From assembly GCA_026415215.1 (NCBI GenBank), contig JAOAHN010000122.1, positions 11,954 through 75,953 on the forward strand: DNA of 64,000 nucleotides, written 5' to 3'. Below, in pieces: positions 1 through 64,000 of the stretch. The notes beneath the pieces were generated by a model. That model was not told the origin of the DNA. It made no database searches and saw nothing but the letters and a program-made list of their open reading frames with translations. How positions within the stretch are numbered: position 1 is the stretch's first letter; each line of letters opens with the position of its first letter. The position numbers were made by a program, and so were the translations under genes. This stretch comes from Candidatus Hydrogenedentota bacterium (GTDB lineage: Bacteria > Hydrogenedentota > Hydrogenedentia > Hydrogenedentales > Hydrogenedentaceae).

Positions 1-906
1 AACATAGAAAAAATTTTTTTGGGCAAGACAAAGACTGTAAAGCTTTGTATAGCGGGAGTACTTGCGAGGGGACACATACTTATTGAGGATGTTCCTGGGA
101 TAGGTAAGACTACATTAGCCCAGGCTATAGCTAAATCTATGAATTGTAAATTTAATAGAATCCAGTTTACGAGTGATATGCTTCCCTCTGATATTTTAGG
201 TGTTTCGGTGTTAAATCCTCAAAAAGCGGACTTTGAATTTAGAAGGGGACCCATATTTGCTAATGTGGTTCTTGCTGATGAGATAAATAGAACACCTCCT
301 AAAACTCAAAGTGCCTTATTAGAGGCTATGAGTGAATATCAGATTTCAATGGATGGGCAAACTTATCAACTTCCCAAACCATTTGTGGTGATTGCTACTC
401 AAAATCCTATTGAGTATGAAGGTACATACAGCTTACCGGAATCGCAGTTGGATAGATTCTTGCTTCGGCTTGATATAGGATATCCGCCATCTGAAGAAGA
501 AATGCTGATAATGCGACGAGGCGATGTTTTTAAGGAAATTAATGAGCTTTCTCCGGTAATTTCAGCCGAAGAAATCATAGAACTCCAAGAACATGTCAGG
601 AAAATAACGGTGGAGGATTCGGTGACTTTTTATATGCTCCAAATCGTTGAAAGGACGAGAACTCATCCTGATGTAGAATTAGGATTGAGTCCGAGAGGAA
701 GTCAGAGCTTATATGTGGCTTCCCAGGCTTGGGCTGTTATTAATGGTAGGGATTATGTTACGCCTAACGATGTCAAGGAGATGGCAGAGCCTGTTATAGC
801 TCACAGACTTATACTTAAGTCAAGAACTTTTAATCTCAGTAAGTTGGCTGAAGAAAGAAGAAAAGTCGTCCAAAATATTATTGATAATGTTCCCCTCCCG
901 AGATAG
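1..906 (+). CDS. MoxR-family AAA+ ATPase (5' end truncated by window edge)
   Basis: Walker A 'PGIGKTTLA' and a MoxR-like core ('FTSDMLPSDILG', 'DEINRTPPKTQSALLEAM'). The reading frame is open back to nt 1, and only about 18 aa precede the Walker A where about 40 are usual. It is followed by DUF58 and transglutaminase genes. Confidence 0.85.
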   Translation, partial: NIEKIFLGKTKTVKLCIAGVLARGHILIEDVPGIGKTTLAQAIAKSMNCKFNRIQFTSDMLPSDILGVSVLNPQKADFEFRRGPIFANVVLADEINRTPPKTQSALLEAMSEYQISMDGQTYQLPKPFVVIATQNPIEYEGTYSLPESQLDRFLLRLDIGYPPSEEEMLIMRRGDVFKEINELSPVISAEEIIELQEHVRKITVEDSVTFYMLQIVERTRTHPDVELGLSPRGSQSLYVASQAWAVINGRDYVTPNDVKEMAEPVIAHRLILKSRTFNLSKLAEERRKVVQNIIDNVPLPR

Positions 907-926
907 TTATTAGTTAAGATTCTTAT

Positions 927-2018
927 ATGACTCAAGGTAAACTTAAATTAAAGAAGAAAAATAGGTCTTTTCAGATAGGCGTAATACTGTTTTCTCTTCT
1001 TTTACTTCTCTCCGCGTGGAACAGTGGCAATAATATTTTGTATCTCGCTTTTGCCATAAGTTTTGCATTTTTAATAGTAGGAGAATTTTTTGGAAATTTT
1101 AATTTGGGTAAATTTAGAGTGTATGTTTTGGCGCCGGACCAAGTGGTAAAGGGTGAAATTGGAAATATATGGCTTAGATTGGAAAGTTTTAGAAAGCTAT
1201 TCCCATCTTTGGGGTTAAATGTAGAGATTATAATAAAATTTCAGTCGGGGGAAATTAAAAAAGTATTTGTAAAAAATGTGCCTATTGTGTTTCCTCTCCA
1301 AGGGGTAGATATTTCTTTCGGGTATATGTTTGGGAAAAGGGGTAAAGCACTCATAGAAAGGGTGATAGTGTATTCATATTTCCCATTCGGGTTAGTAAGA
1401 TATCAAGTAGACTATGAGTTAGATATTGAAATTTTAGTAACTCCTCGTTATAGGGCGCTAAACATCGAGGTTTTAGGAAATTACATTGGTGGGTGTAGGA
1501 TCCCCGTTAAAACTCTATTGTCAGAGTCGGGAGAATTCTACTCATTAAGAGAGTATCAACCAGGCGATGATATTAGATACATTGCTTGGAAGATTAGTGC
1601 TCGAGTGGGAGTTTGGCTGGTTCGAGAATGGGCAGTTAGCATGCCAAATCAATATGTCATCTATGTAGATTTAAGAACGAGGGGGACACAGGATGACGAA
1701 TCTTTTGAGGAGATGATTGAATTTACCGCATCTATTGTTTATTCTCTTTTAGGTAAGCAGTTTAAGGTAGGGCTGTATGTGGGAGGAGGGGAGAAAGTTC
1801 CAGTAAATGGGGGAAACGCTCATTTCTCATTGATCTTGCGAATTCTGGCTTTAGTTTCTCCAGAGAGACGATACGATATAGATGAAGATGTGTGGAAAAA
1901 GTTCTTAGCAGAAGGAAGAAACTCTCGTCTTTTGTTAATTTCGATTTTGCCCGAATTGTGGGATGAGGGATCTTTAAATGGTATGAAGGTAGCCGTGCCC
2001 GATGGGATTAGAAGATAA
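927..2018 (+). CDS. DUF58 domain protein (MoxR-associated)
   Basis: DUF58 signature 'LREYQPGDDIRYIAWKISAR...VREW'. It has N-terminal TM helices and sits directly after the MoxR gene. Confidence 0.8.
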   Translation: MTQGKLKLKKKNRSFQIGVILFSLLLLLSAWNSGNNILYLAFAISFAFLIVGEFFGNFNLGKFRVYVLAPDQVVKGEIGNIWLRLESFRKLFPSLGLNVEIIIKFQSGEIKKVFVKNVPIVFPLQGVDISFGYMFGKRGKALIERVIVYSYFPFGLVRYQVDYELDIEILVTPRYRALNIEVLGNYIGGCRIPVKTLLSESGEFYSLREYQPGDDIRYIAWKISARVGVWLVREWAVSMPNQYVIYVDLRTRGTQDDESFEEMIEFTASIVYSLLGKQFKVGLYVGGGEKVPVNGGNAHFSLILRILALVSPERRYDIDEDVWKKFLAEGRNSRLLLISILPELWDEGSLNGMKVAVPDGIRR

Positions 2019-4272
2019 GGAAATAAGGACATTAAGAATAATTTCTGATTTGTTGACAGTTGGTATAGTGGTTGTTTCTTACTTGGCTCTTTCTGCAGTT
2101 CCTGAGTATGGGTTTGCAGTGTTGTTTGTTCCTATTGTACCTATATTTTTAAGTTTTTTTGTGCATAAATTAAAGGAAACAGTTCCTTACTACAGCAAGA
2201 TAGTTCAAATCCCCCTGCTCTGTCTTGGCCTGTCCCTGCCAGTAACTGTGCCCATTTTAGGCATTTTACACACCGTGATGTTGTTAACCTCTGCTATTCA
2301 GTTAACACTATTAATATACCCAAAGGGTATTAGGGAATATCTATATTTAGTCTTCATGAGTTTCTTTCTCTTTTTAGGTGCTGGAGCACAAGCTCCAGAG
2401 CCATCTGTTGGACTGTCAGTGGTATTTTTTGTTAGTTTTGTAGTCATTTTGCTCCCGCTTGTTATGATGTCCGAGCTTATAACGAGACCAGGATATGTTG
2501 AGTATGCGAAGGTTAATTTAGTTACTCCGGGTAACCTTCTTTTTGCAAGAAGGTATTATATATGGGCGATGTTTGCAACTATATTTGTTATAGTGTGGAG
2601 CTTGGTTTTTGTGGGATTTGTTTATACCCCCAGAGTAGAGGCTGGGTTGCTTGGTAGAGATATAGGTCTGCGCGCAAGAACGGGGATACCTCAATCTGTC
2701 TCGCTTAGAGGTGGGCAATCTATCGAGCTTTCTCCTACGCCTGTTCTTAGTGCCTATTTCCCGAATGCAGGTGAGCGTCAACCTTTACCTGAGAGTAAAC
2801 TCTATTGGAGAATTACCACGCTTCCTGCTTATTTAGGCAATCAGTGGCGAAGATGGCCTTTAGAACGCTCTTACGAGCCTTCTGAGAGTGAGAATTTTTT
2901 ATACATTCTGCGTCAGGTCCAGATAAGGCAGGGTGGTGAGAACACAACGGGTATTGACTTTAGTTTAGGAAGAAGAATGCCATATTTGAGGGTTGCATAC
3001 GAAGTTTATCTTGATAACTTGCCGGAAGTTGGAATTCCCTTGTTGGATAAACCCCAGAGTGTTTCGGTCCCGAGGACTGGCTCACAAATTTTAGTAGGTT
3101 GGGATAATACGAAGGATGCCACCGCAGTAGTAGCAACGCCAGGAGTTAGAAGATTAGTATATACGGCGGTTTCGGATGTAGTTGACTGGGTTCCTGAGAA
3201 ATTGGTAGAGGCGAAAGATAATTATAATGAGTTATTAAATACACAAGATTATAAAGTTTTGACACAGGAGGACCTTTCTGAAAGGGCTAAAAGAGTGATT
3301 CAGGAGGTTGTTAGTGGGAAAGAAAGAGTCTACGATAAAGTTAAAGCTATAGAAGATTGGTTATCAGGTCCCGAGTTCAGGTATACATTGAATGTACCGC
3401 CTTTACCAATAGATAAGCCAATAGATGCCTTTCTGCTCGAGGTTAAGAGTGGTCATTGCGAATTATTTGCATCTGCTATGGCTCTTGCAGTGAGAAGCCT
3501 CGGGATCCCCGCGAGGGTTGTTTCAGGCTATCGAGGAGGCGAGTGGGATCCCAATACAAGGTCTTATCTCGTAAGAGAGGGTATGGCTCATTTATGGGTG
3601 GAGGTATTGTTTTTAGATTACGGTTGGGTTCCCTTTGACCCATCGCCGAGAGGAGCGGATTTTCTACTGGTAGAGAATAGATACTTACAGATATTGACGA
3701 GGCTATTACTGAGGGGGAAAATTTTTTGGTACAGGAGGGTTGTGGGTTTTGATAGGGGGGTTCAAATTCCAAGTTTAGAATTTCTTAACATGGGCATATT
3801 TAGGGATATTGATGAATTAATTAATCCTGGTGGCAATAGAATGATACCATCTACTTCTTTATTTGTAGTGGGGTTGGTTTTCTTATTTTCTGTTATTGCG
3901 AGTCTAAGAATTCTAATTTTCTTATGGAAGTTTATAAAGATGTTTTTGAATTTTAGTTTGCGAAGGGAGCACCGTAGAATTGCAAGGTTTTCATCTGACC
4001 AGCTCCAAGCAAGGAAGCTTTTCTTAATGTTTGAAAAGGTTAGCAAAAAAGCAGGGTGGGATATTTCTAATATGACTGCAGAAGAAATAGAGAAATACAT
4101 TACTGAAATAAATTTAGAATTAAAAGATGAGATTAGGGACTTTCTAAGGGAGTATAACGAGGTAAGGTTTGGATTAAAAAATTGGGGAATAGGAAAGGCA
4201 TCTTATTGGCGTAGAAAAATTTTAAATTGGTTTCGTCCTTTTTCTGACTACTTTAACAATGTAAGGACTTAG
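2002..4272 (+). CDS. Transglutaminase-like multi-pass membrane protein (TgpA-like)
   Basis: About 6 N-terminal TM helices. Transglutaminase core 'SGHCELFASAMALAVRSLGIPARVVSGY' contains the Cys nucleophile. It overlaps the DUF58 stop by 17 nt, so the three genes look like one MoxR/DUF58/TGase operon. Confidence 0.8.
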   Translation: MGLEDKEIRTLRIISDLLTVGIVVVSYLALSAVPEYGFAVLFVPIVPIFLSFFVHKLKETVPYYSKIVQIPLLCLGLSLPVTVPILGILHTVMLLTSAIQLTLLIYPKGIREYLYLVFMSFFLFLGAGAQAPEPSVGLSVVFFVSFVVILLPLVMMSELITRPGYVEYAKVNLVTPGNLLFARRYYIWAMFATIFVIVWSLVFVGFVYTPRVEAGLLGRDIGLRARTGIPQSVSLRGGQSIELSPTPVLSAYFPNAGERQPLPESKLYWRITTLPAYLGNQWRRWPLERSYEPSESENFLYILRQVQIRQGGENTTGIDFSLGRRMPYLRVAYEVYLDNLPEVGIPLLDKPQSVSVPRTGSQILVGWDNTKDATAVVATPGVRRLVYTAVSDVVDWVPEKLVEAKDNYNELLNTQDYKVLTQEDLSERAKRVIQEVVSGKERVYDKVKAIEDWLSGPEFRYTLNVPPLPIDKPIDAFLLEVKSGHCELFASAMALAVRSLGIPARVVSGYRGGEWDPNTRSYLVREGMAHLWVEVLFLDYGWVPFDPSPRGADFLLVENRYLQILTRLLLRGKIFWYRRVVGFDRGVQIPSLEFLNMGIFRDIDELINPGGNRMIPSTSLFVVGLVFLFSVIASLRILIFLWKFIKMFLNFSLRREHRRIARFSSDQLQARKLFLMFEKVSKKAGWDISNMTAEEIEKYITEINLELKDEIRDFLREYNEVRFGLKNWGIGKASYWRRKILNWFRPFSDYFNNVRT

Positions 4273-4300
4273 AGCGTGTATATCTTGGTTTTGTGTAGGA

Positions 4301-5578
4301 TCATGTTCTTTTTTTATAGCTATTCACGAAGATTATCACTTGGTCAGGATCGGTAGTTGTTAATACGATTTCAGGTAGCAGGTCTCCGTTTAAATCACTC
4401 GAATCTATAGCTCGGGGGGTACCAGACTTTAATTGGTAAGTTTCCGACTTAAATTTGTTTAACTCTGATGTTTTTTTTGTGTCTATTCCGTTGTTAATAT
4501 ACACCACTAATGTTCGAGAGAGTTTTTCTGCTAAAGCTATGTCTGGAAAACCGTCTGAGTTGAAATCCGCAACTGTAAAGTCTGTTATTTCAAAATTAAT
4601 AGAACCTATCTCTTTCGAAACCTCGAGAGTTTTGGAGGTTTGGTATGAGAAAGGTTCTCCTGTGTTGTAAATTATTTCGATTGGGCTATCTGCTTTTCTG
4701 AATGCTACGATTAAGTCTTCATTCTTATCTCGATTAATATCTGAAGTGATTATTTTATTTGGGTATCTTCCCTTGGTTTTTATACTTGATATTCTTTCAA
4801 ATGTCAAATCTTGATTACCCTTCATTAGAACTACCTCATCTTGATTGAACAGTAAGATTGCAAGATCAAATATACTGTCATTATTAAAGTCCGACACAGC
4901 CAATGCTCTCGGTCCTCCTTTCATTAATATTGATGAATGTAATTTTAGTGTCTCCTTCAAATCCCCGAGGTGAATAAAAATGGTATCGCACGACCAACCT
5001 GTGGAAATCACATCGTTTAGCCCATCTCTGTTAATATCTTTAACTACCAAAGATGTTAATCCAGGTGTAGTAAATATAGGTAATTCATCCCCATCAAGAA
5101 CCTGGGTATATTTAAGATTTTCATCCGGAATTTTAATGGAGTTAACTGTAAAAATGTTCTCGTCCTTTAGATTGTTGAATATTTGTATGTCTTGACTCTT
5201 TTTAGCGAGAAAGTTCACTACTACTATATCTAACCACTTTTGGGCATCCATATTTGCTATTGCTATGTCATATGGAGCAAAGTCTGTTTTAAGTGTGGGA
5301 TGGAGTTTCACATAGTTTATTGGGCCCTGTGATAGTAATATGGAAAGTTCATCATTAGCGGGTCGTTCCTCACGGGGATTTCTCATGATGCCTCTGTCCG
5401 CTGTAACAATGTCAGGAATATTGTCACCGTTTAGGTCCCCTAATGCGATTCGAGAGGGGTTAGGTCCTACCTGAAAAAATTTGGGATGGGTTGTAAATGT
5501 TTGGGGATATGTGTTGTGGAAGAGGCAGGTTACAATTACCAAAATGAAAACGCTCTTGTGCAAGTACCCATTAGGCAT
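4301..5578 (-). CDS. Secreted FG-GAP/VCBS repeat protein (integrin-alpha-like beta-propeller)
   Basis: Signal peptide. Repeated Ca-binding-like 'D-x-N-x-D-g-x-x-D' motifs: 'DLNGDNIPDIV', 'DINRDGLNDVIS', 'DFNNDSIFDLAI', 'DINRDKNEDLIV', 'DFNSDGFPDIAL', 'DLNGDLLPEIV'. Confidence 0.7.
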   Translation of the reverse strand: MPNGYLHKSVFILVIVTCLFHNTYPQTFTTHPKFFQVGPNPSRIALGDLNGDNIPDIVTADRGIMRNPREERPANDELSILLSQGPINYVKLHPTLKTDFAPYDIAIANMDAQKWLDIVVVNFLAKKSQDIQIFNNLKDENIFTVNSIKIPDENLKYTQVLDGDELPIFTTPGLTSLVVKDINRDGLNDVISTGWSCDTIFIHLGDLKETLKLHSSILMKGGPRALAVSDFNNDSIFDLAILLFNQDEVVLMKGNQDLTFERISSIKTKGRYPNKIITSDINRDKNEDLIVAFRKADSPIEIIYNTGEPFSYQTSKTLEVSKEIGSINFEITDFTVADFNSDGFPDIALAEKLSRTLVVYINNGIDTKKTSELNKFKSETYQLKSGTPRAIDSSDLNGDLLPEIVLTTTDPDQVIIFVNSYKKRT

Positions 5579-5581
5579 TTT

Positions 5582-6583
5582 TTAAGAGTCCTTTACTTTT
5601 GAAAGTTTGATAGCGAGGTCGATTGCTGAGACTAAACTTTTCTCTGATGCTACCCCTTTGCCTGCTATATCAAAAGCTGTGCCATGGTCTACGGATGTGC
5701 GGATGATTGGTAGTCCAAGTGTTATATTCACCCCTTCATCCATAGCTACTAACTTTAGTGGAATATGTCCTTGGTCGTGGTACATTGCCACTACTGCATT
5801 AAACTCACTTAGCCAGAGCCTCCGAAACACTGTGTCGGGAGGGTAAGGGCCTGAACAGGGTATACCTTTTGCTCTGCATACCTTTACAGCAGGTTCTATT
5901 ATCTCTATTTCTTCTTTCCCAAATAACCCATTTTCTCCTGCGTGAGGATTTAAACCTGCGACCGCTATCCTTAATTCTGAATGATAAATTTTTTTTAGTT
6001 GCTCATAACATATCTCTATCGTTCTAATTAGTGGTTCTAACCTGATTTTAGATATAGCTTCAAGTATCGATAAGTGTCCCGTATGGTGAACAATCCATTT
6101 CTCTTTGGTGTATAAAGTCATACGGTAATCTTTAGTTCCCGTTAAGTGCGCAATCATAGTGGTATGACCGTCGTAGGGGATGTTTGCTTTTGCTAACCCA
6201 TCTTTGGTTATCGGAGCGGTTACTATAGCATCGACTCGTTTTTCTAATGCCCATGCTACTGCTTGTCTTATCCACTCAGTAGATGCTATGCTGTTCTCGG
6301 GATAGATGTGGCCTGGGTCAAATGGAAGTGTCTCATAACCTAATTCTGTTATTCCAAGAGACAATTGGTCAGAAATAAGTTCCTCAGGAGAGAGGATATC
6401 TTCTGGTATGACTGACGAATTTAACAACTTTGCATAGTAGGTGTAAGCTTTTAAATTCCCAACAACTATGAATCGAGCCTTTTTGTATATATGTTGGTCG
6501 GTTAATGCCTTAACTATAATTTCTGGGCCGATTCCATTTATGTCGCCCATAGTTATAGCTATGATAGGTAGAGTGTCCATCAT
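5582..6583 (-). CDS. pdxA: 4-hydroxythreonine-4-phosphate dehydrogenase
   Basis: PdxA motifs 'AITMGDINGIGPEI', 'AGLNPHAGENG', 'HGTAFDIAGKG'. Length 333 aa. Confidence 0.85.
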   Translation of the reverse strand: MMDTLPIIAITMGDINGIGPEIIVKALTDQHIYKKARFIVVGNLKAYTYYAKLLNSSVIPEDILSPEELISDQLSLGITELGYETLPFDPGHIYPENSIASTEWIRQAVAWALEKRVDAIVTAPITKDGLAKANIPYDGHTTMIAHLTGTKDYRMTLYTKEKWIVHHTGHLSILEAISKIRLEPLIRTIEICYEQLKKIYHSELRIAVAGLNPHAGENGLFGKEEIEIIEPAVKVCRAKGIPCSGPYPPDTVFRRLWLSEFNAVVAMYHDQGHIPLKLVAMDEGVNITLGLPIIRTSVDHGTAFDIAGKGVASEKSLVSAIDLAIKLSKVKDS

Positions 6584-6620
6584 TTAAGCCCTTCGAAATA
6601 GATACTATATGGTTATTATA

Positions 6621-6672
6621 TTATAGAAAAACCAGACTAAATGGGTTGTTGAGATAACCACATTTAGTCTGG
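6621..6672 (-). terminator. Rho-independent terminator downstream of the DUF1559 gene
   Basis: Perfect 12-bp stem CCAGACTAAATG / CATTTAGTCTGG (6632-6643 / 6661-6672) with a structured loop. On the minus strand it is followed by TTTTTCTATAA. Confidence 0.7.
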
Positions 6673-6702
6673 CGTAATTTTTATAATCTCTCAATAATTC
6701 TT

Positions 6703-7695
6703 TTATGTAAGGGCAGAAACGAGAACACCTATTACTACTGCTACTGCTTGGGTGACAGGAGGAGTTCCCCCAACTGGTTGATATCTTATAAATTCAACAT
6801 GTCCGTCCATGTACAGTACATTTGACCCACCAGGTATATGATTGTAATCTGAAGCACTTACTGCTACTTTATCAAAAATAATCGGCAGAGTGCTCTGGGC
6901 TTTTGCGCTTGCGGAAGGATTATTAATGTCAGTTATGAGGAACCTTTCTATTCCTTCTCTCAATCTATATACTGTATTTGTTCCAGCGTTTCCATAACCT
7001 TGAAGTGTGCTACTGGATATGTCGGAATCTACTATTCTAAATATAGTAGAATGGTCTTTGTTGTTAACTGCAGTTACTAATTCGGGAGTAGCAAGAGCAA
7101 GCAATCCGTAAACAAGTTGGGCGGGTGCGTTAGTTGGTGTATTGGGAGGCAGAGTTATAGGTCCTGCACCTAAAGAGTTTAGGACATTTACCATAGGAGT
7201 TACATCAACCATTGGCCATTCATCTCCTATGCGGTCCATAACAAGGCCCAGATAAATGTAGCTTGAGTCCATAGCAGAGGCACAGGAGAAAGTATCGTTT
7301 GTGTAATAGTTTATGCACCATTCATCTCTGTCAGGGTATTTCGCTCTTGATATTGATTGCCGATAATCTGCATCGGAGGGACAAAAGGCTATCATTGGAT
7401 CGTTAAGATACTCGGGGTAAATCAAAAATGTACTTGGACATAGGTCCGCTCTTACCTCAATACTGCCTTGAATTGTAGGATAGGCTCCAAATTGGACCGG
7501 AGGAAATTTTTCGCCTTTTGCTTCGTTACTATACATTTTTAGCACTAATCCCCATTGCTTTAGATTGTTTTGACAGCTCGACCTGCGTGCTGCCTCTCTT
7601 GCCCTTGCCAGTGCAGGTAATAAAATCGCTGCAAGGATGCCGATAATAGCAATAACCACAAGTAACTCTATCAGAGTAAATCCTACTTTTTTCAT
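6703..7695 (-). CDS. Prepilin-type N-terminal cleavage/methylation domain protein, DUF1559 (H-X9-DG) family
   Basis: Start re-set to ATG at 7695 ('[38 protein letters not shown]'), which has a GGAGA Shine-Dalgarno 7 nt upstream. The track ORF begins 25 codons earlier. The C-terminus '[17 protein letters not shown]' matches the H-X9-DG motif. This family is typical of Planctomycetes, Verrucomicrobia and Lentisphaerae. Confidence 0.8.
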
Positions 7696-7817
7696 AAATA
7701 GTCTCCTATCTTGGAATTTAGTAACGCCATTTGATATTCTCTTAAGATATATGACCATGCTTCTGTACAAACAGTTTCATTTCTAACAATTTCGTGATAA
7801 ACAGTTGGAGGTCAACT

Positions 7818-8222
7818 ATGAAAAAGTTGCTATGTTATGTGATACTCTTTGTCGTGGTATCTTTCTTTCAGGGATGTTTTTGGCCCTCTACTCAAGAAGG
7901 GAAACTAACACTTTTATCGGATAAAATTGGCTTGTCTGTAGAAGGACCTCATGGATTCTATGGTACTATAACTAAGGAGAGTATAACCGATTCGGACTGG
8001 GATTTCTCAGGAGAGTTCACATTTCCTAACTCGCTCTACTTTTATCTCGGCTTTACTCATAAAGTAGAAGAGAGCTACCCAGAAAATATAGTTATTGAGT
8101 TGTATGTTAAGAGGTCACTTTTAGGTGAGCTAATAGCTCCAAGTGAGAAGAAAGTAAGAATCGAGAAGAAAATTAATGCTTCCAATGAGGCAAAATTCCG
8201 AGTAGTATTTAATACTTTTTAG
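7818..8222 (+). CDS. Hypothetical lipoprotein
   Basis: Start re-set to ATG 7818 ('MKKLLCYVILFVVVSFFQGCFWP'), with a GGAGG Shine-Dalgarno 8 nt upstream. Signal peptide with a lipobox-like 'FQGC'. No recognisable domain. Confidence 0.45.
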   Translation: MKKLLCYVILFVVVSFFQGCFWPSTQEGKLTLLSDKIGLSVEGPHGFYGTITKESITDSDWDFSGEFTFPNSLYFYLGFTHKVEESYPENIVIELYVKRSLLGELIAPSEKKVRIEKKINASNEAKFRVVFNTF

Positions 8223-8248
8223 CGGGAGAAGTTCTGATTAGTTACAGC

Positions 8249-8833
8249 ATGAATAGCAAAGAGGAGATTAGAAAAAGTTTAATTACTGTTTTGAGGTTAT
8301 TGACCCCATCTGAGGTGAGAGAAAAAAGTATTTATATTGTAGAGAAGATTTTAGCTACTCCACAATACAAGATGAGTAAAGATGTTTTTTCTTATGTGCC
8401 CGATGGTAAGTGGGAGGTAGATGTTACCCTTCTGATACACAAAGCATTTGCTGATGGTAAAAGAGTCTGGGTCCCAAGGATTGATGGTGAAAACCTTGTT
8501 TGGCACAATATAGATGAGAAGAAGATGTCAAAACTCGTAAAAAATATATGGGAGATTCCTGAACCTTTGCCTTTTTGGGAACCTTTAGTCGTGCAAGCCG
8601 ATAGTGATGCTGTGTGTATAGTTCCAGGTATAGCATTTGATAGATTTGGTAACAGAATTGGGAGGGGAAAAGGCTTTTTTGACCGTTTTTTGAAAAAATC
8701 AAGATGTTATGCTATAGGAGTGTGTTTTACTTTCCAAATAGTTCAGAGGTGTCCTTGGAAAGTTTGGGATGTTAGAATGAATAAAGTAATTACTGAAGAT
8801 TATGAATTCACTATTTTAAATCCTGGAGGTTGA
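8249..8833 (+). CDS. 5-formyltetrahydrofolate cyclo-ligase
   Basis: Family motifs 'VWVPRIDGENLVWH' and 'IVPGIAFDRFGNRIGRGKGFFDRFL'. Length 194 aa. Confidence 0.75.
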   Translation: MNSKEEIRKSLITVLRLLTPSEVREKSIYIVEKILATPQYKMSKDVFSYVPDGKWEVDVTLLIHKAFADGKRVWVPRIDGENLVWHNIDEKKMSKLVKNIWEIPEPLPFWEPLVVQADSDAVCIVPGIAFDRFGNRIGRGKGFFDRFLKKSRCYAIGVCFTFQIVQRCPWKVWDVRMNKVITEDYEFTILNPGG

Positions 8834-8848
8834 AAACGGTTTTAGTTT

Positions 8849-9673
8849 ATGGATTATGAGTTTGCACCTCTTTCTATTGGGGAAACATGTTTTCAGTACT
8901 TAAAAGAAGGAACGGGAAACCCCATAGTTTTTGTACACGGTTTCTCATCTCCTATGTGTATTTGGGACAGAAATTTTTACTTTTTGAATGAGCACGGCTT
9001 TTCAGTTCTGCGATATGACCTATATGGGAGGGGAAGATCGGGGAAACCGAGAGTTGGATATACATTAGAACTATTTGTAACTCAGTTAAAAGAGCTATTA
9101 GATTATTTAAATATCAGAGGAGAGGTTAGTTTAGCCGGTTTGAGTATGGGGTGCTCTATATGCGCGAGTTTTACGATAAACTTCCCTGAGAGGGTCAAGG
9201 ATTTAATATTAATCGCCCCTGCTGGCTTGGGAGAAAAGAGTTTCACAATGAAGTTAATTACACTTCCCATTATAGGAACTTTTCTTTACGAATTGGTAGG
9301 CAAAAAAATGTTGGTTAAAGGTGTGTTAGATACGATAGGAGACGATCCAGAGGGTAGAAAGTATATCCTAAGAGAATATGAGTTTCAAATAGCGGACCCA
9401 ATGTATAGGTATGCCCTAATATCTACACTTAAGTATGGTCCTTTATATGGATTAGATTGGTTATATAGAAGATTGGGATTGTTAGAAAATAAAAGAGGAG
9501 CGCTTATCTGGGGAACTTCGGATAATGTAGTTCATTTTAGCTTGCACAAGGAGATTTTAAATTTAGTTCCTTGGTTGTCATTTTTCCCAATTGAAGGTGG
9601 CACACATGTAGTTAATTTTCAAAAGTCGGAGATAGTAAATAGAGTACTGTTAAATTCATTACAGGTAAAATAA
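8849..9673 (+). CDS. Alpha/beta-fold hydrolase
   Basis: 'VFVHGFSSPMCIW' oxyanion/HG region and nucleophile elbow 'LAGLSMGCSI' (GxSxG). Confidence 0.7.
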   Translation: MDYEFAPLSIGETCFQYLKEGTGNPIVFVHGFSSPMCIWDRNFYFLNEHGFSVLRYDLYGRGRSGKPRVGYTLELFVTQLKELLDYLNIRGEVSLAGLSMGCSICASFTINFPERVKDLILIAPAGLGEKSFTMKLITLPIIGTFLYELVGKKMLVKGVLDTIGDDPEGRKYILREYEFQIADPMYRYALISTLKYGPLYGLDWLYRRLGLLENKRGALIWGTSDNVVHFSLHKEILNLVPWLSFFPIEGGTHVVNFQKSEIVNRVLLNSLQVK

Positions 9674-9695
9674 TCTTTTTTAGAAGGGTGTTTAT

Positions 9696-10676
9696 ATGGA
9701 GTATTCGAAGATTTTAGAAACTGTATGGGGCTTTAGAGAATCAAGGGTTCTTTTGACCGCAGTGGAGTTAGACCTTTTTACTCTCTTGTCAGATGAGAGA
9801 TTGTCTCTTCAAGAAATCTGTAAGAAGTTAGATTCAGATACCCGTGCTACTCAGTACCTGCTTGATGCACTTTCAGCAATGGGTTTCCTGATGAAAGAAA
9901 ATGATAGGTATATAGTTGCCCCAGAATTTTCTATGTATCTAAGTAAGGATAGCACTGAAAGTATCATACCCATCCTTGAACATTCCGCTAATCTATGGCA
10001 GAGGTGGAGTCAACTAACTGATATAGTAAAAGGAAGAATGATTACTATAAAACCTGTAGAAGAAATGAGTCCTGAACAACTAAGATCGTTTATTCTCGGG
10101 ATGCATGTCCTCGCTAAAAGAGTATCAAAACAGTTATTAAGTAAATTAGGTCCGGTTTCCTTTAAGAGAATGTTGGATGTAGGAGGGGCAACTGGAACTT
10201 ACACTGAGGCTTTTCTAAGTATTAATCCTGAGATGAGGGGCACCATTTTTGACTTACCGCCGGTAATTGAACTGGCTAAGGAAAGGCTCAAAGATTCGCC
10301 TTATTTTTCCCGTATAGACTTTGTGTCAGGGGATTATTATAAAGATGATTTACCAATGGGGTATGATTTCATTTGGCTCTCCGCTGTAATTCATCAAAAC
10401 AGTAGAGAGCAAAATGTGGAACTATATAGGAAGTGTCACAGCTCACTTGAAAAAGGTGGCATAGTGTGGATTAGAGACTATGTTATGTCTTCAGATAGAA
10501 CTTATCCAAAGGCAGGGGCTCTTTTTGCTATAAATATGTTAGTAGCAACTCAAGGTGGTGGTACATATACATTTGAAGAAATAGAGGAAGATTTACAGAA
10601 AGCAGGTTTTGAGAAAATCCATTACAAAATTAAGGGGGAACAAATGGATACGGTAATCGAAGCTATAAAAGAGTAA
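9696..10676 (+). CDS. Class I SAM-dependent O-methyltransferase (family 2, with dimerisation domain)
   Basis: SAM-binding motif 'MLDVGGATGTYTEAF' with a downstream 'IFDLPPV'. The N-terminal winged-helix dimerisation region is typical of plant/bacterial O-methyltransferases. Confidence 0.7.
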   Translation: MEYSKILETVWGFRESRVLLTAVELDLFTLLSDERLSLQEICKKLDSDTRATQYLLDALSAMGFLMKENDRYIVAPEFSMYLSKDSTESIIPILEHSANLWQRWSQLTDIVKGRMITIKPVEEMSPEQLRSFILGMHVLAKRVSKQLLSKLGPVSFKRMLDVGGATGTYTEAFLSINPEMRGTIFDLPPVIELAKERLKDSPYFSRIDFVSGDYYKDDLPMGYDFIWLSAVIHQNSREQNVELYRKCHSSLEKGGIVWIRDYVMSSDRTYPKAGALFAINMLVATQGGGTYTFEEIEEDLQKAGFEKIHYKIKGEQMDTVIEAIKE

Positions 10677-10914
10677 TTTCTCTTTTTCACTTTATTTTTT
10701 AGTTGCTCTTTTCTGATAGCGCTGCAGTAAGCATTATGTACAATACAGTGAAGTATAAGGAAAAGAAGAGACTTTCCGCAGTGGAATCTGCTCGAGAAGG
10801 TGATGTAAGTGAGCGTAAGTGTTTAGATTTCATAGTAGGATCCTCGTAGTTGTTAATGTTCTCTTATAAAGATTACAAGGTTATGGTTGATTAGTTACAA
10901 AATTTTGGGACTTT

Positions 10915-12279
10915 CTATGAATCTTTGAGAACATTTGAAGGGATTAGTAATGGGATACAGATTACGGAAAATATACCTACTATTCCGCCTATAAAAAATA
11001 AGATTTCTAATCCGCTCATCATTATTTTGAAACTATCGATTTGTACTGTGTAAGGTGAATGGTTTAATACATTTGCGAAATAACCCGCTGATATAGAAGA
11101 TATCCCTGCTACGAGCCCTGAAAAAGCATTATTCAGAGATAAGTAGGCAGTAGATTTCCCCTCGGGACTCTTCTGGAAGACTAAATTAGTTATACACAAA
11201 ACTATGCCCCCCACAAAGAATCCATATAGAACATTAGATATAATTGATAATGCTGTTATTAAGCTCTCGGAATTAATAGAAGGTAGAGGGATTAGACTTA
11301 GTACACTTAGAAAAAATAGAGGTGTGCATAGTGATAGTAAAGATTTAGCACCAAATGATAGAGAATATTTCTGCCATACGGGAAAAGATAATACTGTAGC
11401 CAATTGATTTATCACTGTTAAACAGATTACAAACAGAAGCGAGAAATTAGTTCTTTTCAAAAAGAAGACTGGTAGGAATGGGTTGATTAGGTTAAATATA
11501 AAGTTCCACAAAGCGATGAAAAGTAGCACTTTTATAAAAATAGTATCTTTAATGGGCTCTGAAAACAGTTTGAAGTTCCTCTTCGTAATTAAAAGTGTTT
11601 TCTGGAATGAGTTATAGGTATTTATTAGATTGAGTGCTATGGATGAACCTATACCAAAAGTTCCAGCTATTACGAATGTGTAAGAGTAAGCATGTCCTAT
11701 TATATTTGGATATTTTATCTTAATTCCCTCGAGTGCGAATCCTGCAAATAGGCTTACCACTGCACTCATAAGTGTAGATATAGTAAATCTACTAGTTATT
11801 ACATTATATAAGAGCATGGGAGAGAAAGCATCTCTAAACCAAGCACCGAAGGCACATCCACCGATGTTACCTATAAGTACGAAACCTAAGTATAGAATGA
11901 AGAAAGATTCAAATCTATAATTTTTCTGCAGGATTAAAGGTAAGAACCCAGCCAGAATTAATAGAATCCTGCTAATGGTGAGCATAATTACCGCTATATG
12001 CTTTCTATTCTCGGGATAATTTTCTACAAATATAGTGGAAGGGATTTGAATAATTACCCCAAAGCACAGAACCGCGTTTAAAACTCCTATTGCGATGTAT
12101 CCTCCACCAAGGTAGAGAGCATAAGCAGTCAAAAATGCGCCGGTGCACAAACTTGTCATGGTTTGGGCCAATCCAGCGTCTAATATGAAGAGAGTTTTGT
12201 TTTTGTTAATGAGATTATCGTGATTATTTTTTGTCTCTCTGCAGTTTTCTTTATTTATAGTGGAACTCAAAGAACTCAT
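10915..12279 (-). CDS. MFS-type transporter
   Basis: 454 aa with about 12 predicted TM helices and a hydrophilic N-terminus. General MFS architecture; substrate unknown. Confidence 0.55.
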   Translation of the reverse strand: MSSLSSTINKENCRETKNNHDNLINKNKTLFILDAGLAQTMTSLCTGAFLTAYALYLGGGYIAIGVLNAVLCFGVIIQIPSTIFVENYPENRKHIAVIMLTISRILLILAGFLPLILQKNYRFESFFILYLGFVLIGNIGGCAFGAWFRDAFSPMLLYNVITSRFTISTLMSAVVSLFAGFALEGIKIKYPNIIGHAYSYTFVIAGTFGIGSSIALNLINTYNSFQKTLLITKRNFKLFSEPIKDTIFIKVLLFIALWNFIFNLINPFLPVFFLKRTNFSLLFVICLTVINQLATVLSFPVWQKYSLSFGAKSLLSLCTPLFFLSVLSLIPLPSINSESLITALSIISNVLYGFFVGGIVLCITNLVFQKSPEGKSTAYLSLNNAFSGLVAGISSISAGYFANVLNHSPYTVQIDSFKIMMSGLEILFFIGGIVGIFSVICIPLLIPSNVLKDS

Positions 12280-12422
12280 AAATTTTGGTATAGTTCAGAA
12301 AAACTTTACATTTTTTATAAAACATCCCCCTCTTTTACGAGAGTTTTAGAAGGGTTCTTACAAGACATTGAATAGAATTGATAAAATTATACCATTATCA
12401 ATATAAAAAGTTTCATCAATCT

Positions 12423-13511
12423 ATGTATCTTAAAAATTTGTTCATGAAATTTTTTAGGTGTTTCTCCGAATTAAATATGGAGTTTTCTTCGGGGACGAAC
12501 CTCATATTGGGAAGTAATGCACAAGGAAAGACATCTCTTTTAGAGGCGATATACTTTTTAGCCTTGGCAAGGAGTCCAAGAACTAATGTCGAAAAAGAAA
12601 TGGTTCAGTATGGGTGTGGGGGATTTCTACTAAAGGGTTGGGTTGAATATAGTAGATCAGATAGCTTCCCGACAAGGACGAAAACAATTGAGATAAGATG
12701 GGGGAAAGGTAAGAAAAAGATAATTATAGATGGAATAGAAGCAGAAAGAGTTAGTGAGTTGTTGGGAAATCTGCGAGTTGTGTTTTTGTCAAATGACCAT
12801 TTTAACTTAGTGACTGGAGGAGGTAGTGTAAAAAGGAGATTCTTGGATATACAGATTTCTCAGTGGGATAGGGAATATCTTCATGCACTGCAAGAGTATA
12901 ATGTAGCATTGCGTCAGAGAAACGAATTATTGAGAAGAAGCTATGTGACCGATGAGGAGTTGTATCCTTGGGAGGTGGCTATGGATAAGTTTTCAAAGAT
13001 TATTGTGGAAGCAAGAAGGAAATTCCTCTCAAAGATAGCTCCATTTGCAGTTATGTTACATAATGCAATAACCAGAGATGAAAATTTAGAAATTAGATAT
13101 GTGCCGAGTATAGAAGGTGATAGTTTATTGAAAGTTTTACAGGTGAATAGAAAGTCTGACGCGGAGTATGGTGCTACGCAAAGAGGACCCCACAGGGATG
13201 ACATAGAAATTAAGATTAATAGGTATCCAGTGAGGCAGTACGCTTCGAGAGGACAAATAAGAACATGCTCCTTTGCGTTAATAATTGCTCAGGTTTATGC
13301 TATGTTGGAAGAACATAATGAACCACCTGTTCTACTCGCAGATGAATTGTTATCTGAGTTGGACTCCGAACGGAGCAAAAAAATGGTTGAAAGCATTCCA
13401 AAAGGTATTCAGAGTTTTATAACCTCTGCTGATACATCATTGAATGAGACTTTGGGTTTAAATGCAAGTTTATATTTTATAAGGAAAGGTAAAATTGAAA
13501 AAGCAGGATAG
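12423..13511 (+). CDS. recF: DNA replication and repair protein RecF
   Basis: Start re-set to ATG 12423 ('MYLKNLFMKFFRCF...'). Walker A 'GSNAQGKTSLLEAIYFLA'. ABC/SMC-like signature and a Walker B/D-loop near the C-terminus ('LLADELLSELD'). Confidence 0.85.
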   Translation: MYLKNLFMKFFRCFSELNMEFSSGTNLILGSNAQGKTSLLEAIYFLALARSPRTNVEKEMVQYGCGGFLLKGWVEYSRSDSFPTRTKTIEIRWGKGKKKIIIDGIEAERVSELLGNLRVVFLSNDHFNLVTGGGSVKRRFLDIQISQWDREYLHALQEYNVALRQRNELLRRSYVTDEELYPWEVAMDKFSKIIVEARRKFLSKIAPFAVMLHNAITRDENLEIRYVPSIEGDSLLKVLQVNRKSDAEYGATQRGPHRDDIEIKINRYPVRQYASRGQIRTCSFALIIAQVYAMLEEHNEPPVLLADELLSELDSERSKKMVESIPKGIQSFITSADTSLNETLGLNASLYFIRKGKIEKAG

Positions 13512-13812
13512 AAGGAAAAAACAAATTGAAAATATTTCTGAAATTATGGAAGATCTCCCAAAATCTGATGTTTTAAAGGTAGGATTTGAACTTCTACCAA
13601 TACTTGAGCACTGGAAAGAAATAATGGGTGAAGAGTATTATTTGGACACTTCGTTCTCGGGATATAGGAAAGGAATTTTGTATGTAAAAGTTCATAATAA
13701 CACAACTCTTGATAGATTAATATATGAGAAAGATAGGATAATGAATAAGATAAGAGAAGTAATAAAGACAGAGCTGATTAAAGATGTATTCTTTGAGTTA
13801 GGAGATGAATAA
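13495..13812 (+). CDS. DUF721 domain protein (the usual recF-adjacent small protein)
   Basis: 105 aa. Overlaps the recF stop, which is the conserved position of DUF721/YaaA-like proteins after recF. Assigned by context plus size and weak motif memory. Confidence 0.5.
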   Translation: MKKQDRRKKQIENISEIMEDLPKSDVLKVGFELLPILEHWKEIMGEEYYLDTSFSGYRKGILYVKVHNNTTLDRLIYEKDRIMNKIREVIKTELIKDVFFELGDE

Positions 13813-13931
13813 AGTTAGATGGGTATACATACAAGATTATGGGAGGATAGAAATTTTGATTAAAAGTGAAGGGTTTTACACTTTAACGGATTAATTTTAG
13901 TGACAAAATTATAACTTCTAAAAAGGGTTTA

Positions 13932-16439
13932 TTAATCATTTGACTCTATGTCTTCAGAAAGATCGATTAATTCTGAATCCTTCTCACTTTCTATGCTCTC
14001 TGTCTCTGCTTCTTCTTTCTTAATTGCTTTATCGGCAGATGCAACCTTCGCTCCTTCTCTTAATTGCATAAGTAAGACCCCTTTTGTATTTCTGCCCACA
14101 GTTCGTATTGATTTAACAGGTACTCTTATCATCTTCCCATCTGTAGCAACGAGGACTATATCCTCATCATCACTCACGGTGAGCATAGCAACTACATTAC
14201 CGTTTCTTTCCGCAGTTTGGATATTAATAATACCCTTACCCCCTCTATGTTGTATCCTGTATTCTTTTACTTCAGTTCTTTTACCGTAGCCATTTTCAGT
14301 GACAGTAAGAACGGTTAGATTGTCCTTTGCAATTGAAACTCCTACCACATAGTCATCTGAATCTAATCTAATTCCAACTACTCCCTGGGCGGTTCTTCCC
14401 ATAGGTCTAACATCTTTTTCAGGGAATCTTATAGCAAGTCCTTTGTAAGTAGCTAACAGAACATTATCATTTCCAGAAGTTACGAGGACATCCATTAACT
14501 CGTCCCCCTCTTCTAATGATATGGCTAAAATTCCAGTTGAGCGTGGTCTACTGAATGCACTCAAGGGGGTCTTTTTTACATAACCCTTTTTAGTGACCAT
14601 AAAGAGGTATTTATTAGGATCGTTCAAGTTCTTTATTGATAAGAAAGCGGTAACTTTTTCTGAATCCTCTAACTCTAATAGATTTTTAATATTTCTACCT
14701 CTTGCCATTCTTCCTGCTTCCGGTATTGCGTGGACTTTTCGCCAGTAGACTCTACCTTTATTTGTGAAAAATAGTAAGTATTCGTGAGCGGTAGCTGTGA
14801 ATACATGTTTAACGAAATCATCCTCAGTGGTATCCATTCCTATTACACCTTGTCCTCGTCTTCTTTGCTTGCGAGAAGAAGACTGGGGCATTCTTTTAAT
14901 ATATCCTTGATTAGACACAGTAATAATTACTGCTTCATCGGCGATGAGATCTTCAATATCAAAATCTTCTATAGTATCAAGGATTTCAGTTCTTCTTTCG
15001 TCACCGTATTTTTCTTTTATGCTCACTATCTCTTTTCTTACTTCTGCAAGAATAGTTTCTTTGCTCGATAATATATGCTTAAGTCTCTTTATTTCCTCAA
15101 GGAGTTTGTTATATTCTTCCAAAAGTTCCTTCCGCTCTAATCCGGTAAGTCTCCTTAATGGCATTGCAAGTATGGCTTTTGCCTGTTCATCTGTAATTTT
15201 TAACTTTTTACAAAGTTTTTGTTGAGCTTCTTCTGCATTTGTTGACTTGCGAATAAGGTCTATTACCTCATCAATTTGGTCTATGGCCTTTAGTAGTCCC
15301 TCAAGTATATGTGCTCTATGTTCTGCTTGTCTAAGGTCATAGCGTGTTCTCTTTTCTACTACTTCAGCTCGGTATTGAACATAGTGTTGGATCATATCCT
15401 TGAGGTTAAGGACGCGGGGAATGTTATTCACGAGAGCGAGAAAGTGGATTCTTGAAGTAGTCTGAAGTTGAGTATGTTGGTATAGTTGGTTTAATACTAT
15501 TTGAGGATTTGCGTCATTTCTTAGTTCAATGATTAATCGCATTCCTTCTTTGTCAGATTCATCTCTCAGATCTGTGATACCTTGTACTTTTCCATGCTCA
15601 ACTGCTTTTGCTATTGATTCAATTACACTTTGCTTTGTTATTTGATAAGGAATTTCTTGTACTACAAGACTTTTCTTTCTTCCTTTTTCTTGAGATATTA
15701 TCTTTACTTTGGCTCTTAACTTTATTTGTCCTGTCCCTGTGAGATAAGCCTTTCTAATACCTTCTTTCCCGCAAATAATCGCACCTGTTGGAAAGTCTGG
15801 TCCGGGAACAATGTTAAGATAGTCTTCTACTGGAGCATTAGGGTTATCAATGTAATACACGATTGCATCACATATTTCTGTGAGATTGTGAGGGGGGCAG
15901 TCTGTTGCCATTCCCACTGCGATGCCGTAAGAACCATTTACAAGTAAGTTCGGAAAACCTGATGGAAGAACTACAGGTTCCTCAAGCCGAGCGTCAAAGT
16001 TAGGACGCATCTCTACGGTTTCTTTTTCTATGTCCGCAAGCATCTCAAGAGCGATTGGTGTAAGTTTCGCTTCGGTATATCTGTATGCTGCGGGACTGTC
16101 GCCATCAATTGAACCAAAGTTACCTTGTCCCTCTACCAATGGATATCTCATGTTCCAGTCTTGGGCGAGACGGACAAGCGCATCGTATACTGCTTGGTCA
16201 CCATGAGGGTGATACTTACCTAAGCACTCCCCGACAATAGTGGCACATTTCCTGAAAGGTTTATTAGGAGTAAGTCCTAACTGTTGCATCACATATAATA
16301 TTCTTCTCTGGACAGGTTTAAGTCCATCTCGGATATCTGGTAAGGCTCTACTAACTATTACGCTCATAGAGTAGTCAAGAAATGCAGATTGCATTTCTTG
16401 TTCGATGGGAATTGGCTTAAGATTTCCATTTACTGACAT
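13932..16439 (-). CDS. gyrA: DNA gyrase subunit A
   Basis: '[27 protein letters not shown]', 'AAMRYTEAKL'-type motifs and a C-terminal beta-pinwheel. Length 835 aa. Confidence 0.95.
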
Positions 16440-16470
16440 TAATTTTCTCCTGGCGTTTTAGGAAAGTTGT

Positions 16471-18909
<2,439 letters not shown>

Positions 18910-19093
18910 TTACTTATCCTTCTATACTTGTGAAGTTTATTTCGGCAGGAGCAGATTAGTAATATTATATCAAAAAACTATCAATTTACACAATAGTGAG
19001 GAAGGTTAAAAAATAAATTTGAAGCAAGAGAAAATACTATAAGTCACTTGCTTATAGCAAGTTAGGCTTAAACTTATATTAAAAGAATTAAAA

Positions 19094-19170
19094 ATGGTGG
19101 GCGATACAGGACTCGAACCTGTGACCCCTTGCATGTCAAGCAAGTACTCTAACCACCTGAGCTAATCGCC
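19094..19170 (-). tRNA. tRNA-Val (anticodon GAC), CCA encoded
   Basis: The reverse complement folds as a cloverleaf. Acceptor GGGCGAT/ATCGCCC, D-arm GCTC..GAGT, anticodon stem CTTGC/GCAAG with loop TTGACAT, T-arm ACAGG-TTCGAGT-CCTGT, discriminator A, 3' CCA. Confidence 0.85.
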
Positions 19171-19208
19171 CACCTTCAAATTAATTATAGCAGTTATTTT
19201 TTATAATG

Positions 19209-20600
19209 TCAATTAGAAGCGGCTTTACTTTGTGCTACTGGGATAGCCTTTACATTTTCGAGGTCAACATCAAAAGGAAATTTGTTGGCGGGAAGAACTT
19301 TCATCTCTGTGCAGAGGCTAAATGGATTCCCAAAAGAACCTGGAAATCTAACTTCTACAAAATATGCAGACCAACCGTCCTTGGGGGTTTTCAATTTGGC
19401 TTTTGCTTTGTTTTTGCCTTTAAGTTGGGTGCTTTCCCATTTAGAGTTTCTAAAATCTCTATTGGTCGAGTCTGCTCTCCATAAATATGCAACTCCTGAT
19501 GGATTATCCCACTTTACTGTGATCGTATTATTTTTTGAGAGTTGCCAAGTTATCTTAGGTAAAGATTTATTTTCTTTGATTGAAAAGAAAAATTCCGCAA
19601 GAGTGGCTATGCCTATAGGAGTAATATCGTGCCCTGTATTGGGTTGGTAGCACAAGTATTTGTCTCCCTGGAAGTCTTTAAAATAGAAATTGGAAGCATC
19701 TACTGTCCAATAAGGGTCATTTGTGCCAAGAATCACTAACTTAGGCAGAGTTAGAGTTTCTTTGTAACTGAATGGGTCTACAATACTGAGTAATTGAGAA
19801 CCCTTAGGGGTGTTCATCCTCTTCTGTATTCCAAGTCTTGTATAGTCTTCTATTTCACTACTAAAAGTGCCATAACACCGTAGTTGATGTATCATTTGTT
19901 GTTTCATATTAAGCACATCAATAACTACAGGTGCAATTGCTACAACTCTGGGATCTCTTGTAGCAGCAGTGAGCCATGTGGTCCAGCCTCTCTTGGAACC
20001 GCCAGTTAGTAAGAATCTTTTTATTTCCTGATTTTCTGTTTCTTTTTGTACTTTTTGTATAGTGTCCATTGCACGAACTGCACTCTTCACCATAGGTAAA
20101 AGTAAGGGCCATTCTTCACCCTCTCCATTTAAGTACTTGTCATAAGTGTAAGCAATTATTTGGTCCTCATTTTTGCCATTGAATAATGGTTGGTTAGGGA
20201 CCTGGAACAAAACTGCTATTACAGACTTTGTCCTTTTCCCAACAATTGAGGCTACTTTAACTTCAACAGAATTTAAATTGGGTTCCTTTTGATTATTAGA
20301 ACCTCCATTGATGACCAGAAGCGCTATATCTGAATTTGTAGCCCCTTCGGGACTTAGTATTACTAACCAGTGTCTCCATGTGATATCTTGCCAAGTTTGA
20401 GATGTCATATTAATTATTTTTGCTTTACAGCCCTCGATATCAACTTCTTTGTAGAGTTCGTATGAGTATGAAGGATCGAACTTTTGCACATAAGAAGCTA
20501 AGTCTGCATGGGCTGTGCAAAATATGATAAATATGGCTGGTAGAGATAAAAGAATGGTGCCAGAGGTTATTTTTTTATACTTCATCCTAATCTTGCTCAT
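19209..20600 (-). CDS. Secreted alpha/beta-hydrolase-like protein (possibly PhoPQ-activated pathogenicity-related family)
   Basis: Signal peptide/TM at the N-terminus. Central 'LLTGGSKRGWTTWLTAA' nucleophile-elbow-like segment. The family assignment comes from general resemblance only. Confidence 0.35.
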   Translation of the reverse strand: MSKIRMKYKKITSGTILLSLPAIFIIFCTAHADLASYVQKFDPSYSYELYKEVDIEGCKAKIINMTSQTWQDITWRHWLVILSPEGATNSDIALLVINGGSNNQKEPNLNSVEVKVASIVGKRTKSVIAVLFQVPNQPLFNGKNEDQIIAYTYDKYLNGEGEEWPLLLPMVKSAVRAMDTIQKVQKETENQEIKRFLLTGGSKRGWTTWLTAATRDPRVVAIAPVVIDVLNMKQQMIHQLRCYGTFSSEIEDYTRLGIQKRMNTPKGSQLLSIVDPFSYKETLTLPKLVILGTNDPYWTVDASNFYFKDFQGDKYLCYQPNTGHDITPIGIATLAEFFFSIKENKSLPKITWQLSKNNTITVKWDNPSGVAYLWRADSTNRDFRNSKWESTQLKGKNKAKAKLKTPKDGWSAYFVEVRFPGSFGNPFSLCTEMKVLPANKFPFDVDLENVKAIPVAQSKAASN

Positions 20601-20680
20601 ATAAAATTCCTCCTATGTTAACTTAGACTCTCTCGCTTTGTTTATATTGAGACTTGAGTTGAAATATGAAGGTTTCTCTT

Positions 20681-21811
20681 CTAACCTAAATCTTGTGCTG
20701 TATTTAGGGGAATGTTTTCTACTTGGAATCTTCCTGGAGTGATTCCACATTGCTCTAAACTTTTTCTGATTCTTAAGTAAGATTCATATCTTGAACATGA
20801 AATCTTTCCTTCCTTCACCGCATTACGCACAGCACACTCTGGTTCGTGAGTATGAGAACAATCATTGAACTTACACATAGTAGAAAATTCTCGGAACTCG
20901 GAAAAGTAAAAATCAAGTTCCTCAGGATCAATTTTCCATAAGCCAAGTGCCCTAATTCCAGGAGTATCTATGATTTTCCCTCCATTTGGGAGGAAGTATA
21001 GTTTTGAAATATTAGTAGCGTGTCTGCCTTTTTCGGTTTTTTTACTAATCTCCTTAGTAACAGCATCTATATCTGGTAGAATACATTTAATTAGTGAGGT
21101 TTTACCTACTCCACTGTGTCCTGCAAGAACACCTGTTTTTCCCCGTAAGGTCTCTACTACTTCATCAATACCCGCTTTAGTTACGCAACTCGTGAAAATT
21201 AATTTAATGCCCAACTCTCTATATACATTTATCTCTTGGGGAATCTCATCTGCAAGGTCAATCTTGTTAAGAACTATCACGGGTTCTACATTCCCATTTT
21301 GGGCTACTATCAAAAATCTATCGATGAGCCTATGTCGGAAAGGTGGCTGTTTTACAGAGGCAACTATAAATAAAATGTCTACATTAGCTGCAATTACTTG
21401 TTCGGGAGGTCCATCTTTGTCAACACTTAATCTACTAAGTTTAGACTTTCTTGGAAATATCCATCTTATGATAGGTTCTTTTTGATTGATATAATCTACA
21501 TATACTCTATCTCCAGGGGCTATTAGGGATTCATCTTTTTCTCTTAGTTTTTCAGAAATCCCGCAAAGAATCTCTTCCTTTGTTTCACTATTGTCTATCC
21601 ATACAAATGCCCATTTTTTAGAGTGTGACACTACCGTTGCGTTAGGTTGGATATCTTGAGGGATTTGTGCATCTATATCTTCATCTGGTAATGTTACCAT
21701 TGCTTTGGTATGACGAGTAGAATCTTTAGAAAAATAGTCCTCATCCTCTCCCGACCAGTCTTTCTTCCTTACTTCGAGTCGCTTTTTTTTATCGAGTTTT
21801 TTCTTTTTCAT
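20681..21811 (-). CDS. rsgA: Ribosome small-subunit-dependent GTPase A
   Basis: Circularly permuted GTPase: G4 'VLNKIDL' lies before G1 'GHSGVGKTSLI'. C-terminal zinc finger 'CKFNDCSHTHEPECAV'. Lys-rich N-terminal extension. Confidence 0.85.
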   Translation of the reverse strand: MKKKKLDKKKRLEVRKKDWSGEDEDYFSKDSTRHTKAMVTLPDEDIDAQIPQDIQPNATVVSHSKKWAFVWIDNSETKEEILCGISEKLREKDESLIAPGDRVYVDYINQKEPIIRWIFPRKSKLSRLSVDKDGPPEQVIAANVDILFIVASVKQPPFRHRLIDRFLIVAQNGNVEPVIVLNKIDLADEIPQEINVYRELGIKLIFTSCVTKAGIDEVVETLRGKTGVLAGHSGVGKTSLIKCILPDIDAVTKEISKKTEKGRHATNISKLYFLPNGGKIIDTPGIRALGLWKIDPEELDFYFSEFREFSTMCKFNDCSHTHEPECAVRNAVKEGKISCSRYESYLRIRKSLEQCGITPGRFQVENIPLNTAQDLG

Positions 21812-22020
21812 AATATTACTTTTTTTATTTTTCTACAAGTTTATCAGATTCTATATATAATGAGGCAATAAGAAAATGGTTACTCAAGAGACCGATGGGG
21901 TTAAAAGATATTTTAGTTTTGGTTAGGTAATTATGGGAATATAGTTAGTTGTTTTGTGTAAGTGTCTTTGTCTGTTAATGGAGAAGAAGTTCTAATTTCA
22001 AAAAATACAGCGATTTGCAG

Positions 22021-22479
22021 TTATTTGAGACTCTTCCTAAGACATTTCATTTTGCAGTTTACCCTATCATAAATACTTTTATCTGGAATAGGTTTTTCTA
22101 AAATTTTTGCTATACTCCATTCTTTCAACTTCTTTATTAATGATGTTCTGATATCAAGCATAGCTTTGTGATAATTACATACCTTGTCTATGTCTAAAGT
22201 TTCTGTGCAGTAATCACCTAAGATTTTACCTTCGCACGCTTCCACTATATCAAGTAGTGTTATGAATTCTGGTGGAGAAGCAAGGATAAATCCTCCTGAA
22301 GGGCCTCGGTGAGCTAATAATATGCCAGATTTGACTAAGGTAGTAAGTATCTTTGATAAGTAAGAAGTAGATATATTTATGTTCTGTGATATTTCCTCGT
22401 GAGTAATAGGTTTTCCTTTTTGATTCTTGGCTATTAGGGCTACGCATTGTATAGCAACAATGGTAGTATTACTGAACAT
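22021..22479 (-). CDS. Rrf2-family transcriptional regulator (NsrR/IscR-like)
   Basis: Start re-set to ATG 22479 ('MFSNTTIVAIQCVALIAKN'), with an AAGGAG Shine-Dalgarno 8 nt upstream. Helix-turn-helix 'STSYLSKILTTLVKSGILLAHRGPSGGFIL'. Three Cys in the C-terminal half could hold a cluster. It lies immediately downstream of hcp. Confidence 0.75.
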   Translation of the reverse strand: MFSNTTIVAIQCVALIAKNQKGKPITHEEISQNINISTSYLSKILTTLVKSGILLAHRGPSGGFILASPPEFITLLDIVEACEGKILGDYCTETLDIDKVCNYHKAMLDIRTSLIKKLKEWSIAKILEKPIPDKSIYDRVNCKMKCLRKSLK

Positions 22480-22504
22480 TAAACACTCCTTTGGTTGGTT
22501 GTTT

Positions 22505-22536
22505 GGGAGCTGGCTCATTCATTAGAGTCAGCTCCC
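22505..22536 (-). promoter_or_regulatory. GC-rich hairpin/palindrome between hcp and the rrf2 gene
   Basis: GGGAGCTG-N16-CAGCTCCC perfect 8-bp inverted repeat, about 26 nt upstream of the rrf2 start. No U-tract follows, so it is not a canonical terminator. It could be an operator or attenuator. Confidence 0.35.
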
Positions 22537-22589
22537 TCTTGCTATAAATAAAATAATAGACTTTCTTATTCTTGTAATGCTACTCTGGT

Positions 22590-23873
22590 CTAATGTTGCT
22601 GACTTGTTCCGATAGGTTTTAGATTAAACTTTTCCTGCAAAATTTTCATTACATTAGGAGAAATGAATGCTGGAAGTGCAGGACCTAATCTTATGCCTTT
22701 TATGTTTAAGGAAAGTAGTGTTAGTAGCACAGCAACCGCTTTTTGCTCGAACCAGCTTATCACCAGGGAAAGAGGTAGATCGTTTACTCCACATGAAAAT
22801 ACTTTTGACAGAGTTAAAGCAACTTGAATTGCACCATAAGAATCGTTGCATTGTCCCATATCGATTAATCGAGGGATTCCCTCAATCTCTCCATAATTGT
22901 GGTTCCTTATTCTATATTTTCCACAGCCAAGTGTGAGAATAATGGCATCTTCTGGTATATTCTTAGCAAACTCAGAGAAGAAGTTCCTTCCAGGTTCCGC
23001 ACCATCACACCCACCTATTACAAATATGTGTCTTATTTTCCCAGATTTAATAAGTTCTACTAACTTGTCCGCTATTGATAGTAGGTAAGTCCAGTGGAAT
23101 CCTATTAAGCTTTCTTTGATTTCTGTAGGTTTTAAGCTCCCTATTTCAAGAGCCTTCTTAATTACTGGGGTATAGTTACTATCCTTGATTCGTGGTGCTC
23201 CAGGAACACCTGTGGCATTTAAGGTAAAAAGTCTATTAAGATATGTATTGTGGGAGGCAGGAATTAAAACACAATTGGTTGTAACTACTATAGGTCCTCC
23301 AAATACTTCAAATTCTTTTCTTTGTAGTTGCCAAGCACCTCCATAATGACCTGCAAGATTTGGATATTCTTTCAGCTTCGGATACATGTGAGCGGGTAAC
23401 ATCTCACCATGAGTATAAACCTTTATTTCTGTGCCCTTTACTTGTTCGAGTAATACCTTGAGGTCAAATAGGTCATGACCTGTTATAAGTATTCCAGGAC
23501 CTTCTTGGATGCCTTCCTTTACTTTTGTCGGTGTAGGGTTACCAAATGCTTCTACATGTGCATCGTTCAAAAGTTGCATAGTCTTCAGATTCATTCGCCC
23601 ACATTCAAGCACTAATTCGAATAAGTGTTCCATATCAAAATTTACATTTGTGAGAGTTGCGAACATGGCTCTTTCTATAAACTCTTCGACTTCTGAATCT
23701 GTTTTTCCAAGTTTTCGAGCATGATGTTTATAGGCGCAAAGGCCTTTTAAGCCATACAATAAAATTTTTTGTAACGATTCCATATCAGCATCTTTGCCAC
23801 ATACTCCTTTTGTAGTGCAAGCTATCCCGTTAAAGGTTTGTTCGCATTGATCACAATACATTAACTGGGTCAT
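22590..23873 (-). CDS. hcp: Hybrid-cluster protein / hydroxylamine reductase (short class)
   Basis: N-terminal Cys cluster 'MYCDQCEQTFNGIACTTKGVCGK'. Hcp core motifs ('HGEMLPAHMYP', 'GPIVVTTNC', 'GQCNDSYGA'). Length 427 aa. Confidence 0.85.
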   Translation of the reverse strand: MTQLMYCDQCEQTFNGIACTTKGVCGKDADMESLQKILLYGLKGLCAYKHHARKLGKTDSEVEEFIERAMFATLTNVNFDMEHLFELVLECGRMNLKTMQLLNDAHVEAFGNPTPTKVKEGIQEGPGILITGHDLFDLKVLLEQVKGTEIKVYTHGEMLPAHMYPKLKEYPNLAGHYGGAWQLQRKEFEVFGGPIVVTTNCVLIPASHNTYLNRLFTLNATGVPGAPRIKDSNYTPVIKKALEIGSLKPTEIKESLIGFHWTYLLSIADKLVELIKSGKIRHIFVIGGCDGAEPGRNFFSEFAKNIPEDAIILTLGCGKYRIRNHNYGEIEGIPRLIDMGQCNDSYGAIQVALTLSKVFSCGVNDLPLSLVISWFEQKAVAVLLTLLSLNIKGIRLGPALPAFISPNVMKILQEKFNLKPIGTSQQH

Positions 23874-23899
23874 ATCTTTTCTCCTTCTAATATATTTTT

Positions 23900-23934
23900 T
23901 AGATATTATATGTATATTATATCAAAAATATCTA
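23900..23934. promoter_or_regulatory. AT-rich inverted repeat in the divergent hcp/sod promoter region
   Basis: TAGATATT-N19-AATATCTA (23900-23907 / 23927-23934), with an internal near-palindrome ATATTATAT-G-TATATTATAT. It lies about 30-60 nt upstream of the hcp start and resembles the AT-rich dyad operators of Rrf2/NsrR regulators. Confidence 0.4.
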
Positions 23935-24022
23935 TTAATTTAAAACTGAATCTTGAAGGAATTTTTTGAAAAATTAAAAATGTTTTATGAGTAAACTAAA
24001 CTTAACCTAAAGGAGCTAAAAA

Positions 24023-24748
24023 ATGAGTCAGACACGCAGAGATTTTCTTATGGCGAGTAGCTCGCTTATAACTGCAAGTGGTGTAATTGGAGTCCCAATG
24101 AGTACTTTTGCACAAACAGGCGGTGCGATTACAGAGCACAAACTACCTGAATTACCTTACCCTTATGATGCGTTGGAACCATACATAGATGCAAGGACAA
24201 TGGAACTTCATCATACTAAACATCATGCCGCTTATGTGAAGGGATTAAATACCGCCGAATCTGCGCTTGCAGAGGCAAGGGCAAAAAATGACTTCCTATT
24301 AATTCAACATTGGTCCAAGCAAGCTGCTTTTCATGGAGGCGGGCATTTTCTTCATAGTATGTTTTGGAAGGTTATGGCTCCTCCAGGTAATGGAGGTGGT
24401 GGTAAGCCAGAAGGTGAACTTTTAGGATTAATTGAAAGAGACTTTGGCTCTTTTGAGAGTTTTCAGGCTCATTTTTCTGCTGCAGCTAATGCAGTAGAAG
24501 GCGGTGGTTGGGCATTATTACATTATAGACCTATCGATGGGAGGCTTATAGTCCTTCAAGCTGAGAATCAACATAAACTTACTGCTTGGGGAGTTTTACC
24601 TATAATGGGCATAGATGTTTGGGAGCACGCATACTATTTAAAGTATCAAAATAATAGGTCTGAGTATGTAAAGGCGTGGTGGAATGTTGTTAACTGGTCC
24701 CAAGTGGCTAAAAACTTGGGTGCTATCAAAGGAATAGCACTTTTGTAA
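24023..24748 (+). CDS. Fe/Mn superoxide dismutase with Tat signal peptide
   Basis: Twin-arginine leader 'MSQTRRDFLMASSSLITASGVIGVPMSTFAQ'. SOD metal ligands 'HHTKHHAAYV' and 'DVWEHAYY'. Confidence 0.85.
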   Translation: MSQTRRDFLMASSSLITASGVIGVPMSTFAQTGGAITEHKLPELPYPYDALEPYIDARTMELHHTKHHAAYVKGLNTAESALAEARAKNDFLLIQHWSKQAAFHGGGHFLHSMFWKVMAPPGNGGGGKPEGELLGLIERDFGSFESFQAHFSAAANAVEGGGWALLHYRPIDGRLIVLQAENQHKLTAWGVLPIMGIDVWEHAYYLKYQNNRSEYVKAWWNVVNWSQVAKNLGAIKGIALL

Positions 24749-24769
24749 CATAAAATAGTTTAATTTTAA

Positions 24770-24803
24770 GCCACCCGAAGTAATATATTTATTACCGGGT
24801 GGC
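24770..24803. terminator. Bidirectional rho-independent terminator (sod / convergent PHP-like gene)
   Basis: GCCACCCG-N18-CGGGTGGC 8-bp stem, followed by ATTTTTATT on the plus strand. It sits between the two convergent stop codons (24748 and 24811). Confidence 0.65.
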
Positions 24804-24810
24804 ATTTTTA

Positions 24811-26148
24811 TTAGTAAACTTCAATTGGGTTTGTGTATACCCAAGGCACCCAACTATTATTAACTTTAAGGTGAGCTTCTACTCTATATTTACCCTTCTC
24901 TCCTGGTTTCCACATATATTCTCTCCCTTCTCCCTCTGCAACTTTAACTCCATGTCGGAAAATAATGAATTTGCAGGGAACTGGTGAAGCCATTTTAAGT
25001 ATTAGGTCAGGAGTAAACTCGATTTTTTCACCGATTACTTTTTTTACCCCATTCCCTTCAGCGAAATATACAAAACCAGTGCTATCAACAATCATATCAA
25101 AGCCTATGTATACTCTCCCGTTCTTCAATGCATCTAATACGGATTCTTCGGTGAGTTCACGGGCAAGTATATGAGTTGCTACATATCTTACCATTAAATC
25201 ATAAGGGTCTAATTGAATATGAAAAAGTACCCTGTTGGGTTCTAATTTGCCAAAAAGTATCCTAAGAAATATCCGAGAGAAAAAGTTTAACTTGTATTCT
25301 GCTATTTTATCTGGGCTCGTATCTTCAATGGATAGAGTTCCTTGCGGTGTTATTTTGCCTACGAGGCCAGTGTTTTCGTGACAATCATTACCAGCTATTC
25401 CAACAATTTTTCTTGATATGTTTAATTCGTCCCATTTGCTTATGACTTGTGTAAGAGGGCTAAAAATAGACCTCAATAGTTGTTCATGGTATTTATTAAT
25501 ATTGACAAGAATGTTAGGAATGAGAGTAAATATGAGGTAGTTCCTTGTTAAGCTTTTGAAGTTAGTGTGGATATTGTATATTTCCATGCCCACAAGTTCG
25601 GGGATATGCCATTTTCTATCCTCCTCAGAATGAGCAAAAAACAGAATACCCCCATTTTGGGCTATCTCTCTGGCTAATTTTTCAGGCTCATCGTTACAGT
25701 TTAACACTGTGTTTGATGGTAAGCCCCATGGCATAAATCCATGTGGCATTTCAAACCCTGGTATGAACACAACACCTTCATGCTTGCCCCGCCATTGTAG
25801 AGAATAATCAGCTTTTCCATCGATACAATGATCACTCATACATATAAATTTTCTGTTCTCTTTCTTTAGCACTTCGAGAATTCTTTCAAAGGGCACTTGA
25901 GAGTCGTGAGATAGTTCTGAATGACTGTGGCATACGCCTGGGTAATCATTCCATCCGTCATCAAGAGATGGTTCTATTCTTTGGGCTCTTAACTCGTTCC
26001 AGGCACTCTGCTCTTGGGGATAGAATACGAACCTATTGTAGAAAGCTGTTCTGAAAAAATAACCAAGTCCGAGTAAAATGACTAAGATGACTAATGCTAT
26101 ACTATAAAGAACCCATTTGAACATCTTCTTAAGATGGGGATTTAACAT
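24811..26148 (-). CDS. Membrane-anchored PHP-domain / CehA-McbA-like metallohydrolase
   Basis: N-terminal TM helix. PHP-like motif 'GVCHSHSELSHDS', with further His/Asp-rich segments ('FFAHSEED', 'GNDCHEN'). Confidence 0.45.
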   Translation of the reverse strand: MLNPHLKKMFKWVLYSIALVILVILLGLGYFFRTAFYNRFVFYPQEQSAWNELRAQRIEPSLDDGWNDYPGVCHSHSELSHDSQVPFERILEVLKKENRKFICMSDHCIDGKADYSLQWRGKHEGVVFIPGFEMPHGFMPWGLPSNTVLNCNDEPEKLAREIAQNGGILFFAHSEEDRKWHIPELVGMEIYNIHTNFKSLTRNYLIFTLIPNILVNINKYHEQLLRSIFSPLTQVISKWDELNISRKIVGIAGNDCHENTGLVGKITPQGTLSIEDTSPDKIAEYKLNFFSRIFLRILFGKLEPNRVLFHIQLDPYDLMVRYVATHILARELTEESVLDALKNGRVYIGFDMIVDSTGFVYFAEGNGVKKVIGEKIEFTPDLILKMASPVPCKFIIFRHGVKVAEGEGREYMWKPGEKGKYRVEAHLKVNNSWVPWVYTNPIEVY

Positions 26149-26232
26149 AGAAATATCCTTTTTGGTCAGTTCTAAAGTAAATTTTAGTTATTAGGAAGGG
26201 TTATTATATTAATCGAGGTGATAGAATAAAAA

Positions 26233-26682
26233 ATGGAAAAGAAACTTTATACTTATGAATTTCCTCGTCCCAGTGTGACTGTAGATGCATTGGTTTTCAG
26301 GAGAAGAGAAGGGGGAGAATGGGAAATTTTGTTGATAAAAAGGAAGTATGAGCCATTTGCTGGTTTTTGGGCTCTTCCAGGAGGGTTTATTGAAGATGAT
26401 GAGACTTTGGAAGAGGCAGTAGAGCGTGAACTTTATGAGGAAACCTCCTTAAAGGAAGTTCAATTGACCCAGTTGAGAGCATTTAGTAAACCCAATAGAG
26501 ACCCTCGTGGGAGAACAATTAGTATTGCTTTTGTTGGAGTTTTAACTCAAGATGTGAGCCTTCAGCCTCGAAGTGATGCTAAAGAAATTGGGTGGTTTCC
26601 AATAGCAGATTTGCCGAATTTGGCTTTTGATCACGATGAGATTATAAAATGTGGGATAGAATGGTTAGGCACAAGAAAATGA
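26233..26682 (+). CDS. NUDIX hydrolase
   Basis: Nudix box 'GGFIEDDETLEEAVERELYEETS'. 149 aa. Lies immediately upstream of pncB/nadE. Confidence 0.8.
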   Translation: MEKKLYTYEFPRPSVTVDALVFRRREGGEWEILLIKRKYEPFAGFWALPGGFIEDDETLEEAVERELYEETSLKEVQLTQLRAFSKPNRDPRGRTISIAFVGVLTQDVSLQPRSDAKEIGWFPIADLPNLAFDHDEIIKCGIEWLGTRK

Positions 26683-26694
26683 GGGGAATAACTT

Positions 26695-28218
26695 ATGGGT
26701 GAAAATACAGAGCCCCGTGAATATTTTGAGAGTGAGGATTACTTGAAACCTTGGTTTGAGAGAAGGGGACTCGCTCTACTTACGGATTTATACCAGCTTA
26801 CTATGATGGCTGGTTATTTCGAAGAGAAGAGGGGCGATATTGAGGTGTGTTTCGAGTATTTTTTCAGAAGCCTACCTCCTCATTCTGGATATGCTATATT
26901 TGCTGGTTTAGACTCTTTCTTGCTATATCTTGCTAATTTGCGATTTTCAAAAGAAGACATTGAATATCTTAGAAGCCTAAATATTTTTGACGACGACTTT
27001 CTTGATTTCCTGCAGAATTTCAAATTACACATTACAGTTCGTTCTGTACCTGAAGGGAGTTTAGTTTTTCCTTTTGAACCTGTAGTACAGGTTGAAGGAC
27101 CTTTGTTAGAGGCTCAGCTTGTGGAAACTGCCTTGTTGAATTTTCTGAATTTTCAGACGCTTATAGCGAGTAAATCTGCTCGCGTATGTTTTGCTGCGGA
27201 ACCGGACCCAGTATTGGAGTTTGGTTTGAGAAGAGCACATGGTCCTGACGGTGGTATAAGTGCCTCGCGGTCAGCCTACATAGGTGGATGTTCCGCAACC
27301 TCTAATGTTATGGCTGGCAAAGTTTATGGTATTCCGGTTGCTGGAACCCATGCTCATAGTTGGGTAATGAGCTATCAAAGTGAACTTGAGGCTTTTCGGG
27401 CTTTTGCAAAGTTATATCCCACTCGCTGTATTTTATTGGTGGATACCTATGACCCTATTAGAAGTGGGATACCCAATGCTATCCAAGTATTTAAGGAATT
27501 GAGAGAGCAAGGTATTAATGTTCGCCCAGCGATTAGGATTGATTCGGGGGATCTTGCAAAGATTAGTAAAGCTGCTTATAAGATGATGTTAGAAGCAGGA
27601 TTTGAGAATCCATTAATTGTTGGGTCTAATGATTTGAATGAAGATTTAATAGCGGACCTTAGGAGGCAAGGTGCGAAGATTAACGCATGGGGAGTAGGCA
27701 CTCATCTTGTAACTTCCTATGATTGCCCAGCGCTAAGTGGCGTGTATAAACTTGTTGCTGTTAAGAGAGGCAATGTCTGGGAACCGAGATTAAAAATTAC
27801 GGGGAATATCGAAAAGAGCACCGATCCAGGTAGGAAAGTAACTGTGAGGTATTTTAGCAAAGATGGTTATATTTTAGGGGATGTGATGTATCTCGAAGAA
27901 GAGGAATACCCGACAATGGGTGACATAGATGCTAAGGCAAGACTTTTCCCACACATTTCTCAAAAGATTGAGGGAGCTACTTATTGCGAGGAGCTCCATA
28001 AAAAAGTGTTTCACAATGGCAATATACTAATTCCACTTGAAAGTGTTCATACCATCCGAGAAAGAGCGAGACAACAGCTTGCCTCTTTGCCTGAGGAGTA
28101 TAAGAGGTTGCGCAACCCTGAAGTGTATAAAGTTCTTTTATCTCCTAAGTTGGGAGAGATGAAAAATAAAATTTGGCAAAGTTCGGAAATGTGTATGAGT
28201 TTAGGAGAGAAAAAATGA
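26695..28218 (+). CDS. pncB: Nicotinate phosphoribosyltransferase
   Basis: 507 aa with 'YQLTMMAGYF' and 'GTHAHSWVMSY' motifs typical of NAPRTase. Confidence 0.85.
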   Translation: MGENTEPREYFESEDYLKPWFERRGLALLTDLYQLTMMAGYFEEKRGDIEVCFEYFFRSLPPHSGYAIFAGLDSFLLYLANLRFSKEDIEYLRSLNIFDDDFLDFLQNFKLHITVRSVPEGSLVFPFEPVVQVEGPLLEAQLVETALLNFLNFQTLIASKSARVCFAAEPDPVLEFGLRRAHGPDGGISASRSAYIGGCSATSNVMAGKVYGIPVAGTHAHSWVMSYQSELEAFRAFAKLYPTRCILLVDTYDPIRSGIPNAIQVFKELREQGINVRPAIRIDSGDLAKISKAAYKMMLEAGFENPLIVGSNDLNEDLIADLRRQGAKINAWGVGTHLVTSYDCPALSGVYKLVAVKRGNVWEPRLKITGNIEKSTDPGRKVTVRYFSKDGYILGDVMYLEEEEYPTMGDIDAKARLFPHISQKIEGATYCEELHKKVFHNGNILIPLESVHTIRERARQQLASLPEEYKRLRNPEVYKVLLSPKLGEMKNKIWQSSEMCMSLGEKK

Positions 28219-30158
28219 GACTTGTCAAAATAGGAACAGCAAACCTCTCTGTAAAAGTAGGTGATTTTAATAGGAATGTGAGATATATAAAAGAAGTTAT
28301 CGCCGAGGCTGAGAAGCAGGGAGTTAATCTTCTCGTTTTACCTGAACTCGCCATAAGTGGATATAGTCTTGAAGATAGAGTGTATTGGGATGAAATTGTG
28401 GAAATGAGTTGGAAGCACTTAGTTTCAATAGCTGAAGAAACTACTAAGAGTGGGATATGTGTTTTCTTAGGATTGCCTGTAAGAAAAGGGGTGCATCTAT
28501 ACAATGCATCTGCATTAATAGGGGGAGGAAAAATATGGGGCTTGATACCTAAACAATATATCCCATCTTATCATATATTCTATGAAACGAGGTATTGGAG
28601 TTCGTGGGATAGAGGAGTTGATGAGATTAATGGTTTTCCTATTGGTGATTTAATTTTTGACCTACCCTATGGTAGAGTCTCTGCGGAAATTTGTGAAGAT
28701 ATATGGGTACCTACATCCCCTTCGATAGAGAGAGTTTTATCGGGTGCAGAAATTATCTGTAATCTGAGCGCTTCACCCTTCAACCCATTGAAAAATTTGA
28801 CGAGAAGGGTTTTAGTCCTAAGTAGTGCAGTAAAGCTTAAAACTGTATATGTGTATTCTAATTTACTCGGATACGATGGTAGTAGGTTGGTTTTCGATGG
28901 GGGAGGTATAATAGCTACACCGGAGGGGAAATGTGTAGAATCTCCACTCTTGTCTTATGAACCTTGGACACTCAGCACGATGATTGTAGATTTGGATGAG
29001 GTAACAAGGAATAGGAAAGAAAATTCTAGTTGGAAATTGAATTCAATAAACCGTTTGAAGAGTGAGGGAGTTTTTGTGGTATCGGTAGATATTAAACCTA
29101 ATAGATTGCCTTCTCTGAAGGAGTGGGTAGATGGGCTTCCGAGAAGTTTTTATGTATCTGAGAATAACTTATCAATGCCATCAGATAGTAGAATTTCGGG
29201 AAATTACTTTGAGCAGTTATTTCACGCTCTTGCATTGGGTCTGAGAGACTATTACGAAAAAGTAGGGGTTTTCGAAAAGTTTCTTGTAGCCCTTTCAGGG
29301 GGAAGAGATAGTGCTTTGACACTTCTCCTTGCTGTTGAAGCAGCTAAGCATATTGAAGGAGGAAAATATATAGACAGATATGCAGAAAAAATCGAAAGCA
29401 TATATCTTCCTCACAAAGATTATAGCAGTAGTGAGACTCTTACATGTGCTAAATCTCTTGCGGAGGAACTGGGAGTTCCATTTAAAGTAGTATCTGTCCA
29501 TGAGGAAGCTGAACTGGCGTTCAAAAAATCTGCTGAAATAATGGGAGACGAGGATAAAGTTAAGCCTATTACGCGACAGAATTTACAGGCTCGTATAAGA
29601 GGAGCGATGATGTTAAATTGGGCAAATAATGTGAATGGATTACTTTTAGTTACATCTAATTTGAGTGAATCTGCAGTAGGATACACAACTACAGGAGGAG
29701 ATAATGAAGGAGGTTTTTCCCCTATTGCGAATGTGCCTAAAACAGTAGTCTCAGCTTTATTAGAATACCTACATAAAACGAGAGGTATTAAATCCCTCGA
29801 GAAAATTTTAAGCATTCCTCCTACCGCTGAACTTGCACCAAATCAAACAGACGAGGAGGACTTGATGCCTTATCGTGTTCTTGATGATTTAATTTACCTA
29901 TATGCAGAAATGCGATTGAGTCTGGTTGATTGTTGGAAGGTTATATGCTATCGATTTCCGGAATTTGACAAGGAACAACTAAGGAAATGGACTGAAAAGT
30001 TCGCTCGTCAATTAGTGGGGAACCAATGGAAGAGAGACCAACACCCAGTCTCTCTTAAGGTTTTAGAGCCTGACTTTGATCCCAAAACAGGTTTTAGGTT
30101 TCCGATTACCCAGAGTATTGAAGAGGAGATTGTGAAGCTCCGAGAATCTTCTATTTAA
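28215..30158 (+). CDS. nadE: Glutamine-dependent NAD+ synthetase
   Basis: Start re-set to ATG 28215, which overlaps the pncB stop as ATGA. The N-terminal CN-hydrolase domain has 'LLVLPELAISGY'. The C-terminal synthetase has the PP-loop 'SGGRDSALTLLLA'. Confidence 0.85.
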   Translation: MRLVKIGTANLSVKVGDFNRNVRYIKEVIAEAEKQGVNLLVLPELAISGYSLEDRVYWDEIVEMSWKHLVSIAEETTKSGICVFLGLPVRKGVHLYNASALIGGGKIWGLIPKQYIPSYHIFYETRYWSSWDRGVDEINGFPIGDLIFDLPYGRVSAEICEDIWVPTSPSIERVLSGAEIICNLSASPFNPLKNLTRRVLVLSSAVKLKTVYVYSNLLGYDGSRLVFDGGGIIATPEGKCVESPLLSYEPWTLSTMIVDLDEVTRNRKENSSWKLNSINRLKSEGVFVVSVDIKPNRLPSLKEWVDGLPRSFYVSENNLSMPSDSRISGNYFEQLFHALALGLRDYYEKVGVFEKFLVALSGGRDSALTLLLAVEAAKHIEGGKYIDRYAEKIESIYLPHKDYSSSETLTCAKSLAEELGVPFKVVSVHEEAELAFKKSAEIMGDEDKVKPITRQNLQARIRGAMMLNWANNVNGLLLVTSNLSESAVGYTTTGGDNEGGFSPIANVPKTVVSALLEYLHKTRGIKSLEKILSIPPTAELAPNQTDEEDLMPYRVLDDLIYLYAEMRLSLVDCWKVICYRFPEFDKEQLRKWTEKFARQLVGNQWKRDQHPVSLKVLEPDFDPKTGFRFPITQSIEEEIVKLRESSI

Positions 30159-32134
30159 TTAGTTGTTTGTTCAACAACTTTGCAATTACCTCTTATAAAT
30201 ATAGGGTATGGTTTTTTAAGGGTTACGAGACGCTTTTTTCCGCTCTTTATATGCCCTACTTCTTCACCTACGAGATTTGTAATGGTTACATCATCTATAG
30301 CCTTGATGGTTATAGCTGAATCTTTTTTGAATGCCCATATTACTGTTGTGTGTTGGTGCTTTATCCCAATTAAATTATCTGAACTGAACTCCAGTGTAAC
30401 TACATTTTTATCTCTTATTTGAGTGCATATATTGGCACAAGCGAGATAGGCAGGTTTTAATGAGAAATCTGATCTTACTATTCCAAAATTTTCCTCAAAA
30501 TAGAATGGGTCGTTTCCGTCATTTCTAAAGTCATACCAGCTAATATTCTCTACTACCCCAGAAGCCAATGCTGAGAGATAACATCTTGCAATTAGTAATG
30601 CTTGTTCTCTTTCTGTTACACCCCCTGTCCATAGATGGGTACTCCACCCCATTTCAGTTATCCATATTGGGCGTCCACCTATTAGATCGTGCGTCCTTTT
30701 TAATTCATTTATGAATTTTTCTTCGTTTAGTTCTTTCCTATATGGATGAACAGTGAGTATATCAAAGGGTGTGTTTGCTTCTAAGCATTTCTTAATAAAT
30801 TGAAAATCGATACCCGAAGTAGATATAGCAAGAACTTTTGCCTTGGGATCTATTTCTTTTATTACCTGATAACATTTTTTGACAAGTTCAGGGTAGAGTT
30901 CTTTTGGACCTTGCCAGAAGAATATGTTAGGTTCATTGTAAACTTCCCAATATTTTATTCTATCTTTGAAATGTTGGACAGTTCTTCTTGTGTAATTTAC
31001 GAAATCTTCTATTCCCTTCATCGTGTATGGTTCTGTCCAGGGTGCCCAGTAGCAAAGGAGCGCGTAAGTGGAAATTCCATACTTTAGTCCTGTGTTAACT
31101 ATGTTATCGTAGTAGTCGAAGGTAAATTTTCCGGGTGATGGTTCGATAATTGACCAAGAGAAATCCTCTCGTGTCCACTTTATTCCTGCCTTACTTCCCA
31201 TTTCTGCAGATTTTTCCCTTGCTATTTGGTTATTTCCATATCTGTAGAAATACATTCCCATACCCCAAGGAGAAGCCTCGTTGACCAACTTATCTACCTC
31301 AAGTGAGGGTTCTTTACAGATAGTAGAGTAATTCTTGAAAATATTTCCATCGCTCCTTTCAAATATCCATTCCGCTTCTAAGAATTTTTTCTCCTCTGGG
31401 AATCGATGAGTTAGTTGGAACTGCATTTTTTCCCCTCCTGGGCAGAGTAAAATATTAGAAAATACGCTTTCATGTAAGATGTTTTCATCCCAGTCCTTGA
31501 TTTTGACTCGGAGATTCCCTGAAACCTCTCTTGGGAGTAAGTTGCGAATCTCACAAGAGCAAAGTATTTTTTCCCCCTCGGATTTAGATATGTTTGAGAT
31601 GATTATACATTCCTGAGGAGGAGGAAGAATGGTTTCACAGATAAATTTTAGAAATCTCAATCTAAGTATCTCAGAGGGACACGAACCTTTCTTGATATAA
31701 AATCTTAAAAACCTTAGAGGAGTTCTAACTTTACCGTCGTTTTCGCCACTAAAATATTCCCATCCCTCTGGGGGTGCATTTATCTCTATAGTTTGCAATC
31801 CATATCCTGTAACTCTTATTGTTTTTTTGAAAAATTGGAAGTGAGAACCTAATAGTATTTCCAACTCCCAGCCCATTGAGCTTGTCCAAAGCTGGATTAT
31901 GAATTTTTGAGGTGTCCCGAATAAAGAATATGATGGATGGGATACTTCTGCTTGGATGTGCTTTGAGAAATCTATTTCCCAGTTAGCATCAATGAAAGTA
32001 ATACCGGATAGCTGTAAACTATGATTTTCTTCTGTAAATATAGGGATTTCATAAACTATGGACTGTTCCGCTTCGGTTTTTACAGAGTATGCCCAAAAAC
32101 AAAAGTAGATGATAGTAAATGTAAAGATTCTCAT
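30155..32134 (-). CDS. Secreted clan GH-A glycoside hydrolase (GH39/GH5-like) with an N-terminal beta-sandwich domain
   Basis: Signal peptide. Acid/base motif 'KYWEVYNEPN' and nucleophile 'PIWITEMGW'. The stop overlaps the convergent nadE stop. Confidence 0.6.
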   Translation of the reverse strand: MRIFTFTIIYFCFWAYSVKTEAEQSIVYEIPIFTEENHSLQLSGITFIDANWEIDFSKHIQAEVSHPSYSLFGTPQKFIIQLWTSSMGWELEILLGSHFQFFKKTIRVTGYGLQTIEINAPPEGWEYFSGENDGKVRTPLRFLRFYIKKGSCPSEILRLRFLKFICETILPPPQECIIISNISKSEGEKILCSCEIRNLLPREVSGNLRVKIKDWDENILHESVFSNILLCPGGEKMQFQLTHRFPEEKKFLEAEWIFERSDGNIFKNYSTICKEPSLEVDKLVNEASPWGMGMYFYRYGNNQIAREKSAEMGSKAGIKWTREDFSWSIIEPSPGKFTFDYYDNIVNTGLKYGISTYALLCYWAPWTEPYTMKGIEDFVNYTRRTVQHFKDRIKYWEVYNEPNIFFWQGPKELYPELVKKCYQVIKEIDPKAKVLAISTSGIDFQFIKKCLEANTPFDILTVHPYRKELNEEKFINELKRTHDLIGGRPIWITEMGWSTHLWTGGVTEREQALLIARCYLSALASGVVENISWYDFRNDGNDPFYFEENFGIVRSDFSLKPAYLACANICTQIRDKNVVTLEFSSDNLIGIKHQHTTVIWAFKKDSAITIKAIDDVTITNLVGEEVGHIKSGKKRLVTLKKPYPIFIRGNCKVVEQTTN

Positions 32135-32256
32135 ATCTTATTCCTTAAGATTTTGTAATGAGTTGCTTGACTCTTGTAAGTTTAAATAGGTAAAATATCT
32201 TCCATATTTTTTATTAATGTAACTTAGAACTTCAAACTGTAGAAGGAACAGGTGGT

Positions 32257-32370
32257 ATGATTTTAGCAGATATAATCAATATAGTAGTAAGTGTTTTGTT
32301 GAAGTTTTTGGCGGAATGGTTAACTCAGCTCTTATTGGGATTATTCGGAGTCGGAACTACTCAAGAGTAG
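32257..32370 (+). CDS. Small hydrophobic/amphipathic peptide (37 aa), not in the ORF track
   Basis: ATG 32257 with AGGTGG 4 nt upstream. Product MILADIINIVVSVLLKFLAEWLTQLLLGLFGVGTTQE. Paralogous to the next mini-ORF. Confidence 0.4.
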   Translation: MILADIINIVVSVLLKFLAEWLTQLLLGLFGVGTTQE

Positions 32371-32408
32371 AAAATTTTTAGAAGTAATTATATAAGAAGG
32401 GTTAGTCT

Positions 32409-32531
32409 ATGGATTTCAACGCAATTTTGAAAGAAATAATAGAAAAAGTGGTTGAATATTTGGTTGGTCTGATAACAAAGATAGTTTCGGATTTCTTTAC
32501 TGCACTCACTGGGAAAGAACCAGTAGATTAG
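32409..32531 (+). CDS. Small amphipathic peptide (40 aa), not in the ORF track
   Basis: ATG 32409 with AAGAAGGG upstream. Product MDFNAILKEIIEKVVEYLVGLITKIVSDFFTALTGKEPVD. Hydrophobic residues follow an i/i+3/i+4 periodicity, as in an amphipathic helix. It shares the pattern IL..II..VV..L...(n)...L.G with the preceding peptide. Confidence 0.4.
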   Translation: MDFNAILKEIIEKVVEYLVGLITKIVSDFFTALTGKEPVD

Positions 32532-32612
32532 TTACTGGTTATGTTTTATTAGTTGTAACAGGATGGTTATTTTTTTGTCTTACTTTTTTATAACTTTGTT
32601 GGAATAAAATTT

Positions 32613-33710
32613 TTGATTACCAGACGATTATTTCTGAGTTTTGCAGTTTTAGGAGGAGGGGTATGGTTTCTCAACCCTCGAAGTGGAAACTCGCTTGAGG
32701 AATCCAAAGTATCAAGAGATGTTAATAAGTTTAAGTTTTGGGGGAAACTGTGCGGTTTCAATCTACAGAACTTTTTTATGGTGCATTCCAAGCGATGTGT
32801 AGAAGAGTCGGAGATTATACTCCTGAGGGAATTAGGTTTTAATTTTGTCCGTTTTCCAATGGACTATAGATGTTGGATAAAAGGAGATAACATCTACGAT
32901 GTAAACGAAACGGTTCTCAAAGAAATAGATTCTGCAATAGATATATGTATAAAGCATGGTGTTCATGTTTGCCTAAATTTTCATAGAGCCCCAGGATGGA
33001 CTGTTGCTGAACCTCCAGAAACTCTAAACTTATGGAAAGAGGAGGAAGCCTTAAAAGCTAGCTGTTTTCATTGGAAACTTTTTGCCGAAAGGTATAGGGA
33101 TGTTTCATATAGGTATTTGAGTTATAATCTGTTTAATGAACCTCCTGCAATAAGTGAGGATGCTCACAGACGAGTTATAGGAAAGGTTATAGAAGAGATA
33201 AGAAAGATAGATAGTGAAAAGTACATTCTTTGCGATGGGAGGAGATGGGGGGCCGTTCCTCCTTTGGAACTCGCTGATTTCGATATTGTCGCATCTTTTC
33301 ACATGTATCATCCATTTACAATCACCCACTATAAGGCTGAATGGGCCGGCAAATGGGAGGGAGTTCCAGTTCCAACATATCCTTTGGAAGAAAAAGGAGT
33401 AGTGTGGAACAGGAATACTATCGAGAGTAATTATATATCGCATTGGCATAAGTTAGAGCAAAAGGGGGTTCCTATTTTCGTAGGGGAATTCGGCGCATAT
33501 AATAAGACCCCTCACGATGTTGTCATAAGGTGGATGAAGGATTGTTTGGATATTTTCCAAAAACATGGGTGGGGTTGGGCTCTTTGGAATTTTAAAGGAC
33601 CTTTTGGCCCTCTCGACTCAGGAAGAGTAGATGTGGTCTATGAAAAGAGGGGAGAGGTACTAATTGATAAAGAGATGCTAAGACTTTTGACAAGGTATTT
33701 ATCACAGTAA
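32613..33710 (+). CDS. Glycoside hydrolase family 5 (cellulase/mannanase-type)
   Basis: TTG start. GH5 motifs 'LGFNFVRFPM', 'HGVHVCLNFHRAPGW', acid/base 'YNLFNEPP', nucleophile 'IFVGEFGAYN'. N-terminal signal/TM. Confidence 0.8.
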   Translation: MITRRLFLSFAVLGGGVWFLNPRSGNSLEESKVSRDVNKFKFWGKLCGFNLQNFFMVHSKRCVEESEIILLRELGFNFVRFPMDYRCWIKGDNIYDVNETVLKEIDSAIDICIKHGVHVCLNFHRAPGWTVAEPPETLNLWKEEEALKASCFHWKLFAERYRDVSYRYLSYNLFNEPPAISEDAHRRVIGKVIEEIRKIDSEKYILCDGRRWGAVPPLELADFDIVASFHMYHPFTITHYKAEWAGKWEGVPVPTYPLEEKGVVWNRNTIESNYISHWHKLEQKGVPIFVGEFGAYNKTPHDVVIRWMKDCLDIFQKHGWGWALWNFKGPFGPLDSGRVDVVYEKRGEVLIDKEMLRLLTRYLSQ

Positions 33711-33763
33711 AGGAAGGATATTTGTTCTAAAGAATTAACTTTTATCAGCATGAGGAACAAACA

Positions 33764-36238
33764 ATGAAAAGGTGTTTTTTCTTATTTTTTACCTCAATAG
33801 CTCTTTCTACTATGAGTTTCTCCGAACATTGGGGAAATGCAGAGGAATCATTAGATTTACCTCTTACACTTATTCAAGAGGGGAAACAACTTTCTTCGAA
33901 AGTTGTCAAAGCAAGCTGTAAGTTAAAAGGTTTAGCTTTTTATGATTACGGTGATATATTAGAATTTGTTTTCCCCACCTCTAAGGGGCTTAGACAAGAT
34001 TTTCTTGTTTTGGGGAGAATAAGTTCTTACGGCGAAGACTATGTCAAATTGAGAGTAAGGTTAAGATACGACTTTCAGATTCTCCATGTATCTGAAAAAG
34101 AAGTAGTTATAAGACATGTTCTTAGTGATAAGAAAATCGTTTATGCAGGGCTTAGAGTTTTTGATAGCTATGGTAATGTTTTGCCTTCTTTTTTTGTGGG
34201 GGAAAAGGATAATAGTGCCTCCTTATTGGTAAAGGATCTCAATGCCAAGTATCCAATTTACATTGATCCTACTTATTTAGATGAAGACTGGGAAAGCATA
34301 AGTCCTAATTTTACAAATGGAGTTATTAATTGTGTTGATTGTACTGATAGTGGGGTAATTTATGCAGGTGGAGCTTTTACTTTGATAAATAATGTTTCTG
34401 CTAATAGAATTGCAAAGTACTATAATTCTCAATGGCAACCCATGGGACAAGGGTTTAATAACACAGTTTATGCAGTTTTAGTATTAAATAATGTGCAAGT
34501 GTGTGCAGGAGGAGCTTTTACTAATTCTGGTGGTAATTCACGAAACAGAATTTCTTTATGGAACGGTTATGCATGGACAGCTATGGACACAGGATTTAAT
34601 GAGAAAGTATATGCATTAGCTAAAAGTGTAGACGGAAAGATATTTGCAGGGGGATCTTTTACAAGGTCTGGAAATGGTGCTAAGAATTTAAACCACATAG
34701 CTTTTTGGAATGGTTCATATTGGGATGAACCTTCTTTGGGAGTAGGAGGCCAATCCGATTATGTCCTAGCGCTTTCTGCAGATAGTATAGGAAATATATA
34801 TGTAGGCGGTAAATTTCAGTATGCTGGTGGGGTAAGTGCTTCGAACATAGCTCGATGGAATATCAATACATCTACTTGGCATCGGTTATCAAATGGTGTG
34901 AATGGAATTGTAAATGCATTAGCGGTAGATTCTCAGAATAGGCTATATGTAGGAGGTGAGTTTACCTCTGCGGGAGGTAATCCTGCTTATAGAGTCGCGG
35001 TGTGGAATGGAACATCCTGGTCTTCTTTGGGGACAGGTGTAGATGGTGCAGTTTATGCTTTGGAAGTTAGTAATGAGTTCACACTTTTTGTTGGAGGTGG
35101 CTTTAACTACACAGGTGGAGGGATAGGTCCAAATCACCTCGGTTGGTGGCATAGAGGTCAGTGGAATCCAATTACCTCAGGGATTCAAGGCAGTAGTTTT
35201 TCAATCAGGGGATTATCTTTGGACAGTGGTTCAAATTTATATGTTGCAGGTAGTTTCTATGGGGCAGGGGGTATTGAGAGTTATAACATTGCTAAACTAA
35301 GGAAACCTCCTTTATTTGAAATTAGGTATATTTCAGGAGGGGGTGGAATTATTTTAGGACAGCCAGTTCAACAGGTAATGAGGGGAGATAATGGAACTGA
35401 GGTAGTTGCCCAACCCCTTGTTGGTTTTCAATTCGACAGATGGTCAGATGGTTTAACTTCCCCTTCGAGAATAGATACAAACATAACCTCTAATGTACAG
35501 TTAACCGCATATTTTCTGCCAGTTGGGGAAGGTGTTAATGAAGGGAGTGAAGATGGCACACCTGAAGGGCTTGGAGAGGGGGAACCTGATGGTATCGGAG
35601 AGGGTATAGTTGAAGGTGAGGGAATCAGCGAAGGAGTTTACGAGGGCGAAGGTGAAAATGAGGGGATTATAGATGGCGAATTAGAAGGTTCTTTGGATGG
35701 GATTGTCGAGGGTTTGTTTGAAGGCACTGAAGAAGGTCAAATAGAAGGAGTGATAGAAGGGTCTGAAGAGGGATCGGGGGGAATTGAGGGTGAGGGTGGA
35801 GAAGGAGTACCGAATGAGGGAGAGTTAGAGGGGAGTATAGAGGGGGAAAATCACCTTGTAGTTTGGATTGATGCTCCAAGTATATTAGACAAAAGAGTCG
35901 GTGAAAGCCTATCGTTATTAGCGAGAACTTCAGGTGGAATAGGAGACATATCTTTTCAGTGGTATTATAAAGATACCAATAATGTCGTATATAGGTTAGA
36001 TAATCAAATTCAACCCCTTTTATATATTGAAAACCTCGAGTTAGAGGACACCGGTTACTATTGGTGTGAAGTTTCGGATACTTTTTCGGTAGTCCCCAGT
36101 AATGAAATATATGTGAGGGTAAGTGTAGGCTTAGAAACAATTACTGTTTTCTCTGTTATAATTTTAGCATCCGCGATATTGTATTTATTTGCCTTGGTTA
36201 TTGATAACCACTCTAAAAGAGGAGAACATCATGTATGA
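33764..36238 (+). CDS. Large secreted surface protein: tandem ~57-aa propeller-type repeats, an acidic EG-rich spacer, an Ig-like domain and a C-terminal TM anchor
   Basis: Signal peptide. At least 7 repeats of the pattern 'vYaGGxFtxxGGxxxxxIAxWNGxxW' (nt ~34330-35290). An Ig-like module with 'EDTGYYWCEV'. C-terminal hydrophobic 'ITVFSVIILASAILYLFALVI' followed by 'DNHSKRGEHHV'. Confidence 0.6.
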   Translation: MKRCFFLFFTSIALSTMSFSEHWGNAEESLDLPLTLIQEGKQLSSKVVKASCKLKGLAFYDYGDILEFVFPTSKGLRQDFLVLGRISSYGEDYVKLRVRLRYDFQILHVSEKEVVIRHVLSDKKIVYAGLRVFDSYGNVLPSFFVGEKDNSASLLVKDLNAKYPIYIDPTYLDEDWESISPNFTNGVINCVDCTDSGVIYAGGAFTLINNVSANRIAKYYNSQWQPMGQGFNNTVYAVLVLNNVQVCAGGAFTNSGGNSRNRISLWNGYAWTAMDTGFNEKVYALAKSVDGKIFAGGSFTRSGNGAKNLNHIAFWNGSYWDEPSLGVGGQSDYVLALSADSIGNIYVGGKFQYAGGVSASNIARWNINTSTWHRLSNGVNGIVNALAVDSQNRLYVGGEFTSAGGNPAYRVAVWNGTSWSSLGTGVDGAVYALEVSNEFTLFVGGGFNYTGGGIGPNHLGWWHRGQWNPITSGIQGSSFSIRGLSLDSGSNLYVAGSFYGAGGIESYNIAKLRKPPLFEIRYISGGGGIILGQPVQQVMRGDNGTEVVAQPLVGFQFDRWSDGLTSPSRIDTNITSNVQLTAYFLPVGEGVNEGSEDGTPEGLGEGEPDGIGEGIVEGEGISEGVYEGEGENEGIIDGELEGSLDGIVEGLFEGTEEGQIEGVIEGSEEGSGGIEGEGGEGVPNEGELEGSIEGENHLVVWIDAPSILDKRVGESLSLLARTSGGIGDISFQWYYKDTNNVVYRLDNQIQPLLYIENLELEDTGYYWCEVSDTFSVVPSNEIYVRVSVGLETITVFSVIILASAILYLFALVIDNHSKRGEHHV
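35524..35850 (+). repeat. In-frame low-complexity acidic (x-E-G-x)n repeat inside the surface protein
   Basis: About 110 aa of 'GEGVNEGSEDGTPEGLGEGEPDGIGEGIVEGEGISEGVYEGEGENEGIIDGELEGS...'. It is an imperfect codon-level repeat, not a nucleotide-perfect tandem. Confidence 0.7.
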
Positions 36239-38634
36239 GATATATATGTTGTTTTACTCTAATACTCTCCTATATATTATTGATAAATCTAAGGACATTC
36301 TCCGAGAATCTTTCTATAAATGATTTTGAAGCTATACTTATAGAAGACAATCATTTTCCACTCGAGCCTCAAAATACTGCTCTTAAGGTTTTGGTTGAAG
36401 AAATTGAACGGAGAACCGCAGTAAAGATTAAGGTCTCAAATAGGTTAAAAGAAGGAGGAATTATAGTTCTATCAACTTGGCGAAAGATTAAGGAAGTTAC
36501 AAAAGGAAAAAAATATGGAGCTATAAGAGAATTTAAACCGGAGGAACATGGAAGATTTTCCGATGAAGGATACATTCTTTTTGTTGATAAATCCGGTGAC
36601 AGGTTGCCAATTCTCTGGATAATCGGCTATGACCATCGCGGTATTCTCTTTGGGGTTGGCAAATTGTTACGGATAGCAGAGTTTTGCGATGGTAAAGTAA
36701 GCATTCCTCATAAATTGTGTCTCGTCTCTTCACCTATTTCGCCCATTAGAGGACATCAGTTGGGTTATCGAGCAAGAGCAAATTCGTATGACGCTTGGGA
36801 TGTCCCGCAATATGAAAAATATATTAGAGAACTTGCATTTTTTGGAAATAATAGTGTTGAGAATATCCCTTTCCAAGATGAACAGTTCTCTCCTCATATG
36901 AAAGTTCCTCGCAGGGAAATGAATAAGGCGATAAGCCAAATATGTAAGATTTATGGTTTGGATTATTGGGTCTGGGTTCCTGCAGATTTCGATTTAAGGG
37001 ATAGCGAGAAACGAGAGAATATGTTAAGACTGCACAAGGAACTGTATTCAGATTGTCCGGAAATTACAGGGGTATTTTTCCCGGGAGGAGACCCAGGAGA
37101 TAATCCTCCGGAACTCGTAATACCTTTTTTGGAAGACCTTTCTCGGATTCTCTTGCCTATACATCCCAAAGCCAGTATATGGCTTTCGCTACAAGGTTTT
37201 TCACCCTCTCAGTCTAAGTATGTTTTTGATTATTTGAGAAGAGAGAGACCGAAATGGTTTGGAGGAATATGTGAGGGTCCTTCAAGTCCACCTATTGCAT
37301 ATTTAAGAAAAGAACTTCCAGATGAATATAGATTAAGAATGTATCCTGATATTACTCATAATAAGCTTTGTCAGTATCCTGTTCCATGGTGGGATTTAGC
37401 CTTTGCTCTAACTCATGGGAGAGAAGGAATTAACCCGCGGCCAGTTCAGTATGCTTATATACATAATTGGTTTCAACCATATTGTGATGGATTCATCACA
37501 TATTCTGATGGTATTCACGATGATGTAAATAAAGTTGTCTGGAGTGCTTCAGGGTGGGACCCTTCTCAAAATGTGAGGGAAATTTTATATGAGTATTGTA
37601 ATGTATTTTTCGGCACTGGCATTGCTGAGCTTGCAGTTGAGGGAATCTTAGCTTTGGAGAAAAATTGGCGAGGTCCCGCAATTGATAATGGTTCAATCGA
37701 AGGGACTCTTTTGATTTGGCAAAAGTTGGAAGAGATGGCACCTAAACTTAAGGATAATTGGAGATGGCAATTATGTCTCGTCCGAGCATATTATGATGCG
37801 TATGTGAGGCGTCGATTAGTTTATGAGACAAAACTTGAAGGGGAGGCTTCGGAGATTCTAATTAATGCCAAAGAGTTTGGTTCTGAAAGAGCCATTGATA
37901 TGGCTAATGGGATACTACTTCGTGCTATAACCGAACCCGTAGCTCCAGATTTGAGAAAGAAAATAGAAAAGCTGTTTGATGATTTATTTAAAAGCATTGG
38001 CCTTCAGTCAAGTGTGGAGAAATATGGTGCCAGTGGAGGAGAGAGGGGAGCATCACTTGACTACCTTGATATACCTCTAAATAATAGGTGGTGGTTGGAG
38101 GATGAATTTGTGAAGATTTCTAATCTTCATAGAGAGGAAGAAAAATTAAAGCGGTTGTGTGAACTTGGAAAATGGGAGAAACCTGGATATGGTTCGTTTT
38201 ACGATGATGTAGGAAATACAGCAAAATCTCCCCGGATAAAGAGATGTGAAGCTCCAGTTACCAATCCAGCTGAGGAGGCATGGCCTGAGCCTACTCTTTG
38301 GTGGTTTGAAGAGGGTAAAAGTAGAAAGAGATTATCGTGGCTTTCCTCCCTTGAAGAAGGAGAGGCTTTGTATCAGGGATTAAACCCTGACAAAGCCTAT
38401 AGAGTTAGTTTCACTGGATACGGTATTCCACAAATTTTTGTTGATGGGGAAAAGGTTTCAAAAGAAGACGAGAAAATTTTAGAATTGGGGGAGGTACGGT
38501 CTTATGCCATCCCTCAGGAAGCGGTTGAAGATAGAGAGATAGTTTTGAAATGGAGATTGCACCCTTCAGACTTTAGGAAAAACTGGAGGCAAAGGTCAAG
38601 AATTTGCGAAATATGGCTAATTTGTGAGAACTAA
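36235..38634 (+). CDS. Hypothetical secreted protein (799 aa), possibly glycosidase-like
   Basis: Signal peptide. The ATG overlaps the upstream stop as ATGA, implying translational coupling. No confident family; 'FFPGGDPGD' resembles the GH20-like 'GGDE' region only weakly. Confidence 0.3.
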   Translation: MRYICCFTLILSYILLINLRTFSENLSINDFEAILIEDNHFPLEPQNTALKVLVEEIERRTAVKIKVSNRLKEGGIIVLSTWRKIKEVTKGKKYGAIREFKPEEHGRFSDEGYILFVDKSGDRLPILWIIGYDHRGILFGVGKLLRIAEFCDGKVSIPHKLCLVSSPISPIRGHQLGYRARANSYDAWDVPQYEKYIRELAFFGNNSVENIPFQDEQFSPHMKVPRREMNKAISQICKIYGLDYWVWVPADFDLRDSEKRENMLRLHKELYSDCPEITGVFFPGGDPGDNPPELVIPFLEDLSRILLPIHPKASIWLSLQGFSPSQSKYVFDYLRRERPKWFGGICEGPSSPPIAYLRKELPDEYRLRMYPDITHNKLCQYPVPWWDLAFALTHGREGINPRPVQYAYIHNWFQPYCDGFITYSDGIHDDVNKVVWSASGWDPSQNVREILYEYCNVFFGTGIAELAVEGILALEKNWRGPAIDNGSIEGTLLIWQKLEEMAPKLKDNWRWQLCLVRAYYDAYVRRRLVYETKLEGEASEILINAKEFGSERAIDMANGILLRAITEPVAPDLRKKIEKLFDDLFKSIGLQSSVEKYGASGGERGASLDYLDIPLNNRWWLEDEFVKISNLHREEEKLKRLCELGKWEKPGYGSFYDDVGNTAKSPRIKRCEAPVTNPAEEAWPEPTLWWFEEGKSRKRLSWLSSLEEGEALYQGLNPDKAYRVSFTGYGIPQIFVDGEKVSKEDEKILELGEVRSYAIPQEAVEDREIVLKWRLHPSDFRKNWRQRSRICEIWLICEN

Positions 38635-38692
38635 TTATCTCGTTTTGGTATTATAAAAATGTAGTTAAGCAAGGATGAAGAGGTGTAAGTTT

Positions 38693-38836
38693 ATGTTTGA
38701 TATAAGAGATAATACTTTCGAGAAACAGATTGATTCCGATTACACTCAGGAAATATATATTACTCCTTTTACAATAGTTATGTGGTTGATTGGATTCTTC
38801 ATAATTCTCCTTGCTTCACTTGAGCAAATCTTTTAG
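38693..38836 (+). CDS. Small membrane protein (47 aa), not in the ORF track
   Basis: Product MFDIRDNTFEKQIDSDYTQEIYITPFTIVMWLIGFFIILLASLEQIF, with a C-terminal TM helix. An alternative in-frame ATG lies at 38675. Confidence 0.3.
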   Translation: MFDIRDNTFEKQIDSDYTQEIYITPFTIVMWLIGFFIILLASLEQIF

Positions 38837-38884
38837 TATCTTTCCTCTACCTCCCTCCTTATTATTTATATCCTAATCCGTTGC

Positions 38885-40309
38885 TTGTATTGTAAACATA
38901 AGTTTTTGTTATGTTTGTTTCTTTTGATTGTAAGTTTTGCTGAGTTTCAATATTTAGTTAAATTGATATTTAACTTTATACATAAGGAGAGAAGTACTTT
39001 GAAGAAAAGATTGTTGTATGTAGATTTCTTTCGCGGATTTTTTATAGTTTATATAATTTGGCTTCACGCCTTTAATGCTGTGGTTTATAACAATGATCCC
39101 CAATCTATCGATAACGCAAATCCGTGGATTTTTGTGATACTCGCTCCACTTGTAATTATGGCTACTTGGGCTCCCATTTTTGTTTTTCTTTCCGGCACAG
39201 CTCATGCCTACTCAATGCATCAGACCTTGCTTAATTATAATAGGATAAGAAGCATCACCCCTGAGCTGAACAAATCGTTATTGGGAGGTTTAGTTAATTC
39301 ATTCTTACTGATATTTTATTCTTTTATTAATATGACATTCTTTCACCATAGAATGCCTTTCAACGGCAGATTTTATGAGACTTTAATTACTGGATACATT
39401 TGGAAGGGAGCTTTTCCTGATTTTTCAATAGATATTCTCTTCTACACAGATGCACTTGGAAACATTGGTATTAGTCTTTTCTTTTTGCATATAACATTGT
39501 ATGCACTTTGGCGTTCAGGGGAATTGTTTGATAGGAGATATACCTTTCGGGTATTGTCCGGAATAGGGTTCACATTGCTATTCATTTCCCCTGTGATCCA
39601 CAATTCACTGGACCCAATTTTTTATCAGTCTATTCAAGACAAAAATTGGGTAGTATCATGGGTCCTAAAGTTTCTTTTAGCACCTTTACCTAATATGGCT
39701 TATGGTTATCTTGGGGCAGTTTTTGGTATAGCACTATCGGAGAGAGTAGAACTCCATAAGATTAAGTGGTATGGATACAGCGTTGGAGGAGTGTTGGTAT
39801 TTATAGCCTGTGCAATTATAAATTCGGAAGGACTTGCTCCTTCAGAGTTTGCTAACTCTCCGTTGCCAATTAAAATCCAAATTCTGGATGCGGGTTTGAT
39901 AGTAATCTTAACCACCTTGTTTATTTCCCTGATGGAATATACAACAGAGGAGAAAAGAAAATGGTGGGCGGAGCACACCATATTTTTTAGAAGAATTAGT
40001 ATGGTGGCTTTGACAATCTTTATTTTGGAAGGACCAGTTGCAGTAACTTTAGGAAGATTGTATCTACTAATAATTGGTTCCCCATCAGAATTTCCTAAAA
40101 ATCCGTTGTACATAATTCCGTTCATTATGCTTGTTCTTTTGTTTTGGTATTTTGTGGCCAAGTTATGGGAAAAAATAGGATTTAAGTATGGTGCAGAGTG
40201 GCTCTCAGTTCAGATAGTGGGTTGGTTTAGGAATAGAAAGTCTTTGAGATTAGACCCTGCTTATGCTCTTTATCATAGGTCAAAGTATGCATCCATAAGA
40301 GAAGAGTGA
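38885..40309 (+). CDS. Multi-pass membrane protein, acyltransferase-3/DUF1624 (HGSNAT-like) candidate
   Basis: More than 10 TM helices. The N-terminal 'KKRLLYVDFFRGFFIVYIIWLH' resembles the R-x-x-x-D-x-FRG opening of membrane acyltransferases and DUF1624. Confidence 0.4.
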   Translation: MYCKHKFLLCLFLLIVSFAEFQYLVKLIFNFIHKERSTLKKRLLYVDFFRGFFIVYIIWLHAFNAVVYNNDPQSIDNANPWIFVILAPLVIMATWAPIFVFLSGTAHAYSMHQTLLNYNRIRSITPELNKSLLGGLVNSFLLIFYSFINMTFFHHRMPFNGRFYETLITGYIWKGAFPDFSIDILFYTDALGNIGISLFFLHITLYALWRSGELFDRRYTFRVLSGIGFTLLFISPVIHNSLDPIFYQSIQDKNWVVSWVLKFLLAPLPNMAYGYLGAVFGIALSERVELHKIKWYGYSVGGVLVFIACAIINSEGLAPSEFANSPLPIKIQILDAGLIVILTTLFISLMEYTTEEKRKWWAEHTIFFRRISMVALTIFILEGPVAVTLGRLYLLIIGSPSEFPKNPLYIIPFIMLVLLFWYFVAKLWEKIGFKYGAEWLSVQIVGWFRNRKSLRLDPAYALYHRSKYASIREE

Positions 40310-40343
40310 AAGACTATTAAATAAGATTTTTGAAAGAAAATTT

Positions 40344-41177
40344 CTATTTCGTTTTATTCCTGAGAAAAGAAGAAAGTTTAGAAGGGAAATCTGTATTAAT
40401 CAAGTCAACCCCCTCTGAGTATAGTATTTCCCAAGCTGTTTCTGTTTGTGGTGCTGACCAAAATCTTAATTTCCTACCTTGCTCGTGGGCCTTTTTCACA
40501 AGTTCTCTCAATTTCTTAATTTCCTCGGAAGGGATTTCTCCAACTCCAAGCCAGCTGAAGACAGATAGCCAGGAAGCACTAACCCAAGGCACGAGTGTAT
40601 TAGGTGGGTTACTTTCTAAATCATTCAGCCTTCCATCTATAAATACTAACCTTGTATTTTCTTTAGTAATGGTTTCACGAGGAACACTACCCGATATCAC
40701 TATTGTAACCCCACCTTTTATTAAATTCCTCTCGACTACTTTTGTTAAGTATTTTTCATAGGGCTTCAAATATTCTTTGAGTAGAGAATATGTTTCTTCA
40801 GGATTGTTTTTAATATCTATCAGAAGATAGAAATCTGTAGGTACCCTAAATACATAACCATTATTTTTTTCGACCTGTTCAAATAGCGGGATAAGATACA
40901 TACTTTTCAGATTCTTTTCGGGTTTACAATTTTCAAGGTCGTGGCATACTAAAAGATCTCCCTCCACGAGATGGACATCTGCTTCTACACTACAAAAGCC
41001 TGCATTCAGTGCATCGAATAGAGGTTTTTCCCGTATGTAGTCATTGTGAGAGTGAGCTCTTGATAGGGGGATAATGTCTTCCTCTGCACCCGCTGGAAAT
41101 GTGGAGAGGTATGTAACTATTCCTATGATAAGAAAAATTAGAAAATTATTTAGTAAGCATTGTGACTTATAAAACAT
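40344..41177 (-). CDS. Glycerophosphodiester phosphodiesterase family protein (secreted)
   Basis: Signal/TM at the N-terminus. 'HSHNDY...EADVHLVEGDLLVCHD' is a GDPD/PI-PLC-X-like catalytic His/Glu/Asp arrangement. Confidence 0.5.
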   Translation of the reverse strand: MFYKSQCLLNNFLIFLIIGIVTYLSTFPAGAEEDIIPLSRAHSHNDYIREKPLFDALNAGFCSVEADVHLVEGDLLVCHDLENCKPEKNLKSMYLIPLFEQVEKNNGYVFRVPTDFYLLIDIKNNPEETYSLLKEYLKPYEKYLTKVVERNLIKGGVTIVISGSVPRETITKENTRLVFIDGRLNDLESNPPNTLVPWVSASWLSVFSWLGVGEIPSEEIKKLRELVKKAHEQGRKLRFWSAPQTETAWEILYSEGVDLINTDFPSKLSSFLRNKTK

Positions 41178-41181
41178 AAGA

Positions 41182-41652
41182 CTACATTTTTTCTAATTCT
41201 GAAGAAGTTGGCAGAGTATAAGGAGTAACCATGGCACTCGCGATGGCGTGGACCTTTTCTCTGTAGTCGAATACTTTAGCGTTTAGAAATAACATCTTTC
41301 TGCTTTTTGCGCCGATATATGTCTCTACGGTTAAAGCGGAAGAGTTCGCAGGCACTGGATTTATTAATGAGAACTCAGTATGAATAGGAATGCAAGGTTT
41401 TTTTGCAAGAGAGTATGCAAAACAATAGAACGCCTCAGTGAGAGCCATGTATAAATAGCCTGGACTTATAAACCCCAAACTATCTTGGTATTTAGGGTTG
41501 CAAGGAAGGATAAAGTTCATACTTTTCCCTGCCTGTATCCCACTGATACTCATTTTGAGCTCAGTGAAACAAGTAGAGGGCCATGATACCTTTATTCCCT
41601 CTACTTTGTATTGTGACAAGGTAGTAAAAAACTGTTCTGTAAAACTATCCAC
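41182..41652 (-). CDS. Hypothetical protein (GTG start)
   Basis: 156 aa with no confident domain. Perhaps a hotdog-like fold. A perfect hairpin overlaps its start. Confidence 0.3.
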   Translation of the reverse strand: MDSFTEQFFTTLSQYKVEGIKVSWPSTCFTELKMSISGIQAGKSMNFILPCNPKYQDSLGFISPGYLYMALTEAFYCFAYSLAKKPCIPIHTEFSLINPVPANSSALTVETYIGAKSRKMLFLNAKVFDYREKVHAIASAMVTPYTLPTSSELEKM

Positions 41653-41724
41653 ATCTCATCTCCCAATTTTAATTTTAGAGATGAGATGATTATAAAAAAT
41701 ATAGAAACAGATGTCAAGTATTTT

Positions 41725-42984
41725 TCATTGCTTATACTTTGGTGCTTGAAGTTGTTCGTAGACAGGTAACTCTCCTATGAGGGGCTTTAAATATTCTATA
41801 TAGGCCGGAGTTATGTCATTTCCTTCAGAATTGATATAAATATCTTCCATGTATCGAGTTTGCCCACCAATTTTCTCAAGCTTTTCCTCTAAAACGTACT
41901 CAACCGCATAGTTTGCTATTCTTTTTATAGTAACTGACCCAGTTTTTCCCAGTCCCACAGCGAATTGCACTGCTTTTTCTCCAACTTCTCTTGCTTCTCT
42001 TTGGTCTACTTCGCTTACGCAACCGAGGAAGCTTCTCTGTGGATACCCTAATGTATCTGCGCGTGCCCTTAATTTAGAGCCACCAGATGTTTTAATTTTC
42101 AGCTTGATGTACTTTTCAATAATCGTGTCACCCAACGCACCTGTTCCAGATAATTGTTCATGTCCAAATGAGTCTTTCTCTAACTCCTCTTTAATCTTTT
42201 CGAGTAATGTGAGTTTTCTGTCTTCTCCTACTTTTTCTTCGTCTACTGTGATTCCCTCGGAGATTGCGATAATACATCTACCCAATTTTTCGTAAACTTT
42301 CTGTACATCACTTACTATTTTATCTACCGGATTATTTTTAGGAAGAGGTCTCTCAGGTATGTATATTAAGTGTGGGCCATCATCTTCATATTTCCTCCCA
42401 TATGCGGAGGACGCAGTAAGGAATCCGGAGTTTCTTCCCATTACTACAACTAAGTGAATACCTGGTAATGCTTTGTTATCTAAATTGATACCCACGAATG
42501 CTTGCGCTACATACTTCGCCGCAGAAGGAAAGCCTGGACAATGGTCATTTTCCTTCAAGTCGTTGTCAATAGTCTTGGGTACATGAATCAAAGAAATTTC
42601 ATATGCCTCCCCTTTTGCGAATTTATTTATTGTATGACAAGTCTCGGCACTATCATTGCCACCTATATACACAAAATAGCGAATATTATATTTTTTGAAA
42701 ACTTCAAATATTCTTTTGCAGTCATCTTCTTTTGGCTTGTGCCTTGTAGATAGTAGTGCAGATGAGGGAGTCTTTGCTACTGCTTCGAGGTGACCAGAGG
42801 ATAGATTCGTAAGATCCAAGAAAGATTCATCTATTATGCCTTTTACTCCGTGTTTAGCTCCGAAAATTTTTTCTACAGATGAATATTTTCTTGCCTCAGT
42901 TATTACTCCTACGAGACTTTGGTTTATCACTGCGGTGGGTCCTCCACCTTGCGCTACTAATAAATTACCTTTTAGATTACTCAT
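41725..42984 (-). CDS. pfp: Pyrophosphate-dependent 6-phosphofructokinase (long form)
   Basis: 'GGGPTAVINQSLVG', 'YFVYIGGNDSAETC', 'PKTIDNDL' and 'GRNSGFL' motifs. The 419-aa length is typical of PPi-PFK. Confidence 0.8.
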   Translation of the reverse strand: MSNLKGNLLVAQGGGPTAVINQSLVGVITEARKYSSVEKIFGAKHGVKGIIDESFLDLTNLSSGHLEAVAKTPSSALLSTRHKPKEDDCKRIFEVFKKYNIRYFVYIGGNDSAETCHTINKFAKGEAYEISLIHVPKTIDNDLKENDHCPGFPSAAKYVAQAFVGINLDNKALPGIHLVVVMGRNSGFLTASSAYGRKYEDDGPHLIYIPERPLPKNNPVDKIVSDVQKVYEKLGRCIIAISEGITVDEEKVGEDRKLTLLEKIKEELEKDSFGHEQLSGTGALGDTIIEKYIKLKIKTSGGSKLRARADTLGYPQRSFLGCVSEVDQREAREVGEKAVQFAVGLGKTGSVTIKRIANYAVEYVLEEKLEKIGGQTRYMEDIYINSEGNDITPAYIEYLKPLIGELPVYEQLQAPKYKQ

Positions 42985-43086
42985 CTTCGTTATCCTCCTT
43001 CCAATACAATTATTAGATTTTTAGGTGGGACCAGATTATATTATGCCAATCAGCCAATTTGAATATCAAAATATAGTTTTTCTCTT

Positions 43087-44340
43087 TTAGGTGTCATAAC
43101 TTGGCATTTGGACATCCTGTGTATAAATTTCTTTTTGTAAGTCTTCTTCCAGAGAGGAAAGTGCTCTCTTGGCTGATTCTAATAAAGTCCGCTGTTTTTC
43201 ATTTACAGAACCCCATGTCTCGTCCAATAACATTTTTATCGAGTTTCGTAGTGTTGTGAGGTTGGTAAACATTTTAGGTAGGATAGATTCAGAAAATCCC
43301 AATTGAAGTTCCTTTATCCTACTCATTTTCTCGTCTAATTCTTCCTTTTGTTTTTTTACCCAGTTTGCTATCTCTTGAAGTTTCTTCTGCTCTCTCTTAT
43401 CTATTATTAGCGCCAAGTAGAGACGGTTGTGGTTTTTATAAAAACTTCTTACGATGAACTGAACTGGAATTTCCGTTCCGTTAGTAGTGATTATAATAGC
43501 ATCTGTATTTATCTCTCCTGTGGACTTTAACAAGGAAAGATGCTCACCTATCATTAAGTCATCGAAGAAAATACTCCTCACTCTTTTTCCTATCAGAGAA
43601 CTTTCCGTTTCCTGTAAGTATGTAACCAGATGAGAATTTATTTCTGTAATTATCTCATTTTCATCGAATATGATAATGGGTGTTCTTATACTTTCTATTA
43701 TCGATTTTGTTATGTTTTGTGAGTAGACTAATTCCTGTTCGAGTTGGAGAAGCCTTTCTTTCATGCCTTGGTAATAAGTGCTCAGTACCAGAGATATAAC
43801 TCCAGAAAATATGAGTATTACATTTTGGGTAAGGAGCAAGAATGACGCCTGTTCCATACCACTTAGGCTCCATGACCCTATTATGGAAAAGTTATATAGG
43901 ACCAAAATTACTAAGGTAGTTATTATAGGATGTGGTTTTGTCCTTGGATACACAATATGTATGTGCTGAAAAAGTATGTAGCCCACAAAAAGGGGACTGT
44001 ATTCCTCTCCAGTTACCACTATTGAAGAGGTTATAGAAGCCAAGTGTAGTATATAACTCAAGAGGGAACCGAAAAGGACCGGCCTATTAAAATAAAAAAT
44101 TAGATGGGTTATAAGGTTATGTAAAATTATGATGCAAAGGAATGGAAGAAGAACTACCGAGCTTTTAGTATGTAGGCCTGTTATAAGCAATGCTATCATT
44201 ACAAATATCAAAATATATCTCGCAAAAAGGGAAAGCCCTTCAAGAGATACTATTACTTTCAATTCTTCACTCAAGTCGTATGAGGCAGGCTCTCTTTCTT
44301 CAATCCAGAGGCTGAACAATCTTTTTATTCTTAAAAACAT
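43087..44340 (-). CDS. Membrane protein with a PAS domain and C-terminal coiled coil (signalling protein, no kinase domain seen)
   Basis: Five or six N-terminal TM helices. A PAS-like segment 'IESIRTPIIIFDENEIITEINSHLVTYLQETESSLIGKRV'. C-terminal helical region. No HATPase motifs. Confidence 0.45.
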   Translation of the reverse strand: MFLRIKRLFSLWIEEREPASYDLSEELKVIVSLEGLSLFARYILIFVMIALLITGLHTKSSVVLLPFLCIIILHNLITHLIFYFNRPVLFGSLLSYILHLASITSSIVVTGEEYSPLFVGYILFQHIHIVYPRTKPHPIITTLVILVLYNFSIIGSWSLSGMEQASFLLLTQNVILIFSGVISLVLSTYYQGMKERLLQLEQELVYSQNITKSIIESIRTPIIIFDENEIITEINSHLVTYLQETESSLIGKRVRSIFFDDLMIGEHLSLLKSTGEINTDAIIITTNGTEIPVQFIVRSFYKNHNRLYLALIIDKREQKKLQEIANWVKKQKEELDEKMSRIKELQLGFSESILPKMFTNLTTLRNSIKMLLDETWGSVNEKQRTLLESAKRALSSLEEDLQKEIYTQDVQMPSYDT

Positions 44341-44426
44341 ATAGAAGCTCTGAAAATTTTGAATTATTTTAGTAAGTTGTAATAGTCTAATTTTATCAAA
44401 ATTTGTTTTGTAAGAGGAGAGATATT

Positions 44427-45869
44427 ATGTCAGTAAAGGTAGCAATGATAGGTGCAGGAAGTGTGGTTTTCTGTAAAACTCTGTTTATGGATATTGTTTC
44501 TGTCCCTGCTTTTCAAGACGCAGAGTTTTGGTTTATGAGTCCCACTCGAAAGAAGTTAGAAAGAATGAAAAATTTTGCAGATAGGGTAGCAAAAGATAAT
44601 GGGTTGAAAGTAAGAAGTTACATTACTCAAGATAGGCGAGAAGCATTAAACCAAGCTGATTATGTTATTGCTATGTTACAAATAGGTGGGGTAAATGCTT
44701 TTAAGTATGATTATGAAATTCCATTGAAATACGGGGTTGACCAGTGTATTGGGGACACAATGGGACCAGGAGGTATTTTCCGAGCACTAAGAACTATTCC
44801 TGTTATGATAGATTTGGCTAATGATATGATGGAGCTATGTCCTAACGCATATCTCCTGAATTATGTGAACCCTATGGCTATGGTCTGTTGGGCTTTAGGA
44901 AAAGTAGAGGGGCTTAAATTTGTGGGGTTGTGTCATGGGGTGCAGACCACTCTCGACTTAATAGCTGGATATGTAGATGTTCCCAAGGAAGAGATTGATT
45001 ATTTGGTTGCAGGAATTAATCACATGGCATGGTTCTTGAGAATAGAACATAAAGGGAAAGATTTGTACCCTATTTTTAAATTAAGATGTGAACAGCCTGA
45101 ATATTATGTTAATGAGAAAGTAAGAATAGAAGTGATGAGACATTTCGGATACTTTATGACAGAAAGCACGGGACATCTTTCTGAGTATATCCCTTGGTTT
45201 AGAAGTCATGAAAGAACATTAAAAGCCTATTGTGACGAGCCCTCTTTTGGGGGAGAGTCTGGAGCATACTATAAGTGGTGTAAACTTATCGCTGAAAAGC
45301 TCGAAAATGAAGATCTATTAGAAGGTGAGCCCACTAATCTACCTCAGAGAAGTGTTGAGTATTGTTCGTATATTTTGGAGGCACTTAGGACTGGTAAAGT
45401 TTTTAAATTCCAGGGAAATGTTAAGAACGACAACTATATAACTAATTTACCGTATGGGTGTTGTGTAGAAATACCCGTTTTTGCAGATAAGATGGGCTTA
45501 CACCCTACCCATATAGGGAATCTTCCCATTCAATGTGCAGCTCTAAATATGACCAATGTGAATGTTCAAGGATTGGCTGTTGATGCGGCGATAAAGGGTG
45601 ACCCTGAATTAGTGGTTACTGCATGTGCACTTGACCCTCTAACTTCTGCTTGCCTTTCATTAAAGGAGACGAGAGATATGGTAGCGGAAATGTTAGAAGC
45701 GGAGCAGACTTGGTTACCTCAATTTGCAGGAAAATCCCTGAGAGCTACACCTTCCATCACTATTCCAAAAGATGTCAAAAGGGCAAAGGTTCCACTTGAT
45801 CCTGCACTGGCTGTAGCGCATAGGTTTGCAGACTTAGCAGAAAGAGCGATTAAGGTAGAAAGATCCTAA
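44427..45869 (+). CDS. Glycoside hydrolase family 4 (NAD+/Mn-dependent alpha-galactosidase/glucosidase)
   Basis: Start re-set to ATG 44427 (GGAGAG Shine-Dalgarno). Rossmann 'KVAMIGAGSVVF'. GH4 signature 'VGLCHGV'. 'NHMAWF' motif. Confidence 0.8.
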   Translation: MSVKVAMIGAGSVVFCKTLFMDIVSVPAFQDAEFWFMSPTRKKLERMKNFADRVAKDNGLKVRSYITQDRREALNQADYVIAMLQIGGVNAFKYDYEIPLKYGVDQCIGDTMGPGGIFRALRTIPVMIDLANDMMELCPNAYLLNYVNPMAMVCWALGKVEGLKFVGLCHGVQTTLDLIAGYVDVPKEEIDYLVAGINHMAWFLRIEHKGKDLYPIFKLRCEQPEYYVNEKVRIEVMRHFGYFMTESTGHLSEYIPWFRSHERTLKAYCDEPSFGGESGAYYKWCKLIAEKLENEDLLEGEPTNLPQRSVEYCSYILEALRTGKVFKFQGNVKNDNYITNLPYGCCVEIPVFADKMGLHPTHIGNLPIQCAALNMTNVNVQGLAVDAAIKGDPELVVTACALDPLTSACLSLKETRDMVAEMLEAEQTWLPQFAGKSLRATPSITIPKDVKRAKVPLDPALAVAHRFADLAERAIKVERS

Positions 45870-45907
45870 TGTTGGCTTTGAAAAGAATTAGATGTCAGGA
45901 ATTGACA

Positions 45908-47182
45908 ATGATGAGAAGAAGAGATTTTTTGAAGAAGACATCAAGTTTGTTTTTTTTGAGTAGTAGTTCATATTTTTCGAAGGCACTTGGAAATTCTCAG
46001 TCATTGTCTAATTCGGTAAGGATTGCAGTTATTGGCACTGGAGGTATGGGCACCCGTCATTTAGAAGCATTAGCAGTAAATCCTCAATGTGTGATTCTTG
46101 CTGTATGCGATGTTGCAAAAAGTAGATATTACGAGGCTATAAAGATAGTGGAGAATTTAAGTAATAAAACACCGGATGGTTATCAAGATTTTAGAAGAGT
46201 TTTGGAGCGTTCTGACATAGATGCAGTTTTTGTTGCTACACCTGACCATTGGCATCCATTAATTACAATCATGGCATGTAAAGCAGGGAAAGATGTGTAT
46301 GTTGAGAAACCTGTGTGCACTACTATTCAAGAAGGTCGTGCGATGGTAGACACTGCTCGAAGGTATGGTCGGGTAGTTCAAGTAGGGACTCAACAAAGAT
46401 CTATGCCTGTTTTCCAAAAAGCTATGCATCTAATTCATTCCGGAGTTATAGGAACCATAACATCCGCGAGAGCGTGGGTCGGGGTTAACGAGTGGAAAGC
46501 CGGTGAGAAGATTGAACCTATTCCGAAAGGGCTGGATTGGGATTTATGGCTCGGTCCTGCGCCCTATGTGCCTTTTTCTAAGGAAAGATTTGTAGGGTTT
46601 ATGGGCTTTTTCGATTATGCAAGAGGAGGCCAGCTTACAAATTGGGGGATACATTTAATGGATGTTGTTCACTGGGGAATTCAGCAGGATTCTCCTCTGA
46701 CGGTATACGCAAGTGGTGGTAGTTATCGGCAGGGAGCAGGAGCAGATAACTACGAGACTATAGAAGCGGTATTTGAGTATCCCGGTTGTCTCGTTACATG
46801 GGAACAAAGACACTCGAGCACACATGGGAATAAAGCATATGGAATAGCTTTTTATGGAACTGAGGGGGCGTTATTTATCGACAGAAATTCTTTTATTATA
46901 AAGCCTGATTCAAAAGGTATTCCGGAGTTTATAGGGGAACCAGAGAAAAGTTGGGCAAATCCACAGCATCATAATAATTTCTTCGAGTGTATTCGAACAA
47001 GAAATATTCCGGTTGCGGATATTGAACAAGGTTTCAGGTCTACTTCTGCGGTATTACTTGCAGGGATTTCTTTGAGATGCAAAAGAAAGTTGGTATGGGA
47101 TAAAAACACAGAGAGATTTGTAAACGATTCAGATGCTAATAAGTATCTAATCCGAGCATATAGGCCTCCTTGGCATCTCTAA
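45908..47182 (+). CDS. Gfo/Idh/MocA-family NAD-dependent oxidoreductase with Tat signal (GH109-like)
   Basis: Start re-set to ATG 45908 ('MMRRRDFLKKTSSLFF...'). Rossmann 'VRIAVIGTGGMGTRH'. 'ATPDHWHPLITIMACKAGKDVYVEKP'. Confidence 0.75.
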   Translation: MMRRRDFLKKTSSLFFLSSSSYFSKALGNSQSLSNSVRIAVIGTGGMGTRHLEALAVNPQCVILAVCDVAKSRYYEAIKIVENLSNKTPDGYQDFRRVLERSDIDAVFVATPDHWHPLITIMACKAGKDVYVEKPVCTTIQEGRAMVDTARRYGRVVQVGTQQRSMPVFQKAMHLIHSGVIGTITSARAWVGVNEWKAGEKIEPIPKGLDWDLWLGPAPYVPFSKERFVGFMGFFDYARGGQLTNWGIHLMDVVHWGIQQDSPLTVYASGGSYRQGAGADNYETIEAVFEYPGCLVTWEQRHSSTHGNKAYGIAFYGTEGALFIDRNSFIIKPDSKGIPEFIGEPEKSWANPQHHNNFFECIRTRNIPVADIEQGFRSTSAVLLAGISLRCKRKLVWDKNTERFVNDSDANKYLIRAYRPPWHL

Positions 47183-47213
47183 GAATCTTAACTGAGTAGA
47201 GGAAGTTTTAAAC

Positions 47214-49292
47214 ATGTGTTTTTTTGAAATTGTCTCTATTGCGTTGATGTTTTTTTCACCTTCAGATTTTGATACTTCTCTCTCGGTAGAGCTACTTATT
47301 CAGAAACTTAGCTCTAAGAGTGAGTTAGATCATGCTATAGCTCGTCAGCTTTTGTCTTTAAAAAATCCAGTGGTAGTGGTGCCTAAAATTTTGCCTTTCT
47401 TGGAATCGGAGGATCCTGACATTAAAGGAACTACAAGGAACATTCTCATAGATTTAGCAAATGATTCTAAAAAGTGGGGAGGTGATGTAAGAAAAAATTT
47501 GTCGCACATATTAATCGAGTCTTTTTTAGATTCGAAGAGATCTACTTCTGCAAGAGAAGATATTCTAAAAGCATTGATTTTTACAGTTGACGATGAAGTT
47601 GATCTATTACCCCTAAAAGAGTATCTCATTAACGAGGAGTGGAGAGAGAAAATCAGAACCGCATTAGTCGAAGCTAATACTAAACCAGCTAAGAGTTTGT
47701 TATGTGATTCTTTAGATGTATTGGATGATAAGGCAAAATCAGCGATACTTTTAGGTTTATATCAATTGGATGGGGTTCCCTGTGAAGAGAAAGTAATTTC
47801 TCTCCTATCTTCCTCCAATCCTGAACTCCGAGCCTCTGCAGTTCTAAGCCTTTCGAATACCCCTTCGCCTATTTATGCAGAAAAAATATTTCAAGTATGT
47901 GTACTGGAGCCTGAAATTAGTGATTATTACCAACAAAATTGGGATAGTCTATTAAGAATTACTGAGAGAATACTACAAACAGGTGGGAATTGGAGTTATG
48001 CTATAAACCTGTATAAAAAAATACTGGCCTTTTCTAAATCTCAATCAATAGTTTGTTCCGCAATATTTGGATTGGGAAGATACGGTGATGACAGTGTGGC
48101 TGAATTCCTATCGGAATTGGTTATTACCTCAGAAGGAGAAAAGAAGAAGTGTGCAATGTGTGCCTTATCCCAGATTAGCTCCAAGGGGATTGCTGATAAG
48201 TTACTAAATTTGTGTGGTAGGTTATCACTCGAAGAGCAGGCTATGCTATTGCCTGGTTTATTGAGGGAAAATAATAGGGAAATTAATGAAACTGTTATTA
48301 ATATTCTGTCTACGCCTATAGGAAAGGAGAAGTTTATAAATTCCTTTTGGGAAGAACCGAATTGTAACTATCTCAACTATTTAACATATCTGGATAAAGA
48401 TATAACTGAGATTCAAAGAAATAAAATTATTCAATCCCTCTGGAAATATGTTTCTACTAATACAGAAGAAAATCAAGAGTGTAAAGGAAAAGCATATATG
48501 CTCCTTTATAAAATGGCTCCTCCAGATGAGAAACCTTATGCTATGTCAGGCTTGAAGAAATTTCCAATTACGGAAGTTACACAGGACCTTCTCCAAGATA
48601 TTTTGAAAGAAGGATATGATAGTTTACCATTTCCGCTCTTATTCGAATTGTATGGAGCTTTGCCCAACGAAGACGAAAGAAAAGGTAGATTAAAGGGTTT
48701 GTTAATATCTCAAATAAAAGAATCTTCATTAGAACTTATTTTGTCTATCGTTAGTGAGAGTAAATATTTAGATAATTTTCCATCTCTCGCAGGTTTTATC
48801 ACTTCTTGGAAACTAATAGGACCTTTTCCTTGGAGCTTCGGAGAGGGGATAGATTCCGATTACGGAGTTTTGAATGCTGTTGAGGGGAATAAAGGGGTTG
48901 AATTCAGGGGGAAAAGATTTGAATGGAAAAGTGTTAAGACTGAGGGATGGGGGTATGTAAACTTAATGCATTTGTGTGAGGGGAAAGACGAGGAATGTTC
49001 AAATATTTGTGCATTTGCTTTGGCAAATATAAAAATTACAGAAGCTCAAGAATCCTACTTGCTCTTAGGAAGTGACGATGGATATAGACTTTGGGTCAAC
49101 GGTGAATTAATAGATGCGAAAAATGTAGATAGAGGAATGAAGGTAGATGAAGAAAAATTGCCCATAAAGCTCTTGCCTGGTTCTAATAAGATTTTACTTC
49201 AGATTACGCAAATAAGGGGAGGGTGGAATTTTTGTGCGAGATTAGTAGATAAGGAAAACAAACCACTTAAGTTTGAAATGGAAGGAAACTAA
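47214..49292 (+). CDS. HEAT/ARM-repeat protein with a C-terminal PA14-like domain
   Basis: The N-terminal ~500 aa are helical repeats. The C-terminal 'LLLGSDDGYRLWVNGELI' is a PA14-type motif. Confidence 0.45.
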   Translation: MCFFEIVSIALMFFSPSDFDTSLSVELLIQKLSSKSELDHAIARQLLSLKNPVVVVPKILPFLESEDPDIKGTTRNILIDLANDSKKWGGDVRKNLSHILIESFLDSKRSTSAREDILKALIFTVDDEVDLLPLKEYLINEEWREKIRTALVEANTKPAKSLLCDSLDVLDDKAKSAILLGLYQLDGVPCEEKVISLLSSSNPELRASAVLSLSNTPSPIYAEKIFQVCVLEPEISDYYQQNWDSLLRITERILQTGGNWSYAINLYKKILAFSKSQSIVCSAIFGLGRYGDDSVAEFLSELVITSEGEKKKCAMCALSQISSKGIADKLLNLCGRLSLEEQAMLLPGLLRENNREINETVINILSTPIGKEKFINSFWEEPNCNYLNYLTYLDKDITEIQRNKIIQSLWKYVSTNTEENQECKGKAYMLLYKMAPPDEKPYAMSGLKKFPITEVTQDLLQDILKEGYDSLPFPLLFELYGALPNEDERKGRLKGLLISQIKESSLELILSIVSESKYLDNFPSLAGFITSWKLIGPFPWSFGEGIDSDYGVLNAVEGNKGVEFRGKRFEWKSVKTEGWGYVNLMHLCEGKDEECSNICAFALANIKITEAQESYLLLGSDDGYRLWVNGELIDAKNVDRGMKVDEEKLPIKLLPGSNKILLQITQIRGGWNFCARLVDKENKPLKFEMEGN

Positions 49293-49294
49293 TT

Positions 49295-50461
49295 ATGAGA
49301 GCATTCATGTTTTGGATAGGAACCTTTTGCCTATGTTGTACCCAAGGGACCTTGATTGCAGATGAGGAAACCTATCTTCTTTTCAAGAAAGAAAAGATTG
49401 GAAATGCCATATTTGAATCTGCTTCAGTTTTCGATGTGAATAAAGATGGATACTTAGATATTGTATCTGGAGAATTTTGGTACGAGGGACCCGAGTTAGA
49501 AAAGTCTCACAGGATTACATACTTGGAGCCTATAGATGACTATTACGACAACTTTTCTGACTTTCCAATGGATGTAAATGGAGATGGGTATCTTGATGTA
49601 GTAACTGGAGGTTGGTGGGGAAAAACTCTACGCTGGAGAGAGAACCCGGGGAAGGAAGAAAAAAATTGGGTTACTCACGATGTAGAAGAAGTAGGAAATA
49701 TAGAAAGATGCTTGTTTTGTGATTTGGACAATAGCGGAATTCCAGAGGTCATTCCTATAACTAAACCAGTATTAATTTTCAAATTAAAATTTACCGAGAA
49801 TGGGAAACCAGCAGGTGGATTTGAAAAAATTGTTATCGAGACTGAAGGTGGGGGAGGTCATGGAATAGGATGTGGAGATGTTGACGGTGATGGGAGTATT
49901 GACCTTGTGTTTTCAGGAGGCTGGCTTAAATCTCCTCAAAATCCGTACGATACTAAGGGTTGGAAGTGGTTTCCTGAGTTTAACCTTGGGTCAGCGAGCG
50001 TTCCTATTTTAGTGTTCGATGTTAACGAGGACGGCCTTAACGACTTAATAGTGGGCTCTGCTCATGATTATGGGTTATTTTGGTATGAGCAAAGGAAGGA
50101 TGGAGAGGCTAAACGGGAATGGGTAAAACACGATATAGATAAGTTTCGCTCCCAATATCATGATATTCAGCTCCACGACATCGATAATGATGGCAAGTTA
50201 GAATTAGTCACAGGCAAGAGGTACAGGGCTCATGCTTTTCATGACCCTGGTTCAAAGGATCCATTAGGCGTTTATTATTTCAAAATCACTAATGGAAAAT
50301 TTGAGAGATATACCATTGATTACGGACCTGCAGACAGAGCAAGCGGTGTAGGAATATATTTTTGGGTGGAAGATATAGATAAGAATGGCTGGAAAGATAT
50401 AGTAGCTCCGGGAAAAGAAGGACTGTACTTGTTCCGTAATTATGGACTGATTCCGAAATAG
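49295..50461 (+). CDS. Secreted FG-GAP repeat beta-propeller protein
   Basis: Signal peptide. Seven 'D-x-[DN]-x-DG-x-x-[DE]' repeats: 'DVNKDGYLDIV', 'DVNGDGYLDVV', 'DLDNSGIPEVI', 'DVDGDGSIDLV', 'DVNEDGLNDLI', 'DIDNDGKLELV', 'DIDKNGWKDIV'. Confidence 0.7.
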   Translation: MRAFMFWIGTFCLCCTQGTLIADEETYLLFKKEKIGNAIFESASVFDVNKDGYLDIVSGEFWYEGPELEKSHRITYLEPIDDYYDNFSDFPMDVNGDGYLDVVTGGWWGKTLRWRENPGKEEKNWVTHDVEEVGNIERCLFCDLDNSGIPEVIPITKPVLIFKLKFTENGKPAGGFEKIVIETEGGGGHGIGCGDVDGDGSIDLVFSGGWLKSPQNPYDTKGWKWFPEFNLGSASVPILVFDVNEDGLNDLIVGSAHDYGLFWYEQRKDGEAKREWVKHDIDKFRSQYHDIQLHDIDNDGKLELVTGKRYRAHAFHDPGSKDPLGVYYFKITNGKFERYTIDYGPADRASGVGIYFWVEDIDKNGWKDIVAPGKEGLYLFRNYGLIPK

Positions 50462-50470
50462 TCCCGGCCA

Positions 50471-50884
50471 ATGTCTAAAGGGAAAAGAATGGTAAGTGTT
50501 AAAAATAGGGTGATAAAACTTGTTATCGCGATAATTGTGGCAATAAATCTCGGTTTGTTAGAAGCAGCCTGGACTACTCCCGTTGCTCCAGGGGCTGTAA
50601 AAGCAGGATTAGGATGTTTCGCCATAGGGGTTATTCTAACGGTGGTTTCTTATCCTTATATTTGGTGGGTACCCGGCTTAAGTATGGTTGAGGAGTTTGT
50701 TCAAGTATTTGTAGGTAGTGAGGGCAATTGGATGCCTAATTCTGATTGGATTTTTCATCATTGGTCTGCCGGATACTTCGGAATTAACCTTTATCCAGTT
50801 ATATCGTTTCCTCTGTTTAGTTTTGTAATTGAGGCATGCTATAAACTTTGGAGAAAGAATGAAAATATAAATAAATGTTGTTAG
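50471..50884 (+). CDS. Hypothetical membrane protein
   Basis: 137 aa with 3-4 TM segments. No domain recognised. Confidence 0.3.
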   Translation: MSKGKRMVSVKNRVIKLVIAIIVAINLGLLEAAWTTPVAPGAVKAGLGCFAIGVILTVVSYPYIWWVPGLSMVEEFVQVFVGSEGNWMPNSDWIFHHWSAGYFGINLYPVISFPLFSFVIEACYKLWRKNENINKCC

Positions 50885-50932
50885 CGTTTTTTTCGTAACC
50901 CGGATGAATTTCTAATTTTGGCAAGCGCCTCG

Positions 50933-51541
50933 TTATTTATCGAACTTATTTATGATAACTACTTCTTCGTAAGATAGCTGTCCCGCTCTTGGCCAAGCAG
51001 GTTTGACCGCTTTTCCAATGGCAATCATCATACCTATGACATGGTCCTCAGGGAGATTTATAAGTTTTCCAACTGCTTCAAAGTCAAAGCCAATCATCGG
51101 ACATGAATCGTATCCCATTGCTTTCGCTATTAACATTATAGTCTGTCCCGCAATTCCGCATGAACGCATTGCCTCGTCTCTTTGAACTTGCTCTCTGCCT
51201 CTATAGAAGCTATCTATTGCGGGGACAACAAATTTTTTTACCTCTTCTGGTGCGTTTTTCCAATATCTTTCTGGATTTTTCTCCCATGCCTTGACATCGG
51301 CACATAAGACTATGAGTAGAGAAGAATCGGTTACTTGTGGCTGATTCCATGCAACTTCTCTTATTTTTCTTCTTAACTCTTTATCTTGAATTAGTACAAA
51401 TCTCCAATGTTGAATATTGAACGAAGTGGGGGAAAGCATAGCGTAGCTTAGCAATCTTTTTATTTCATCTTCATCAATCTTAAATTCTGGATCAAAATGC
51501 TTTACTGCTCTTCTTGCTTCTACCGCTGAAAAGACATCCAT
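50933..51541 (-). CDS. Nitroreductase-family protein
   Basis: 'AMLSPTSFNIQHWRFVLIQD' matches the nitroreductase 'SAPS..N.QPWRF' motif. Length 202 aa. Confidence 0.7.
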   Translation of the reverse strand: MDVFSAVEARRAVKHFDPEFKIDEDEIKRLLSYAMLSPTSFNIQHWRFVLIQDKELRRKIREVAWNQPQVTDSSLLIVLCADVKAWEKNPERYWKNAPEEVKKFVVPAIDSFYRGREQVQRDEAMRSCGIAGQTIMLIAKAMGYDSCPMIGFDFEAVGKLINLPEDHVIGMMIAIGKAVKPAWPRAGQLSYEEVVIINKFDK

Positions 51542-51631
51542 ACATTGCTCCTTTCCAAGTATTATTAAAAATCTCTATCGCTCCTTATTAACATACTATT
51601 GGTTCCAGATTATTTCTCACAAGTGAAAATA

Positions 51632-53323
51632 TTAGAGAGACTTTATCCTATTCATTTTTTCTATTATATGTTTAACTTTTTTGCCCATAGCAGAAGAGCG
51701 TTCATATCCCCCTTTATAAATATTTAATGTTTGTTTGCACAGTTCTAATGGATTGTTGCCTTCTAAATTATCTCTTTCAAATTTAGTCACATTAGTGAGA
51801 GGTTTGAGATAAGGATTGATTTCGCTAAATATTCTTATCTGCTCATCTATCTCAGTTAGTAGCTTTACTTGTTCTTTTGCTTTTGAGATATTTTTATTGG
51901 CGAGGCTATGTCTGATCTGTTCGGTAATGTATATACCTTGTTTGTATTTTTTCGCTAATTCTTCAAATATAGCCGAGAACTCTTTGCTCCAATCTTTTGT
52001 AATAGTATCCTGTGGGATTTTATAGTATTTCAAGGTTTCTAAGGTACCTAAATTCTCGTTTTTACTTATGATAGAAGTCCCAAAACTCTCTATCCACATT
52101 TCTCTATAAGCTAACCTTAGAAAATCTTTTTCTGTGATCTCCCTTCTGATCAGTGGTAAGAATTGAAGGCACCCATCCGAAGCAAACTCGGAAATATGCA
52201 CATTGATATTCTCCATCGTGAGAGAGTTTTCTTGTTGTGTTATAAGTTCCTGGGAGCGATAATGGATTAACCATTCAAACGCTTGAAACACTTGCTCCGG
52301 GGATATTTTGTCAGCAAAAGTGTCTTCGGTGTGTCTCGAGGATATATCCATTTTGAAACTTCTCTCTCTAAGTTCTACCGCGATATTTTTTCTACCGTAA
52401 GGTCCTGTTTCTCTAAAGTGCACATAACCTACGGATACGAGTAAAACAGGACATCTCACCGCTACCGCAAGATGCATGGTTCCAGTGTCGTTGGTTATTA
52501 ATGCAGAAGAATGTTTCAATAATCCTGCTAATTGATCGAGATTTGTTTTTCCAAACAGTGGTATTGCTAAGCCCGGTACTTCTTTTTGAAACCTGTTTCC
52601 TAATTCTGCTTCAGATGTGACTCCGACAAGAAAAAAACGAGCTTTGTGTTTTTCGTGGATCAATTTGGCTAATTTTGCGAAAAACTCAGGAGGCCATCTT
52701 TTAACCGGTTCACTCGCACCTAACTGCAAACATATAACCATTTCCTCTGAAGATATAGAATATCTATTGAATAATTCTCTTGCATATTCCTCACCTTCTT
52801 TTTTAACTTCATATATTAGACTGTCCACGGAATCGTTGACCGGTTCGTAAAGTTTAAAAATGTCGCACAGGTTCAAGTCATTATAATCTCTTGATAGAAC
52901 ACTCGTAAAAAAGTATACAGTCCACGCTCCTTTTAGATTGAATACCCAATCAGAAGAGATATTTGCCCCCACTACATCTTCTATCTCTGCCAACTTGAGT
53001 AATAGTGCCGAAGATGTACTATGGGTTACATTGTACGCTTTGTTAAATTTTCTACTTTGGAGTTCAGTAATAAATTTTTCGGTAGTTTGGTACGCATTAA
53101 GTAGTCGGTCTGAGTCATTAGATAGTAAGTCTGAAAATATAGGATCCTCATTGTAGATTATGTAGTCATTTATATCAGGGTTCGCTTTTGCTACCGGCTC
53201 ACTCATTGACCTTATCATCAGAGTAATATGGGCATGGGGGAATTTTTTACGGATATTACTAAGCAAAGGAGTGGTTTGGAGAGTATCACCTATTCTCGCA
53301 GTCTGAAGAACTAATATATTCAT
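51632..53323 (-). CDS. GT9 (heptosyltransferase-like) glycosyltransferase with a ~220-aa C-terminal extension
   Basis: N-terminal 'MNILVLQTARIGDTLQTTPLL' and 'GASEPVKRWP', 'NDTGTMHLAVA' motifs of ADP-heptose:LPS heptosyltransferases. The C-terminal region is unknown. Confidence 0.65.
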   Translation of the reverse strand: MNILVLQTARIGDTLQTTPLLSNIRKKFPHAHITLMIRSMSEPVAKANPDINDYIIYNEDPIFSDLLSNDSDRLLNAYQTTEKFITELQSRKFNKAYNVTHSTSSALLLKLAEIEDVVGANISSDWVFNLKGAWTVYFFTSVLSRDYNDLNLCDIFKLYEPVNDSVDSLIYEVKKEGEEYARELFNRYSISSEEMVICLQLGASEPVKRWPPEFFAKLAKLIHEKHKARFFLVGVTSEAELGNRFQKEVPGLAIPLFGKTNLDQLAGLLKHSSALITNDTGTMHLAVAVRCPVLLVSVGYVHFRETGPYGRKNIAVELRERSFKMDISSRHTEDTFADKISPEQVFQAFEWLIHYRSQELITQQENSLTMENINVHISEFASDGCLQFLPLIRREITEKDFLRLAYREMWIESFGTSIISKNENLGTLETLKYYKIPQDTITKDWSKEFSAIFEELAKKYKQGIYITEQIRHSLANKNISKAKEQVKLLTEIDEQIRIFSEINPYLKPLTNVTKFERDNLEGNNPLELCKQTLNIYKGGYERSSAMGKKVKHIIEKMNRIKSL

Positions 53324-53325
53324 TG

Positions 53326-55113
53326 CTATCTTTTCTCCTTTAGGAGCTGTTCTCCGAATACTCTTATCTCATTCATCAGCCAGAATATTTTTTCAGGAAA
53401 GGCAGATTCTGGGCCCAGTGTATTTAGGTAGGTATTAATATGATGTTGAGTAAAGGGTATATCCTGGGGTAGAGAAATTAGCCACTGTCCAAGTATAGAA
53501 TCTTTTCCTACTATATCAATGATTTCACCAATTGTTCTCCTAATCCGAATACCCTTTCTAATTATTTTCCCGCCAAAATTCTCAATTAAAAACTCCAACA
53601 TTTCTTGTGCTCGATTTTGATAAGTGTGTTCTTTTAATGCTCGCATCCTCGCATTCTTGGCTATTTGTTTTCTCTCGTCCTCATGTTCAAGGTAATAATT
53701 AATTTTTTCTCTCAAGGATTTTAGGTCTGTATATGTTGGTATTTCTTCATGAATGTCAAACAATCTCTCTAATCCTTTACACGGGTCACATAGTTGAAAT
53801 CCACCGGCCGATGCAATTTCAAATACCCGTGGGTTTATAGCGTCTGCTTCCGGGTCGATTCCTTCATGGATTACACTCGAGTGAATGTTTAAGTTAATCT
53901 TAGAGCCCGCAACTATTTTCATATACTCTTCTGTGTCGAAGCCTTTTTCACCTTCTACAACATGGGGCAATAAATCTTGGTCATACCAATTAACTCCCCA
54001 TATCTTCAAATTGTAATCAGTCAATCCTTTGAGAATCTGAATTCTGTTGTAATATCCAGCGCCGGCAAAAGATAAGTCACATTTATATTTTTTTTCTTCC
54101 TCCGGAGTGAGTTTTATAGGCTTATGTAAGTCTGGATCACAGCCTGTAAGCACAGCTTTGTGATATTTACAGCCTATTGAGTCAAGTTTCTCGTCAAAAT
54201 CACCGGGTTGTATGTGGAAAAACACATCATAGAAAGGTGCTATGTCCCTCCAGTAACTCATATGTCTCCAATTTTCGACAAACCAAAAGGCAGTGATTAT
54301 ATTCTTTTCCCTCAATTTGCTCACTGTGATTATATTCAAAGGAGCTTGAGCAAGTGCTATACATATCTCGGGCTGGAATTCTATTATTTGAGCATAACAC
54401 CATTCTGAAAGAAATCGAGTAAGGAATTCTTCAAGATAATTGACGATCTTTCCACTTTTAATTTTTTCTTTGACAGAGTTGTAGAGAGACCATCCGCATT
54501 CGGGATCTATAAGAAACGCATTATGACCTAATTTTTTCAAGGCGAGCGTTAGATATTTTGCTATAGGCAGAGATCCCCCATACATAGGACCTATTACTGC
54601 AATGTTTAATCTGTTTTTCTGGAAAATGTAGGTAGATATATCTCTCAAAAATGAGTTGTAAAACTCAAGATTTAGTTTTAGTGCTATTGGATGAAGGAAA
54701 GGTTGGGGAATTTTGTTTATAAACTTGAGGAAAGTCTCGTCGTTTAGCAGTTCATTAGTATTTCTTGATATAGCAAGTAACAGATTATCTGGAAGCTCCA
54801 CAGTATTAATACATGTAGTTACTATCTCAGGATTTGTTTCTATTACTAATAGTTCAAATCCTCTTCTCAAAAGTTCTTTGATGTGGTAGCCTAATCCAAG
54901 CCCTCCTACTATAACTGGCCTTCTTATGTCCAACTCAGCTGAATCTATTATTCTTTTAGCTTCTTCAAACGGATCATACTGACTATGATAAAGAAGTCCA
55001 TTTACTCTTATCGTTTTTATACCTTCTTTTTTTTCTAAGATCTCTATTTTCGCTGGTGTAGGATTATCTTTTAACTCGAATCTCCATTCTTTGATTGTTT
55101 TTACGACGCCCAT
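53326..55113 (-). CDS. CgeB-family (DUF3880 / Glyco_trans_1_2-like) glycosyltransferase
   Basis: C-terminal 'EIASAGGFQLCDPCKGLERLFDIHEEIPTYTDLKSLREKINYYLEHEDERKQIAKNARMRALKEHTYQNRAQEM' matches the CgeB/Glyco_trans_1_2 pattern. Its start codon abuts the stop of the upstream fusion gene. Confidence 0.55.
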   Translation of the reverse strand: MGVVKTIKEWRFELKDNPTPAKIEILEKKEGIKTIRVNGLLYHSQYDPFEEAKRIIDSAELDIRRPVIVGGLGLGYHIKELLRRGFELLVIETNPEIVTTCINTVELPDNLLLAISRNTNELLNDETFLKFINKIPQPFLHPIALKLNLEFYNSFLRDISTYIFQKNRLNIAVIGPMYGGSLPIAKYLTLALKKLGHNAFLIDPECGWSLYNSVKEKIKSGKIVNYLEEFLTRFLSEWCYAQIIEFQPEICIALAQAPLNIITVSKLREKNIITAFWFVENWRHMSYWRDIAPFYDVFFHIQPGDFDEKLDSIGCKYHKAVLTGCDPDLHKPIKLTPEEEKKYKCDLSFAGAGYYNRIQILKGLTDYNLKIWGVNWYDQDLLPHVVEGEKGFDTEEYMKIVAGSKINLNIHSSVIHEGIDPEADAINPRVFEIASAGGFQLCDPCKGLERLFDIHEEIPTYTDLKSLREKINYYLEHEDERKQIAKNARMRALKEHTYQNRAQEMLEFLIENFGGKIIRKGIRIRRTIGEIIDIVGKDSILGQWLISLPQDIPFTQHHINTYLNTLGPESAFPEKIFWLMNEIRVFGEQLLKEKR

Positions 55114-58100
55114 TCATTTATCCTTTTCTAAAGTATCTAACTCTTTCTCAATTTCTTCTGTTTTTCCAAAAAGTTCGACAAACTCCTTTAAAAGATTTAT
55201 TGCTTCACTTTTATTGTTCTGCCTGACTAAATATCTTGAATACTCTATAATAAGCCTTACATTGGAAGGGTAGAACTTACTAAATCTATCTAAGGTTTCT
55301 TTAGCTATCTCATTTTTCCCTAATGACTCACACACAGACACAAACAAAGGAAGTATCTCTATGTATTCGTATGAATTTGAATAGACGGAATAGAAATACT
55401 CAAAGGACTTCTCTAAATTATTGACTTGTAAATAGGCTTGGGCTATGGCTAATTTTAATTTCAGATCTTTAGGAATTTGCTTTTCTGCCTCGTGTAGATG
55501 CTTTAAAGCTATAAAGCCCTGGCCCATTGCGACAAGTAGAATACCGTACTCAAGCAAAATTTTTGGATTTTCTTTGTTGCTTTTGAGAAGCTCAGTATAT
55601 ATTTCCTGGGCTCTTACTAAGTTTCCTGTGTGAGCGTAGAACTTTGCCTCGAGTGTTTTCTTTTTCCAATCTGGTATTTCCAACTTTACCTCACTGAGTT
55701 CTAATAGATACTCAAACTTTTTTTCGGTTATTAACATACTCACGAACTCGTCGAAAATTTTTTCTGCTGTTGGTATTTTTTGTGCTACTGCTACATATTG
55801 ATATGCCCTTATGTCTTCATAATCTCTTTCACTAACTCCTAAGATTGTTAATTTCCCTAACCTAATAGAGCCATCCGCATTTTTTGGAACATAACTCTCT
55901 GGTGTAATGTTGATAGGACTTACTAAGATGGGTAAGTAACCAGCTCTTTTAAGAAGACTTCTTATCCCTGTTTTGCTGAGCAGACTAATGTGAGTAATGT
56001 CTAATATTCCACTATCTTGGTATCTCCACTCACCATTAGAAAGCTCTGCAATAACACCCCAGTATCTAATGTTAGGGATACTGATAAGTACATATCCGTA
56101 ATTAGCAAGGTATTTGTGTATCTTTTTAAGGATATCAAATGGGCTGATAAGATGTTCTAAAACATCACAAAAACAGATGAGGTCAAAAAACCCATCCTCG
56201 AAAGGCAAATCTATTTCCTCAATGTTCCCGCATATTACTTTATCTAAGTTTTTTTCAGCAATCTTTGCTATGGACTCTTCTGTTTCAACTCCTGCAACAA
56301 AACTAACTTTGAGAATGTCTTTTAGAGCTTTTCCGAAAAGCCCAACTCCACAACCGATATCTAACACATTTTTCACACTTTGGGGGATATAAGGTAGGAG
56401 ATCCCACCTTTGAGAGGAATAGTAGACTATTGGTTTTCTCGAAAGTTTATTTACTCGAGGCCGATTAAGGTTAAAGTTTTCCTCAATTGTTTTTACTATC
56501 TGTTCGACTCTGTGATGATATGTATGATATTTTAATACTTTTTCCTTACCTTGCTGTGCTATTTTTTCCCTCTCGTCCTCATTTTCTAAGTAGTATTTTA
56601 TCTTATCCAATAACTCATCTTGGCTATGATATACCACAATTTCCTTGCCGTCTTCAAACAGTTCGTTTATGCTATCTGCAGGATCTGTAACAAGTAGAGC
56701 TCCAGATGCAAGGGCTTCAAAAACTCTCATATTTAGGTCATAGTTGATGGCTGAGTTTACTACAATTTTGCTTCGAGAGTATATTCTTGCCATTTCTCTA
56801 GGCCAACTTTTTCCTATGAAGTGATTGGGAAATTTATCTGCAACCTTTTTAAGAATTTTTATCCTTTTGTCTCCCTCTTCGTGAGATAAACTCCCTACAT
56901 AGGCTACATCAATGTCTCTTGGAAGTTTCTCCTTAGGGTATAGTTCAGGATAGCAAGCAAGGGGTAGCCAGTATACATATCTAATCCCCTCCAACTTGAA
57001 CAACTCCACATGGCTTTTTTGTGCTAAAAAAACTATGTCAAAGTGGCGAGCCATTTCAAGTCTCGTCTTAAAGTCTAAATGAGTGTCTATAAAATACGCT
57101 ATTTTGAGTATGTTCATTGCATCCAGTTCTGGGTCTATTGTTTTTAATCCTGAGTCCACATAGAGGTAGAACTCAAAATTATATCCGTTTGGAAGTTTTT
57201 CAAGTGTATGCTTTATCCTGTTTTCATCCAATGTAGTTGGTATTCTCGGCGGAGGATAGGGGGGATAAGGGGATAAGAATCCCCATCTCTCAAGTAGCTC
57301 TTCGGGGCATCTAAAGCCGATACTTACAACATCATGTTTTTCTTGTAAAGCATATTCTAAGTATCTTCCAGTTGTATAGGGAGAGGATACATAGTCTAAG
57401 AGGATGCGATATCTTTTAGGATAATTTGGAGGTTTGCTTATTTGAACAGAGTTAGTTTCTAAACCTGAATGGGTAAGTATAATCTTTTGCCATTTATCCA
57501 CAAATTCGCCAATAGGAAAGGTATTTTTTACCGTTTCTCTACCTCTTTCTCCAATCTCTCGAGCTACTTTTTCGTCTTCTAATAGCAATTCTAAATACTC
57601 TCTTAATTCTGCTGGATCAAATGAAGAAAATCCGTCAACCCCATTTGTTATAGGAGAGGTATAGTTTTTTAATGCTACCACAGGCATCCCACAAGCCATG
57701 GCTTCTAACATTGCTAAGTTATAACCATCCTCAAATTCTTGTCGTGTCACATGAAGGTAACACCTATTTTTCCGGTAGGCATTTAGGAGTTCCTCGAAGC
57801 TTGTAGAGACAGTGGAATTTGGAATTTGAGGATTTTCTCCAATGACTTGGTTTGGCAATCCCGCACATACTGCTTCTTGAAAAGGTACATCAAACATCCA
57901 GTTTCTCTCGTACATATAGTTGCCTACTCGCAATATCTTGGGAATCTCACCTGTGTATCCTCCATATTCATCTACATCTATTCCAGGAGGTACTACATAT
58001 CCTTGAAGATTATAGTCATCTTGTTTAGAATATGAGATAAATACTAAAGCAAAGGCTTTTGCAAGAACCTCAACATTTTTTTCGAAGAGTTCGACGATAT

Positions 58101-58437
58101 TTGGGTCAGATTTTGGAAGAATTGTTTTAAGGAAGGTTTTCCTATTATGACACACAAGCAATTTCGGGCAAGTGTATTCTTTTAGATCCCAAGCATTTAG
58201 CTCATTGTGGGCAATTAGTATATCGTAGTACCCATTTTTTAGTCTGTCACGCCATTCTTCTTCCGGAATCTCAATCAGGTTTTCAGGTTTAGGTCTAAAT
58301 TGGGTTTTCCATGTTCGTGAGAGTATACCTTCTTTATATAATCCCAGCTCCATCTCAAAACCTGTTTTTGCGAGAAGACACATGTAGGGCTCATGAAAGT
58401 TGAATGTGAGGATTCTAATCTTTTTGGGGTAACCCAT
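55114..58437 (-). CDS. Four-module fusion: GT4-like glycosyltransferase + CgeB-like domain + class I SAM methyltransferase + C-terminal TPR repeats (1107 aa)
   Basis: GT4 'EDGYNLAMLEAMACGMPVV' (aa ~240-260). CgeB-like 'FEALASGALLVTDPADSINELFEDGKEIVVYHSQDELLDKIKYYLENEDEREKIAQQGKEKVLKYHTYHHR'. SAM motif I 'VLDIGCGVGLFGKAL' with 'DLICFCDVLEHL'. Helical TPR-like repeats fill the last ~270 aa. Confidence 0.6.
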   Translation of the reverse strand: MGYPKKIRILTFNFHEPYMCLLAKTGFEMELGLYKEGILSRTWKTQFRPKPENLIEIPEEEWRDRLKNGYYDILIAHNELNAWDLKEYTCPKLLVCHNRKTFLKTILPKSDPNIVELFEKNVEVLAKAFALVFISYSKQDDYNLQGYVVPPGIDVDEYGGYTGEIPKILRVGNYMYERNWMFDVPFQEAVCAGLPNQVIGENPQIPNSTVSTSFEELLNAYRKNRCYLHVTRQEFEDGYNLAMLEAMACGMPVVALKNYTSPITNGVDGFSSFDPAELREYLELLLEDEKVAREIGERGRETVKNTFPIGEFVDKWQKIILTHSGLETNSVQISKPPNYPKRYRILLDYVSSPYTTGRYLEYALQEKHDVVSIGFRCPEELLERWGFLSPYPPYPPPRIPTTLDENRIKHTLEKLPNGYNFEFYLYVDSGLKTIDPELDAMNILKIAYFIDTHLDFKTRLEMARHFDIVFLAQKSHVELFKLEGIRYVYWLPLACYPELYPKEKLPRDIDVAYVGSLSHEEGDKRIKILKKVADKFPNHFIGKSWPREMARIYSRSKIVVNSAINYDLNMRVFEALASGALLVTDPADSINELFEDGKEIVVYHSQDELLDKIKYYLENEDEREKIAQQGKEKVLKYHTYHHRVEQIVKTIEENFNLNRPRVNKLSRKPIVYYSSQRWDLLPYIPQSVKNVLDIGCGVGLFGKALKDILKVSFVAGVETEESIAKIAEKNLDKVICGNIEEIDLPFEDGFFDLICFCDVLEHLISPFDILKKIHKYLANYGYVLISIPNIRYWGVIAELSNGEWRYQDSGILDITHISLLSKTGIRSLLKRAGYLPILVSPINITPESYVPKNADGSIRLGKLTILGVSERDYEDIRAYQYVAVAQKIPTAEKIFDEFVSMLITEKKFEYLLELSEVKLEIPDWKKKTLEAKFYAHTGNLVRAQEIYTELLKSNKENPKILLEYGILLVAMGQGFIALKHLHEAEKQIPKDLKLKLAIAQAYLQVNNLEKSFEYFYSVYSNSYEYIEILPLFVSVCESLGKNEIAKETLDRFSKFYPSNVRLIIEYSRYLVRQNNKSEAINLLKEFVELFGKTEEIEKELDTLEKDK

Positions 58438-58449
58438 TTTCGTAACTGG

Positions 58450-59088
58450 CTAATTGCTATCGATGACTTCGATATTTTCAACTAATTTTTTTAATAGATT
58501 AAGTATTTCTATTTCCTTTTCAGCTCTCGGAGCTAATTCGTATTGTAGTATATCCGAAAGAGATATTATATCTTCTCTGTCTAAGGCTTTATAAGCTTCG
58601 TTAAGGTACTGATTCAATTCATTGTGATGTTCTATTATATCGCTTATTATTGGATTTTCCCCCTCCACATACTTTGATATTGTGTTTACAATTAATGCTT
58701 CCCGATTTTTTATTTCACCCCAGATCTCTGTTAATTTTTGAAATGGACCGAGTGCGTCGGCTGGATTCTCGCTCTGAAATAGTTCCGCAATCCCATAACA
58801 TAGGTTACTTAATTCGGGGGTATATTTTTCTAATTCAACTATACTTTCGCGAAGTAATTGCAAGGTCGGTACTGCAGTTACCTCAATTATGTGTATATTA
58901 GAAATATCCATATTTTGAACGGCGCTCAAGGACTTTCCAGGTGGTACTTCTTGTTCATTTACTCTAAGCTTTATTAGACCAAGGTCTTTGCTGGATAAAT
59001 ATTCGAGAAGGGTTTCTAAAACATTCATAAGATTCCTTGCTCCTTCAGGAACTGGAAATTCTTCTTTCTCATTAATAATAACTCTCAT
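58450..59088 (-). CDS. Hypothetical protein (212 aa) immediately downstream of csrA
   Basis: No recognisable domain; predicted largely helical and acidic. It occupies the position where flagellin (hag/fliC) normally follows fliW-csrA. Confidence 0.4.
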   Translation of the reverse strand: MRVIINEKEEFPVPEGARNLMNVLETLLEYLSSKDLGLIKLRVNEQEVPPGKSLSAVQNMDISNIHIIEVTAVPTLQLLRESIVELEKYTPELSNLCYGIAELFQSENPADALGPFQKLTEIWGEIKNREALIVNTISKYVEGENPIISDIIEHHNELNQYLNEAYKALDREDIISLSDILQYELAPRAEKEIEILNLLKKLVENIEVIDSN

Positions 59089-59101
59089 TTTCGCGTATTC
59101 C

Positions 59102-59332
59102 CTATTTTCTATCGTTAATCTTTGGAATATATATATCTCCCCCTCCTGGGTTTTGAGATGCTTGTCTATTTTCCTCTTTGATTAGTAAGTATACTTCTAA
59201 TCTGTGAACTGGAACTGAGCGGGGGGCGTTAATTCCTATCTTTACTTGGTTTTCTTTAATTTCCAGTATTTTTACCTCGATATCATCCCCAATCATTATA
59301 CTCTCATTTTCTCTACGGGATAGCACTAACAT
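59102..59332 (-). CDS. csrA: Carbon storage regulator CsrA
   Basis: Start re-set to ATG 59332 ('[48 protein letters not shown]'). Canonical CsrA fold motifs ('LVLSR', 'GINAPR...V.R.E'). The ATG sits 2 nt after the fliW stop. Confidence 0.9.
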
Positions 59333-59333
59333 A

Positions 59334-59789
59334 TTAGACCTCCTGTCTTTCATTAGAAGAGTTATTAGGGTGCGATAGGAACCATTGCACAGGATACTCC
59401 GTTTTGTCTAATATCATTTGCTTTGCTAAATTCTTCTTCTTATTTATCACAATGGGAGCCCTTAGATTTGTTCTTATTTGTTTAGGATCTTCGGGAACTA
59501 CTAAAAGGGTGTACACAGTAATGTCTTCAGTTTTATCTGCCTCCAATTCCGATAAATCTTGAGTAGTAAATGGCACATTATATGTTGGAATTATATAATA
59601 AGGATCCACCATTAGAAAGGCAAGTTTACCGTCCTCAACCGATTGCAACCAGAATATTGGACAATCGGATCCAGCAGGCAAAATTATGAATTTCTTATAG
59701 GCTTGAAATCCGAGGATAGGTTTTACAAAAACTATTATTTCGCTTTTCTTAACCTCAATGTCTCCAAATCTCGTGGTAGCTATTTTCAT
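59334..59789 (-). CDS. fliW: Flagellar assembly factor FliW
   Basis: '[21 protein letters not shown]...KFIILP...[21 protein letters not shown]...[12 protein letters not shown]' aligns with FliW (DUF180). Confidence 0.85.
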
Positions 59790-59869
59790 TATGGTATGCC
59801 TGCTTATGAAATTTTAAAGTTTAAGAGAAAATCATAATTTTCAGATAGCCAGTAAGTTATTTTTTATCA

Positions 59870-59884
59870 TTGATAGATTATCAA
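59870..59884. promoter_or_regulatory. Perfect palindrome TTGATA-GAT-TATCAA upstream of the fliW operon
   Basis: 15-bp dyad about 80-95 nt upstream of the fliW start, in the promoter region between tRNA-Leu and fliW. Confidence 0.3.
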
Positions 59885-59937
59885 AAATTTTAGGGAGGAT
59901 AACAAACTGGAAATGGCATAAGAAGGGAGCTTCAATG

Positions 59938-60021
59938 TGCCCGGGAGGAGACTTGAACTCCTACCCCATTGCTGGGACCAGATCCTTAGTCTGGCGCGTC
60001 TGCCACTTCCGCCACCCGGGC
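59938..60021 (-). tRNA. tRNA-Leu (type II, long variable arm), anticodon read as AAG, no encoded CCA
   Basis: Reverse complement GCCCGGGTGGCGGAAGTGGCAGACGCGCCAGACTAAGGATCTGGTCCCAGCAATGGGGTAGGAGTTCAAGTCTCCTCCCGGGCA. Acceptor GCCCGGG/CCCGGGC, D-arm GCG..CGC, anticodon stem CCAGA/TCTGG with loop CTAAGGA, variable stem CCCA/TGGG, T-arm AGGAG-TTCAAGT-CTCCT. Confidence 0.8.
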
Positions 60022-60054
60022 TAATGAAGTCATTAATAAATTTTATAACTTTTC

Positions 60055-60090
60055 TATATAAAAATCAACTCGATTAATCGAGATTTTTAT
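60055..60090 (-). terminator. Rho-independent terminator of the zinc-ribbon mini-gene
   Basis: 14-bp perfect palindrome CTCGATTAATCGAG (60069-60082), followed on the minus strand by TTGATTTTTATAT. It is flanked by A and T runs, so it could act in both directions. Confidence 0.5.
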
Positions 60091-60341
60091 AACATTGGCT
60101 CATGTCTACCTTTTCCAGGTCCATTTGGGTGGCGGAGACAAAAATTTGCAGACATTGAAGATATTGAGGAGAATTTTTTCCCACAATATTTACAAATATA
60201 TGTAGTTTTTTCTTCTCCCTCGTAAGGGAGATGTCTCCCTTTTCCGAAACCTAAAGGATGTCGAGGACACAGCGAAGATGTAAGTGAAACTACATCATTA
60301 GCCTGTCTTCCACAATATTTGCATACATATTTAGGTGACAT
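60087..60341 (-). CDS. Small protein (84 aa) with two tandem Cys2-Cys-His zinc-ribbon-like repeats
   Basis: Repeat 1 'YVCKYCGRQANDVVSLTSSLCPRHPLGFGKGRHLP'. Repeat 2 'YICKYCGKKFSSISSMSANFCLRHPNGPGKGRHEP'. Each has CxxC-N14-CxxH-P-x-G-x-GKGRH. Confidence 0.5.
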   Translation of the reverse strand: MSPKYVCKYCGRQANDVVSLTSSLCPRHPLGFGKGRHLPYEGEEKTTYICKYCGKKFSSISSMSANFCLRHPNGPGKGRHEPML

Positions 60342-60383
60342 TTTTGCACTCCTTATAATTAGAATTTTCCCAAACCTATAATT

Positions 60384-61118
60384 TTATATTTCTATCTTTG
60401 CTCCTAATTCTTTAGCAACGAGTATACTTGAGCGGAGTAGTGCGTCAAAACTTCCACAATCTGCCCACCACCCTTCTAAAAACTCGTAAGTCATAGTACC
60501 GCGTCTTATATATTCATTGTTTACATCAGTTATCTCCAATTCTCCTCTTGCACTCGGCTTCAATCTCTTGCATATTTCAAATACATCTGAGTCGTACATA
60601 TATATACCTATTACTGCATAGTTAGTGGGAGGATTCTTGGGCTTTTCAATTATCTCTTTTACTTTTCCCCCTTCTATGACTGCCACTCCAAACTCCTGAG
60701 GGTTCGAGACCTCTTTCAAAAATATTTTTGCTCCCTCCGACTGCTTTTCAAATTCTTCTAACGCTTTCTTTATACTACCCTGAATGAAATTATCTCCAAG
60801 TATTACGACTACCTTATCCTTTCCTACAAACGGTTCTGTAAGTGACAATGCATGGGCGATTCCCCCCTCTGTTTTTTGATATGTATAATGAAGCTGGTTA
60901 AGTCCAAAATCTTCTCCGTTTCCTAAGAGTCTAAGAAAATCTCCTGCATTATTACCTCCAGTTACAATCATTATGTCTTTTACACCTGCATCTACAAGGG
61001 TTTGTATTGGATAAAAAATCATGGGTTTGTTATATACAGGAAGGAGATGCTTATTTGTAACGCGAGTGAGGGGAAGTAACCTTGTTCCTAATCCTCCAGC
61101 TAATACTACACCTTTCAT
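60384..61118 (-). CDS. Sugar-1-phosphate nucleotidyltransferase, RmlA-like (glucose-1-phosphate thymidylyltransferase, short form)
   Basis: The N-terminus 'MKGVVLAGGLGTRLLPLTRVTNKHLLPVYNKPMIFYPIQTL' closely matches the RmlA signature (GGxGTRL...K.LLPVYDKPMIYYP). At 244 aa it is shorter than canonical RmlA. Confidence 0.65.
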   Translation of the reverse strand: MKGVVLAGGLGTRLLPLTRVTNKHLLPVYNKPMIFYPIQTLVDAGVKDIMIVTGGNNAGDFLRLLGNGEDFGLNQLHYTYQKTEGGIAHALSLTEPFVGKDKVVVILGDNFIQGSIKKALEEFEKQSEGAKIFLKEVSNPQEFGVAVIEGGKVKEIIEKPKNPPTNYAVIGIYMYDSDVFEICKRLKPSARGELEITDVNNEYIRRGTMTYEFLEGWWADCGSFDALLRSSILVAKELGAKIEI

Positions 61119-61364
61119 TTTATTCTCCTTCTTATAGGTGTTCTAAGGTTGATTATACTTTTTTTACCTCCAAAAATTTAATCTTTGTAACTGATGAAAA
61201 TTTAAATTCTATGTTTAGAGTTGCAAATAAGGATTGTATTTAGATATTTTCATTCCTGCAAGTCTTAGATTAATAATGTTCATATACTACAATTATAGAT
61301 ACGAAACCTATGAATATTTCATTGTTGTTATCAATTTACCTTAATATAAAGGCATAAGGAGATT

Positions 61365-62600
61365 ATGTCTTCTTCAACAGTGAGAGAGTGGTTAAATCTT
61401 TTCTTGATACCAGGGATTGGGTCAAATGTAATTCTTAAATTAGTAGCTCGGTTCGGTTCTCCTAAAGAGGTGCTTACCGCATCTGAGTCAGAGCTGGCTA
61501 ATGTAGTTGGATATTCTTATGCTCGGATACTCTCTTATTATAGAGAAACGGTAGATTTAGATGGTGAACTCAAGAAGATTGATAAGCACGAGGTAAAAAT
61601 CATTACTTTAGATGATAGTGATTATCCTGTTTCCCTTGCGGAGCTTTACGACCCTCCGATGGTTTTGTATGTGAAAGGGGAACTAAAGCCGACTGACCTA
61701 TATTCTGTTTCTATAGTAGGGACCAGGAATTGTTCTCCGTATGGGGCAAAGGTAACTGAGTATTTTTCCCGGGGACTTGCAGAAGTTGGTATTACTATAG
61801 TTAGTGGGTTAGCCATAGGAGTGGATGGAATAGCTCATAAGTCTGCATTGAGTGCAGGGGGGAGAACGATTGCCTTTTTAGGCTCTGGGATTGATGTTAT
61901 TTATCCATCTAAACATGAGCAGTTGTTCAGTGAAATTAAAGATAACGGAGCAGTAATTTCTACTTTTCCTATGGGAACTCAGCCAGTAGGGAAAAATTTC
62001 CCTATTAGAAATAGGTTTATAAGCGGATTTAGTTTTGGCACAATTGTAACTGAAGCGACTTTGTCCAGTGGGGCACTTATCACTGCTAAGTATGCAGTAG
62101 AGCAGGGTAAGACTGTATTTGCGGTTCCAGGACCAATTGGATATCCAGGAAGTGAAGGCCCTCATTGGCTTATCAATCAGGGTGCAAAATTGGTTGAAAA
62201 AAGTTCAGATATAATTGAGGAAGTGCCGAATTACCTTAAAGATTACTTAATTTCTTGTAAAACTACTCCTCCGGGCCCAGACTTTGATAGACTATCTTCA
62301 CCCGCAAACTCAAATTTATCTGATAAATCACACTCCGCTGGTAGTAAGAAAGATATTTCTCGCCTTGAAACTCAGTCTGAGAATAATTCTTCTACCTCAA
62401 AGGGAAGTTTCTCTGGTATTCACAATATTTCCCCTCAAGAACAGAAAATACTATCTGTCCTATCTCCTAATGGTTCTTATGTAGACGAGGTCGCCTTGAG
62501 TTGTAATATCCCTGTTTCTGAAGCACTTTCTCTACTTACCATGATGGAAATGAAAGGATTAGTTACACAATTTTCCGGAAAGAGGTTTGCAAAAGCATAG
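61365..62600 (+). CDS. dprA: DNA processing protein A
   Basis: Rossmann-like DprA core ('SIVGTRNCSPYG', 'GLAIGVDGIAHKSAL', 'TVFAVPGPI'). Ser-rich linker and a C-terminal winged-helix-like tail. Confidence 0.8.
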   Translation: MSSSTVREWLNLFLIPGIGSNVILKLVARFGSPKEVLTASESELANVVGYSYARILSYYRETVDLDGELKKIDKHEVKIITLDDSDYPVSLAELYDPPMVLYVKGELKPTDLYSVSIVGTRNCSPYGAKVTEYFSRGLAEVGITIVSGLAIGVDGIAHKSALSAGGRTIAFLGSGIDVIYPSKHEQLFSEIKDNGAVISTFPMGTQPVGKNFPIRNRFISGFSFGTIVTEATLSSGALITAKYAVEQGKTVFAVPGPIGYPGSEGPHWLINQGAKLVEKSSDIIEEVPNYLKDYLISCKTTPPGPDFDRLSSPANSNLSDKSHSAGSKKDISRLETQSENNSSTSKGSFSGIHNISPQEQKILSVLSPNGSYVDEVALSCNIPVSEALSLLTMMEMKGLVTQFSGKRFAKA

Positions 62601-62613
62601 GTTTTTCAGATGC

Positions 62614-63366
62614 ATGATTAGAACAGAAGGATTGACTAAGATATTTGGAGAAAAAGTTGCTGTTAAAAATCTGACAATGGAAATTCCACGGGGCACTTTC
62701 TTTTGTTTCCTCGGACCTAACGGGGCAGGAAAAACCACTACCATAAAGATGTTAACTGGCCTGATGCGTCCTACTAAGGGGAGGGCTTTCATAGGGGGAA
62801 TTGATATTCAAGAAAATCCTGTAGAAGCTAAAAAACTAATTGGTTTTGTTCCTGACCACCCATTCCTTTATGACAAACTCACGGGAAGAGAATTTTTGAA
62901 ATTCGTTGCTGGATTGTATCGCATCTCAGAGCCAGAATATAAGGAAAGGATGGAAGAGTTGATTCACTTATTTGAATTAACTCAGGTAATTGATGAGCTC
63001 ATAGAAGATTATAGCCATGGTATGAGACAAAAGCTCTCTTTTACTGCTTGCTTCCTTCATAAACCAGAGGTGGTAATTGTAGATGAACCGTGGGTCGGAC
63101 TTGATCCTAAAAATATCAGATTTGTCAAAAACTATCTCAAAGAAAAAACCCGTTCAGAAGAACTTACAGTATTTATGTCTACACATACTTTGGGAATTGC
63201 GGAAGAAATAGCAGATATCATAGGTATAATTCACAATGGAAGTCTTTGTGCTTTTGGCTCGGTAGAGCAAATCAAGGCATTATCGGATAAACCGGGAAAT
63301 TTGGAAGATGTATTTCTCGAACTCACTAAAGACACTGACGAAGTTTCTATGAGAGATGAGAAGTAA
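62614..63366 (+). CDS. ABC transporter ATP-binding protein
   Basis: Start re-set to ATG 62614 ('MIRTEGLTKIFG'). Walker A 'GPNGAGKTT'. Signature 'YSHGMRQKLSF'. Walker B 'VVIVDEPWVGLD'. Confidence 0.85.
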   Translation: MIRTEGLTKIFGEKVAVKNLTMEIPRGTFFCFLGPNGAGKTTTIKMLTGLMRPTKGRAFIGGIDIQENPVEAKKLIGFVPDHPFLYDKLTGREFLKFVAGLYRISEPEYKERMEELIHLFELTQVIDELIEDYSHGMRQKLSFTACFLHKPEVVIVDEPWVGLDPKNIRFVKNYLKEKTRSEELTVFMSTHTLGIAEEIADIIGIIHNGSLCAFGSVEQIKALSDKPGNLEDVFLELTKDTDEVSMRDEK

Positions 63367-63371
63367 TAATT

Positions 63372-64000
63372 ATGAGCGAAGTCCTCGCCATACTATACGC
63401 TAAGAAAAATATATTAAAGCATCAGATTCTCAGTGTAAAGGATGAATCAAAGTTAAAGATATCAGTTATAACCATCTCCGCAATTGCGATTTGGCTGGGT
63501 ATTTTCTTTGGTTTGTATGAAGGATTTGAATGGCTCCTTAAGTTCGGTTCGCGGTCCGGTATTGAGGTTAATATAGGTGAACTACTTATGGCTCGAATGT
63601 TTACGCTACTTGTTAGTGCCGTGTTTTTGTTCCTAATATTTTCTAATGTACTTGTGGCTTTTTTTACGCTTTATAAGGCGGAGGAAGTTCAATACCTTCT
63701 TCACGCACCTATATCCTTTGATAAGTTTTTTTTGGTTCGCTTTTTAGAATGTGTAGTTTTTAGCTCTTGGTCTGTAGCATTTTTAGGGGTTCCACTTATT
63801 CTTGCCTATGGGTTTAGTATAAAGGCACCGGTTATTTTCTATATAACTGCCTTAGTATTCTTTCTCCCATTTATTTTGATACCTGCAAGTATCGGAAACC
63901 TAATAACAATGTTCTTGGTATTGATTTTCCCACGATTAAAATTGAGAACCATGGTTATAATTGGCATCATAGGCGTTGTATTTCTGTTCTGGTATGTTAG
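63372..64000 (+). CDS. ABC-2-type transporter permease (3' end beyond the window)
   Basis: ATG 63372. The frame is open to nt 64000, and translation gives multiple hydrophobic TM segments ('...AIAIWLGIFFGLYEGF...VIFYITALVFFLPFILIP...'). Confidence 0.6.
   Translation, partial: MSEVLAILYAKKNILKHQILSVKDESKLKISVITISAIAIWLGIFFGLYEGFEWLLKFGSRSGIEVNIGELLMARMFTLLVSAVFLFLIFSNVLVAFFTLYKAEEVQYLLHAPISFDKFFLVRFLECVVFSSWSVAFLGVPLILAYGFSIKAPVIFYITALVFFLPFILIPASIGNLITMFLVLIFPRLKLRTMVIIGIIGVVFLFWYV

Follow-up and report, generated by a model that had tools for sequence, protein, structure and literature searches.

Single-helix proteins of <50 aa such as AcrZ, KdpF, CydX and MgtS are conserved within a clade, are encoded beside the genes they accompany, and consist of an uncharged canonical transmembrane segment that acts as the partner of a membrane complex. 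The toxin TisB, also small, forms a hydrophobic helix along which a polar or charged stripe runs. Leaderless two-peptide bacteriocins of the enterocin L50A/L50B type are strongly cationic and mutually paralogous, and are borne on plasmids or islands together with transport and immunity genes; bacteriocin loci are typically patchy and fast-evolving. In the TnaC, SecM and MifM systems, small ORFs conserved in amino-acid sequence, most strongly at the C-terminus, lie upstream of the regulated gene and near an RNA hairpin. For the phenol-soluble modulins (PSMs), the pmt genes are located apart from the psm loci, and the PSM-beta peptides are near-neutral to anionic. The PSM-beta peptides are amphipathic helices of 34-45 aa, and their secretion is dependent on the Pmt transporter (PMC7825627).

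Here, a pair of tandem small ORFs (ORF1 and ORF2) directly upstream of a GH5 glycoside hydrolase gene is compared with these systems. The window analysed is a stretch of 64,000 nt from Candidatus Hydrogenedentota bacterium (GCA_026415215.1, contig JAOAHN010000122.1, positions 11,954-75,953, forward strand), and all coordinates below are positions within it. As in the staphylococcal psm-beta1/psm-beta2 operon and delta-toxin, tandem small genes with their own Shine-Dalgarno (SD) sequences encode leaderless amphipathic helices of ~40 aa; however, the pair has no sequence relationship to those peptides, belongs to another phylum, and has no Pmt-type exporter within ~10 kb. Unlike in PSM-beta, the helices are predicted to be single and continuous and the pair keeps strict linkage to a GH5 gene whose product carries a twin-arginine (Tat) signal; any secretion is only putative. 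Two adjacent leaderless helical peptides of similar size in tandem also recall enterocin L50A/L50B, but here they are anionic, chromosomal and syntenic, without transport or immunity neighbours, and ORF1-ORF2 paralogy is only putative. ORF1 shares with the Fst-family (NF033608) and TisB toxins a hydrophobic helix of ~30-40 aa, a polar/charged stripe and a sub-threshold match over the hydrophobic core, whereas it falls below the family cut-off, has no positively charged C-terminal tail and is paired with a second conserved peptide, in a single-copy, vertically inherited arrangement with no apparent antisense-RNA partner locus. With the AcrZ, KdpF, CydX and MgtS class the pair has in common a predicted single helix, a length of <50 aa, conservation in a clade and a constant neighbour, but ORF1 contains conserved D5, K/R16 and E20, ORF2 shows amphipathicity alone, and the gene kept beside the pair encodes a soluble hydrolase exported by Tat. 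The position of the small ORFs upstream of a gene and near a hairpin, with the C-terminus as the most conserved part of ORF2, resembles TnaC, SecM and MifM, from which the pair differs in its two cistrons, full-length conservation, variable stop-terminator distance and lack of a conserved alternative RNA structure.

The ORF pair and its conservation

Both ORFs reside in an AT-rich intergenic gap of 478 bp (32135-32612; GC of the region ~30%). As the upstream glycoside hydrolase gene (30155-32134) is on the minus strand and ORF1, ORF2 and GH5 are on the + strand, this gap is a divergent intergenic region. ORF1 (32257-32370) starts with ATG and encodes a peptide of 37 aa, MILADIINIVVSVLLKFLAEWLTQLLLGLFGVGTTQE, and ORF2 (32409-32531), also with an ATG start, encodes a peptide of 40 aa, MDFNAILKEIIEKVVEYLVGLITKIVSDFFTALTGKEPVD. 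A preliminary description had placed two tandem same-strand mini-ORFs of these lengths, each with its own SD-like sequence, in a 478-bp gap between two glycoside hydrolase genes, and all of these features were found exactly as described, with SD-like sequences GAAGGAA (32242-32248) and GAAGGG (32396-32401). It had also reported both as absent from the ORF track; of the two, only ORF1 is missing from the protein collection for the window genome, as the NCBI record lists ORF2 under the name hypothetical protein N3G21_12090.

The arrangement of ORF1 followed by ORF2 was found in about 11 distinct lineages of the low-GC Candidatus Hydrogenedens clade, in constant order and with ORF1 directly upstream at every ORF2 locus. 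The distribution of ORF1 is known only from loci reached via ORF2, at which the ORF1 family HMM gave E-values of 1e-18 to 1e-26. Across these lineages ORF1 has a length of 35-39 aa and ORF2 of 40-41 aa, the ORF2 relatives sharing 62-88% identity, and no frame-breaking indels were detected in either ORF, while spacers and flanks do carry indels. Synonymous sites are saturated (pS 0.6-0.9), with low non-synonymous change (pN 0.07-0.25). Between the window and the relative L001, the values were pN 0.14 and pS 0.80 for ORF1, with 9, 3 and 21 differences at codon positions 1, 2 and 3, and pN 0.07 and pS 0.89 for ORF2, with 5, 0 and 26 differences. Over 55 pairwise comparisons, pN and pS were 0.21 and 0.75 for ORF1, 0.15 and 0.59 for ORF2, and 0.21 and 0.72 for GH5, and the constraint on both ORFs is at least as strong as that on the neighbouring enzyme. 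Third codon positions are free to vary along both ORFs, and it is therefore the protein, rather than the RNA, that is constrained; alternative frames either behave neutrally or contain stop codons. Conservation and Ka/Ks had been suggested at the outset as a check, which the ORFs passed, with frames intact in about 11 lineages and substitutions concentrated at third codon positions. Judged from these comparisons of sequence, ORF1 and ORF2 are real, separately translated genes under strong selection and not chance ORFs, with conservation as the decisive evidence.

The pair is single-copy, vertically inherited and held at one syntenic position across lineages, and neither the window nor L001 yielded further paralogues. 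A phmmer search with ORF2 against 1.84 billion representative proteins returned just one further cluster, indicating a narrow ORF family, and a scan of the genome collection gave the L001 contig as the sole match. As all pair-bearing lineages come from one clade, the conservation reflects limited phylogenetic depth. With ORF1 and ORF2, an uncultured phylum gains a micro-protein family that is well supported and had no name before.

Predicted helices and the relationship of the two peptides

Each product is predicted to be a single continuous alpha-helix of about 27-32 residues without a signal peptide, with AlphaFold placing the helix at residues 3-29 of ORF1 and residues 3-34 of ORF2 (pLDDT 88 in both cases). 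The 18-residue hydrophobic moment of ORF2 reaches 0.57, and these values bear out the amphipathic helicity previously noted for the peptides. The ORF1 peptide is very hydrophobic (GRAVY 1.36, net charge -2); about three-quarters of it is hydrophobic, with a narrow polar stripe of D5, N/S8, S12, K/R16, E20 and Q/E24. In the family alignment, A4, I9, V11, V13, W21, L22, L27 and L29-F30-G31 are invariant, and position 16 is K or R in all family members. Because the conserved charges D5 and K/R16, and often E20, lie inside the hydrophobic stretch, ORF1 does not qualify as a canonical transmembrane anchor. ORF2, with a net charge of -3, has the form of a classical amphipathic helix whose polar ends are conserved (MDFN...LTGKEPVD). 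Its N-terminal MDFN and C-terminal LTGKEP are invariant, the VD that follows is present in nearly all lineages, and conservation is highest over the C-terminal 12 residues. Both peptides are anionic, with net charges across the family of 0 to -3 for ORF1 and 0 to -4 for ORF2.

In both families roughly every fourth residue is polar, in the same period-4 register. Of the paralogy claimed in the preliminary description, this shared pattern of hydrophobic and polar residues stands, but homology was not demonstrated: BLASTP of ORF1 against ORF2 gave E=0.019 over 18 residues, hhalign gave a probability of 6% (pairwise E = 0.006, offset +4), and reciprocal HMM cross-hits had E = 0.05-4. Gapless ORF1/ORF2 scores peak at offsets 0 and +4, as the shared period-4 pattern alone predicts.

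Searches with 10 ORF1 and 13 ORF2 family members against Pfam at E <= 10 yielded scattered single-member noise only, with no match to the Staph_haemolytic, Delta_lysin or PSM-alpha families. The PSM, delta-lysin and bacteriocin models in NCBIfam matched neither family, PHROGs yielded nothing under E = 0.02, profile searches of the PDB with the peptides gave no meaningful match, and tblastn of the peptides against phages and plasmids gave no match. The NCBIfam model NF033608 (Fst family toxin) was matched at E <= 1 by five of the 10 ORF1 members, all short of the curated 26-bit cut-off. The best score, 23.1 bits (E = 4.9e-5), came from the L015 homologue, and the match covers only 14-18 hydrophobic residues; the window's own ORF1 had no NF033608 match. 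A search of the literature on Hydrogenedentes small proteins found nothing relevant. By these profile and sequence searches, the pair is a new small-protein family and no recognisable bacteriocin or toxin.

Expression signals and linkage to the GH5 gene

A promoter-like site, TTGACT-18-TAAAAT, lies at 32167-32196 on the + strand, as found by scans that report consensus matches only and whose site numbers are not above shuffle expectation (chance density). L001 has TTGACT-18-TAAAGT at the aligned position, and main-group relatives show a stronger promoter-like site ~100 nt upstream of ORF1, as in L011 (TTGAGA-17-TATAAT, 11/12 matches). No + strand promoter-like site was detected by these scans between ORF2 and GH5. 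The 5' leader of ~55-60 nt (32197-32256, + strand) carries, in addition to the GAAGGAA noted above, the SD-like AGGTGG at 32250-32255, and has no significant fold in the window (z = +1.27). The SD-like sequence of ORF2, AAGAAGGG (32394-32401, + strand), contains the GAAGGG, 7 nt before the ATG. Both ATGs are preceded by a canonical SD (AAGGAG/GGAGG) in all relatives, with AAAGGAG 6-9 nt ahead of the ORF1 ATG and GGAGG or GGAGGG in an ORF1-ORF2 spacer of 14-50 nt. The spacer is variable in length and sequence, unlike both ORFs.

Overlapping the ORF2 stop codon is a terminator-like hairpin, AACCAGTAGATTAGTTACTGGTT, followed by ATGTTTTATT (32518-32550, + strand; dG -8.8 kcal/mol). This terminator is weak in the window (region z-score -0.8) and also in L006, L016 and L017; much stronger, non-homologous hairpins with U-tracts (dG -18 to -23) were found in L001, L010, L011, L013, L015, L020 and L021, located 17-81 nt past the ORF2 stop, with two tandem terminators after ORF2 in L021. 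Terminators after ORF2 are well above shuffle expectation. Rfam gave no match in the window intergenic region at the gathering threshold or in L010 at E <= 1.

The GH5 glycoside hydrolase gene (32613-33710, + strand; Pfam Cellulase E = 1.8e-33) encodes a protein with a Tat signal, MITRRLFLSF..., and the RRxF[LI] motif is present in GH5 of 11/11 lineages. Its closest solved structures are 1VJZ and 3W0K (endoglucanase and endomannanase/endoglucanase). GH5 starts 46-96 nt past ORF2 and is directly downstream of the pair at every locus, the three genes never being separated. Other neighbours of the pair are housekeeping and GH genes (NAD synthase, NAPRTase, NUDIX, SOD, PFK and GH4), and the linkage holds through rearrangements of both flanks: the upstream context is different in L017, and in L020, L014, L010 and L021 the change is on the upstream side, the downstream side or both. 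None of the more distant GH5 homologues (L022-L029) has a divergent pair. As GH5 homologues in higher-GC genomes retain the Tat signal without the pair, the enzyme is not in general need of the peptides. The linkage of the pair to GH5 may reflect just a shared promoter and a short intergenic rearrangement target.

Possible functions of the pair

An alternative raised in the preliminary description, that the ORFs are chance open frames in the AT-rich promoter or 5'-UTR DNA of GH5, would fit the ~30% GC and the finding that 16% of shuffles of the gap contain one ATG ORF of 37 aa or more. However, two such non-overlapping ORFs on the same strand arose in 0.5% of 5000 dinucleotide shuffles, the frames are kept in about 11 lineages with indels only outside the ORFs, and synonymous sites are saturated against low non-synonymous change, which makes this explanation exceedingly improbable; on the comparative data it is effectively refuted. 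Comparative genomics alone can tell real genes of 37-40 codons from chance ORFs in AT-rich intergenic DNA. For genuine peptides, secretion as leaderless membrane-active surfactants or toxins (a PSM-beta-type pair or two-peptide bacteriocin), exported by a transporter encoded elsewhere and possibly active together with GH5 on prey or substrate surfaces, would agree with the tandem genes of ~40 codons with their own SDs, the lack of a signal peptide and the long amphipathic helices, and the strong SDs and the terminator right after the pair would suit an abundant structural peptide. We nevertheless consider this reading unlikely, given that no PSM, delta-lysin or bacteriocin match was obtained in Pfam or NCBIfam even at E <= 1-10, that the net charge of 0 to -4 is unlike that of leaderless bacteriocins, and that the pair is single-copy, strictly syntenic, vertical and under strong purifying selection. 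In addition, no ABC exporter or immunity gene lies within ~10 kb of the pair, as had been observed earlier. The likeness to bacteriocins, PSMs and delta-lysin initially proposed for the peptides is thus not supported as family membership, as they are anionic, single-copy and vertical, with no Pfam, NCBIfam or PDB match.

The location of the ORFs also suggests regulatory uORFs, in which translation, or arrest at the FFxxLTGKEPVD-stop of ORF2, would control terminator read-through into GH5. A small ORF and an intrinsic terminator (strong in seven lineages) directly upstream of GH5 were indeed found, as in an attenuation leader, on the same strand as GH5 and with no separate GH5 promoter detected; ORF1, ORF2 and GH5 always occur together, and the C-terminal 12 residues of ORF2 are its most conserved part. 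In the window, the last four codons of ORF2 contain the 5' arm of the hairpin, so that a ribosome at the stop codon would block the hairpin. This regulatory role has a low probability in our assessment, as conservation extends over the full length, with MDFN and the amphipathic periodicity included, more than an arrest motif would call for, and there are two cistrons with strong SDs. Moreover, the terminators lie -14 to +81 nt from the stop codon and are non-homologous, with two in tandem in L021, and there is no conserved antiterminator, because synonymous sites at the 3' end of ORF2 vary freely. Slightly less probable still is that ORF1, alone or with ORF2, is a membrane-depolarising peptide of the Fst/TisB-like type I toxin kind under tight translational control. 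Such a toxin would be consistent with the sub-threshold NF033608 matches in five of 10 ORF1 members, the small hydrophobic helix with its polar/charged stripe, the ~100-nt 5' leader of the main group with a conserved hairpin and an anti-SD-like 5' arm (AACUCC), and antisense promoter-like sites within ORF2 in L010, L011 and L015. All of the NF033608 scores are <26 bits, however, with the window ORF1 unmatched and only 14-18 residues covered, and the antisense sites stem from Asn-Leu and Val-Lys codons and are absent in the window and L001. There is also no space for a convergent antitoxin RNA, because GH5 starts 46-96 nt after ORF2. The strong and accessible SDs, single copy and strong purifying selection are atypical for toxin-antitoxin loci, as is synteny across GH5 divergence to ~54% identity.

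The explanation we favour, and to which we assign about an even chance, is that the pair are clade-specific, membrane-associated two-helix micro-proteins in one transcription unit with GH5. The cassette would consist of a promoter, a leader, ORF1 with its SD, ORF2 with its SD, and a hairpin/terminator. The two helices would assemble within or at the surface of the cytoplasmic membrane into a hetero-oligomeric helical bundle, with ORF1 buried or tilted in the bilayer and ORF2 as its interfacial partner, and would work as small paired membrane proteins rather than as a secreted toxin; the pair could instead be a soluble bundle. The cassette promoter would also serve the downstream Tat-exported GH5 gene, and partial read-through of the terminator after ORF2 may give a high peptide to low enzyme ratio. 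A shared promoter with partial read-through would explain why the three genes stay together. The peptides may act on the GH5 enzyme, in its export, anchoring or release, or may simply share its transcription unit. A functional coupling of the pair to the Tat-exported GH5, either as a two-helix membrane device (anchor, release or gate) or as a two-uORF sensor with peptide-dependent read-through, is improbable, and to our knowledge no Tat substrate or carbohydrate-active enzyme has been described with either as its accessory. As an anionic obligate pair with a common period-4 polar stripe, linked to a Tat-GH5 despite rearrangements on either side, the locus is a test case for small helical proteins together with secreted enzymes or their expression. 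Should the two peptides turn out to be nothing more than ordinary small membrane proteins, the practical gain would be confined to improved annotation of Hydrogenedentes genomes.

Two further roles were considered and rejected. A split TatA-like function was prompted by the terminal LFG of ORF1 and the Tat-substrate neighbour, and was set aside on two grounds: the peptides lack both an uncharged transmembrane segment of the TatA type and a P-x-K-L-P motif, and elsewhere GH5 homologues with a Tat signal do without them. A holin-like role was rejected as the peptides are too short, with no PHROGs holin match and no lytic enzyme nearby.

Finally, when the two peptides are compared in register, complementary charges are found at two positions, with K/R16 of ORF1 against D/E16 of ORF2 and E/Q24 of ORF1 against K24 of ORF2. 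The clade in which K24 of ORF2 has changed to D also shows G24 in ORF1, a single event that, as read from the alignments, may be taken only as a hint.

Two conserved micro-protein genes

Two tandem plus-strand ORFs, both starting with ATG, are present as the preliminary description had reported: ORF1 (32257-32370, 37 aa) and ORF2 (32409-32531, 40 aa). They occupy a 478-bp divergent gap (32135-32612); on one side of it a glycoside hydrolase gene runs on the minus strand (30155-32134; Pfam Glyco_hydro_cc and related families), and on the other a GH5 gene runs on the plus strand (32613-33710; Pfam Cellulase, E = 1.8e-33). The Shine-Dalgarno (SD)-like sequences ascribed to them are likewise there, as purine runs 5' of both ORFs in the window and as AAAGGAG or GGAGG 6-9 nt before both ATGs in relatives, where a spacer of 14 to 50 nt separates the two ORFs. 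The ORFs had been described as unannotated, which holds for ORF1, whose exact sequence has no entry in the protein collection, but not for ORF2, already annotated as hypothetical protein N3G21_12090 of a Candidatus Hydrogenedentes metagenome-assembled genome.

When the gap was randomised by dinucleotide shuffling, one plus-strand ATG ORF of 37 aa or longer arose in 16% of cases and two non-overlapping ones in 0.5%. ORF2 has a 40-aa, 88% identical relative on a syntenic contig, and in the intergenic alignment of window and relative neither ORF has an indel, in contrast to the indels and low identity seen in the leader, the ORF1-ORF2 spacer and the 3' flank. Differences at codon positions 1/2/3 number 9/3/21 in ORF1 and 5/0/26 in ORF2, with proportions of synonymous (pS, saturated) and non-synonymous (pN) change of 0.80 and 0.14 for ORF1 and 0.89 and 0.07 for ORF2; the remaining five frames are either interrupted by stops or show a neutral pattern. 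Together, the indel-free frames, the third-position changes and the saturated pS against low pN refute a chance origin of the ORFs.

An exhaustive phmmer search, a profile search and a metagenome scan brought the set to about 11 distinct lineages, across which the frames are kept without indels and pS is high relative to pN, the outcome of the conservation check that the preliminary description had proposed. Every ORF2 locus except one, which sits on a truncated contig, has an ORF1 homologue directly upstream (HMM E-values 1e-18 to 1e-26). Averaged across 55 pairwise comparisons, identity, pS and pN were 0.64, 0.75 and 0.21 for ORF1, 0.73, 0.59 and 0.15 for ORF2, and 0.66, 0.72 and 0.21 for the GH5 enzyme. 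As third codon positions vary along the full length of both ORFs, what is constrained is the amino-acid sequence rather than an RNA structure or embedded DNA site. Judged from sequence comparison, ORF1 and ORF2 are real genes, and the original observation is confirmed.

Predicted helices and family relationships

Residues A4, I9, V11, V13, W21, L22, L27 and L29-F30-G31 never vary in the ORF1 family (alignment A4); position 16 is K or R without exception, and the C-terminal polar tail is variable. Invariant in the ORF2 family (alignment A5) are the N-terminal MDFN, K8, K13, Y17, G20, F29-F30 and a C-terminal LTGKEP, to which almost every lineage adds VD. The amphipathic or hydrophobic helical character first proposed for the peptides is borne out by AlphaFold, which predicts a single continuous helix for each (ORF1, residues 3-29; ORF2, residues 3-34; mean pLDDT 88 for both); ORF1 is very hydrophobic (GRAVY 1.36) and ORF2 classically amphipathic (18-residue moment up to 0.57). 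Averaged over each family, hydrophobicity is most strongly periodic at 3.9 residues in ORF1 and 3.75 in ORF2, so that roughly every fourth residue is polar. Net charge ranges from 0 to -3 in the ORF1 family and from 0 to -4 in the ORF2 family, and reading the two sequences revealed no signal peptide or double-glycine leader.

The two ORFs had been called paralogous. The shared period-4 pattern stands, but common ancestry is plausible and not shown: BLASTP gave E = 0.019 across 18 residues, profile-profile comparison a probability of 6% (pairwise E-value 0.006, offset +4), and reciprocal HMM cross-matches E-values of 0.05-4. Gapless BLOSUM62 scoring has its maxima at offsets 0 and +4, as expected of any two period-4 amphipathic helices.

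No significant match was found for either peptide in Pfam, PHROGs or PDB, or for the surrounding RNA in Rfam. The sole family signal came from NCBIfam, where five ORF1 relatives matched the Fst type I toxin model below threshold (best 23.1 bits, cut-off 26 bits) across 14-18 hydrophobic residues; ORF1 of the window did not match this model. The pair makes up a new family of micro-proteins whose kind is broadly known and whose conserved context is unusual.

Transcription signals and linkage to a Tat-signal GH5 gene

A plus-strand promoter-like TTGACT-18-TAAAAT (32167-32196) precedes ORF1, and the closest relative, L001, keeps it as TTGACT-18-TAAAGT at the corresponding place in the alignment. 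The main group of lineages carries a stronger promoter-like site about 100 nt 5' of ORF1, e.g. TTGAGA-17-TATAAT, with 11/12 matches. Their 5' leader, roughly 100 nt long, contains a conserved 9-bp hairpin, UAUAACUCC-N7-GGRGUUAUA (alignment A7, columns 64-89), with two covarying pairs, at nine loci (L010, about 945-975; L011, L013, L015, L016, L017, L020, L021 and L006); its 5' arm is anti-SD-like and its 3' arm SD-like, it has no Rfam match, and it is absent from the window and L001. An antisense promoter-like TT(T/A)ACA-17-TAAATT recurs at the same position on the minus strand in the 5' part of ORF2 in L010 (1147-1175), L011 and L015 (10010-10038); made of Asn-Leu/Val-Lys codons and missing from the window, it is probably a by-product of AT-rich codon use.

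In the window, a 9-bp hairpin with a T-rich tail (32518-32540) overlaps the ORF2 stop codon; it is weak (-8.8 kcal/mol), as are the post-ORF2 hairpins of L006, L016 and L017. Seven lineages have strong hairpin-plus-U-tract terminators (dG -18 to -23 kcal/mol) 17-81 nt past the ORF2 stop codon, non-homologous to each other. In L021 (3860-4000) the terminator is in tandem, with two near-identical ATAGCACATAGCGTAAAATTCCGCTATGTGCTATTTT copies directly 5' of the GH5 start codon. ORF2 and the GH5 start are only 46-96 nt apart, and promoter scans found no plus-strand promoter between them. On the simplest reading, we infer that a single promoter serves two micro-protein cistrons, both highly translated, with a leaky terminator ahead of the enzyme gene.

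The GH5 gene lies directly 3' of the pair in all loci. This linkage is kept despite different upstream genes in L017, four genes inserted upstream and different post-GH5 genes in L020, and different post-GH5 genes in L010, L014 and L021. All pair-linked GH5 proteins carry an N-terminal twin-arginine motif, RRxF[LI], which marks substrates of twin-arginine (Tat) export, and they are accordingly predicted to be Tat substrates. GH5 homologues at 46-53% identity, found in Hydrogenedentes, Chthonomonadales and other genomes of higher GC (51-66%), have RR motifs and no peptide pair upstream. The pair therefore arose within the low-GC (33-38%) Hydrogenedens clade, and this enzyme type has no general need for it. 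A twin-arginine start was present in all homologues examined (window 32613-32660; L001-L029), including high-GC genomes of other phyla, so this GH5 subfamily appears to be generally Tat-exported. Its nearest solved structures are 1VJZ (endoglucanase) and 3W0K (endomannanase/endoglucanase), which are intracellular enzymes.

Possible roles and neighbouring genes

We favour, at about even odds, a clade-specific, abundantly translated two-helix micro-protein pair whose helices would assemble in or on the cytoplasmic membrane and whose genes would share a transcription unit with the Tat-GH5 gene. Obligate co-occurrence, equal helix lengths and a common register of hydrophobic doublets hint at a hetero-oligomer, as do in-register complementary charges in the alignments (ORF1 K/R16 with ORF2 D/E16; ORF1 E/Q24 with ORF2 K24). 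The L006/L016/L017 clade adds one correlated change, which counts as one evolutionary event and does not amount to a statistical signal. Of the likenesses originally proposed, a membrane-active or small-membrane-protein mode of action is still the best guess, while the peptides did not fall into the families to which they had been likened.

Secreted peptides resembling phenol-soluble modulins (PSMs) or leaderless bacteriocins would share the tandem, leaderless, helical architecture, and PSM-beta peptides are 34-45 aa long and dependent on the Pmt transporter (PMC7825627). The present peptides, however, are anionic and without sequence relationship to those families, and the pair is single-copy, vertically inherited and under strong purifying selection at one syntenic site, making this reading unlikely. 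As had been noted, no immunity gene or ABC exporter is adjacent, and none, nor any peptide-modification enzyme, occurs within about 10 kb of the pair; its neighbours encode NAD synthase, NAPRTase, NUDIX, superoxide dismutase, prismane protein, phosphofructokinase, GH4, a beta-propeller/Ig protein and conserved unknowns.

It is similarly improbable that the ORFs form a leader-peptide attenuator of GH5, which their position and the terminator would fit, given two cistrons, amino-acid constraint over the full length, a variable terminator position and no conserved alternative RNA pairing. A type I toxin is quite doubtful: the sub-threshold Fst match and the leader structure of relatives would fit it, but are countered by strong, open SDs, an obligate second peptide, too little space for a convergent antitoxin, and deep synteny.

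Elsewhere in the window, a plus-strand gene at 36235-38634 encodes a 799-aa protein, 60-73% identical across the clade and with no Pfam, NCBIfam or PDB sequence match, which in most lineages belongs to the same gene string as the GH5 and beta-propeller/Ig protein genes. The contig of L001/L005 (CAZZMK010000116.1), publicly labelled 'uncultured Nitrospirales bacterium', is collinear with the window over seven genes at 58-86% protein identity, and so looks mis-binned or mislabelled. A conserved small ORF of 47-53 aa (window 38675-38836, plus strand; L001 9724-9867) lies just 5' of a gene for a 474-aa multi-pass membrane protein (38885-40309); its C-terminal hydrophobic segment, YITPFTIVMWLIGFFIILLAS(L/I)EQIF, is near-identical in the relative, and it probably encodes a further real small membrane protein.

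Follow-up and report, generated by a model that had tools for sequence, protein, structure and literature searches.

What do FliW and CsrA control at a locus where the genes that follow them encode glycosyltransferases (GTs) instead of flagellin? The question is raised by a block of six genes in the stretch of DNA analyzed here (64 kb, hereafter the window), which belongs to a 'Candidatus Hydrogenedentes' MAG contig (phylum Hydrogenedentota). In Bacillus subtilis hag directly follows csrA, and our locus resembles the B. subtilis FliW-CsrA-Hag system in that fliW and csrA are adjacent and in that its CsrA is long (76 aa) with a canonical RNA-binding N-terminus, whereas the gene after csrA is not a flagellin gene. 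The initial annotation took flagellin to be normally encoded right after csrA, which is true of some Firmicutes but not of C. difficile, where fliS1-fliS2-fliD-CD0238 lie between csrA and fliC (PMC10889297), nor of other relatives, in which the order is flgK-flgL-fliW-csrA or flagellin-csrA-fliW.

Gene content of the block

An ORF check found all six ORFs on the minus strand at 51632-59789 (Table 1), in the order fliW-csrA-DUF8042-(GT/GT/methyltransferase/TPR)-(MafN/DUF3880/GT)-(GT9). Their initial description as packed and co-directional was borne out, the successive intergenic spacers being 1, 13, 12, 0 and 2 nt, and a sequence scan of the window revealed no terminator-like site at any gene junction of the block, which is probably read as one transcript. 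Pfam likewise backed the fliW, csrA, GT, methyltransferase and TPR calls made earlier, and confirmed that glycosylation and methylation enzymes are the cargo downstream of fliW-csrA.

Table 1. Features of the fliW-csrA glycosyltransferase locus (window coordinates)
Feature	Position	Strand	Basis
563-aa GT9, heptosyltransferase-like	51632..53323	-	Pfam PF01075, 3.5e-23
595-aa CgeB-like GT	53326..55113	-	Pfam, phmmer, HMM
1107-aa fusion, GT/GT/methyltransferase/TPR	55114..58437	-	Pfam
DUF8042/TP0873_N-family protein, 212 aa	58450..59088	-	PF27299 (TP0873_N) + PF26154 (DUF8042)
csrA, 76 aa	59102..59332	-	Pfam PF02599, 1.6e-25
fliW, flagellar assembly factor and CsrA antagonist, 151 aa	59334..59789	-	Pfam PF02623, 6e-36
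Promoter-like site TTGTTA-N17-GATAAT, ahead of fliW	59877..59905	-	consensus scan
tRNA-Leu(aag)	59937..60021	-	ARAGORN
Terminator-like hairpin between RmlA-like gene and fliW	60069-60082
RmlA-like gene	60384-61118

The fliW product carries a FliW domain (123 bits, cut-off 25) and matches NCBIfam FliW models at up to 1e-41, yet under their equivalog cut-offs. It is 42-44% identical to the FliWs of canonical flagellin-csrA-fliW or flgK-flgL-fliW-csrA loci, which are thus no more divergent from it than are FliWs from one another inside Hydrogenedentota (38-79% identity). Encoded 1 nt away, CsrA scores above the NCBIfam equivalog cut-off (96.8 vs 73 bits) and has a median identity of 71% across the phylum. 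Its start, initially placed at 59353, we corrected to the ATG at 59332 (MLVLSRR...), ahead of which the sequence reads AGGAGG; the protein is 76 aa long because of this start. Asn55, which we take to be important for FliW binding, is conserved.

The 212-aa product resembles Treponema pallidum TP0873 in pairing PF27299 with PF26154, an assignment taken from the precomputed Pfam annotation of an identical protein (P0001) and of relatives, and consists of an N-terminal alpha/beta domain followed by a C-terminal four-helix bundle. In the much larger fusion protein, Pfam delimits a first GT-B domain (residues about 1-320), a second with DUF3880 and a CgeB-like GT-B fold (about 448-648), a SAM-dependent methyltransferase (680-834) and TPR repeats (about 930-1100), with two Glyco_trans_1_2/GT4-type regions in all. 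The methyltransferase domain is similar to PDB 3cc8 (5e-34) and matches WbdD-type methyltransferases weakly. The fusion is modular in relatives, one of which has the methyltransferase and TPR only (L047) and another a single GT with methyltransferase and TPR (L028), and a DUF3880-Glyco_trans_1_2-methyltransferase protein related to it is encoded at the flagellar locus of Desulfotomaculum copahuensis.

The 595-aa protein comprises a Maf-type N-terminal domain (about residues 15-160), DUF3880 (276-354) and a Glyco_trans_1_2/CgeB-like domain (361-507). The Pfam model Maf_flag10_N is sub-threshold on it (0.0053), residues 40-112 match Firmicutes Maf in phmmer (E 3.5e-9), and an HMM made from 44 orthologous N-termini of the family matched four Maf proteins (E 1e-11 to 7e-19). 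The protein is therefore like the Maf nonulosonic-acid transferases in its Rossmann-like N-terminal domain and unlike them in having DUF3880 and a CgeB-like GT-B domain in place of the catalytic MAF_flag10/MptE-like domain (PF01973). Firmicutes Maf proteins (of L070 and L072) match PF01973 at 1e-30 to 1e-48; Pfam found no match to it in the 595-aa protein, which we consequently rejected as a Maf (MAF_flag10) glycosyltransferase. No function has been assigned to the Maf N-terminal domain (PMC11339370).

In the last protein of the block, Glyco_transf_9 spans residues 83-321, followed by a C-terminal extension of about 210 aa in which Pfam found no match. It matches PDB 3tov and 1psw, and its best NCBIfam model is heptosyltransferase II (96.9 bits vs a cut-off of 134.6); by both NCBIfam and PDB it is nearest in sequence to LPS heptosyltransferases.

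Conservation across Hydrogenedentota

About 60 species-level Hydrogenedentota genomes share this gene order, at identities down to 28% and with varying flanks made up of housekeeping genes (dnaE, ftsZ/murC and dprA, among others); spacers in these relatives are 0-13 nt or the genes overlap (L083 is a further example of the cluster). Counting at each step only the Hydrogenedentota loci with enough sequence for it, fliW-csrA is immediately 5' of the DUF8042 gene in 59/59, the fusion comes next in 47/48, a gene of the 595-aa type is present in 41/45, and the GT9 gene in 36/41 relatives. The arrangement is not due to chance, because the order is kept at these frequencies.

The DUF8042 gene is the constant third member of the module, and it was only in Hydrogenedentota that we found it immediately after csrA. 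In some lineages (L020, L063) fliW-csrA-DUF8042 occurs without GT genes, and the DUF8042 gene is therefore linked more tightly to fliW and csrA than to the enzymes. Its Firmicutes homologues lie in flgK-flgL-fliW-csrA-flagellin-flaG-fliD loci, immediately 5' of maf and of Pse/Leg-type sugar genes, a spirochaete homologue (L081) follows fliD, and the more distant homologues, those of Omnitrophota among them, have non-flagellar neighborhoods.

Where is the flagellin? We found neither flagellin nor other flagellar genes elsewhere in the window, and across about 60 Hydrogenedentota loci a search seeded with flagellin, FlgK/L/M/N, FliD/S, FlaG and MotA/B found no flagellar genes up to 10 kb from the cluster; matches in the flagellin search came from Firmicutes only. 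Hence the locus is not a flagellin glycosylation island in the sense of GT genes adjoining flagellin, since its GT genes adjoin fliW-csrA only. A flagellar gene set has nevertheless been reported for Hydrogenedentota SB-MAG71 (GTDB genus WGMK01), comprising fliG/H/J/K/N/O/P/Q/R/S/W, flgC/D/E/G/K/L, flhA/B/F/G and motAB (PMC10866078 Table S1), in a list in which fliC is unnamed. The full cluster is present on L052, a contig of WGMK01, the namesake assembly of that genus.

Relation to known systems

The flagellin O-glycosyltransferase FlmG of Caulobacter crescentus works with pseudaminic acid, for which no genes (Pse) were seen at our locus. The fusion is like FlmG, whose TPR domain binds flagellins (PMC7591256), in joining TPR repeats to GT-B catalytic domains, a likeness of domain make-up; it differs in that its TPR is C-terminal and fused to a methyltransferase as well as two GT domains. 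With the TPR of the fusion and the Maf N-terminal domain of the 595-aa protein, the block thus contains modules of the flagellin-glycosyltransferase type.

In C. difficile, fliW-csrA-fliS1-fliS2-fliD-CD0238-fliC (late F1) are followed by the F2 GT genes, and GT2 of type B flagellin both adds and methylates rhamnose (PMC10889297). Common to C. difficile and our operon are fliW-csrA near GTs, a GT together with a sugar methyltransferase, and an NDP-sugar gene nearby. However, in C. difficile fliS, fliD and fliC separate csrA from the GT genes within a large flagellar regulon region, whereas the Hydrogenedentota locus has no flagellin, fliS or fliD, a single DUF8042 gene lies between csrA and the GTs, and the block lies isolated amid housekeeping genes. 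Control by CsrA/RpoN has also been reported for a Maf-like flagellin GT of H. pylori, in a statement of PMC7988653 that cites PMC5368276. The initial claim that no such arrangement had been described is therefore too broad, as flagellin glycosylation genes beside the fliW-csrA late operon are known in C. difficile and a GT under CsrA/RpoN control is reported from H. pylori. The new part is the phylum-wide operon of fliW-csrA and GT genes without flagellin, with DUF8042 as its constant third member.

What does the module control?

We consider it probable (at roughly 60%) that the operon is a flagellin glycosylation and methylation set joined to the FliW-CsrA homeostasis module, with the flagellin encoded elsewhere. 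Several independent links, drawn from sequence comparisons, suggest that the substrate is flagellin: the Maf N-terminal domain, the DUF8042 neighborhoods and the D. copahuensis relative. The initial suggestion of flagellin glycosylation gains from all three, against which stand the lack of flagellin at the locus, the absence of a sigma-28-type promoter, the nearness of the GT9 to LPS heptosyltransferases, the non-flagellar neighborhoods of distant DUF8042 homologues and the lineages that have fliW-csrA-DUF8042 but no GT genes. FliW and CsrA would act as usual on a flagellin mRNA from elsewhere in the genome, CsrA repressing its translation and FliW releasing CsrA once flagellin is exported, and the co-transcribed enzymes would modify fresh flagellin in the cytoplasm ahead of export. 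The TPR module, like that of FlmG, and the Maf-type N-terminal domain are probably of kinds seen to date in flagellin glycosyltransferases; the four GT-B domains could build a multi-sugar O-glycan, and the fused methyltransferase may methylate a sugar as reported for C. difficile type B GT2. The DUF8042 protein most likely serves as an adaptor or chaperone that links the enzymes to flagellin or to the homeostasis module, and a single operon would match enzyme supply to late flagellar expression.

Did the genes merely come to lie together? GT4, GT9 and methyltransferase genes are widespread in glycan clusters, and the absence of GT genes after DUF8042 in L020 and L063 would suit an ordinary polysaccharide cluster placed by chance downstream of fliW-csrA. 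However, retention of the order in about 60 species at 28-45% protein identity, with changing flanks and spacers of 0-13 nt or overlaps, is unexpected without selection for co-expression, which makes this reading very unlikely. Alternatively, was the module repurposed, as the initial annotation also suggested, such that FliW-CsrA-DUF8042 serves flagellin no longer or not exclusively and controls the synthesis, by the downstream GT, methyltransferase and GT9 enzymes, of a surface glycan outside the flagellum (in the LPS core or O-chain, the S-layer or some other glycoprotein)? Flagellar genes are missing from the window and from within 10 kb of about 60 loci, the flanks are housekeeping genes, no sigma-28 consensus is present, GT9 resembles LPS heptosyltransferase II, and the methyltransferase is weakly similar to the O-antigen terminator WbdD. 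Yet FliW shows no extra divergence from the FliWs of canonical flagellar loci, the Maf N-terminal domain and DUF8042 neighborhoods indicate flagellin, a flagellar set including fliW and fliS is reported in a genus-level relative, and to our knowledge the only FliW partners are flagellin and CsrA. We therefore disfavor repurposing as improbable.

Could CsrA instead gate the enzymes directly, as one reading in the initial annotation had it? CsrA would then bind its own polycistronic mRNA at the DUF8042/GT ribosome-binding sites, beyond or in place of flagellin mRNA, and the enzymes would be made only once flagellin export frees FliW. The genes in question occupy the position of hag in B. subtilis, immediately after csrA, and H. 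pylori offers a reported precedent in its Maf-like GT. Most relatives have a purine-rich GGA/GGG motif 8-12 nt 5' of the DUF8042 start codon. In the window the fusion gene lacks its own Shine-Dalgarno sequence, and in relatives its start often overlaps the DUF8042 stop codon, so that its translation could depend on that of DUF8042. However, the GGA motif is indistinguishable from an ordinary Shine-Dalgarno sequence, and neither a conserved second GGA site nor a hairpin was seen; the proposed scan for GGA sites thus returned the motif before DUF8042 and only ordinary Shine-Dalgarno sequences. We regard direct gating as rather unlikely, and the DUF8042 ribosome-binding site, with its GGA, as a candidate site at which CsrA may also act alongside the flagellin mRNA. 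It is similarly improbable that Hydrogenedentota have a specific three-component switch of FliW, CsrA and DUF8042, in which CsrA gates enzyme translation and DUF8042, not flagellin alone, is perhaps a FliW/CsrA partner, or else a module repurposed for a non-flagellar surface glycan. In either case, if true, a FliW-CsrA system would for the first time have glycosylation machinery as its direct output.

The upstream boundary

The promoter-like site ahead of fliW is a local variant of a phylum-wide motif, TTGC-N18/19-GCATACT, which in more distant relatives occurred 47 times in about 1 Mb (both strands), every time directly 5' of fliW. The local form is kept in L001 and L006 immediately downstream of tRNA-Leu(aag), which there too is upstream of fliW; this tRNA gene is the upstream operon boundary in this clade and lies outside the system. 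The RmlA-like gene, described initially as lying just upstream, falls outside the unit, being separated from fliW by an 84-aa zinc-ribbon ORF, the hairpin, the tRNA gene and the conserved promoter-like site, and it is retained in close relatives only. Sugar-nucleotide genes recurrently adjoin the cluster all the same, RmlA-like in this clade and DegT or RmlD-like in others.

Organization of the operon

We interpret the six-gene block as an operon for the glycosylation and methylation of flagellin that has been joined to the FliW-CsrA module. The domain assignments that the initial annotation had made for the block were borne out by Pfam (table below), and its description of one tight co-directional unit also held: the spacers are all between 0 and 13 nt (in order 1, 13, 12, 0 and 2 nt), and in a consensus scan none of the gene junctions showed a terminator-like site. 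On reading of the sequence the start of csrA was shifted to the ATG at 59332 (MLVLSRR..., after AGGAGG). The six genes very likely form a single transcript, judged from this layout.

Features of the six-gene block and of its upstream flank in the window
Feature	Coordinates	Strand	Description
Six ORFs of the block	51632-59789	minus	fliW to GT9
FliW		minus	PF02623, 6e-36 (Pfam)
CsrA		minus	PF02599, 1.6e-25 (Pfam)
212-aa protein		minus	PF27299 (TP0873_N) and PF26154 (DUF8042), precomputed Pfam annotation
1107-aa protein (fusion)		minus	two Glyco_trans_1_2/GT4-type regions, DUF3880, SAM methyltransferase (residues 680-834), TPR repeats (Pfam)
595-aa protein (CgeB-like)		minus	DUF3880 and Glyco_trans_1_2 (Pfam)
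563-aa protein (GT9)		minus	Glyco_transf_9; C-terminal extension of about 210 aa without Pfam assignment
Promoter-like site	59905-59877		first element upstream of fliW
tRNA-Leu(aag)	59937-60021		second element upstream of fliW, beyond the promoter-like site (ARAGORN)
Terminator-like hairpin			upstream of tRNA-Leu(aag), before the 84-aa ORF
84-aa zinc-ribbon ORF	60087-60341	minus	between the RmlA-like gene and tRNA-Leu

An RmlA-like sugar-nucleotide gene had been noted just upstream of the block. It is indeed nearby, but seen from fliW it begins only beyond the 84-aa ORF, and because four elements separate it from fliW we regard it as a neighbor outside the unit. At the other end there is no terminator between GT9 and the nitroreductase gene that follows, which we excluded from the system because it is retained in close relatives only. 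A Pfam scan of the other ORFs of at least 100 aa, and of those of at least 60 aa near the cluster, found no flagellar genes within the 64 kb.

In the 84-aa protein a zinc-ribbon repeat (Y-x-C-K-Y-C-G ... C-P/L-R-H-P-x-G-x-G-K-G-R-H) occurs twice in near-identical form, and the protein is kept in two other loci, L009 and L010. The tRNA-Leu was reported by ARAGORN but not by Rfam at the gathering threshold, which gave tRNA-Val (19098-19171) as the sole tRNA in the window. Elsewhere in the window recF-like, dciA, gyrA and gyrB genes are grouped (12378-18906) as in replication-origin neighborhoods; neither dnaA nor dnaN was seen in the window.

Conservation across the Hydrogenedentota

A profile search for the DUF8042 family returned 1182 cluster representatives (E<=1e-3), and scanning GTDB at one genome for each species, from an alignment of 23 sequences, gave 76 loci, about 60 of them from Hydrogenedentota, in part deposited as Nitrospirales. 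BLAST was used to compare the window proteins with every ORF in these loci, and gene order was counted in loci with enough sequence. The fliW-csrA pair immediately precedes the DUF8042 gene in 59/59 loci; the fusion follows next in 47 of 48, the 595-aa type follows the fusion in 41 of 45 and GT9 comes after it in 36 of 41. Relative to the window proteins, median identity is 46% for FliW, 71% for CsrA, 32% for the DUF8042 protein and, among the three enzymes, 43%, 47% and 43%. The flanks of the block vary by lineage (dnaE, dprA, ftsZ/murC, nitroreductase), which argues that selection acts on the block itself.

Two loci (L020 and L063) retain fliW-csrA-DUF8042 alone and three others (L016, L024 and L026) retain these genes and the fusion without the remaining glycosyltransferase genes, so the DUF8042 gene is tied more closely to fliW-csrA than to the enzymes. 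The fusion itself is modular: the L047 version has only the methyltransferase and TPR parts, that of L028 has one glycosyltransferase domain, the methyltransferase and TPR, and L062 has the same truncated BLAST pattern.

Some individual loci deserve mention. In L040 a two-gene cassette (AAA_21/AAA_15 ATPase and DUF4276; 14018-15942) with the appearance of a mobile or defence-type insertion lies between the fusion and 595-aa-type genes of an otherwise conserved operon. In L083 a gene for a PMT_2 (dolichyl-phosphate-mannose protein mannosyltransferase-like) plus TPR protein (6325-7980) lies on the other strand, some 2 kb upstream of fliW, and a DegT gene lies downstream of the cluster. Loci L007, L014-L016, L023, L026, L027, L031, L034, L043, L051, L064, L065 and L069 have a cluster of the Hydrogenedentota type, with gene order and motif unchanged, under GenBank titles of "uncultured Nitrospirales/Nitrospiraceae bacterium" (binchicken co-assemblies); these names probably do not match the true phylum.

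A promoter-like motif private to the operon

The heptamer GCATACT occurs within 110 nt before fliW in 50/60 loci, about 48 nt from the start codon. When both strands of 998 kb of Hydrogenedentota sequence were scanned, the extended motif TTGC-N18/19-GCATACT was found in 47 copies, all of them immediately upstream of fliW (loci listed for it: L002, L008 and L012-L067). The AT-rich clade of the window has the variant TTGTTA-N17-GATAAT, which in the window is the promoter-like site at 59877-59905. The geometry fits a sigma-70-family promoter, and so strict a conservation upstream of fliW suggests that a dedicated sigma factor or regulator is involved. A sigma-28 promoter for the operon was not found, the classical consensus (TAAA-N15-GCCGATAA) being present upstream of fliW in 0/61 loci. 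The motif could be used to delimit the late flagellar regulon of Hydrogenedentota.

Links to flagellin and flagella

Several observations connect the block with flagella. At its N-terminus the 595-aa protein shares homology with the N-terminal domain of Maf flagellin glycosyltransferases (phmmer E 3.5e-9), and an HMM of 44 of its orthologues matches four Firmicutes Maf proteins (1e-11 to 7e-19); Pfam Maf_flag10_N is sub-threshold, and for lack of the catalytic MAF_flag10 domain the protein cannot be counted as a Maf itself. In the Firmicutes loci L070, L072 and L078 a DUF8042 homologue lies within the late flagellar operon flgK-flgL-(fliW-csrA)-flagellin-flaG-fliD-(fliS), directly before Maf and nonulosonic-acid genes, and in the spirochaete locus L081 it comes after fliD. 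The flagellar locus of Desulfotomaculum copahuensis encodes a relative of the fusion, a DUF3880-Glyco_trans_1_2-methyltransferase protein, and FlmG, whose TPR part binds flagellins, likewise combines TPR with GT-B (PMC7591256). Sugar-nucleotide genes repeatedly adjoin the block (RmlA-like in the window, DegT and RmlD-like in other lineages). The closest FliWs outside the phylum (42-44% identity) come from canonical loci, flagellin-csrA-fliW and flgK-flgL-fliW-csrA, and FliW here is thus not unusually divergent.

Are these bacteria flagellated? Published work supports this indirectly. Hydrogenedentota SB-MAG71 (GTDB family and genus WGMK01) is reported to carry fliG/H/J/K/N/O/P/Q/R/S/W, flgC/D/E/G/K/L, flhA/B/F/G and motAB, in a gene list that does not name fliC for a MAG that is 72% complete (PMC10866078 Table S1). 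The full six-gene cluster is present in L052, a contig of WGMK01, the assembly behind the genus name. A flagellin survey also counts "Candidatus Hydrogenedentes" among the phyla with flagellin (PMC7018530). The best 120 matches of our protein-database flagellin search were all from Firmicutes, with none from Hydrogenedentota, and the case for a flagellin in this lineage comes from the literature. Abyssubacteria, for which a supplement lists fliC, presumably lie outside Hydrogenedentota in the GTDB sense. Because of that placement, and because several MAGs deposited as Hydrogenedentes moved to other candidate phyla on GTDB-Tk re-classification (PMC10866078), this fliC was set aside as evidence.

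Proposed function and alternatives

We propose that FliW and CsrA would run their usual partner switch on the mRNA of a flagellin encoded elsewhere, while the co-transcribed enzymes would add sugars and methyl groups to flagellin in the cytoplasm, ahead of export, with the DUF8042 protein as a putative adaptor or chaperone. CsrA may act as well on the DUF8042 gene, whose ribosome-binding site contains GGA/GGG; the fusion gene of the window lacks its own Shine-Dalgarno sequence, and its translation may therefore go hand in hand with that of the DUF8042 gene. Such features would suit an alternative in which CsrA controls translation of the DUF8042 and glycosyltransferase genes of its own operon. 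A scan of the junctions for CsrA sites, which the initial annotation had suggested, showed only Shine-Dalgarno-like motifs and no conserved CsrA-type GGA hairpins. We consider this alternative unlikely, and about as unlikely the possibility that the module has been repurposed to control a non-flagellar surface glycan; the isolation of the block in the window would suit it, and the Maf-like N-terminus and the Firmicutes operons point to flagellin. If true, it would mean that the FliW-CsrA switch reaches beyond flagellin.

Much is known about flagellin glycosylation islands and about the FliW-CsrA-flagellin switch, each taken as a unit by itself. If flagellin modification is indeed its function, the block unites them in one operon in an almost uncultured phylum and is a natural system in which to ask if the modification of flagellin and its homeostasis are coupled. 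The arrangement had been thought undescribed, which proved true in part. Clostridioides difficile has the order fliW-csrA-fliS1-fliS2-fliD-CD0238-fliC, then glycosyltransferase genes, and its type B GT2 transfers rhamnose and also methylates it (PMC10889297); in Helicobacter pylori a Maf-like glycosyltransferase is reportedly controlled by CsrA/RpoN (PMC7988653). In kind, then, it is already known that flagellin glycosylation can be linked to the late flagellar module. Whereas C. difficile has fliS, fliD and flagellin between csrA and the glycosyltransferase genes, the block has none of the three, and what is new is this direct joining in one operon, set apart from other flagellar genes and conserved throughout a whole candidate phylum, together with the DUF8042 gene as constant member and the private promoter-like motif. 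A literature search combining "CgeB" and "flagellin glycosylation" turned up nothing.

The wider DUF8042 family

For the DUF8042 family, which comprises over 1000 sequence clusters, the block supplies a concrete functional lead; a literature search for TP0873 turned up nothing. The idea that the protein is a flagellin mimic was rejected on a profile-profile comparison with flagellin (probability 0.2%). More distant relatives, at 22-25% identity, come from Omnitrophota and further groups and are found in non-flagellar contexts, so the family extends beyond the flagellar subgroup, and there are hints from gene neighborhoods that it may have other roles. Recurrent non-flagellar neighbors occur in Omnitrophota and unclassified MAGs: a protein of about 610-630 aa precedes the homologue in L071, L079 and L080, a GntR/UTRA regulator adjoins it in L076 and L082, and a multihaem cytochrome/cytochrome b fusion adjoins it in L068.

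Follow-up and report, generated by a model that had tools for sequence, protein, structure and literature searches.

Most of what is known about flagellin glycosylation concerns Maf proteins, FlmG and a few GT-A enzymes, which have been examined almost entirely in pathogens and mostly transfer sialic-acid-like sugars. FlmG carries an N-terminal TPR region and a single GT domain, has no methyltransferase, and uses pseudaminic or legionaminic acid donors. CgeB and YkvP, which contain the Pfam domains Glyco_trans_1_2 and DUF3880/YkvP_N, are glycosyltransferase-like proteins of spore crust and coat maturation. The fliW-csrA genes form a partner-switch pair that times flagellin translation. [quoted passage not shown] C. 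acetobutylicum has a 'DUF3880+glycosyltransferase' gene next to a Maf gene and to genes for nonulosonic-acid synthesis (PMC4000134).

Here we describe a 64,000-nucleotide stretch of Hydrogenedentota DNA (the window) that encodes a real, conserved protein of 1107 residues composed of two GT-B modules, a methyltransferase and a TPR arm. This fusion is probably the multi-domain core of an uncharacterised flagellar, most likely flagellin, glycosylation island. The glycosylation set, which comprises the fusion, a GT with a Maf_N domain joined to a CgeB-like domain, a GT9-like GT and, in most lineages, a DUF8042 protein, is likely to be soluble and cytoplasmic.

A four-module fusion protein

The fusion gene occupies 55114..58437 on the minus strand as an uninterrupted ORF of 1107 codons, running from an ATG at 58437 to a TGA at 55116-55114; the plus-strand frame over the same interval is riddled with stops. 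The sequence-only reading was thus right about the intact ORF and is corrected to the minus strand. Both strings that it quoted, EDGYNLAMLEAMACGMPVV (residues 236-254) and VLDIGCGVGLFGKAL (residues 691-705), occur in the translation and, as it stated, the fusion stop abuts a second CgeB-like gene, the TGA directly preceding the ATG at 55113.

The window is part of a metagenome-assembled genome, and a few relatives of the fusion are split into chains of ~650 aa (e.g. P0182, P0183, P0185), as might be expected of an assembly or annotation artefact uniting separate genes. We give this explanation practically no credence. Each of the 120 best database homologues measured 1066-1135 aa and carried an identical Pfam set, and species-representative genomes yielded 512 relatives (full-length in more than 500 species genomes); on these grounds the mis-assembly worry raised earlier is settled, and the conservation data refute the artefact reading. 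The domain order was common to more than 120 independent full-length homologues drawn from NCBI, JGI, ENA and Logan assemblies, the 512 relatives include cultured Nitrospina gracilis 3/211 and a closed Desulfofervidus genome, and base composition was even along the whole ORF. A Candidatus Hydrogenedentes MAG encodes a protein with 100% identity to the fusion.

The four modules proposed from motifs were confirmed by Pfam, by an AF2 model and by fold search. The model (mean pLDDT 91.3) mapped the boundaries of four confident domains at residues 8-325, 344-655, 670-890 and 892-1105, separated by unconserved, low-confidence linkers; its pTM was 0.66, and the arrangement of the domains relative to one another is therefore uncertain. 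Across Hydrogenedentota, the three enzymatic domains showed 41-54% identity with 26-49 invariant columns per domain and, judged by this conservation, are under purifying selection. Their nucleotide-sugar or SAM-binding signatures were kept.

Domain 1 (residues 8-325; 57463..58416, minus strand) is GT4-like, as assigned by Pfam, Foldseek and invariant columns. Glycos_transf_1 scored 70 bits on the whole fusion and 36.5 bits, against a cut-off of 26.4, when residues 1-325 were scanned alone. The domain was modelled with pLDDT >90 as a two-Rossmann GT-B fold that matched BshA, MshA and PglA (Foldseek E about 1e-11 to 1e-9), and it holds 49 invariant columns, including R170, G172, R178, E236, D237, G238 and E245. 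Where an E-x7-E motif had been described, the sequence reads E236-D237-GYNLAML-E245, literally E236-x8-E245 or D237-x7-E245, and E236, D237 and E245 were invariant in 54 sequences.

Domain 2 (residues 344-655; 56473..57408, minus strand) is CgeB-like by Pfam (Glyco_trans_1_2 with a possible DUF3880 region). Glyco_trans_1_2 matched residues 527-648 with 165.8 bits (cut-off 25, E 7.7e-49), and DUF3880 matched residues 448-517 with 23.6 bits, slightly below its cut-off of 25.2. The domain has 35 invariant columns and shares 27% identity with the CgeB-like stretch encoded by the next gene. Several databases label relatives 'spore maturation protein CgeB'.

The third module (residues 670-890; 55768..56430, minus strand) is a class I SAM methyltransferase recognised by Methyltransf_23 (67.5 bits) and Methyltransf_11. 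It resembled the putative methyltransferase BCE_1332 (3cc8) both by profile (E 9e-62) and by fold (Foldseek target TM-score 0.86). Motif I of the GxGxG type (VLDIGCGVG), a Rossmann-like fold and the acidic residue after beta-2 are present, and the invariant residues are D693, G695, C696, G699, E718, D758, E761 and H762.

The TPR arm (residues 892-1105; 55123..55764, minus strand) was modelled as 13 helices and matched TPR_19 (38.5 bits), TPR_14 (36.6 bits) and, by profile, the TPR domain of OGT (E 6e-25). The repeats noted earlier are therefore real and span about 215 residues, not about 270. The arm is the fastest-evolving domain in Hydrogenedentota, with 22% identity and 2 invariant columns. 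Many family members lack it, so it cannot be essential to the shared function; relatives that have neither the arm nor linked fliW-csrA keep the three enzymatic domains.

The cassette and its flagellar neighbours

In Hydrogenedentota the cassette runs fliW-csrA-DUF8042-fusion-CgeB-like-GT9, all on the minus strand of the window. The fliW gene (59334..59789; 151 aa; Pfam FliW E 6.4e-36) comes first, a position it holds in all Hydrogenedentota loci with enough flank. It is followed by csrA (59102..59353; 83 aa; Pfam CsrA E 1.6e-25), whose start overlaps the fliW end and whose product is 61-83% identical across loci. Between csrA and the fusion gene lies a gene for a 212-aa DUF8042/TP0873_N protein (58450..59088; PF27299 and PF26154, assignments precomputed on the identical database protein P0121 and on orthologues). 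Its AF2 model (pLDDT 85) showed an N-terminal beta-grasp domain (residues 1-74) and a four-helix bundle (75-211), and the fold search returned generic helix bundles and ubiquitin-like folds only. It is homologous to a DUF8043/DUF8042 protein encoded beside fliT in Ca. Desulfofervidus (hhalign probability 88.5%), and no sequence similarity was found between DUF8042 and FliT. We regard the DUF8042 protein as a candidate adaptor or specificity factor.

Downstream of the fusion gene, a 595-aa partner (53326..55113) combines, by Pfam, a Maf-type N-terminal domain, DUF3880 and a CgeB-like GT-B (Glyco_trans_1_2 E 9.4e-37). The window copy matched Maf_flag10_N (PF20157) weakly (E 0.0045), but 25/40 orthologues gave a match, with a best E of 6.9e-12. 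The last gene (51632..53323), which comes after the CgeB-like gene wherever the flank is long enough, encodes a 563-aa heptosyltransferase-like GT-B of the GT9 type (Glyco_transf_9 E 3.5e-23). This protein matched NCBIfam heptosyltransferase II (TIGR02195) with 96.9 bits, below the cut-off of 134.6, and in the PDB it matched 3tov and 1psw. Its C-terminal extension of roughly 200 residues matched no known family.

The junctions between cassette genes measure 0-13 nt, a spacing consistent with one tight operon. No transmembrane-like segment was found in any cassette protein, and no conserved sugar-biosynthesis gene was found in the cassette. The fusion had been described as a self-contained machine; this does not hold, as the Maf_N/CgeB-like and GT9-like proteins always accompany it. 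The gene order was constant in all Hydrogenedentota loci whose flanks are long enough to show it, although these loci are only 39-73% identical and lie amid unrelated flanking genes. A DUF8042 protein usually accompanies the trio of fusion, CgeB-like and GT9-like proteins.

Flagellar genes neighboured the cassette in 7/7 contexts examined outside Hydrogenedentota and Nitrospinota. In Desulfobacterales it is divergent from flgF...flgK-flgL-csrA-fliW. In Ca. Desulfofervidus auxilii, flagellin-fliD-fliS is followed by fliT-DUF8042-GT9-Maf_N/CgeB-like... beside the fusion gene, and the central third of the flagellin is Ser/Thr-rich (25% S+T). The Dissulfurispiraceae cassette is followed by DUF8042-motA-motB-pilZ-motA-motB, and in Latescibacteria 16 nt separate the flgL end from the fusion gene start. 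Three further contigs place the cassette with fliD-fliS..., with flagellin-flaG-fliD-fliS-fliT..., and within the array flgK-flgL-csrA-fliW-flagellin-fliD-fliS-fliT-fusion-GT9-CgeB-like-GT9-DUF8042. The adjacency to filament or late flagellar genes is often same-strand and directly downstream of fliT or flgL.

Such adjacency, taken here as an operational mark of a flagellin glycosylation island, was found in Hydrogenedentota and in all seven other contexts and was absent from Nitrospinota. The Nitrospinota trio lies among housekeeping genes, and neither a flagellar neighbour nor DUF8042 was detected near it in about 30 loci of that phylum or in N. gracilis 3/211. None of the Hydrogenedentota and Nitrospinota loci has a flagellin gene within 10 kb of its cassette. 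Flagella are encoded in the Nitrospina core genome (PMC5029188), and among Hydrogenedentota genomes fliC is present in 113/179 and fliW in 106/179 (PMC11406978 supplement). Type IV pilin-like genes (N_methyl) occur upstream in one Hydrogenedentota locus.

What the cassette may modify

For the transfer of sugars and methyl groups, the identity of the sugars and of their acceptor, the reaction order and the part played by the TPR arm, we infer the following scheme. Flagellin monomers would be O-glycosylated in the cytoplasm and then exported by the flagellar type III secretion system. One transferase would put the first sugar on Ser/Thr of the exposed central region of flagellin, the candidates being the partner that bears Maf_N and the GT9-like protein, for which protein heptosyltransferases offer an analogy. 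The GT4-like and CgeB-like domains of the fusion would lengthen the glycan using nucleotide sugars, and the methyltransferase domain would methylate one of its sugars. The C-terminal TPR arm, the DUF8042 protein together with the Maf_N domain, or all of these may hold flagellin or its chaperone complex, a role with parallels in the TPR domains of FlmG and Maf-1 and in GlfM, a four-helix-bundle factor. In Hydrogenedentota the set would be co-transcribed with fliW-csrA, so that the modifying enzymes would be made together with regulators of their substrate.

GT4, CgeB-like and GT9 enzymes usually make polysaccharides or LPS cores, which counts against flagellin as the acceptor. The trio might instead build or decorate an envelope or intracellular glycan, for example an LPS core extension, an exopolysaccharide or a methylated storage polysaccharide, in which case the flagellar neighbours would reflect mere CsrA co-regulation of motility and surface glycans; we consider this unlikely. 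The reading draws on the LPS heptosyltransferases (TIGR02195, RfaF) that are the best matches of the GT9 protein, on fold matches of the fusion to polysaccharide and glycolipid GT4 enzymes, a methylmannose-polysaccharide mannosyltransferase and a capsule multienzyme, on the housekeeping setting of the Nitrospinota trio, and on the control of polysaccharide synthesis by CsrA in other bacteria. However, the GT9 score lies under the curated equivalog cut-off, the cassette encodes neither a flippase nor an ABC exporter, polymerase, initiating phosphoglycosyl transferase or other membrane protein, the partner bears a Maf-type N-terminal domain, and filament or late flagellar genes specifically adjoin the cassette in every one of the other lineages. 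A different protein acceptor (FlgK/FlgL, FliD, a sheath protein or pilin), or methylation of protein and not sugar, is also improbable, at somewhat longer odds. The fusion directly follows flgK-flgL, not flagellin, in several contexts, the pilin-like genes could be read in this sense, and the nearest solved methyltransferase relative, 3cc8, has no known substrate; yet the richest contexts carry flagellin-(flaG)-fliD-fliS-fliT directly upstream, FliW binds flagellin specifically, the known flagellin lysine methylases (FliB) are a different family, and the Ser/Thr content of the Desulfofervidus flagellin favours flagellin itself.

It is very unlikely that the fusion is mainly a regulator or scaffold, a GmaR-like moonlighting GT acting with FliW/CsrA via the TPR arm and with at least one inactive catalytic module. 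The single operon with fliW-csrA throughout a phylum, the uncertain domain arrangement and the deviation of the GT4-like motif from canonical E-x7-E spacing would fit such a role, but the three catalytic domains are better conserved than the TPR arm, retain their cofactor-binding signatures, and persist in relatives without the arm and without linked fliW-csrA.

Implications and relation to known systems

Chances are about even that flagellin glycosylation by this set forms a new class spanning six or more phyla (Hydrogenedentota, Nitrospinota, Nitrospirota, Desulfobacterota-type including Ca. Desulfofervidus, Latescibacterota and a Firmicutes MAG), in which Maf_N is grafted onto a CgeB-like GT-B, a megaenzyme extends and methylates the glycan, and DUF8042 serves as adaptor. 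In Hydrogenedentota this machinery would be wired into the fliW-csrA operon, placing translation control and modification in one transcriptional unit and pointing to their possible coupling. If this is correct, a large family whose members now carry only the labels 'glycosyltransferase' or 'spore maturation protein CgeB' would supply the catalytic core of a distinct flagellar glycosylation system that is widespread in environmental phyla, the CgeB-like fold would gain a testable function beyond sporulation, and DUF8042/TP0873-type proteins would receive a role. The Maf N-terminal domain would be suggested to serve acceptor or chaperone recognition independently of the catalytic fold, and the fusion would be a natural assembly line for building and methylating glycans within one soluble polypeptide. 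The prediction is testable, since Nitrospina gracilis 3/211 and Ca. Desulfofervidus auxilii, both laboratory-grown, carry the family.

The flagellin-glycosylation flavour suggested by the sequence-only reading is strongly backed by gene context; the fusion itself is neither Maf nor FlmG. Membership of the Maf family was rejected because the fusion has no MAF_flag10 domain; Pfam gave no match to the MAF_flag10 (DUF115) catalytic domain in the fusion or its partners, and Maf_flag10_N only in the next gene. As in Maf systems, cytoplasmic modifiers would be encoded in a flagellar locus, the abutting 595-aa partner has an N-terminal domain known from flagellin glycosyltransferases, and the TPR arm and DUF8042 protein look like counterparts of the Maf-1 TPR and the Maf-2 factor. 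The cassette differs in that catalysis is predicted for GT-B modules (GT4-like, CgeB-like, GT9-like), in its additional fused methyltransferase, and in having no conserved nonulosonic-acid pathway beside it. Like FlmG of Caulobacterales, the fusion joins a TPR protein-binding domain and a GT-B glycosyltransferase on one polypeptide. It was rejected as a FlmG family member because domain order and content differ: it places the TPR arm at the C-terminus, behind two GT-Bs and a methyltransferase, and many relatives do without that arm.

Strong matches to the Pfam families of Bacillus subtilis CgeB/YkvP cover domain 2 of the fusion and, in the product of the next gene, the C-terminal two thirds, but the cassette has no sporulation context, its CgeB-like domain 2 is joined to other modules, and the loci are flagellar in most lineages examined. 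Endospore formation is not known in the phyla that carry the cassette. TibC and Aah (BAHT family) use a GT9-type fold to glycosylate protein Ser in the cytoplasm. The 563-aa partner matched TibC weakly and non-significantly (E 0.47); unlike TibC and Aah, it is nearer to LPS heptosyltransferase-like proteins (3tov, RfaF) and has a C-terminal extension. The combination of two GT domains with a SAM methyltransferase also recalls WsaE of Geobacillus stearothermophilus and WbdA with WbdD of E. coli O9a, which share the logic of lengthening a glycan and then methylating it. Those enzymes act at the membrane on lipid-linked glycans, WsaE with GT-A domains and WbdD with a coiled-coil ruler, whereas the fusion system is soluble, of the GT-B type and linked to the flagellum.

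Architecture and conservation of the fusion protein

The minus strand of the window carries an uninterrupted reading frame of 1107 codons at 55114..58437, and the plus-strand frame over the same interval contains stop codons throughout. The two motif strings quoted in the sequence-only reading were both found in the product (residues 236-254 and 691-705), and each module had Pfam support: Glycos_transf_1 and Glyco_trans_1_4 (best Glyco_trans_1_4 stretch, residues 215-288), DUF3880 (residues 448-517; 23.6 bits, marginally sub-threshold) followed by Glyco_trans_1_2 (residues 527-648; 165.8 bits), Methyltransf_23 and Methyltransf_11 (residues 680-834), and TPR_19 and TPR_14 (residues 931-1100). 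An AlphaFold2 model computed with 54 homologues as input (mean pLDDT 91.3, pTM 0.66) resolved four domains, namely GT-B domain 1 (residues 8-325), GT-B domain 2 (344-655), a class I methyltransferase (670-890) preceded by a low-confidence linker (656-668), and thirteen TPR-type helices (892-1105). The TPR arm had been put at about 270 residues and measures about 215. The string described as E-x7-E is present and has a literal spacing of E236-x8-E245 or D237-x7-E245. Foldseek searches of the PDB matched 3cc8, a putative methyltransferase (target TM-score 0.86), along with many GT4 enzymes (e.g. BshA, MshA and PglA). Profile searching of PDB sequences returned 3cc8 (E 9e-62) and the TPR domain of OGT (E 6e-25).

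The fusion is a genuine single polypeptide. It was 100% identical to a protein from a 'Candidatus Hydrogenedentes bacterium' MAG, and the best 120 database homologues (41-75% identity), which came from NCBI, JGI, ENA and Logan assemblies, were all 1066-1135 aa long and shared its Pfam set. Together with the 512 relatives recovered in a scan of one genome per species and the uniform base composition across the region, these full-length homologues exclude a mis-assembly joining separate genes.

Conservation, measured as mean identity between the window protein and 45 distant Hydrogenedentota homologues, followed the domain outlines. GT-B domain 1 was the most conserved (54%, 49 invariant columns, including R170, G172, R178, E236, D237 and E245), followed by the CgeB-like GT-B domain 2 (49%, 35 columns, including N569, R571, E574 and G579) and the methyltransferase (41%, 26 columns, including D693, G695, G699 and E718); the expected cofactor-binding positions are among the invariant residues. 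Values fell to 22% and 2 invariant columns in the TPR arm and to 8-9% and none in the linkers. This pattern indicates that the three enzymatic modules are under purifying selection and that the TPR arm is fast-evolving. Many relatives (887-1000 aa) have no TPR arm at all, which makes it accessory rather than core to the shared function of the family.

A compact cassette with two glycosyltransferase partners

The fusion gene (58437-55114) lies in a tightly packed minus-strand cassette of operon structure, with gaps of 0-13 nt, which runs from fliW (59789-59334) and csrA (59353-59102) through a gene for a 212-aa protein (59088-58450) and the fusion to genes for a 595-aa CgeB-like protein (55113-53326) and a 563-aa GT9-like protein (53323-51632). 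As noted from the sequence, the TGA of the fusion (55116-55114) directly abuts the ATG of the second CgeB-like gene. Every Hydrogenedentota locus with sufficient flank kept the six-gene order, at identities down to 39% and amid unrelated flanking genes. The trio of fusion, CgeB-like and GT9-like genes is retained in Nitrospinota, N. gracilis 3/211 and the isolate Nitrospina sp. 32_T5 among them, without fliW, csrA and the 212-aa gene. The earlier picture of a 'self-contained' machine therefore does not hold, since the fusion travels with both partners in the two phyla. The cassette proteins are soluble, with no membrane-spanning-like segment in any of them.

The N-terminal ~165 residues of the 595-aa protein contain the motif LHSxYxPxEEA...GLGLGYH. 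The match of the window protein to Maf_flag10_N (PF20157), the N-terminal domain of Maf flagellin glycosyltransferases, was sub-threshold (E 0.0045); the domain was matched by 25 of 40 orthologues (best E 6.9e-12) and also appears in precomputed annotations of relatives, which defines the protein as Maf_N, DUF3880 and CgeB-like GT-B. We considered whether its N-terminal part is a copy of GT-B domain 1 of the fusion and rejected this, as BLASTP similarity was confined to the CgeB-like parts. The CgeB-like partner alone gave no PDB sequence match. The 563-aa protein resembles LPS heptosyltransferase-type enzymes, scoring under the curated equivalog cut-off, and its C-terminal extension of ~200 residues (~355-563; window 51632-52260, minus strand) had no Pfam or family match. 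The length of this extension is kept in all orthologues, which are proteins of 537-592 aa.

Precomputed annotation assigns PF27299 (TP0873_N) and PF26154 (DUF8042) to the 212-aa protein, and its model (pLDDT 85) shows a beta-grasp domain and, after it, a four-helix bundle. Only 9 relatives were found by word-index homology search, no PDB sequence relatives were found, and the fold search was uninformative, returning generic four-helix bundles and ubiquitin folds only. The protein showed no similarity to FliT. It is homologous to the DUF8042 protein of Ca. Desulfofervidus (hhalign probability 88.5%, E 2.7e-6), and a GT9 gene followed by a short DUF8042 gene occurs in two further loci. High-GC Nitrospinota loci share a 182-aa ORF upstream of the fusion (L058 9216-9764; L064 9159-9707), which was assessed as a DUF8042 analogue and discarded as the antisense shadow of a divergent molybdopterin oxidoreductase gene. 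Desulfobacterales and Dissulfurispiraceae loci have an extra 259-276-aa gene between the fusion and the CgeB-like gene (L066 12849-13679; L086 13002-13781); the two copies are 56% identical, their methyltransferase matches are sub-threshold, and the fusions beside them are without the TPR arm.

A promoter and terminator scan of window 50400-61400 found sites no more numerous than in shuffled sequence and so gave no operon ends, and no sigma-28-type promoter was seen by eye upstream of fliW. In most Hydrogenedentota loci (L002-L067), CTTGC-N17-20-(G)TGCATACT(G) lies ~35-50 nt before the ATG of fliW and has the look of a conserved promoter; the short leader that follows contains GGA/GGAG and possibly holds a CsrA site. 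The window has only GGCATACC of this motif, at 59793-59800, 3 nt before the fliW ATG, and the motif is absent from the closest relative, L001. A tRNA-Leu gene (anticodon aag; 59937-60021, minus strand) forms the upstream boundary of the cassette in this genome and separates fliW from an 84-aa zinc-ribbon ORF (60087-60341, minus strand). This ORF is two tandem copies of a Cys-rich unit (Y-x-C-K-Y-C-G ... C-x-R-H-P-x-G-x-G-K-G-R-H-x-P), its Pfam zinc-finger and zinc-ribbon matches are all weak, and it is conserved in L009 and L050 beside a sugar-phosphate nucleotidyltransferase gene (window 60384-61118, minus strand; NTP_transferase, E 1e-57). The latter, 0.6 kb upstream of the cassette, could supply activated sugar; it is found at that site only in the close relatives L001, L009 and L050 and lies outside the conserved set. 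A HEAT-repeat gene (47214-49292) is paired with an FG-GAP gene (49295-50461), as it is beside the cassette in L001. Window ORFs of 799, 474, 277, 156 and 137 aa (36235-38634, 38885-40309, 40344-41177, 41182-41652 and 50471-50884) had no Pfam match at E <=0.001. The six-gene cassette of the Hydrogenedentota type also occurs, at 40-72% identity to the window, in many MAGs whose records are titled 'uncultured Nitrospirales/Nitrospiraceae bacterium' (L006, L007, L010, L014, L015, L019, L021, L023, L030, L037, L049 and L052), and these titles are probably placeholders or wrong taxonomy.

Flagellar gene neighbourhoods

Other phyla were reached by querying with the Desulfobacterales orthologue of the fusion and reading the genomic contexts, and outside Hydrogenedentota and Nitrospinota all seven were flagellar. 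In a Desulfobacterales MAG, the cassette and flgF-G-A-H-I-J-M-N-K-L-csrA-fliW are divergent. Ca. Desulfofervidus auxilii, with a closed genome, carries flagellin-fliD-fliS and, on the opposite strand, fliT-DUF8043/8042-GT9-Maf_N/CgeB-like-GT9-CgeB-like facing the fusion gene; its flagellin is short (280 aa), with Ser and Thr making up 25% of the central third. On a Dissulfurispiraceae contig the order is Maf_N/CgeB-like-fusion-x-Maf_N/CgeB-like-GT9-DUF8042-motA-motB-pilZ-motA-motB, and on a Latescibacteria contig flgF...flgK-flgL is followed 16 nt on by the fusion gene. Three further contigs read fliD-fliS...fusion-Maf_N/CgeB-like-GT9-DUF8042, flagellin-flaG-fliD-fliS-fliT-...-fusion-Maf_N/CgeB-like-GT9-DUF8042 and flgK-flgL-csrA-fliW-flagellin-fliD-fliS-fliT-fusion-GT9-CgeB-like-GT9-DUF8042. 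As flagellar loci make up only one or two percent of a genome, seven independent adjacencies out of seven are far beyond chance. The same islands in other phyla also encode very large proteins of the radical-SAM/TPR, GT2/TPR (1258 aa) and radical-SAM/TPR/methyltransferase (1066 aa) types (L085 14384-21357; L086 3558-7183; L089 2176-4302; L090 4705-6039), which suggests elaborate, unexplored flagellar modification chemistry.

Neither flagellin nor any other flagellar structural gene was detected in the window by tblastn with B. subtilis Hag and flagellar proteins from related loci, and none was detected up to 10 kb from the cassette in loci of Hydrogenedentota and Nitrospinota. The Hydrogenedentota order resembles what a rearrangement would leave of the csrA-fliW-flagellin-...-cassette order on the contig that begins with flgK-flgL, the flagellin gene now lying elsewhere in the genome. 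Published annotation of 179 Hydrogenedentota genomes lists fliC in 113 and fliW in 106 (PMC11406978 supplement), and the Nitrospina core genome encodes flagella, motility never having been observed (PMC5029188).

The main alternative, a role of the trio or cassette in envelope-glycan or LPS synthesis, would fit both the substrates that GT9, GT4 and CgeB-like enzymes usually have and the non-flagellar neighbourhood in Nitrospinota, but it sits poorly with the absence of a membrane or export component from the cassette, with the Maf_N domain and with adjacency specifically to filament genes. A less likely alternative is that the acceptor is a different flagellar protein, or that the methyltransferase acts on protein instead of sugar. 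A purely regulatory or scaffold role of the fusion is unlikely given the conservation pattern of its domains. On comparative evidence we regard flagellar glycosylation as a probable assignment, and hold the detailed division of labour among the cassette enzymes with much less confidence.

A candidate flagellin glycosylation island

In the proposed scheme, flagellin would be the acceptor and would be glycosylated in the cytoplasm prior to export. Using nucleotide sugars, the two GT-B modules of the fusion and the one in each partner, four in all, would attach an O-linked glycan and lengthen it, and the methyltransferase domain would methylate a sugar. The TPR arm, the Maf_N domain and DUF8042 may recognise the acceptor or its chaperone, an idea that follows published precedents: FlmG and Maf-1 bind flagellin through their TPR domains, and GlfM, a small four-helix-bundle protein, bridges Maf-2 to flagellin (bioRxiv 10.1101/2023.12.03.569772). 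In C. acetobutylicum, a 'DUF3880+glycosyltransferase' gene sits with a Maf gene and nonulosonic-acid genes (PMC4000134). Searches of the available literature on TP0873, on CgeB in connection with flagellin or flagella, and on DUF3880/PF13524 turned up no account of CgeB-like enzymes in flagellar glycosylation or of the cassette.

The fusion is most likely the central enzyme of a flagellin glycosylation island that is widely distributed and so far uncharacterised. The sequence-only interpretation is upheld in part, and strengthened by gene context. Comparative genomics alone here predicts, in testable form, a function for a large family that lacks annotation and for three domains of unknown function.

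The fusion would work like the Maf and FlmG families while belonging to neither, since it has no MAF_flag10 domain and differs from FlmG in domain order and content. Its second glycosyltransferase domain genuinely belongs to the CgeB/YkvP Pfam family, with a putative non-sporulation role. The logic of two glycosyltransferase domains combined with a methyltransferase recalls WsaE, or WbdA with WbdD.
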